Source: an uncultured virus (IMG/VR IMGVR_UViG_3300028832_000009)
Lineage: Duplodnaviria > Heunggongvirae > Uroviricota > Caudoviricetes
DNA length: 20,000 bases
Direction: 5' to 3' (one strand)
Virus record (IMG/VR): IMGVR_UViG_3300028832_000009
Shown piece after piece: positions 1 through 20,000 of this stretch (position 1 is its first letter; every line of letters starts with the position of its first letter). A program made the position numbers and the translations under genes. The notes beneath the pieces are model-generated. The model made no database searches. It had not been told where the DNA came from and worked only from the letters and a program-made list of their open reading frames with translations.

Positions 1-480
1 GAACTCTTCGTTACTGCCGGCCTCGGCCATCATCTCATACCAATCCGTAGTACCATAGTCGGTATAGGCATTGCCATCTCCGGTACTGTGCTGGAAGAGC
101 TGATTGTACTTTATGAGCCTCCAGATGCCGTCCAGCTGGTTGACTATGTCGAGCATCTCCTCGGATATGAGGTGCTCGTACCCATATTCCACGCAGCCTT
201 TCGCATAGGCGGTCACAGTATGGATTACTTCGTGAAGGAACGTGTCCGCTTTCATCTGGTCGGTAATCCAATCGGAGTTCATGTACTTCCAGTTGTAAGT
301 CAGCTCCTGTCCCGCAGTATGTCCCCCGACATTGTTAGGGGTTTTCTCGTTGAAAATGGTGGTAAGACCGAGTTTCTTGACAAGAGGGAACACCTTCTTC
401 GCTATCTCGGCATTGCCCTTGTCCTTGTTCAGCTTGTTGAAGTTCTCTTCGACGACATCGAACGGGACTTCGCCTGCCTC
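1..480 (-). other. Zincin-type metallopeptidase domain within the giant protein
   Basis: FLHEVIHTVT with HEXXH at 234-220, followed by DYGTTDWYEMMAEAGSNEEF (60-1). This matches the YG...E..AE..SN..F pattern of metallopeptidase domains in polyvalent proteins. Confidence 0.8.
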
Positions 481-3400
481 AAAGTGCAAGAGGTTTCCGT
501 GAACCCCTCGCACCGCGAGTTCCTCCTTCTCGGCCTCGCGCTTTGCATACAGGGAGTCCCTGCGCTCCTTGCTTGTCGCCTGGGCGATTTCCTCATCTTT
601 TATGAGGACATCCCAGGCCATCCTTATGGAGTCATTCTTCGCGGCTTTCTTGCGCAGGTATGCCTGACGGGCCTGGACAAAATCGCGGATCTGCTTCTTG
701 AGGTCCTCGTTGTTCACGTCCATCTTGTACTGGTCAAGCATCTGCTTGAGCTGGCGCTCTATATCCCATTGGTCAAGGTTATTTCCATACTTGTCGTGGA
801 ACTCTTTCAGAACCTCCTCGTATGGCTTGTCGGTATAGACTATGGCGTCCACCCTTTCCGTGCTGTCAGGCATGATGAAGAGCGTCTCCTTGGTGAATCC
901 GTAGTTGCGGTAGAGGTGGTCGAGTACGGCCTCGACATTCTCTTCCGTCACGGTAGCCCTTATCGTATCCTTTGTCCAGGCGATGAAGGTATTGTCCACC
1001 AACAGGGGCTTCAGGTCCTCGTCGAGCATGAGAGGGTTCTTGGCGAGATTCTCCCTGCTCCTCAAGGGGCGCAGATATTGCACTACCATCACGTCTCCAT
1101 CACGGCGGACCTCTATGTTCGTCTTGTCATCATAGATGCCGTTGTATCCGTTCCACACATCATCCTTGGTGACTGCGCTGCGTATCTTGAAGTTCTCCGG
1201 GTCGAAGTCCTCGGCGAGCAACATACCCCTGTCCACGGTCACCTCCCCGGTATCCGTGTCTTTACGGGTGAAGGTGGTGATGGTGCCCTTGTACTCTCCG
1301 AGCTTTCCGCAAGCCTGGAGGATGTTCCCGGTAATCATATACCGGATCTGCCTCGTCGTCTGCTTGGGGACCTTCTTGTCCCACCACTCATCCCTTGCCG
1401 TGCGGCGGGTTTCATCGGTGATGTTCTTGTCGTATGTCGGACCGCCTATCTCCCTCAAGTCAGAGCCGAGGCCGATGGTTCCATAGACATTGTTCACTAT
1501 CCAAGTGATGATGTCATATTTTGAGACCACGGGAATCTCGATGACGGCGCGGGCGTCGGTCACGGCGAATACCGCCCTGACACTCTTCGGCTTGCCATCC
1601 TTCGCGGTCTTGAAAGCGATGAAACGGCCATAGCGCTTCTGCCCGTTGAGGTCATCGGTAAGGGGAACGAGAACCGGCATACCGGGCTTGAGGTACTCTC
1701 CAGCCCTCTCGACACGGCCCACCTGCGTTGACAAGTCCATATCAAGACGGTTGTACTCGTCCATATTCGTACTAACGAGCTCCCTGTAGCTGGGATCGTT
1801 CCTGATGGCCCTGTCGTAATCTTCTTCGGTCTGGTCATCGGTCTTGGGCGTGGCAACTTTAAGGGCCTCCACCAATTGCTCCTGAGCCTCGAAGTTCTTC
1901 TTCTCCTTGTCGCGCAACACTTCATCCCGGTATTTGGAAGATGCCTCATATATGTTGGTGCCATAGAGAGGGTCAATCTTCCCATCTTCCGTGAGCGCAC
2001 CGAGTTTCCTCATCCTTGCGTAGATTTCGGGGGAGCGGAGGGGCTTCTTGAGCACATCCACCTCAACCCTTTCCATATTGGTATCGTGGGCGAACACCGA
2101 CATTGACTCGTTGTCCTTGCCCTTGATGAATATGGCCTGGTCCACGGTGGTCGCGTTGAGGTTCATCGTGGTGGTGGCGAGGTCGTTGATGCCGTTCTGG
2201 TTGAGGTAGTCTATCTGCTCGACATACGCGCTCTCCAGCTCCGTGAGGATCAGCTCCTGCCTCTTGCAAGACATTCGCTGCGCCCCCTTGAGCAACTCAT
2301 AGAGCAAGCCGTCGCGATGCTCATACTCACCACTCTTCTTCTCGATGGGGTCATCGAGATTCTGGTTGACTTCGGGGTGGTCGATAAGGAACTGACGGGC
2401 TACCTCATCGCCGTACTTGTTGTCCATATCGTTCGCATCCACCTTGTTGGACGACACCTTCTCCGTACCGACGGCATTGGCATCCAGGGATGCGAGTTTC
2501 TGCTTGAGCATCATTATTATCTTCTTCTCCGCAGGGATAGGGCTCATAATGTAGAAGTATTCGCATCGTGCCACCTGTCCGGTACGGTCTCCGCGGCCTC
2601 GTATCTGAACTTCTACATTGACGTCCTTTGCCGGCTGGAGGATAATCATCGTCCTCTTGCGCTGGTCGCCGAAACGCCGGCTGGCGTGAAGGGATATACC
2701 CGTAGCACCCGCCGTGTTGAGGATGACGGCGTTATTAACCTCGCTCTCGTCGAGAGGGGCTGCTGCGCTGCCGCCGTTGAAATGGGTGATTTCCGAAGTC
2801 TTGTCTATCTTCATCGGCACCCGCTCCCAATTGCCGTCCGCTTTCTGCCTGAGCGACCAGCTGCGCCCGGTTATCTCGCCGCACCTGTAGCCGGCCTTCT
2901 CTATCTCCGACTTGATGTAGTCGATAGGGGAGAGCATCAGGGGCAGGACCTCCTTGTCCTGGCTGTAGTTCTGGATGCTCTGGCGTATGATATTGGAATA
3001 TCCGTTGCCCATTATCTTCTCGAATGAACCGAGTTCGGAAACGGAACTGTCCTCCTTGACGGTCTCTTCCGTATGCGTCTCCGGGTTAATCCACTTGACG
3101 GTGCTCTTGAGCCGGTACTTCAGGCTCTTCTCCAGACCGCGGTTGAGGATGAAGGCAAAGTCTGCGGAAGGCACTTCTCCCTCGATGTCCTTGATATAGC
3201 TTTCAAGAGTGTTGTCCACCGCAATGATGGGCTTCTTGCCCTCCTTGATCTGGTTGATGGCCATCTCCGCAGCCTTGCGGGCCTTTATCGCATAGAACAT
3301 AAGGCTCGCCACGTTCGATACCTGGCTGGCATAGGGGGTGTAGGTGTACTCGCGGATGGTTACTTTCGTTCCCTCGTTTGAGGTTTCAAGCCTCTTCCGC

Positions 3401-6400
3401 GCTGCCTTGTTGGCCTCCTCGAACTGCTCCTTGTTCATCTTCTTGATGACAGGGTCCATCATCTGCCTCTGCATCGAGATGATTGAGTTGACGATGTCCG
3501 TCGTCTTGTCGTAGGTATCCCTGGACTGCTTGATTTCCTCTTCGGTGAATACATCCTTGGGTTCATCCCAGTGTATCTTCACGTCCGAGAAGTCCCTCTC
3601 GCGACGCACCATCTCTCCGGTCCTGAACAGACCTTCGGCGAGGATTTCCTGCATGGGAACGCCGTACTTCTGGATGCTCTCGATCATATCCTCCTGCGTC
3701 ATCTGCGCATCTCGCAGGGATGAGCGGAGGGCATAGAGCACCATATTGTCCGGGCGCTTGGCGAAGGTCGCGGACATAAATGTCACGCCCTGCGCGTTCT
3801 GCACTATGTCGCGGAAATAACCTCCGCGCCGGGATTCGCCGCTGGCGTTGTGGGATTCGTCGCAGATGACTATGGCATCCTTCGCGTACTGCTTCACCCA
3901 GTCGAGTTTCTTCTTCGCGCTGGGAGAGGTGGACTGGGCCTGGCTGTAGGTCATCATCACGACATTGTACTGCTTGCCCTTGAATGCCCCGCTCCACTTG
4001 ACCTTCGGCAAGGCATCGGATTCGGAGCCATAGAGAGCGCTCGCTACGGATTTGCCCGGGGCTTTCAGTATGACGTTCCCCTCTTCCTCGCTCTTGCCCT
4101 TGTCAACGATGGGGACGTTGTTCACTACGAAAGGAACGTGGTCGGTGCTGCCGATATCCACGAGATCCTGATACATATCGCTGAACAGGTCGGGTTTCTC
4201 CGTGACGAAGAGAATCTTCTTCTTCTCCCTCAAAGCCCAGCGGATGATAGCCGCACCCTGGCGGCCCTTACCCACGCCGGTCATATCTCCGACGATGAAC
4301 ATACGCCCGCCCAGCATCTGATGGAGCGCGAGAGCGACGGAATCCACCTGCTCGGAGGAGAGACCAATGTCCTTTCCGTCACCGGTGAACATCTCGTCGA
4401 GGGACTTGTATCCCTCCAGCCCCCTTACGAAGTCAGCCGCACCCTCCTTCTCTTCCGTCTCCATACGGAGGATTGCGTTGCGCATGGCGTCCGCCGACCC
4501 CGAAGGGACCACACTGCCAATTGCGTGTTCGCCCGAAGGGTCGGATACGGATTCGTATGGTACTTTCTCCTGGGTGAGCCTCTCGGATTTGTCGGCGCTC
4601 TTGGAGAACAGGTCGCGCAACTTCTCAAGGACGGCCCTGAGCTGGCCGCTCATCCTGGCTTTGGAGAGATCGTGCTTGTCGGTGATTGCGGATATGCCGG
4701 CTTTCAGCTCGTCCTTGCGGGCCTTCAGCTTTTCAGCATCCGTCTCGTTCTGGATGGCTTTCTTTTCCTGCTCGTAGGCTTTCTGCTCGGCCTCGGTAGC
4801 AGCGGCTTCGGGGTCTATTGCATCTGTGCGTCCACCGGTGTCTCGTCCCACACCGACGGGTCCTTCGGATACCACTCCGGTGCCAGTATTTCCAGACCTT
4901 CCTCCTTTACCTGTCGGAGTCTTTCGTCCAGATCCTTCTCCGACATCGGTTCTTCCTCCGTGTCCTTCACGATTTCCTGAAGTTCCACTCGGTTCTCCGT
5001 CGTCCCAAAGAGTGCCCTGTTCGCCTCCAGCTCCTTCTTCGGCGTCACTTCCTTGATTCCCGCCCGGCGCTGCATTTCCTGAATTATCTCCGGCGTTATC
5101 CCCGTCGGTGCCAGGAGTTCCGGTCTCTCCTCCAGCTCCTTCTGAGGTATCACCAGGTACAGCTCCAGGTCGCTGCCCTCCCTGCTGTAAATCAGTAGTG
5201 TCTTCTTTTCCATTATCGTTGTCGTTTATGTTGATATCTGCTACTTCGATTCCGCTGACGGTCTCGGCGCTGTCCATCTCTTCCTTGAACTCTTCCATTC
5301 CGGGAAGGTCACGCGCTCCGTTGTAGATGGCCTTGAGGTAGGGGCGGATCGCGTCGCCGAGGTCGTTTATCATCCTCTTGGCGAAGTCAATGAACTTCCT
5401 TGCGCCAGCCTCTATGTGATAGGCGGCCATCTGCACGCCGATGGAGAATACCTCCGGGTCGAATCCCGCGTTGAGCTGTCCGAGTTTCTCGCGCATCCTG
5501 CGCTTCAGTTCCTCGTACTGGTCTTTCGTTACGACGGTGTTGGATTCTCCGTAACCGCCCTCCGTGGCGGGAGCCGCAGGCTCTGCAGGTTCCGTGGTCT
5601 CGGGGACCTCTTCGGTCGCCGCAGGCTCGGATTCCTCCGCACCGGCGGCTACTGCGCCTTCTTCTGCGCTTTCAGCTCCTTCAGCTGCCTGTCCGCTATC
5701 TCCTGCGTTTTCTGCAGGTGATTCGACTCCGCTTGCAGGACTTCCTTCGCCCACTTGTCCCCCTCGCTGGACATCTTCTCCAGCGACTGAGTCAGAGCCT
5801 CGTTCAGTGTTACCTTCTTGTCCATTTTGTATAGTGTTTGCTTCCTGTTCGGAAATTACATTGGTCTGCGTGTATGCGCCGATGCGGTCAACGGCCTCGG
5901 GGTTCTCCCCGAACAGCCCGCCCTCTCCGTTCATTGCGGCGGCTATGTTGCGGAAGAGGTCGGTCAGGGCCTTGGCTTTCTTCGCGCCCTTGAAGATGGC
6001 TGCGAAACGCCTTGCCACGATGTTCGGATGCAGGTCGCCCTCGGTCTTGTCGCTGCCGAGTGGGACATTGTTCATCCAGTCCTCGATCGCTTTCCACGCC
6101 TCTTCGGTGGTCTTGGCTTTCTGGAATGCCGGGTCCGCGGTCTCGAAGTCGTGGTAGTAGGACAGTGCTGCCTGGATGTCAGGTATCACTCCCTCAAGGT
6201 TCGACAGCAGCGCGACATTCCTTTGCAGCGCCAATTTAACAATATTCGGCAACTTTTCATAGCCTGCCCTCACTTTTTCTGTCCCACTTTGGAACAAAGG
6301 TTCAAGGCTCAGCTCGCGGAAAGCGGCCACTGACGCATCTGTAAAGCGGACTTCTCCGCTCCTTGTGGTCTCCAGAGCATTTTGCAGCTCGGTATCGTTT

Positions 6401-9400
6401 ATGTATCCGTTGCGGTTCAGCCAGTTGAGTGCGAGCTGGCCGTTCGCGTTGATGTAGTCCGAGAGCGTGGCATCCTCGCCGAGATCGCCCCCGTAGAGGA
6501 TATTCAGGAACTCTTCCAGCCTGTCGCCTATCTTCTTCGCGAGGCCCTTGCCGGAGAAGGTCTGGTCGCCGCCCGACTCAAGGTCTTTCTGCTCCCTCTT
6601 CCCGAGTTCCTCCGCGCGTGCGTCGTCCACCGAGAGGACGCGGACAAGGATAGGGCTGTCCATTCCCTCGACCTGCTCCTTGGTGAGACCGAAGTCCTCC
6701 GCGTGCTCCGCGAGCCACTGCTTGTATCCGGCTGCGGTGTCCTGGGCGTATGCCCTGCGCAGCGCCTCGCTGCGTCCGTTGCCCTGGATGACCTCTCCAC
6801 GGCTGTTCACGATAGGCGCACCGCCGTATGCGGTGGCACCCACGGTTATCTCTTCCGGACGGATGCCGTTCGCCATCTGCTGTATGGCCACGGCGCTGTC
6901 CGTGCGGTTGCGGTTCTTCGGCTGCCAGTTCTTCGCGAAGAAATGCAGGGGATTCTCCTGATCCGCCACGTGGGAAGGGATGATGCGCTTGGCATCCACC
7001 AACCCGTACTTGGCATCCACCACCTCGGTCTTGGTGAAAGATATCTTCGTGTCCGCACCGGTGGCCGCCACGGCATCCTCCGCTGCGCGGTCCACGCGGT
7101 TTCCGTTCTGTATGAAGTATCCGCGCTCCTGCGCTGCCTCCGGAGTGTCGTCGGAGATGTCGGGCACGTTCCCCTCCACAGGTGCCTCGGGAGCCTGGGG
7201 CTCTGCCGCTGCTGTCGCTGCCGGTCGTGCCTGCCCCCTCTCCGGGCGCATCGCAAGGATGAGCGCACCGTAATTCTCCTTCTTCTGCTTTTCCTCCGCG
7301 AGTTCCTTGTAGAGCTTGGGGGCTTTCGCAAGGTCGGAGTTCTTGTCTATCCTCTCCTGTATCTTCTTCACCGCCTCCCCTGTTGCGGTGTATGCTTTCT
7401 GCACTTCCTTCAGCGCGTATTCTCCCAGCACGGAGTTCATATAATCCACGAGTTCGGGAATCCTCTGCGCGAAGGTCTCCTTGTCCACGTTGAACATATT
7501 AGCCATGTCCACCTCTCCGTCCTTCGTCCTGGGGAGGACGCCCTGCTGCGCCTCTTCCGCCGGAGCCTGCGGCTGGGCCTCCTGCCCCTCCTGCTGTCCG
7601 CCCTGCGCACCCTGAAGGGCTGCAAGGAAAGCCTGCTCCGTCATCGAGCTGGCCCTGCCGTTGCCGTCCGCATCCTCGTACTCGAAGTACACGCGCCCGT
7701 CACCCACCTCCGTCACATACGCCTGTACCGGCGATTTATTGACAAGTAGTGACAATTCCGTACCGACATAATCCCCGAGGTCAGTCGTGGGCTGCTGCTC
7801 CGCAGGTGCGGGTGCTTCCGCAGGCTGAGGCTGTTCCTCCTGTGCGGGCTGCTCCGCTCTCTGGGGGGAGTAGATCTGGACGTTTCCGTCCTGGTCTTTC
7901 TGCGCCATGTCGTAGAGAGTCTCCGCGGACACGACATTCATACTGCCGCCCTTGCCCTCGTCCCTGACGGTCACTCCGCCACGTCCGTCGGTGTTCACTA
8001 TGGTCACGGGAGAGACACTGCCGGTCTCGTCCTGGATGAGTATGGTCTGGCCTGCGAGTCCGTTGATGACTGCCGCCTTCCCCGAGGGGCTGATGGTACC
8101 CACCGCCTGCTCGAAGGCTACCTGCCGCTGGTCCGCGAACGATGCGGCGGACTGCGCGATGAAGTTCTCCGGGTTCACCGAATCGCCGTTCCGCAGGGTG
8201 CCGGACTTCACTATGAGTTCGTCTGCGGAGGGAGACGCCGGAGCGATGCGCACGAGGCCGTCCGCACCGCCTGCCGACACGGAGCCGTCAGCATCCACCG
8301 ACGCATCGTCCGTGAGCACTATAACCGGAGTGCCCTCGTACTCGGCGACGATGACCGCGCCGTTCTTGAGGGAAGCATCCCACACCGTCCGGGAGAATCC
8401 GTCTATCATGTCCTCCGTCTCCTTGCGGTATCCGTCACGCAAGCCCTGGGCCGCAGCCTTGACCTGCGCGTATTCCGTAAGGACTTCCGCTGCCTCGGCG
8501 TTGCCCTGTCGTTCGATCACGGCAGCTTCCTGCGCGAGACGGAACGGATCTTTCTCAAGGTCATCCTCGTCCAGCCCCGCCTCAAGTGCGGCCTGCCTGG
8601 CGGCATCCTCCGCGGAGACGATGTCCCACGCGCTGCCGAGGTCGGGGAAGGAGTAGGTGCCGGAATAGGCATCCACCACCCTTCTCTTCTCCGAGGACTG
8701 GTCCCAGAGGTCGGATTCCATGTTCATCGAGAGGTTGCCCTCGACATAACCCAGCAGCGACTGCGCGAAGTTGTCCGGCAGCTTTCCTCCGGCTGCCTTC
8801 CTCGCCTTGTCCGCTATCTCCACGACGCGGTCCTTGATATGTTCGGGAGTGCTGTTGCGGATGTCGCCCACGAGGGAATCGAGGTCCTCCTGGGACACGG
8901 CTCCGCTCTCCACCATCGGCTTGAGGGTCTCCACCGCCTTGTCGTAGCGGTTGACCATTGCGTTATACGCCTTTATGTTCGTCCTTGCGCTGAGCGCCGA
9001 CATGGGCAGGAACGAGAGGAAGAGCGTCGCGAGGTTGTCCCCTGCGAAGAACTCCTTCATCGCCTCCTTGTCGCCGAGGCGGTCTCCGGAGAGCCAGCCT
9101 GCGGTGGAGTTGAACACCGACCCCACGACCTCTTCCAGCATTTCGTTGAACATACCGTTGAACTTGCCTTGGTCGAGGAACCTGCCTATGCTGCCCCGGT
9201 AGTCCGAGAGTGTCTTGCCTATGGCACTTGCGGGTGCGTTCTTCGTCACGGACTTGAACAGGGCTTTCTCCCCGGCTCCGAAATACTCGCCGAATCCCTC
9301 GGACCAGTATTCTATGTACTGCGTGAGCGCGGTGTTGAGGGCCGCGTTGGCACGGCTCCTGTCGAACTTCAGCCGCCCGTGTTCGTCCTTGTATTCCCCT

Positions 9401-10911
9401 GTCGTCAGGATGAGGTTGTCTGCGTATGCCTCCGCGGTGCGGGGGAAGAGCAGCGCGGTGCGCTCCGCAGCCACGCCCGCATCCGCGAGCATCTTCGCAG
9501 CGAGGTTGGGCTTGATGCCCCTTGCCGTGAGTTTCGCCATGGCACCGGGCAAGTCTGCCGCTATGTTCGAGGCGCCCCTTGCCGCAGCGCCTTTGCTCAG
9601 CCACTGCCTCGTGGCCTTGGTGGCGATATTCCTGGCTGCGCGGGCACCCATCTTCTCCAATCCTCCCGTGAGTATGAATCCCAGCATGAACTCGGCGCTC
9701 TGCTCCGCTGCCTGTCCGGCCTTTGCGTAGGTGGATGCGGACGCGGCTTTCACGCCGTTTATGTAGGAGTATCTGTCAAATGCCTTGAGGACTTCCTTCT
9801 CTCCGTCGGTGAGTCCGTTCTGCAGGGCCTCCGCTATCGCGGCGGACACTTCCTCCTGCCTGTCCTCCGGGACGGCTCCGTCCTTCACTCCGAAGGAATC
9901 CAGCACGTCGGTGATGATCGCGCCGGCCTTGTCGCCCACTTCGCGGACATTGCTCTTGGCGAGAGCGTTGACCAGGCCGAAGGTGAGGGAGTTCTCGTCC
10001 ACCATCCTTCCGGCTGCGCCTGCGAACTGCCTGACCGCCACGGCTATGTCCTCGGGCACGCCCTTCAGCTCCGCCTTATCACCCAGCTTGGATTCCCTCT
10101 CGGTGATGTTGGAGAGGCGGCGTACGGTCTCCCAGTTCTTCAGTTCCCTGTCGTTATAGACGGTGCGTCCGCCTGCGGTGGCGGGAGCGCTGAGGCGTTC
10201 GCGTGCGGCGTTGCCCGCATCCTTCGCCCCTGCGAGTGCGCCCTGGAACTCCGAGGTCTGCGTGAGGGCGTTCGCTATGAGCGCCTTTTTATCCTTATAG
10301 GCTTTATATCGCCCTTCATTTTCCTTGAGCCAGGCGACATCCTCCGCGTTGAGGGTGGGTGACATCTCGTCGATATCGGTAGTCAGCGATGCGTTGCGTG
10401 CCTCGTATTCCTTGGCGAACTCCGCATCCTGCCTGTCCACCTCTCCGGCCATGGCGGCGAGAGTGGCGGCATCCCTACCCACATAGGGGTTGCGTTCCGC
10501 GGCTTCGAGGTAGTCCTTCGTGCTCTCGGGAGCCTGCGCGAACGAGCTGGTCTCGGGTGCTGCGGGTTCCTGCGGCTCGGGCTCCGGCTCCTGCGCCTGT
10601 GCCTGCGCCTTCCTCTCTTCTCCGCGCATCCACCTGCGCGTGCTGCGCGGTGCCTGGGAGAAGGAACTCGTGGCGAGCGGATCGGGGGCTTCCCCTGCAG
10701 GGACCTCGGGGGCGTACAGCTTGGAGGCGAACTCCTCGTAGTCCTTGCCCAAGTCGGAATACCCCGCCTTGGAGAGAAGGTCGTATGCTATCCTGCTGTT
10801 CTCCCTGTCCCTGAACAAATCCTCGGCGCTGTCGCCTATGTCGGTATAGCCCTCCCTCTTGAGAAGGTCATACGCGAGCTGCCGGTTCTGCAAATATCTG
10901 TCGTCTGCCAT
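1..10911 (-). CDS. Giant large polyvalent protein (putative DarB-like virion ejection protein), >3637 aa, 3' end outside the window
   Basis: ATG at 10911 (MADDRYLQNRQLAYDLLKREGY...), 8 nt after the TAA of the previous gene. The ORF track lists no minus-strand ORF in this register below 10911, which implies no stop before the window edge. The segments I translated by hand (1-960, 2440-2760, 3560-4620, 4800-5900, 6180-7080, 8900-10911) are open. The long plus-strand ORFs (88, 2317, 3850, 6382, 8839) are all antisense shadows in this register. Recognisable domains are listed below. Confidence 0.95.
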   Translation of the reverse strand, partial: MADDRYLQNRQLAYDLLKREGYTDIGDSAEDLFRDRENSRIAYDLLSKAGYSDLGKDYEEFASKLYAPEVPAGEAPDPLATSSFSQAPRSTRRWMRGEERKAQAQAQEPEPEPQEPAAPETSSFAQAPESTKDYLEAAERNPYVGRDAATLAAMAGEVDRQDAEFAKEYEARNASLTTDIDEMSPTLNAEDVAWLKENEGRYKAYKDKKALIANALTQTSEFQGALAGAKDAGNAARERLSAPATAGGRTVYNDRELKNWETVRRLSNITERESKLGDKAELKGVPEDIAVAVRQFAGAAGRMVDENSLTFGLVNALAKSNVREVGDKAGAIITDVLDSFGVKDGAVPEDRQEEVSAAIAEALQNGLTDGEKEVLKAFDRYSYINGVKAASASTYAKAGQAAEQSAEFMLGFILTGGLEKMGARAARNIATKATRQWLSKGAAARGASNIAADLPGAMAKLTARGIKPNLAAKMLADAGVAAERTALLFPRTAEAYADNLILTTGEYKDEHGRLKFDRSRANAALNTALTQYIEYWSEGFGEYFGAGEKALFKSVTKNAPASAIGKTLSDYRGSIGRFLDQGKFNGMFNEMLEEVVGSVFNSTAGWLSGDRLGDKEAMKEFFAGDNLATLFLSFLPMSALSARTNIKAYNAMVNRYDKAVETLKPMVESGAVSQEDLDSLVGDIRNSTPEHIKDRVVEIADKARKAAGGKLPDNFAQSLLGYVEGNLSMNMESDLWDQSSEKRRVVDAYSGTYSFPDLGSAWDIVSAEDAARQAALEAGLDEDDLEKDPFRLAQEAAVIERQGNAEAAEVLTEYAQVKAAAQGLRDGYRKETEDMIDGFSRTVWDASLKNGAVIVAEYEGTPVIVLTDDASVDADGSVSAGGADGLVRIAPASPSADELIVKSGTLRNGDSVNPENFIAQSAASFADQRQVAFEQAVGTISPSGKAAVINGLAGQTILIQDETGSVSPVTIVNTDGRGGVTVRDEGKGGSMNVVSAETLYDMAQKDQDGNVQIYSPQRAEQPAQEEQPQPAEAPAPAEQQPTTDLGDYVGTELSLLVNKSPVQAYVTEVGDGRVYFEYEDADGNGRASSMTEQAFLAALQGAQGGQQEGQEAQPQAPAEEAQQGVLPRTKDGEVDMANMFNVDKETFAQRIPELVDYMNSVLGEYALKEVQKAYTATGEAVKKIQERIDKNSDLAKAPKLYKELAEEKQKKENYGALILAMRPERGQARPAATAAAEPQAPEAPVEGNVPDISDDTPEAAQERGYFIQNGNRVDRAAEDAVAATGADTKISFTKTEVVDAKYGLVDAKRIIPSHVADQENPLHFFAKNWQPKNRNRTDSAVAIQQMANGIRPEEITVGATAYGGAPIVNSRGEVIQGNGRSEALRRAYAQDTAAGYKQWLAEHAEDFGLTKEQVEGMDSPILVRVLSVDDARAEELGKREQKDLESGGDQTFSGKGLAKKIGDRLEEFLNILYGGDLGEDATLSDYINANGQLALNWLNRNGYINDTELQNALETTRSGEVRFTDASVAAFRELSLEPLFQSGTEKVRAGYEKLPNIVKLALQRNVALLSNLEGVIPDIQAALSYYHDFETADPAFQKAKTTEEAWKAIEDWMNNVPLGSDKTEGDLHPNIVARRFAAIFKGAKKAKALTDLFRNIAAAMNGEGGLFGENPEAVDRIGAYTQTNVISEQEANTIQNGQEGNTERGSDSVAGEDVQRGGQVGEGSPASGVESPAENAGDSGQAAEGAESAEEGAVAAGAEESEPAATEEVPETTEPAEPAAPATEGGYGESNTVVTKDQYEELKRRMREKLGQLNAGFDPEVFSIGVQMAAYHIEAGARKFIDFAKRMINDLGDAIRPYLKAIYNGARDLPGMEEFKEEMDSAETVSGIEVADININDNDNGKEDTTDLQQGGQRPGAVPGDTSEGAGGETGTPGTDGDNAGDNSGNAAPGGNQGSDAEEGAGGEQGTLWDDGEPSGTSGNREGHGGRTDVGEGSGRKTPTGKGGRSGNTGTGVVSEGPVGVGRDTGGRTDAIDPEAAATEAEQKAYEQEKKAIQNETDAEKLKARKDELKAGISAITDKHDLSKARMSGQLRAVLEKLRDLFSKSADKSERLTQEKVPYESVSDPSGEHAIGSVVPSGSADAMRNAILRMETEEKEGAADFVRGLEGYKSLDEMFTGDGKDIGLSSEQVDSVALALHQMLGGRMFIVGDMTGVGKGRQGAAIIRWALREKKKILFVTEKPDLFSDMYQDLVDIGSTDHVPFVVNNVPIVDKGKSEEEGNVILKAPGKSVASALYGSESDALPKVKWSGAFKGKQYNVVMMTYSQAQSTSPSAKKKLDWVKQYAKDAIVICDESHNASGESRRGGYFRDIVQNAQGVTFMSATFAKRPDNMVLYALRSSLRDAQMTQEDMIESIQKYGVPMQEILAEGLFRTGEMVRRERDFSDVKIHWDEPKDVFTEEEIKQSRDTYDKTTDIVNSIISMQRQMMDPVIKKMNKEQFEEANKAARKRLETSNEGTKVTIREYTYTPYASQVSNVASLMFYAIKARKAAEMAINQIKEGKKPIIAVDNTLESYIKDIEGEVPSADFAFILNRGLEKSLKYRLKSTVKWINPETHTEETVKEDSSVSELGSFEKIMGNGYSNIIRQSIQNYSQDKEVLPLMLSPIDYIKSEIEKAGYRCGEITGRSWSLRQKADGNWERVPMKIDKTSEITHFNGGSAAAPLDESEVNNAVILNTAGATGISLHASRRFGDQRKRTMIILQPAKDVNVEVQIRGRGDRTGQVARCEYFYIMSPIPAEKKIIMMLKQKLASLDANAVGTEKVSSNKVDANDMDNKYGDEVARQFLIDHPEVNQNLDDPIEKKSGEYEHRDGLLYELLKGAQRMSCKRQELILTELESAYVEQIDYLNQNGINDLATTTMNLNATTVDQAIFIKGKDNESMSVFAHDTNMERVEVDVLKKPLRSPEIYARMRKLGALTEDGKIDPLYGTNIYEASSKYRDEVLRDKEKKNFEAQEQLVEALKVATPKTDDQTEEDYDRAIRNDPSYRELVSTNMDEYNRLDMDLSTQVGRVERAGEYLKPGMPVLVPLTDDLNGQKRYGRFIAFKTAKDGKPKSVRAVFAVTDARAVIEIPVVSKYDIITWIVNNVYGTIGLGSDLREIGGPTYDKNITDETRRTARDEWWDKKVPKQTTRQIRYMITGNILQACGKLGEYKGTITTFTRKDTDTGEVTVDRGMLLAEDFDPENFKIRSAVTKDDVWNGYNGIYDDKTNIEVRRDGDVMVVQYLRPLRSRENLAKNPLMLDEDLKPLLVDNTFIAWTKDTIRATVTEENVEAVLDHLYRNYGFTKETLFIMPDSTERVDAIVYTDKPYEEVLKEFHDKYGNNLDQWDIERQLKQMLDQYKMDVNNEDLKKQIRDFVQARQAYLRKKAAKNDSIRMAWDVLIKDEEIAQATSKERRDSLYAKREAEKEELAVRGVHGNLLHFEAGEVPFDVVEENFNKLNKDKGNAEIAKKVFPLVKKLGLTTIFNEKTPNNVGGHTAGQELTYNWKYMNSDWITDQMKADTFLHEVIHTVTAYAKGCVEYGYEHLISEEMLDIVNQLDGIWRLIKYNQLFQHSTGDGNAYTDYGTTDWYEMMAEAGSNEEF
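2440..3260 (-). other. Strawberry-notch helicase C-terminal domain (Helicase_C_4-like) within the giant protein
   Basis: KKPIIAVDNT...; VILNTAGATGISLHASRRFGDQRKRTMIILQPAKDVNVEVQIRGRGDRTGQ (about 2730-2575); KQKLASLDAN. Confidence 0.9.
3560..4560 (-). other. Strawberry-notch P-loop/SF2 ATPase domain (AAA_34-like) within the giant protein
   Basis: SSEQVDSVALA; Walker A GDMTGVGKGR (4290-4261); MTYSQ; Walker B ICDESH (DESH at 3861-3850); motif III FMSATFAKRPDNM (SAT at 3774-3766); GEMVRRERDF. Confidence 0.92.
4815..5213 (-). CDS. Nested out-of-frame small acidic protein (132 aa), function unknown
   Basis: Lies in the +1 frame relative to the giant gene. Start context is CATAAACGACAACGATA-ATG, stop is TAG. 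Codons in this frame end mostly in G/C. The host frame over the same interval is a low-complexity G/E/D/T linker (NGKEDTTDLQQGGQRPGAVPGDTSEGAGGETGTPG...). Confidence 0.75.
   Translation of the reverse strand: MEKKTLLIYSREGSDLELYLVIPQKELEERPELLAPTGITPEIIQEMQRRAGIKEVTPKKELEANRALFGTTENRVELQEIVKDTEEEPMSEKDLDERLRQVKEEGLEILAPEWYPKDPSVWDETPVDAQMQ
5649..5825 (-). CDS. Nested out-of-frame small helical protein (58 aa, MDKKVTLNEALTQSLEKMSSEGDKWAKEVLQAESNHLQKTQEIADRQLKELKAQKKAQ), function unknown
   Basis: Shorter than any ORF in the track. Same +1 frame, start context GCAAACACTATACAAA-ATG, TAG stop at 5651-5649. Hand count: about 48/58 codons end in G/C in this frame versus about 16/58 in the host frame. 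Confidence 0.7.
   Translation of the reverse strand: MDKKVTLNEALTQSLEKMSSEGDKWAKEVLQAESNHLQKTQEIADRQLKELKAQKKAQ
6450..7050 (-). other. DdrB-like ParB superfamily domain within the giant protein
   Basis: YGLVDAKRIIPSH...WQPKNRNRTDS...MANGIRPEEI...GGAPIVNSRGEVIQGNGRSEALRRAY...YKQWL...FGL...PILVR. This is the motif order of the ddrB-ParB family found in polyvalent proteins. Confidence 0.85.
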
Positions 10912-10919
10912 TGTCTCTG

Positions 10920-11900
10920 TTATTTGAATCCTCCAACCTTAGTGTTCTTGAATCCGCCCACCTTGCCCTTGGTCTCCGCGGGCTTGTCGGACTTGCCTTT
11001 CCCCGAGGACTTCGCCGGGGCTTTCCTCTCGGGGCGTCCCGCGATTATGCTGTCCTCTCCGCCGAGGGATTCGACTATCGCCTTCACCTCATCGTCCGTG
11101 GGGTTCCATCCGTCCCCGAAGAGGTCGTTGCCGAACCCTCCGAGGGTCACGAAACTGCGGAACGAGGGGTATCCGCCCTTGTGGATGCTGTCGCTCTTGA
11201 TGAGGTCGTAGTAGGCGCGGAGCGCTATGGTCTTGCGCTTCTCCTTCTCGTCATCGCCTTTCCGGGCGATGTTCTCCGCCACCCTGCGTCCGTAGTCCTG
11301 GAGCCGTTCGCTCCTGCGGCGCTCGTAGTCAGCCACGTTCTCCGCGTGACGGACGTCGCGGTCCATCCGGCGTATGTCGAACGCTGCCTCCTCGCGGCCG
11401 AGGTTCCGTATGTCGTTGTCGGCCTGGAGCACCCTGCTGAACGCGGACAGGTACTGCCTGTCGTCGTTGGGCTGCACTCCCGCGGTCGATCCCCCGGCGG
11501 CCCAGCCGAGAGGCTGGACAATGGCGCGGAGTGCATTCCCGAGAGCATTGAACTGAGCCATACGCACGTCGGACGTGCGCTGCTTCTCAATGTCGCCCCT
11601 GCGTTTCGCGAGCATATCCTGGAATGCCAGGCGCTCGTTCTCCTTCGCGTCCTGCACCTGCTGGCGCAGCCTGCCGATGTACCCGGCCTGCTGCTCCGCC
11701 ACGGTGGTTCTTCTGGCAGGGATGTTGGTACTCGTGTCCAGTACGGGCAACTTCTCGCTTTCGGGAATGGTTATTTCCTCGTCAGGAATGGTCACTCCCG
11801 CGTCGGCGTCGGGCTCCACGCCCCCGAACACGGAATCCGCGAGAGCGGCCTGCTGTTCGGGAGTGAGGTACCCTGCTATTGATTTGGTGATGCTTCTCAT
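10920..11900 (-). CDS. Putative internal virion/ejection protein (326 aa, coiled-coil)
   Basis: Likely start is ATG 11900 (MRSITKSIAG), 11 nt after the upstream TAA, rather than 11981. Coiled-coil segments flank the amphipathic ALGNALRAIVQPLGWAAGG. Tightly packed with the giant gene. Confidence 0.7.
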   Translation of the reverse strand: MRSITKSIAGYLTPEQQAALADSVFGGVEPDADAGVTIPDEEITIPESEKLPVLDTSTNIPARRTTVAEQQAGYIGRLRQQVQDAKENERLAFQDMLAKRRGDIEKQRTSDVRMAQFNALGNALRAIVQPLGWAAGGSTAGVQPNDDRQYLSAFSRVLQADNDIRNLGREEAAFDIRRMDRDVRHAENVADYERRRSERLQDYGRRVAENIARKGDDEKEKRKTIALRAYYDLIKSDSIHKGGYPSFRSFVTLGGFGNDLFGDGWNPTDDEVKAIVESLGGEDSIIAGRPERKAPAKSSGKGKSDKPAETKGKVGGFKNTKVGGFK

Positions 11901-11911
11901 AATTGTCGAGC

Positions 11912-12469
11912 TTATTCTTGTTTGGCCAGCAAACCTGCCGAGCCGAGCTGCATACCGGCGTTGCCGAGGGCCGTGCCCCACGCCTGCCAGTCCTGTGCCG
12001 CCTGGAGGTACTGCCCCTGGATGTTCGCGGAGTGCTGGAGGTCGAGCTGCATCCGCTGCCTCGCCACCCTGTCCCTGCGCTCGTCCTCTCCTTGAAGGAG
12101 TCTGGCATAGGTGCCGCTCATGGTCTCGTTGCTTGCCTGGCGTGCCGCAAGGCGGTTCTCCGTAGTGGCACCGCCCGCCTCTGCGCGGTTGTCTATAGCC
12201 TCGTTGTCCTTCCGCAGCCTCTCGTCCATCGTCTTGAGCAACGCCCTGTTGCCGGGAGTGGTCGTAGGATCGCGGTAGTATTGTGAATCAAGGAACTCCT
12301 TCGCCTCGCCGTATGCCCGGCTTTCCTCTTTCTTCGCCTTCCTGCGGTTCGCGGCCGCACCTATGGCACCGCCGGCTGCTCCGCCCGCGGCAAGCGCCGT
12401 ACCCGCTATCAGCAGGGGTATTAACGGTACTATGAGGGGCGTGAACATTAACATAATCGCTGTCAGCAT
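11912..12469 (-). CDS. Putative small ejection/pilot protein (185 aa)
   Basis: Hydrophobic and Gly/Ala-rich N-terminus (LIAGTALAAGGAAGGAIGAAANRRKAKK), central coiled coil and Gly/Ala-rich C-terminus (WGTALGNAGMQLG). First gene of the leftward operon. Confidence 0.7.
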   Translation of the reverse strand: MLTAIMLMFTPLIVPLIPLLIAGTALAAGGAAGGAIGAAANRRKAKKEESRAYGEAKEFLDSQYYRDPTTTPGNRALLKTMDERLRKDNEAIDNRAEAGGATTENRLAARQASNETMSGTYARLLQGEDERRDRVARQRMQLDLQHSANIQGQYLQAAQDWQAWGTALGNAGMQLGSAGLLAKQE

Positions 12470-12492
12470 ATTCGTTCAATTTTTTTATGGGA

Positions 12493-12565
12493 CCAAGTTA
12501 CCTATACTTATTTGAAAAATATTCACAAAATGTGAAAAAATTCCAAAAAGTTATAGTTAAACTTG
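12493..12565. promoter_or_regulatory. Divergent promoter region with central palindrome
   Basis: AT-rich gap between divergent operons. Near-consensus Bacteroidota -7 boxes TAACTTGG (minus, 12500-12493) and TAAACTTG (plus, 12558-12565). Palindrome TTCACA-AAA-TGTGAA at 12522-12536. Confidence 0.6.
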
Positions 12566-12592
12566 CTATCGGATACTGAAATAGCGACTGAT

Positions 12593-13114
12593 ATGGACAA
12601 GAATGTAAAGGACAGGATTGCCAAGCGCAAGATAGCCTACATCTATCTGCTCCACCGGATGTTCGAGAGCAACCCGGCGAAGATGCTGAAGATCCTCGGC
12701 ATACCCAACACCACGGTCGCGGACATCAAGGACTGGGACCTGGATTACCGCGAGGCCGTGTTCGAGACCATCCGCGAGGAAGATTCACACGGGGTGAACG
12801 TGGAGGACCCCCAGGACGCCGCGCCCACCATCAAGAGCATCAAGGACAAGGTGCTGAAGAGGTGCTACGAGCTGATAGAGCAGACCACCGACCCGGCCAA
12901 GCTGGCGATGGTATATAAGACGCTCTCCGAGTTCGAGTCCAGCGACACGGTCAAGGCGAAGAGCGTGATCGACATAATCAGCGAGACCGTCAAGCCCCTC
13001 ACGCCGAAGAAGAAGGAGAAGCTGACGATGCTGGAGAGGATGAAGAAGGAGAATCACATCAGCGACTCCGACGACACCTGCTACAGCGATTCTAACGAAG
13101 AAAACGAAGATTAG
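12593..13114 (+). CDS. HTH-containing protein (173 aa); possible terminase small subunit or transcription regulator
   Basis: ATG 12593 preferred over TTG 12563. Strong G/C third-position bias. HTH-like segment NPAKMLKILGIPNTTVADIK, helical middle, basic then acidic tail. The CDS is secure; the function is a guess. Confidence 0.55.
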   Translation: MDKNVKDRIAKRKIAYIYLLHRMFESNPAKMLKILGIPNTTVADIKDWDLDYREAVFETIREEDSHGVNVEDPQDAAPTIKSIKDKVLKRCYELIEQTTDPAKLAMVYKTLSEFESSDTVKAKSVIDIISETVKPLTPKKKEKLTMLERMKKENHISDSDDTCYSDSNEENED

Positions 13115-13116
13115 CC

Positions 13117-16050
13117 ATGCCTGTAAGCGAACTGAATTTCAAGGGAATCAACAGGGCCGTTTCCGACTATTCCTCGGACGGATCCTGCGAGGAGCTGACG
13201 AACCTGCGCCCCACCACGGGCGGGCTCGTCCCTGTAAAGCCTTTCGGACGGATGATGGAAACCGTCTATGACAAGATATACGAGCACCGCGTGAGCGACG
13301 GCACGAACTACCTTGCCGTGAGGTACGCCAACGGCACCCTCTCGTGTCACCAGATAGACGACGAGGGGCAGGCCATAGGCGCGGCGCTGTTCATCATAGA
13401 GGACCCGCACATCATCTCGATGAAGTACAGCTTCGCGGCGGTGAGCAACCTCGCGCTGTTCAGCTGCATCGTGGAAGCCTATCCGAGAAACCTCAGCCAG
13501 AACATCACCCTCCGCTGGACGGGGGACGGATACGTCAAGATGGACAGCTGGATGCCGGCCATATCCGCGTCGTTCTCCGTGGATGATTCGTACCTCGGGA
13601 ACTTCAAGGTTCCGAACTTCACCCAATCCACGCCGATGACGGAGATCCAGGACATCATCGCCACGGGGTACAACGGACTGCAGGAGAAATACAAGGACTA
13701 CTGTTTCGGCCAGGCGGTCATCGCCATAGCGCTCAAGACCGCGGACGGAAAGACCTTCTGGACGGGGCAGTGGATACCCATCAACCCCATACCCGTGTAT
13801 AAGGACAGCTTCGGCCCGCTGAGTTCCGCACACTATTTCGTGGACGAGACCTGGTCGGGCGCACAGTACTTCCCCGACTTCGAGAGGGACTTCCCCGACG
13901 GAGGCTACTATATAGCGAGGGGTACGGCATCGAACAGCTACGTGTACGGAGCGGCCCTGAAAATCCGCATGACCCTGGGGCGCGTCTATGGCTGGTCGGA
14001 GGACACTTCCATAGTGAGGAGCGCGGAGATCTATGTGTCGCGTCCGCAGTTCGTGGCGGACATAAGCAAGAAGGGCGGGCAGATATCGAGCGTGGGGGAC
14101 GTGGTCGCTCCGGAACTCACTCCCGACCTGATAGACCTCGGGGGGCAGCTCCTGTACCATCAGAAGAGTATCCCCATGAAGGACCTCGTCCTGGCGGACC
14201 AGTCGTTCATCCTGCATTTCGGCGGGAACATACAGACCACCTCGGAGACACTGCGCGTGGATTCGGGAGCCGTGGCGCACTTCGGTGAGGTTCTGGCATA
14301 CAACTCGCGCTTCCACATCTACGGCGGCATCCGCAGGGAGTGGCTGTCCAAGCCGAACTTCTCGGGCATCTATCCCGGTTCGGGAAACGCCTGCAAGATA
14401 TTCCTGATATACAACGACGGGGAGAGGAACGTGCCGGTCTATGTAGGCACGGGCATCCACCACACCGACGGACTCATCCTCATAGCCCCTTCCATCCGAG
14501 TGAGGGAGGTCTGGGTGACATTCGCCATCCAGGGGGGCACCGCGACCTACTATAACCTCTACAAGTACGCGATGACCGATTCGGCGAGGTACAACTACAC
14601 CATAAACACCGAGGGCGCGTACTATGCCGAGGCTCCTTCATCCCCTTCGGACGAATACACGGAGCTGGAGACGCTCGCGGAGGACGGCGCGAAGAGTTTC
14701 GTGGAGGTGGCCGAGCCGTCCGCGATCAACGTCAGCGAGCAGTACAACCCGTTCGTGTTCGACGTGAACCACTCCTACCTCGCTCCGGGAAAGATACTGG
14801 ACATCCTGCCGCAGATGGTGGCGGTGAGGGACGTGTCCTTCGGGGACTACCCGCTGGACATCTTCACCGACCGTGGCGTGTACGCGCTGCTGCAGGGCAC
14901 GGGGACGGTGCTCTACGGCGCGTTCCGTCCGATATCGAACCTCGTGGCGCAGTCCAACGGGGTAGCCACGGAGAACGGCACTTTCTTCCTCGCTGCCGGC
15001 GGGCTCTGGCTCGTGGCCGGCGGGAACTCCGTGCTGGTGAGCGACGCGCTCTCCCTGGGGCCGCACAAGTACATAAGGAACTGTACGGGGTACATAGCCA
15101 TCTGCCGCGGGCACTACGACACGTCCGGCACCGAATCGCAGGTGTCCTTCGAGGACTTCGCCGCTGGTGCGTCGCTGTCGTACAACCGCTTCCGGGACGA
15201 GCTGATCATAAGCAACCCCACCTATTCCTACTCCTACGTCCTCTCGCTGAAGTACCGGCAGTGGTTCAAGATACCCGTGGCCTTGACGCAGGACTCGGTG
15301 GGAGACCACATCGCATCCGATCCGGTCATCACCACGAGGGTATGGGCGTACAAGACCTTCCAGGCTCCCTTCCTCCCGGAAGGTTCCGTCCTGACACTTA
15401 CCCTGGCCATAGGGGAGGATGCGTACATCTTCTCCCACACCGTGACCGCGGAAGAGGCGGCGGCGGGCACGGACGCCATATTCGAGCAGTTCCGCCTGGA
15501 GTGGCAGGCCCACATCATAGGGAGTATGCTGCAGGGGTCCGTGATGACCTTCACCAAGGAGGAGCACCAGACATTAGGCACCCTATACACGATCCGCATC
15601 GACATAGACGGCCACGACTCCGCGGGGGACTGCAACGGCACCTTCTCCTACAGGACCACCACCAACAACCTCACCTTCGATTCCGAGTCGGGCAGGGTGA
15701 CGTACGACCTCTCGGACGAGACGGAGGGGACGGACATAGCGGTGCACCTGCAGTCGCGTCCCTTCTCCATGGGCGGCGGCCAGTACGGGCACATACACAG
15801 GGTGCTGCAGATGGTGCGGGCCTCGTCGGGAGACCTGACCGTCGCGCTCTACGGCAGCGACAACCTGCAGGACTGGGCGCTGCTCTCCTACGCGAACAGG
15901 AGCGGCAAGAAGATAAGCCAGATACGCACCGGCCCTGCGGCGAGGTCGTGGCGGTACTACACGATAACCATCGGCGGGGCAGTGCCCGACGACACGGACT
16001 TCGGTCCCACGATGATAGACTTCGAGCCCGTGAGGAGGCGGATAGGATAG
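13117..16050 (+). CDS. Phage structural protein, putative tail nozzle/DNA stabilisation protein (977 aa)
   Basis: Beta-rich. N-terminus FKGINRAVSDY...DGSCEELTNLR. Internal VSEQYNPFVF...FGDYPLDIFTDRGVYAL. C-terminal beta-sandwich LQSRPF...ALYGSDNLQDW...SWRYY. This pattern is typical of podovirus-like stabilisation/nozzle proteins. Confidence 0.7.
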   Translation: MPVSELNFKGINRAVSDYSSDGSCEELTNLRPTTGGLVPVKPFGRMMETVYDKIYEHRVSDGTNYLAVRYANGTLSCHQIDDEGQAIGAALFIIEDPHIISMKYSFAAVSNLALFSCIVEAYPRNLSQNITLRWTGDGYVKMDSWMPAISASFSVDDSYLGNFKVPNFTQSTPMTEIQDIIATGYNGLQEKYKDYCFGQAVIAIALKTADGKTFWTGQWIPINPIPVYKDSFGPLSSAHYFVDETWSGAQYFPDFERDFPDGGYYIARGTASNSYVYGAALKIRMTLGRVYGWSEDTSIVRSAEIYVSRPQFVADISKKGGQISSVGDVVAPELTPDLIDLGGQLLYHQKSIPMKDLVLADQSFILHFGGNIQTTSETLRVDSGAVAHFGEVLAYNSRFHIYGGIRREWLSKPNFSGIYPGSGNACKIFLIYNDGERNVPVYVGTGIHHTDGLILIAPSIRVREVWVTFAIQGGTATYYNLYKYAMTDSARYNYTINTEGAYYAEAPSSPSDEYTELETLAEDGAKSFVEVAEPSAINVSEQYNPFVFDVNHSYLAPGKILDILPQMVAVRDVSFGDYPLDIFTDRGVYALLQGTGTVLYGAFRPISNLVAQSNGVATENGTFFLAAGGLWLVAGGNSVLVSDALSLGPHKYIRNCTGYIAICRGHYDTSGTESQVSFEDFAAGASLSYNRFRDELIISNPTYSYSYVLSLKYRQWFKIPVALTQDSVGDHIASDPVITTRVWAYKTFQAPFLPEGSVLTLTLAIGEDAYIFSHTVTAEEAAAGTDAIFEQFRLEWQAHIIGSMLQGSVMTFTKEEHQTLGTLYTIRIDIDGHDSAGDCNGTFSYRTTTNNLTFDSESGRVTYDLSDETEGTDIAVHLQSRPFSMGGGQYGHIHRVLQMVRASSGDLTVALYGSDNLQDWALLSYANRSGKKISQIRTGPAARSWRYYTITIGGAVPDDTDFGPTMIDFEPVRRRIG

Positions 16051-16053
16051 GAT

Positions 16054-16464
16054 ATGCTCTGCATAGGTATCGACACGGGAGTGCATACGGGGTTCGCCGT
16101 ATGGGACACGGAGAGGAAGAGGCTCACGGAGCTGGCCACCCTGAAGATCCACATAGCGATGGAGCGGGTGCAGCGGCTCTCCGTCTCGGACGACATAGTA
16201 GTCTATTTCGAGGACGCGAGGCAGCGGACGTGGTTCGGCAGCGCCGGCAGGGAGCAGCTCCAGGGTGCGGGTTCCGTGAAGAGGGACTGCGGCATCTGGG
16301 ACGACTTCCTGAAGGACCTGGAGGTGGAGTATCACGCCATACCCCCGAGGCGCAACGCCACGAAGATGAACGCGGATTTCTTCGCGAAGGTGACCGGCTG
16401 GACCGGCAAGACCTCGGAGCACGCGAGGGATGCGGCGATGCTGGTGTTCAACAGGAAAGGATAG
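16054..16464 (+). CDS. RuvC-like (RNase H fold) Holliday junction resolvase (136 aa)
   Basis: IGIDTGVHTGFAVWD, VYFED, EHARDAAML: the acidic catalytic pattern of the RuvC family. Confidence 0.8.
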   Translation: MLCIGIDTGVHTGFAVWDTERKRLTELATLKIHIAMERVQRLSVSDDIVVYFEDARQRTWFGSAGREQLQGAGSVKRDCGIWDDFLKDLEVEYHAIPPRRNATKMNADFFAKVTGWTGKTSEHARDAAMLVFNRKG

Positions 16465-16487
16465 TCACAGTCAAAATCAGTTCAGTC

Positions 16488-17174
16488 ATGGCAAGCATAG
16501 AAGAAGAAAGGCGGCAGTCCCTGAAAGCCGCGGAGGACATAGCGAAGGGGCCCCTCTACGATCCGGAGGGGCTTCTGGGCCTGGGCGGGAATTTCAAGGG
16601 AGAGGGCGAGCCCTCCGCCGCGGACAAGCGCAGGCTGGCGCTGAAGGACATGGCCCGCCGCATAATGAAGGTGGAGAACAAGAAGGGCCTCGGGGGTAGG
16701 GGATGGGACCCGCTCCTGCAGAGATGGTATCCCCACGAATCCCATGAAGGGGGAGCGAAGACCATAGCCTACGGCATCAAGCTGTCCAACGGCGGTCCCT
16801 GGGCGGACACGGCGCTCCGGCAGGGATACCTCACGGACGAGCAGGCGGTGCAGGCGGTGGAGGACGAGGCTCCGAGGTACTACGACAATGCCCGGAGGAC
16901 CTTCGACAAGCGTTACGGCGATGGAGCCTGGGACGGCCTGGGGTTCAGGCAGCAGTCCATCCTCGCGGACTACGAGTACGGGGTGAGGGGCGGTCTCGCA
17001 TCCTTCCCCAAGCTGATGCAGGCGGCATACGAGGGCGACATAGACGCCATGCTCAGGGAGAGTCCCCGCTATGACGCGAAGAAACGCCCCCTGGGGAGGA
17101 ACAAGGTGCTGGCCGAGGACATAGAGTCACTGCGTCCTTCCGTCCCTTCCACGGCCCCGGAGAAGGGCGAATAG
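16488..17174 (+). CDS. T4-type (GH24-like) lysozyme/muramidase (228 aa)
   Basis: Likely start is ATG 16488, inside the track's 15261..17174 ORF. Motifs IMKVEN...WYPHESHEGGAKTIAYGIKL...LTDEQA...RQQSILADYEY...GLASFPKLMQAAYEGD...RN. Confidence 0.75.
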   Translation: MASIEEERRQSLKAAEDIAKGPLYDPEGLLGLGGNFKGEGEPSAADKRRLALKDMARRIMKVENKKGLGGRGWDPLLQRWYPHESHEGGAKTIAYGIKLSNGGPWADTALRQGYLTDEQAVQAVEDEAPRYYDNARRTFDKRYGDGAWDGLGFRQQSILADYEYGVRGGLASFPKLMQAAYEGDIDAMLRESPRYDAKKRPLGRNKVLAEDIESLRPSVPSTAPEKGE

Positions 17175-17495
17175 GCACAATCCCAAGGACAAGACGCACA
17201 GCAGCGCCGGATACCAGTCCGGATGCAGCCATTTCGCGCCCCTGCAGCCCCTTATGAGGGAGTAGGCGGGGATTCCCTCCGCATAGTACCCACGGGGCAG
17301 CCACAGGTCTCCGCAATCGGCATTAGAGGGGAAAACAGACGCAAGGGCAAACCTTATCGTTGGAAACGCCTCACAGGCGCAGAGAAACAGCAGGACGACG
17401 GATGCGCACAACCATAAGATGCGCTTATGCCTGACACGGCGGATGACGAGAAGGAGGGCCGTCAGCCCCAGTAGAAGCGGAACCAATCTGAACAT
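17127..17495 (-). CDS. Small membrane protein (122 aa, about 3 hydrophobic segments)
   Basis: Hydrophobic segments separated by a basic loop (IRRVRHKR). A promoter-like CATCTTTG lies 4 nt upstream of the ATG. Overlaps the lysozyme 3' end convergently by 48 nt. Confidence 0.6.
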   Translation of the reverse strand: MFRLVPLLLGLTALLLVIRRVRHKRILWLCASVVLLFLCACEAFPTIRFALASVFPSNADCGDLWLPRGYYAEGIPAYSLIRGCRGAKWLHPDWYPALLCVLSLGLCLFALLRGRGRDGRTQ

Positions 17496-17499
17496 ACCG

Positions 17500-17507
17500 C
17501 AAAGATG
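17500..17507 (-). promoter_or_regulatory. Near-consensus Bacteroidota -7 box (CATCTTTG)
   Basis: One mismatch to TAnnTTTG, immediately upstream of ATG 17495, with AT-rich sequence upstream. Confidence 0.5.
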
Positions 17508-17574
17508 CGAATTTCCGGGGAAAATTTGACGAAAATCGGGAAATATATTATTATCTATTCTCTGAAAGAATAAA

Positions 17575-18008
17575 CCCCTCTATGGTGAAGTCTCCGAGTA
17601 TAGAGAGCACAATAACCCCTAACCCGCCGAAACGGCGGATCAGGGAGTGCGCTCTCTCATCCAAGGTCCCTCTACGGAGCCAGTACCTCGCACGTCGAGC
17701 CTCGTTCGCCACTACGAATGGAACGAGTTATCCCGCCTTCAACCCTCGTATGGGCTAACAGCACCCGGCAGGAATTATACCCCAGGCTGGAGCTGCGCTG
17801 TCATTCTTCTGCTCCTTTCTACGGAAGGCCGAACGTAAGTTTCCCCGATAGGTCCTTCCTGATCCCCGACCGCTCTCTCATGCACAATAAAAAAAACGCC
17901 TGCAGTAGAGGTGGTGTTGTCTCGGGATGGGGCGATGCAGACGTTTCTATAGTGTCCCCTCACAGGGATAACTATCGTATGTTCACACCCCTTTCCCACC
18001 CAACACCA
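17575..18008 (-). ncRNA. Candidate long structured non-coding RNA or leader
   Basis: Follows promoter TACCTTTG (18019-18012). Contains many stems (see findings) and no credible ORF. Confidence 0.5.
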
Positions 18009-18011
18009 CTA

Positions 18012-18019
18012 CAAAGGTA
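18012..18019 (-). promoter_or_regulatory. Bacteroidota sigma-A -7 box TACCTTTG (leftward)
   Basis: Exact TAnnTTTG match with AT-rich upstream sequence. Confidence 0.7.
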
Positions 18020-18176
18020 TAAACATTTCCACGAAAATTTCACCACCCGTGAACAACTTGTGTCCCACAATGTCCCACTTACCCCACATAAACTCCTGAT
18101 ATACACACCCATACGCCACACAAAAAAATTTTGCACTCCAAACCGCCACCACGGCTCAACTTTCACATTTCTTTAC

Positions 18177-18184
18177 TACCTTTG
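18177..18184 (+). promoter_or_regulatory. Bacteroidota sigma-A -7 box TACCTTTG (rightward)
   Basis: Exact TAnnTTTG match, followed by a hairpin and a terminator. Confidence 0.7.
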
Positions 18185-18187
18185 TAT

Positions 18188-18335
18188 CGGCACCGGTTCT
18201 CTTTGGAATGCTTATCTACTTGGTTTTTAGTGCTCAGGGTTCTTTCTGTCTTGACAACACCGGTGCTGAGGTCTTTCATAACAAGAATCTACCCCTCCCC
18301 TCGGCTGCGACAGTCCAGGAGAGGGTTTCTTCTTT
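18188..18335 (+). ncRNA. Candidate small RNA (~150 nt)
   Basis: Bounded by a promoter and a terminator. Stem CGGCACCGGT (18188-18197)/ACCGGTGCTG (18259-18268) includes a G-U pair on this strand. Confidence 0.55.
18291..18335 (+). terminator. Intrinsic terminator
   Basis: ACCCCTCCCCTCGG-CTG-CGA-CAG-TCCAGGAGAGGGT followed by TTCTTCTTT. Confidence 0.6.
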
Positions 18336-18895
18336 AATGACCATCCTTATGGGACCCATACACTCTCCACACGCTACATACACCACATACACCCACTATT
18401 CACACCACACCACAGATCCATACCCAACCGCCACGCAAGAATCATTAAGCATTCTTTCCGGGGCCCCAGGAAACTATTTCGGGTTTTATCCATATTGAGC
18501 GATTGATACTATAAATGGGGGCAATATGGAGTTCCTTTTCAATCTTGCCCATACCCACGAAAACACACCCCAGAGCGCACACTTTTCTGCCGATGCTTGC
18601 TCAAATGCTTGCAAGGTTTCCCACAAATCCCCCTTGCAGATGCCTGCTATGCCCTTTTGCCCCTGCCTATTAGGAAAGTTCCGCACCTTTCGCCCTGCGG
18701 ATTTTGCCACCTCGGTACACGATATGCGCAAAATGGGGTGCGAGAGACCTTTTTGGGGGAGTCTTTCCACCCCCTTGAATATCAACGACTTACGCCCTAA
18801 AATGGCAGATGCCTGCGGAATGCTGCTTGAATTATTAAGGATGCTCGGGATAGTGTCAAGTTTTGACAAAAACAAATGGAGTAAAAACGCATTTT

Positions 18896-18922
18896 GTAAC
18901 ATACTGAATATCAGCACATTAC
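18896..18922. repeat. Imperfect palindrome GTAA-N5-TGA-ATA-TCA-N5-TTAC (related copies at 18768-18793 and 19057-19081)
   Basis: Read directly from the sequence; three copies with conserved spacing. Confidence 0.6.
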
Positions 18923-18998
18923 AAGCCCTCTAAAACAAAATGAGAGAAAAAGTCAAAAAAATTTGATTAAAAGTGTTACAACAAATCAAAATTATTTA

Positions 18999-19006
18999 TA
19001 CCTTTG
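18999..19006 (+). promoter_or_regulatory. Bacteroidota sigma-A -7 box TACCTTTG (rightward, putative early promoter)
   Basis: Exact match after a very AT-rich tract (18931-18998), followed by a structured leader. Confidence 0.75.
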
Positions 19007-19289
19007 CAGTAGCAAAGCCAATGGAAACGGCTTTCGGGCAGTTCCTTGACATACACTAACTCGCTGAAATGCAACGGATTAAGCTATGCCTTTGGGGTGG
19101 TATCCAAGGGGCAGAAACTGCAAGGCTTGTACTTGTGTGTCCATAGTGAAAAGGTGCGAAGATGCGAGATAGACAAGGCGATAATGATTGCGACAACTAA
19201 AAAGACGGATTTGCTCAATGCTTTACTCTTATGGTGCAGGGGGTTTGAATGTACGCCCTGCACTCCCAATTATTAACCCATTAAACACA

Positions 19290-20000
19290 TCTAAGCTCAA
19301 GTACGAAATGCAATTCTAGACATTCGCCTTGTTAAACATACAAATATAAAAAACTTTCGGGGGCCTTCCTTGTTTAAACATACATCATTCCATCCAGGCC
19401 GGTCAGTTTTCGGAACATCTCATCAGGACTCCTGAAACCGAAACGACGCCGCGGTCTACTGTTGAGCATGTTCTCAACATATTCCAAATAGTCATCGGTA
19501 ATGTGCTCGAAATCAGACCCCTTCGGAAGATACTGGCGTGCGAGTCCATTTGTGTTTTCATTCGAACCACGCTCCCAGGAATGATACGGATGAGCAAAGT
19601 AAAACCCAACACCAAGCTCCCGTGACACGACATCGTGGCGGGCAAACTGCAGTCCGTTGTCTGATGTGATGGTTTTCACAAGGCCCACCGCAGCAAGATC
19701 ATTCAGGATGTCGATAATCTCACCTGCAGCTTCCGCTGCCGTCGGCTTCTTCAATTTGCGCAACCAGTACTTGCCGGTGGCTCTGTCGTTCAATGTAAGA
19801 ATGTGTTGGGAAGACCTGGCTCCCACAATAGTATCTACCTCGAAATCCCCAAAACGCTTCCTGTGGTCGACTACCTTCGGCCTCTGGTCAATATCAACCC
19901 TGTTTTGAATTGCACCGCGGCGTTTTCGCTTGGATCCCCTTTTATGAAAACGACGACCTTTATGGCGCAAGTGCGTATACAAATCTCCACCATGCTTTTT
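19290..20000 (-). mobile_element. IS30-family insertion sequence (one end in window)
   Basis: Transposase plus candidate terminal IR CTAAGCTCAAGTACGAAATGCAA (19291-19313). Its TCAA-N5-AAATGCAA core resembles IS4351-type ends as I recall them. Lower GC than the phage genes. Confidence 0.85.
19374..20000 (-). CDS. IS30-family DDE transposase, C-terminal part (5' end outside the window)
   Basis: IDQRP...RKRFGDFEVDTIVG, TITSDNGLQF, FAHPYHSWERGSNENTNGLARQYLPKG, LNSRPRRRFGFRSP. Confidence 0.95.
   Translation of the reverse strand, partial: KKHGGDLYTHLRHKGRRFHKRGSKRKRRGAIQNRVDIDQRPKVVDHRKRFGDFEVDTIVGARSSQHILTLNDRATGKYWLRKLKKPTAAEAAGEIIDILNDLAAVGLVKTITSDNGLQFARHDVVSRELGVGFYFAHPYHSWERGSNENTNGLARQYLPKGSDFEHITDDYLEYVENMLNSRPRRRFGFRSPDEMFRKLTGLDGMMYV

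Follow-up and report, generated by a model that had tools for sequence, protein, structure and literature searches.

The window, a stretch of 20,000 nucleotides, comes from a complete 64-kb phage genome of the ruminant gut and covers most of a giant minus-strand gene. The first 3637 codons of this gene are open within the window, and its ORF runs past window base 1 to a full length of 5162 codons (15.5 kb; C1:54860..39372 in the genome). The gene, hereafter the host gene, is a member of the DarB-like antirestriction or polyvalent proteins, which are encoded by phages as well as conjugative elements and include Bcep22 gp75 and JC1 gp69 (Iyer et al., 2017, PMC5512222). It consists of one very large ORF that joins several unrelated enzymatic and LPD domains, including a ddrB-ParB domain, a Sno-type helicase module, and an LPD38 domain found by Pfam in the part of the protein beyond the window. 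It also carries a conserved "middle" domain, for which no Pfam match was obtained. When the middle domain was searched with tblastn, 71 phage records were matched, whose annotations included DarB-like antirestriction protein and PLxRFG protein; Bcep22 and, at 62% identity, the Bacteroides phage BKO1-TP3 were among the matches, and the host gene is thereby related to phage proteins annotated as DarB-like. JC1 gp69, a relative of the host protein, has been detected by virion mass spectrometry (PMC9144972). No methylase family reached E <= 0.01 in either part of the host protein (Pfam); an NPPFG-type methylase module was present in the relatives L016, L017, and L019.

Table 1. Coordinates of the host gene, its modules, and the nested ORFs in the window.
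Feature	Coordinates	Strand	Basis or description
Host gene, DarB-like/polyvalent protein	1..10911	-	Pfam domains, middle-domain matches
ddrB-ParB domain	6634..7032	-	Pfam PF18763, E 8e-32, residues 1294-1426
A-rich unstructured region upstream of n1	5826..5855	-	11 A in last 20 bases, A at -3
n1, nested +1-frame gene (putative)	5649..5825	-	ATG 5825, TAG 5649; 58 aa, pI 8.0, predicted helical hairpin
Host-only linker, Pro/Ala/Glu-rich, hypervariable, without nested gene	5542..5648	-	6-7 substitutions listed, plus insertions of 9 bases, in other studies' contigs
Middle domain, conserved	5284..5541	-	94% identity with L005, flanks 57-59%
A-rich unstructured region upstream of n2	5214..5243	-	11 A in last 20 bases, A at -3
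n2, nested +1-frame gene (putative)	4815..5213	-	ATG 5213, TAG 4815; 132 aa, acidic, pI 4.5, predicted alpha/beta fold
AAA_34 P-loop domain, Sno-type helicase module	3562..4365	-	Pfam PF13872, E 6e-21, residues 2183-2450
Helicase_C_4 domain	2386..2880	-	Pfam PF13871, E 3e-18, residues 2678-2842

Two ORFs, n1 and n2, lie within this gene, each complete with its own start and stop in a frame different from that of the larger ORF. The original prediction had described them as ATG-to-TAG ORFs in the +1 frame of the linkers, with each ATG supplied by the host codons AAT-GGA, and both the ORFs and the host codons agreed with this description. It had also stated that each linker coincides almost exactly with its ORF, which requires a correction for the first linker, as this exceeds n1 by about 105 bases of host-only sequence (5648..5542).

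The base composition of the host gene changes over the nested ORFs. Across the whole gene, host codon positions 1/2/3 have a G+C content of 0.60/0.41/0.74. The values change to 0.83/0.59/0.28 over n1 and to 0.72/0.65/0.33 over n2, and they return to 0.63/0.40/0.74 between the two ORFs and to 0.61/0.40/0.74 past n2. Read in their own frames, n1 and n2 have values of 0.58/0.28/0.83 and 0.65/0.33/0.72, respectively. The coding periodicity hence moves to the +1 frame exactly over n1 and n2, and the predicted transfer of the G/C third-position bias to the nested frame and back was thus confirmed. A survey of the 15.5-kb gene identified 17 open stretches of at least 60 codons in the +1 frame and 27 in the +2 frame. 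A coding-like pattern in the stretch's own frame was found in only two of these 44, namely n1 and n2, while the remaining 42 translate to Arg/Pro/Ser-rich junk. The length of the ORFs by itself is weak evidence, because, outside the nested regions, the +1 frame is open anyway in 9.6% of windows of 59 codons and in 1.3% of those of 133 codons. The plus strand and further frames are likewise open in the nested region.

The sequences upstream of both ATGs resemble gene starts. Among the 125 +1-frame ATGs of the giant gene, only those of n1 and n2 have at least 11 A in the upstream 20 bases, a count reached by just 0.56% of the gene's 20-mers. Upstream of the 17 candidate gene starts that were listed for the phage, the count ranges from four to 12 A, and 12 of the 17 have at least eight. 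The folding energy from -30 to +20 is -3.9 kcal/mol at n1, within the weakest 1.8% of gene windows, and -0.3 kcal/mol at n2, within the weakest 0.3%, where the mean of the gene is -11.8 kcal/mol. Initiation in Bacteroidia relies on low structure and an A at -3 (PMC6847099), and the A-rich, nearly unstructured RNA at both starts fits the proposal of a Bacteroidota-type initiation region. The Bacteroides -7 promoter motif TAnnTTTG is absent throughout the giant gene, and therefore no sign of an internal promoter was seen.

The original prediction held that homologous proteins should keep the +1 frame free of stops, and this was the case: the frames of both n1 and n2 are open in the relatives L001 and L005, and that of n2 is also open in L018. 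An ORF homologous to n2 occurs at the same site in all three relatives. The flanking host protein is only 57-59% identical between lineages that retain the ATG, the stop, and the open frame. In L005, the counterpart of n1 has the same length of 58 codons without indels and shares 27 of 58 residues, while the adjoining host-only linker differs greatly in length. Additionally, n2 was present in all four loci in which the middle domain is followed by the Sno helicase (the window, L001, L005, and L018). Other relatives carry different modules at the site of n2, and hence no empty allele was seen there.

Comparisons of the two frames gave different pictures for n1 and n2. For n1, the alignment score is 131 in the nested frame vs. 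99 in the host frame, and substitutions at host positions 1/2/3 are 0.31/0.41/0.24, with the minimum at position 3, as opposed to the flanks, where position 3 is the highest (0.5-0.6). For n2, the nested frame scores above the host frame in the L005-L018 pair (314 vs. 255). In the distant pairs, the host frame scores above the nested frame (78 vs. 59 for the window and L005, 115 vs. 85 for the window and L018), which we attribute to Gly-rich low complexity and which lends no support to nested coding. Between the window and its 98%-identical relative L001, the ratio of non-synonymous to synonymous changes is 4:4 in the nested frame and 7:1 in the host frame for n1, and 5:2 and 4:3, respectively, for n2; these counts are small, and for n2 no purifying selection on the nested frame is visible at this depth.

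The n2 protein belongs to a family of its own. A profile search over 1.84 billion representatives matched 17 cluster representatives, and the homologues of n2 comprise 10 further clusters with lengths of 120-134 aa. The homologues predicted by gene callers all start at or near the same Met. In the alignment, 10 of 13 rows have Met-Ser-Lys at the first column, motifs are shared, and indels are of whole codons. One protein of 303 aa contains the n2 domain at its C-terminus. An AlphaFold2 model from 13 sequences has a pLDDT of 81.6 and a pTM of 0.69, and its fold was not matched in the PDB (Foldseek, best E 0.41), in the viral BFVD (best E 0.03), or among 48,161 chains compared by VIA-align (best Z 3.0, no assignment); the best score in the ESM Atlas, 0.76, was uninformative. 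No match to n2 or its region was found in 50,697 GenBank phage records (tblastn and blastn), none to n2 in 401 Bacteroidales genomes, and no further n2 DNA in two metagenome scans and a genome-contig scan; viral scans returned nothing beyond loci already in the set, L003 and L022.

The family of n1 is tiny, with two database proteins, one of which is a called protein of 62 aa (P0030). AlphaFold2 predicts a helical hairpin with a pLDDT of 90.4, although a helical prediction for such a short protein is cheap evidence. The n1 profile detected neither of the n1-like ORFs of L032 and L035, and they are therefore not claimed as homologues. Among n1, n2, and the nested proteins of relatives, none of 22 reached a Pfam family cut-off (weak rows had E values from 0.009 to 0.24), and none of 18 distinct proteins had a clear PHROG family, with a single weak match over 32 residues. 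A relationship between n2 and the nested family found in the methylase-helicase linker of L016, L017, L019, and L025 was rejected (hhalign probability 0.2%). Complex predictions of n2 with the middle domain (residues 1770-1899) and with the N-terminal region of the helicase (residues 2033-2200) gave 0.00 and were made without controls, such that they carry no weight either way. Taken with the composition, the initiation regions, and the conservation, the protein family and the confidently predicted n2 fold support the original claim that selection acts on the nested proteins.

The companion claim, that the host linker is a by-product, was not fully supported. The probability that the host frame stays open was estimated by synonymous recoding, with the nested proteins fixed and the codon usage of the phage applied. 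This gave 0.11 for n1, which is not rare, and 0.019 for n2. The host peptide over n2 contains more Gly than expected (0.30 vs. 0.19), an excess that is due to the codon choice of n2. The host-frame hydrophobicity over n1 could not be regarded as lower than expectation (0.085 vs. 0.093 from recoding). Because of the probabilities of an open frame and the Gly excess over n2, the host frame appears to be selected as well, and selection maintains both reading frames over n1 and n2.

Similar arrangements were found in other giant genes. Among 31 non-redundant related loci, 16 of 159 +1 ORFs of at least 50 aa scored as coding in their own frame, spread over 13 of the loci, as opposed to none of eight +2 ORFs. 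All coding-like nested ORFs are in the +1 frame of the host gene; seen from a nested gene, the host frame is then -1, the frame poorest in stops. In Bcep22 gp75, for example, the same middle domain is immediately followed by a +1 ORF of 107 aa, whose log-likelihood ratio is +86.5. The sequence GAAGGAGG upstream of this ORF is a canonical Shine-Dalgarno sequence, and the ORF is retained in 31 of 31 matching phage records. In the cultured phage BKO1-TP3, which infects Bacteroides koreensis, the giant gene likewise contains +1 ORFs that are not annotated, and one of these comes right after the same middle domain. None of the GenBank records examined, including those of Bcep22 and BKO1-TP3, had a gene annotated inside the giant gene.

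Judging from the sequence evidence, n1 and n2 are probably genuine +1-frame protein-coding genes inside a giant DarB-like/polyvalent gene, and the stretch would be dual-coding. We infer that both products are made, with the same DNA very probably giving rise to a small free-standing protein besides the spacer. Ribosomes initiating at the ATG of the giant gene would stay in frame 0 through both nested stretches and produce flexible spacers rich in Gly/Asp/Glu/Thr, which would set the conserved middle domain apart from the modules on the ParB side and from the helicase module. Further ribosomes would enter the same long mRNA at the two internal A-rich, nearly structure-free sites and initiate independently of a Shine-Dalgarno sequence, as is typical of Bacteroidia, at ATG 5825 and ATG 5213. 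The predicted internal products would be the 58-aa helical hairpin and the 132-aa acidic alpha/beta protein, both separate from the giant protein.

It is unlikely that n1 and n2 are relics, that is, formerly stand-alone genes that were swallowed by the growing polyprotein and now serve as linkers only, with the nested frame no longer translated. Such a history would fit the clear maintenance of the host frame and the five of seven changes in n2 between the window and L001 that are non-synonymous in the nested frame, but it would not fit the persistence of ATG, stop, and open frame across such diverged lineages, or the retention of A-rich unstructured start regions that constrain the host codons. 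Moreover, the adjoining host-only linker gains indels and substitutions far faster, and the n2 family has retained a foldable core. A programmed +1 frameshift near the ATGs, by which ribosomes would end at the TAGs and give truncated isoforms with alternative tails in place of independent proteins, is highly improbable. While both ORFs are on the same strand in +1 frames, and their stops fall shortly ahead of the next module, the ATGs lie four and 10 codons inside the respective open stretches. The common Met of the called n2 homologues, the likeness of the start regions to the gene starts of the phage itself, and the Shine-Dalgarno sequence of the equivalent ORF in Bcep22 also argue against frameshifting.

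Even less probable is a compositional accident, in which the linker DNA, being poor in T and rich in purines, is free of stops in several frames and the ORFs are meaningless. The openness of the plus strand and other frames, together with the share of 59-codon windows open in +1, would be expected from such an accident, but the restriction of own-frame coding periodicity to two of the 44 long open stretches would not, and the conservation, the protein family, and the fold contradict it. An assembly error, where compensating indels of 1-2 bases at the ORF borders fake a frame switch, has a negligible chance of being the explanation. No such indels were found in independent assemblies: the frames of n1 and n2 are kept in the 98%-identical contig and in contigs of four further studies, which derive from sequencing runs whose type is given as DNA or as unknown, besides L005 and, for n2, L018. 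Runs labeled as RNA that also contain the stretch have DNA counterparts of equal size and were given no weight. The only indels in the contigs of the other studies are nine bases long, at 5575 and 5578, outside n1 and n2. Recoding of the stop codon was considered separately and rejected, since TAG is an ordinary stop in this phage (it ends eight of 23 checked genes, and the phage has no tRNA) and the frames beyond the nested TAGs are junk.

If n1 and n2 are translated genes, their roles can only be suggested. The original prediction proposed either that the polyprotein grew by reading through once free-standing genes or that each nested protein is an inhibitor or chaperone for an adjacent domain, and either model may hold. 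Quite possibly, the nested proteins serve the giant protein as dedicated partners within the producing cell, for example as a helper in assembly or packaging or as a restraint of a neighboring module. A more doubtful possibility is that they act as independent host-takeover or anti-defence proteins that occupy a permissive site.

Small genes that lie wholly within a larger gene on the same strand, with both products made, are represented by the embedded spanin genes, where Rz1 is inside Rz, and by E in D and B in A of phiX174. The nested ORFs described here resemble Rz1 in being small, on the same strand, and fully inside a larger gene in another frame. They differ in that both members of the Rz/Rz1 pair are folded, functional partners, whereas here one reading is a low-complexity spacer and the functional link between the small and giant proteins is putative. 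Overprinting in viruses also produces two proteins from one stretch of DNA, one of them disordered, and classically it is the small accessory protein that the new frame encodes. In contrast, the composition observed here suggests that the small genes are primary and the disordered linker of the host is derived; of the two readings, that of the small genes looks older and the host linker secondary.

The embedded class of Rz1 occurs in Bcep22-like phages (PMC9144972). The original prediction knew of no description of the present arrangement, a claim that calls for qualification: the words "overlapping", "frameshift", and "linker" are absent from the main text of the paper that defined polyvalent proteins (PMC5512222), but read-through out-of-frame phage genes have been published for HNH endonucleases, which occur in insertion elements, the "ShiLan domain", within the DNA methylase genes of mycobacteriophages (Arsenault et al., 2025, PMC11855218). 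Those genes are likewise full genes with their own start and stop, out of frame in a larger phage gene that reads through them as a loop or linker without stops, and they too were missed by annotation. In that paper, the mode of translation of the inner gene is left unsettled. The inner gene is presented there as a selfish homing endonuclease in a catalytic-domain gene, unlike n1 and n2, which have no endonuclease or known family (Pfam, PHROG) and are located where modules adjoin in a giant protein of many domains.

In many phages, giant DarB-like/polyvalent genes occupy at least a fifth of the genome, and annotation treats each of them as a single gene. If their spacers routinely encode proteins, the proteomes of phages and plasmids are under-counted, and knock-outs or deletions of a "linker" in such genes would strike two genes simultaneously. 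For the evolution of overlapping genes, the locus offers a case in which the disordered reading seems derived and selection is demonstrably on both frames. Tractable systems exist in the cultured BKO1-TP3 and in Bcep22, which has a textbook ribosome-binding site at its nested ORF. A tentative and rather unlikely generalization is that, as a rule, the "linkers" between the modules of DarB-like/polyvalent proteins arise where small genes are read through out of frame, and that an operon of several genes has been welded into an injectable polyprotein while certain small proteins remain physically separate. If this were true, the virion would receive the giant protein, and only the producing cell would receive the small partners, which could serve as chaperones, act as packaging adaptors, or restrain toxic modules. 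What a single locus encodes could in this general way be divided between virion and cell, and such an arrangement would imply a large, systematically unannotated reservoir of proteins in phages and conjugative elements.

The giant gene belongs to a virus record of 64,077 bases that is complete and bears direct terminal repeats; the window covers its bases 43950-63949. Its conserved middle domain, for which a Pfam scan returned no family, was matched by tblastn in 71 GenBank phage records, including Bcep22, Serratia phage Parlo, and Klebsiella phage SopranoGao, and at 62% identity in two cultured Bacteroides phages. Because the matching genes are labelled as DarB-like antirestriction or PLxRFG proteins, the giant gene is assigned as encoding a DarB-like polyvalent protein. 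The equivalent giant protein of the relative JC1 was detected in virions by mass spectrometry (PMC9144972). The middle domain is common to Bcep22-type DarB-like proteins across phyla and is often directly followed by a nested gene; it is 94% identical to that of the distant relative L005, versus 57-59% for the flanking protein of this relative (L002/L005). Runs containing the stretch came from bovine, goat, and other gut metagenomes of 10 studies. No tRNA is encoded by the phage, and TAG serves it as an ordinary stop, ending eight of the 23 genes checked.

Features of the giant gene, its surroundings, and nested ORFs of related phages (window coordinates unless a residue range, genome, or locus is named)
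Feature	Location	Strand	Description
Giant gene in the window	10911 to past base 1	-	3637 codons inside the window
Entire giant gene	genome 54860..39372	-	5162 codons
ddrB-ParB	host residues 1294-1426		Pfam
AAA_34	host residues 2183-2450		Pfam
Helicase_C_4	host residues 2678-2842		Pfam
LPD38	beyond the window		Pfam
n1	ATG 5825..TAG 5649	-	+1-frame ORF, 58 aa
Host-only linker	5542-5648	-	Pro/Ala/Glu-rich, after the n1 stop
Middle domain	5541..5284	-	86 residues
n2	ATG 5213..TAG 4815	-	+1-frame ORF, 132 aa
977-aa ORF	13117-16050		sole match a weak PHROG of unknown function
Holliday-junction-resolvase-like ORF	16054-16464	+	PHROG 1770, E 2e-24
Transposase-like ORF	19374-19982	-	near genome end; PHROG 4646, E 4e-58
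Bcep22 gp75 nested ORF	L046:9359-9682		107 aa, log-likelihood ratio +86.5
BKO1-TP3 gp55 nested ORF	L045:6980-7144		54 aa, log-likelihood ratio -2.0
BKO1-TP3 gp55 nested ORF	L045:9527-9790		87 aa, log-likelihood ratio +5.7

Two ATG-to-TAG ORFs, n1 and n2, are present in the +1 frame at the positions originally predicted, and host codons AAT-GGA supply the ATG of both. Their length by itself is unconvincing, since across the gene +1 is open in 9.6% of windows of 59 codons and in 1.3% of those of 133 codons. The claimed switch of third-position G/C bias to the nested frame, and its return afterwards, was borne out: G+C at host codon positions 1/2/3 was 0.60/0.41/0.74 gene-wide, 0.83/0.59/0.28 over n1, 0.63/0.40/0.74 between the ORFs, 0.72/0.65/0.33 over n2, and 0.61/0.40/0.74 after n2. 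Read in their own frames, n1 (0.58/0.28/0.83) and n2 (0.65/0.33/0.72) have a normal coding pattern. The 15.5-kb gene contains 17 open stretches of at least 60 codons in +1 and 27 in +2, and among these 44 only n1 and n2 display an own-frame periodicity resembling that of coding sequence, the remainder translating as Arg/Pro/Ser-rich junk. The near-exact coincidence of linkers with ORFs that had also been proposed does not hold for n1, whose stop is followed by approximately 105 host-only bases. Overall, n1 and n2 are well supported as a genuine pair of hidden genes, and the case for n2 is the stronger.

The A-rich initiation region expected before both ATGs was evident, as n1 and n2 were the only starts among 125 +1-frame ATGs with at least 11 A in the 20 upstream bases, a content reached by just 0.56% of 20-mers gene-wide. 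This interval contains 10 A at the start of the giant gene itself and 8-12 at 12 of 17 candidate phage gene starts (range 4-12). Predicted RNA folding from -30 to +20 was -3.9 kcal/mol at the n1 ATG and -0.3 kcal/mol at the n2 ATG, compared with a mean of -11.8 kcal/mol for 50-base windows of the gene, placing the two starts among the weakest-folding 1.8% and 0.3%, respectively. Both ATGs have an A at -3. Bacteroidia are described as disregarding the Shine-Dalgarno sequence, with initiation tuned by low structure and an A at -3 (PMC6847099). The Bacteroides -7 promoter motif was absent throughout the giant gene. The putative n1 and n2 proteins would most likely be produced by ribosomes that initiate internally on the giant mRNA, independently of a Shine-Dalgarno sequence.

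An assembly artefact, in which compensating indels at the ORF borders create the apparent frames, was ruled out by independent assemblies. Both ORFs are retained in the relative L001, which comes from another metagenome and is 98% identical (156 differences over 7.9 kb), and contigs of four further studies aligned to 4400-6300 had no 1- or 2-base indels among the differences listed. The only indels among those listed were 9-base insertions at 5575 and 5578, inside the host-only linker. In three of the four runs, this linker, a hot spot of variation that also differs greatly in length from L005, carried at least 6-7 substitutions. For three of the four, no listed substitution fell in n1 or n2; the remaining run represents an L001-type strain, with eight and seven substitutions listed in n1 and n2, respectively. 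In run X3, one contig links 5684 to 6073 via 403 other letters, with matching sides of just 24-33 bases, and may represent a relative with a different segment or a chance match.

Distant homologues also keep the +1 frames open, as L005 retains both ORFs and the distant relative L018 retains n2. In L005, n1 is a 58-codon ORF at the same place, free of indels and sharing 27 of 58 residues, and n2 has counterparts of 116 codons in L005 and 122 codons in L018. The nested frame scored higher than the host frame for n1 between the window and L005 (131 versus 99) and for n2 between L005 and L018 (314 versus 255). The host frame scored higher for n2 between the window and L005 (78 versus 59) or L018 (115 versus 85), two very distant pairs in which this was attributed to Gly-rich low complexity and not taken as support. 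Substitutions per host codon position across n1 were 0.31/0.41/0.24, such that the host third position is the most conserved there, while it is the least conserved in the flanks (0.5-0.6). Between the window and L001, where counts are small for both ORFs, seven of eight changes in n1 were non-synonymous for the host and four for n1; the seven changes in n2 included four non-synonymous for the host and five for n2, so that short-term constraint on the nested frame was not seen for n2.

The original prediction regarded the host linker as a mere by-product of selection on the nested proteins, and this was contradicted by synonymous recoding. When n1 and n2 were recoded with phage codon usage, the host frame stayed open in only 11% and 1.9% of trials, respectively. 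Compared with recodings that kept this frame open, the host peptide spanning n2 is richer in Gly (30% observed, 19% expected) and poorer in hydrophobic residues (7.5% versus 10.5%), a content as low being reached in 3% of trials; no such shift was found for n1. Hence, the host frame is selected too, and the stretch is dual-coding. All coding-like nested ORFs, including those of relatives, lie in the host +1 frame, making the host the -1 frame of each nested gene. As the -1 frame is the poorest in stops (mean open run in the window's giant gene of 40.6 codons in +2 versus 24.4 in +1), this fits the host linker being the derived reading and the small genes the primary one.

Among 31 non-redundant loci sharing the middle domain (seven near-identical loci dropped), 16 of 159 +1-frame ATG ORFs of at least 50 aa obtained an own-frame score indicative of coding (log-likelihood ratio >10), spread over 13 loci, compared with none of eight in +2. 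The 16 are a lower bound, because the score is weak in low-GC3 genomes. The nested proteins form several families, within which conservation is higher in the nested frame than in that of the host: scores were 189 versus 74 and 184 versus 89 in a 54-65 aa family ending GLCDLD, and 139 versus 60 for the L017-L025 pair, while the L008-L024 pair shares 111 of 125 nested and 93 of 125 host residues. Nested genes are located where modules meet. Directly behind the middle domain, three lineages have n2, and L020 and L039 have a protein without evident n2 similarity; the methylase-helicase linker holds a gene in L016, L017, L019, and L025. Bcep22 carries an unannotated +1 ORF directly behind the middle domain, and GAAGGAGG stands eight bases upstream of it. 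This ORF occurs in all 31 of the Burkholderia and Ralstonia phage records that matched, in each of which the giant gene alone is annotated. In the cultured Bacteroides phage BKO1-TP3, whose record has no CDS annotated inside gp55, two candidate +1 ORFs were found, the longer lying just after the middle domain with 11 A in the upstream 20 bases. Thus, n1 and n2 are one instance of a recurrent, unannotated architecture.

Two surveyed loci carry disrupted giant genes. In L024, an Alistipes MAG, the gene is broken by a CAG-to-TAG change at 1535-1537 and a 2-base deletion at approximately 5300, right after a 124-aa nested ORF (4884-5258). That ORF is intact apart from an in-frame deletion of 6 bases, and the breaks in the giant gene may reflect a decaying prophage or an assembly error. 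In L012, a 343-aa ORF (1200-2231), tyrosine-recombinase-like by eye, adjoins a truncated copy whose host frame opens only approximately 70 codons ahead of the middle domain.

The searched literature on polyvalent proteins contained nothing relevant on overlapping or out-of-frame genes, and a term search of the main text of the defining paper (PMC5512222) returned no mention of overlapping genes, frameshifts, or linkers. In print, the nearest case is a mycobacteriophage methylase gene reading through an HNH endonuclease encoded out of frame (PMC11855218), and the embedded Rz1-in-Rz genes offer a classical parallel.

A four-sequence profile of n2, an acidic protein (pI 4.5), was searched against 5.8 billion proteins and recovered 10 additional clusters, 120-134 aa in length (E 1e-19 to 1e-35). 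Of the 13 rows in the alignment, 10 open with Met-Ser-Lys in its first column; indels comprise whole nested-frame codons, and motifs including WDETP and KPMTExQL are retained. When 1.84 billion representatives were searched exhaustively with a profile, 17 matched, among them P0017 (303 aa), whose n2-like domain (residues 182-303) follows an unrelated N-terminal part without a Pfam or PHROG family; in P0017, the domain may occur in free-standing form. AlphaFold2 predicted an alpha/beta fold for n2 from 13 sequences (pLDDT 81.6, pTM 0.69; strands 4-11, 17-23, and 76-83, long helix 92-110), which matched no known fold in structure searches. For n1, with two database relatives (98% and 49% identity), a helical hairpin was predicted from four sequences (pLDDT 90.4); in a short helix-former, such a prediction is weak evidence. 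PHROG scans of 18 distinct nested proteins found no clear family, and none of 22 reached a Pfam cut-off. Mainly free-standing families would have been called and clustered, and n2 occurs at one site only in all four loci with DNA; we therefore lean towards the nested proteins being dedicated partners of the giant protein over roaming accessory genes.
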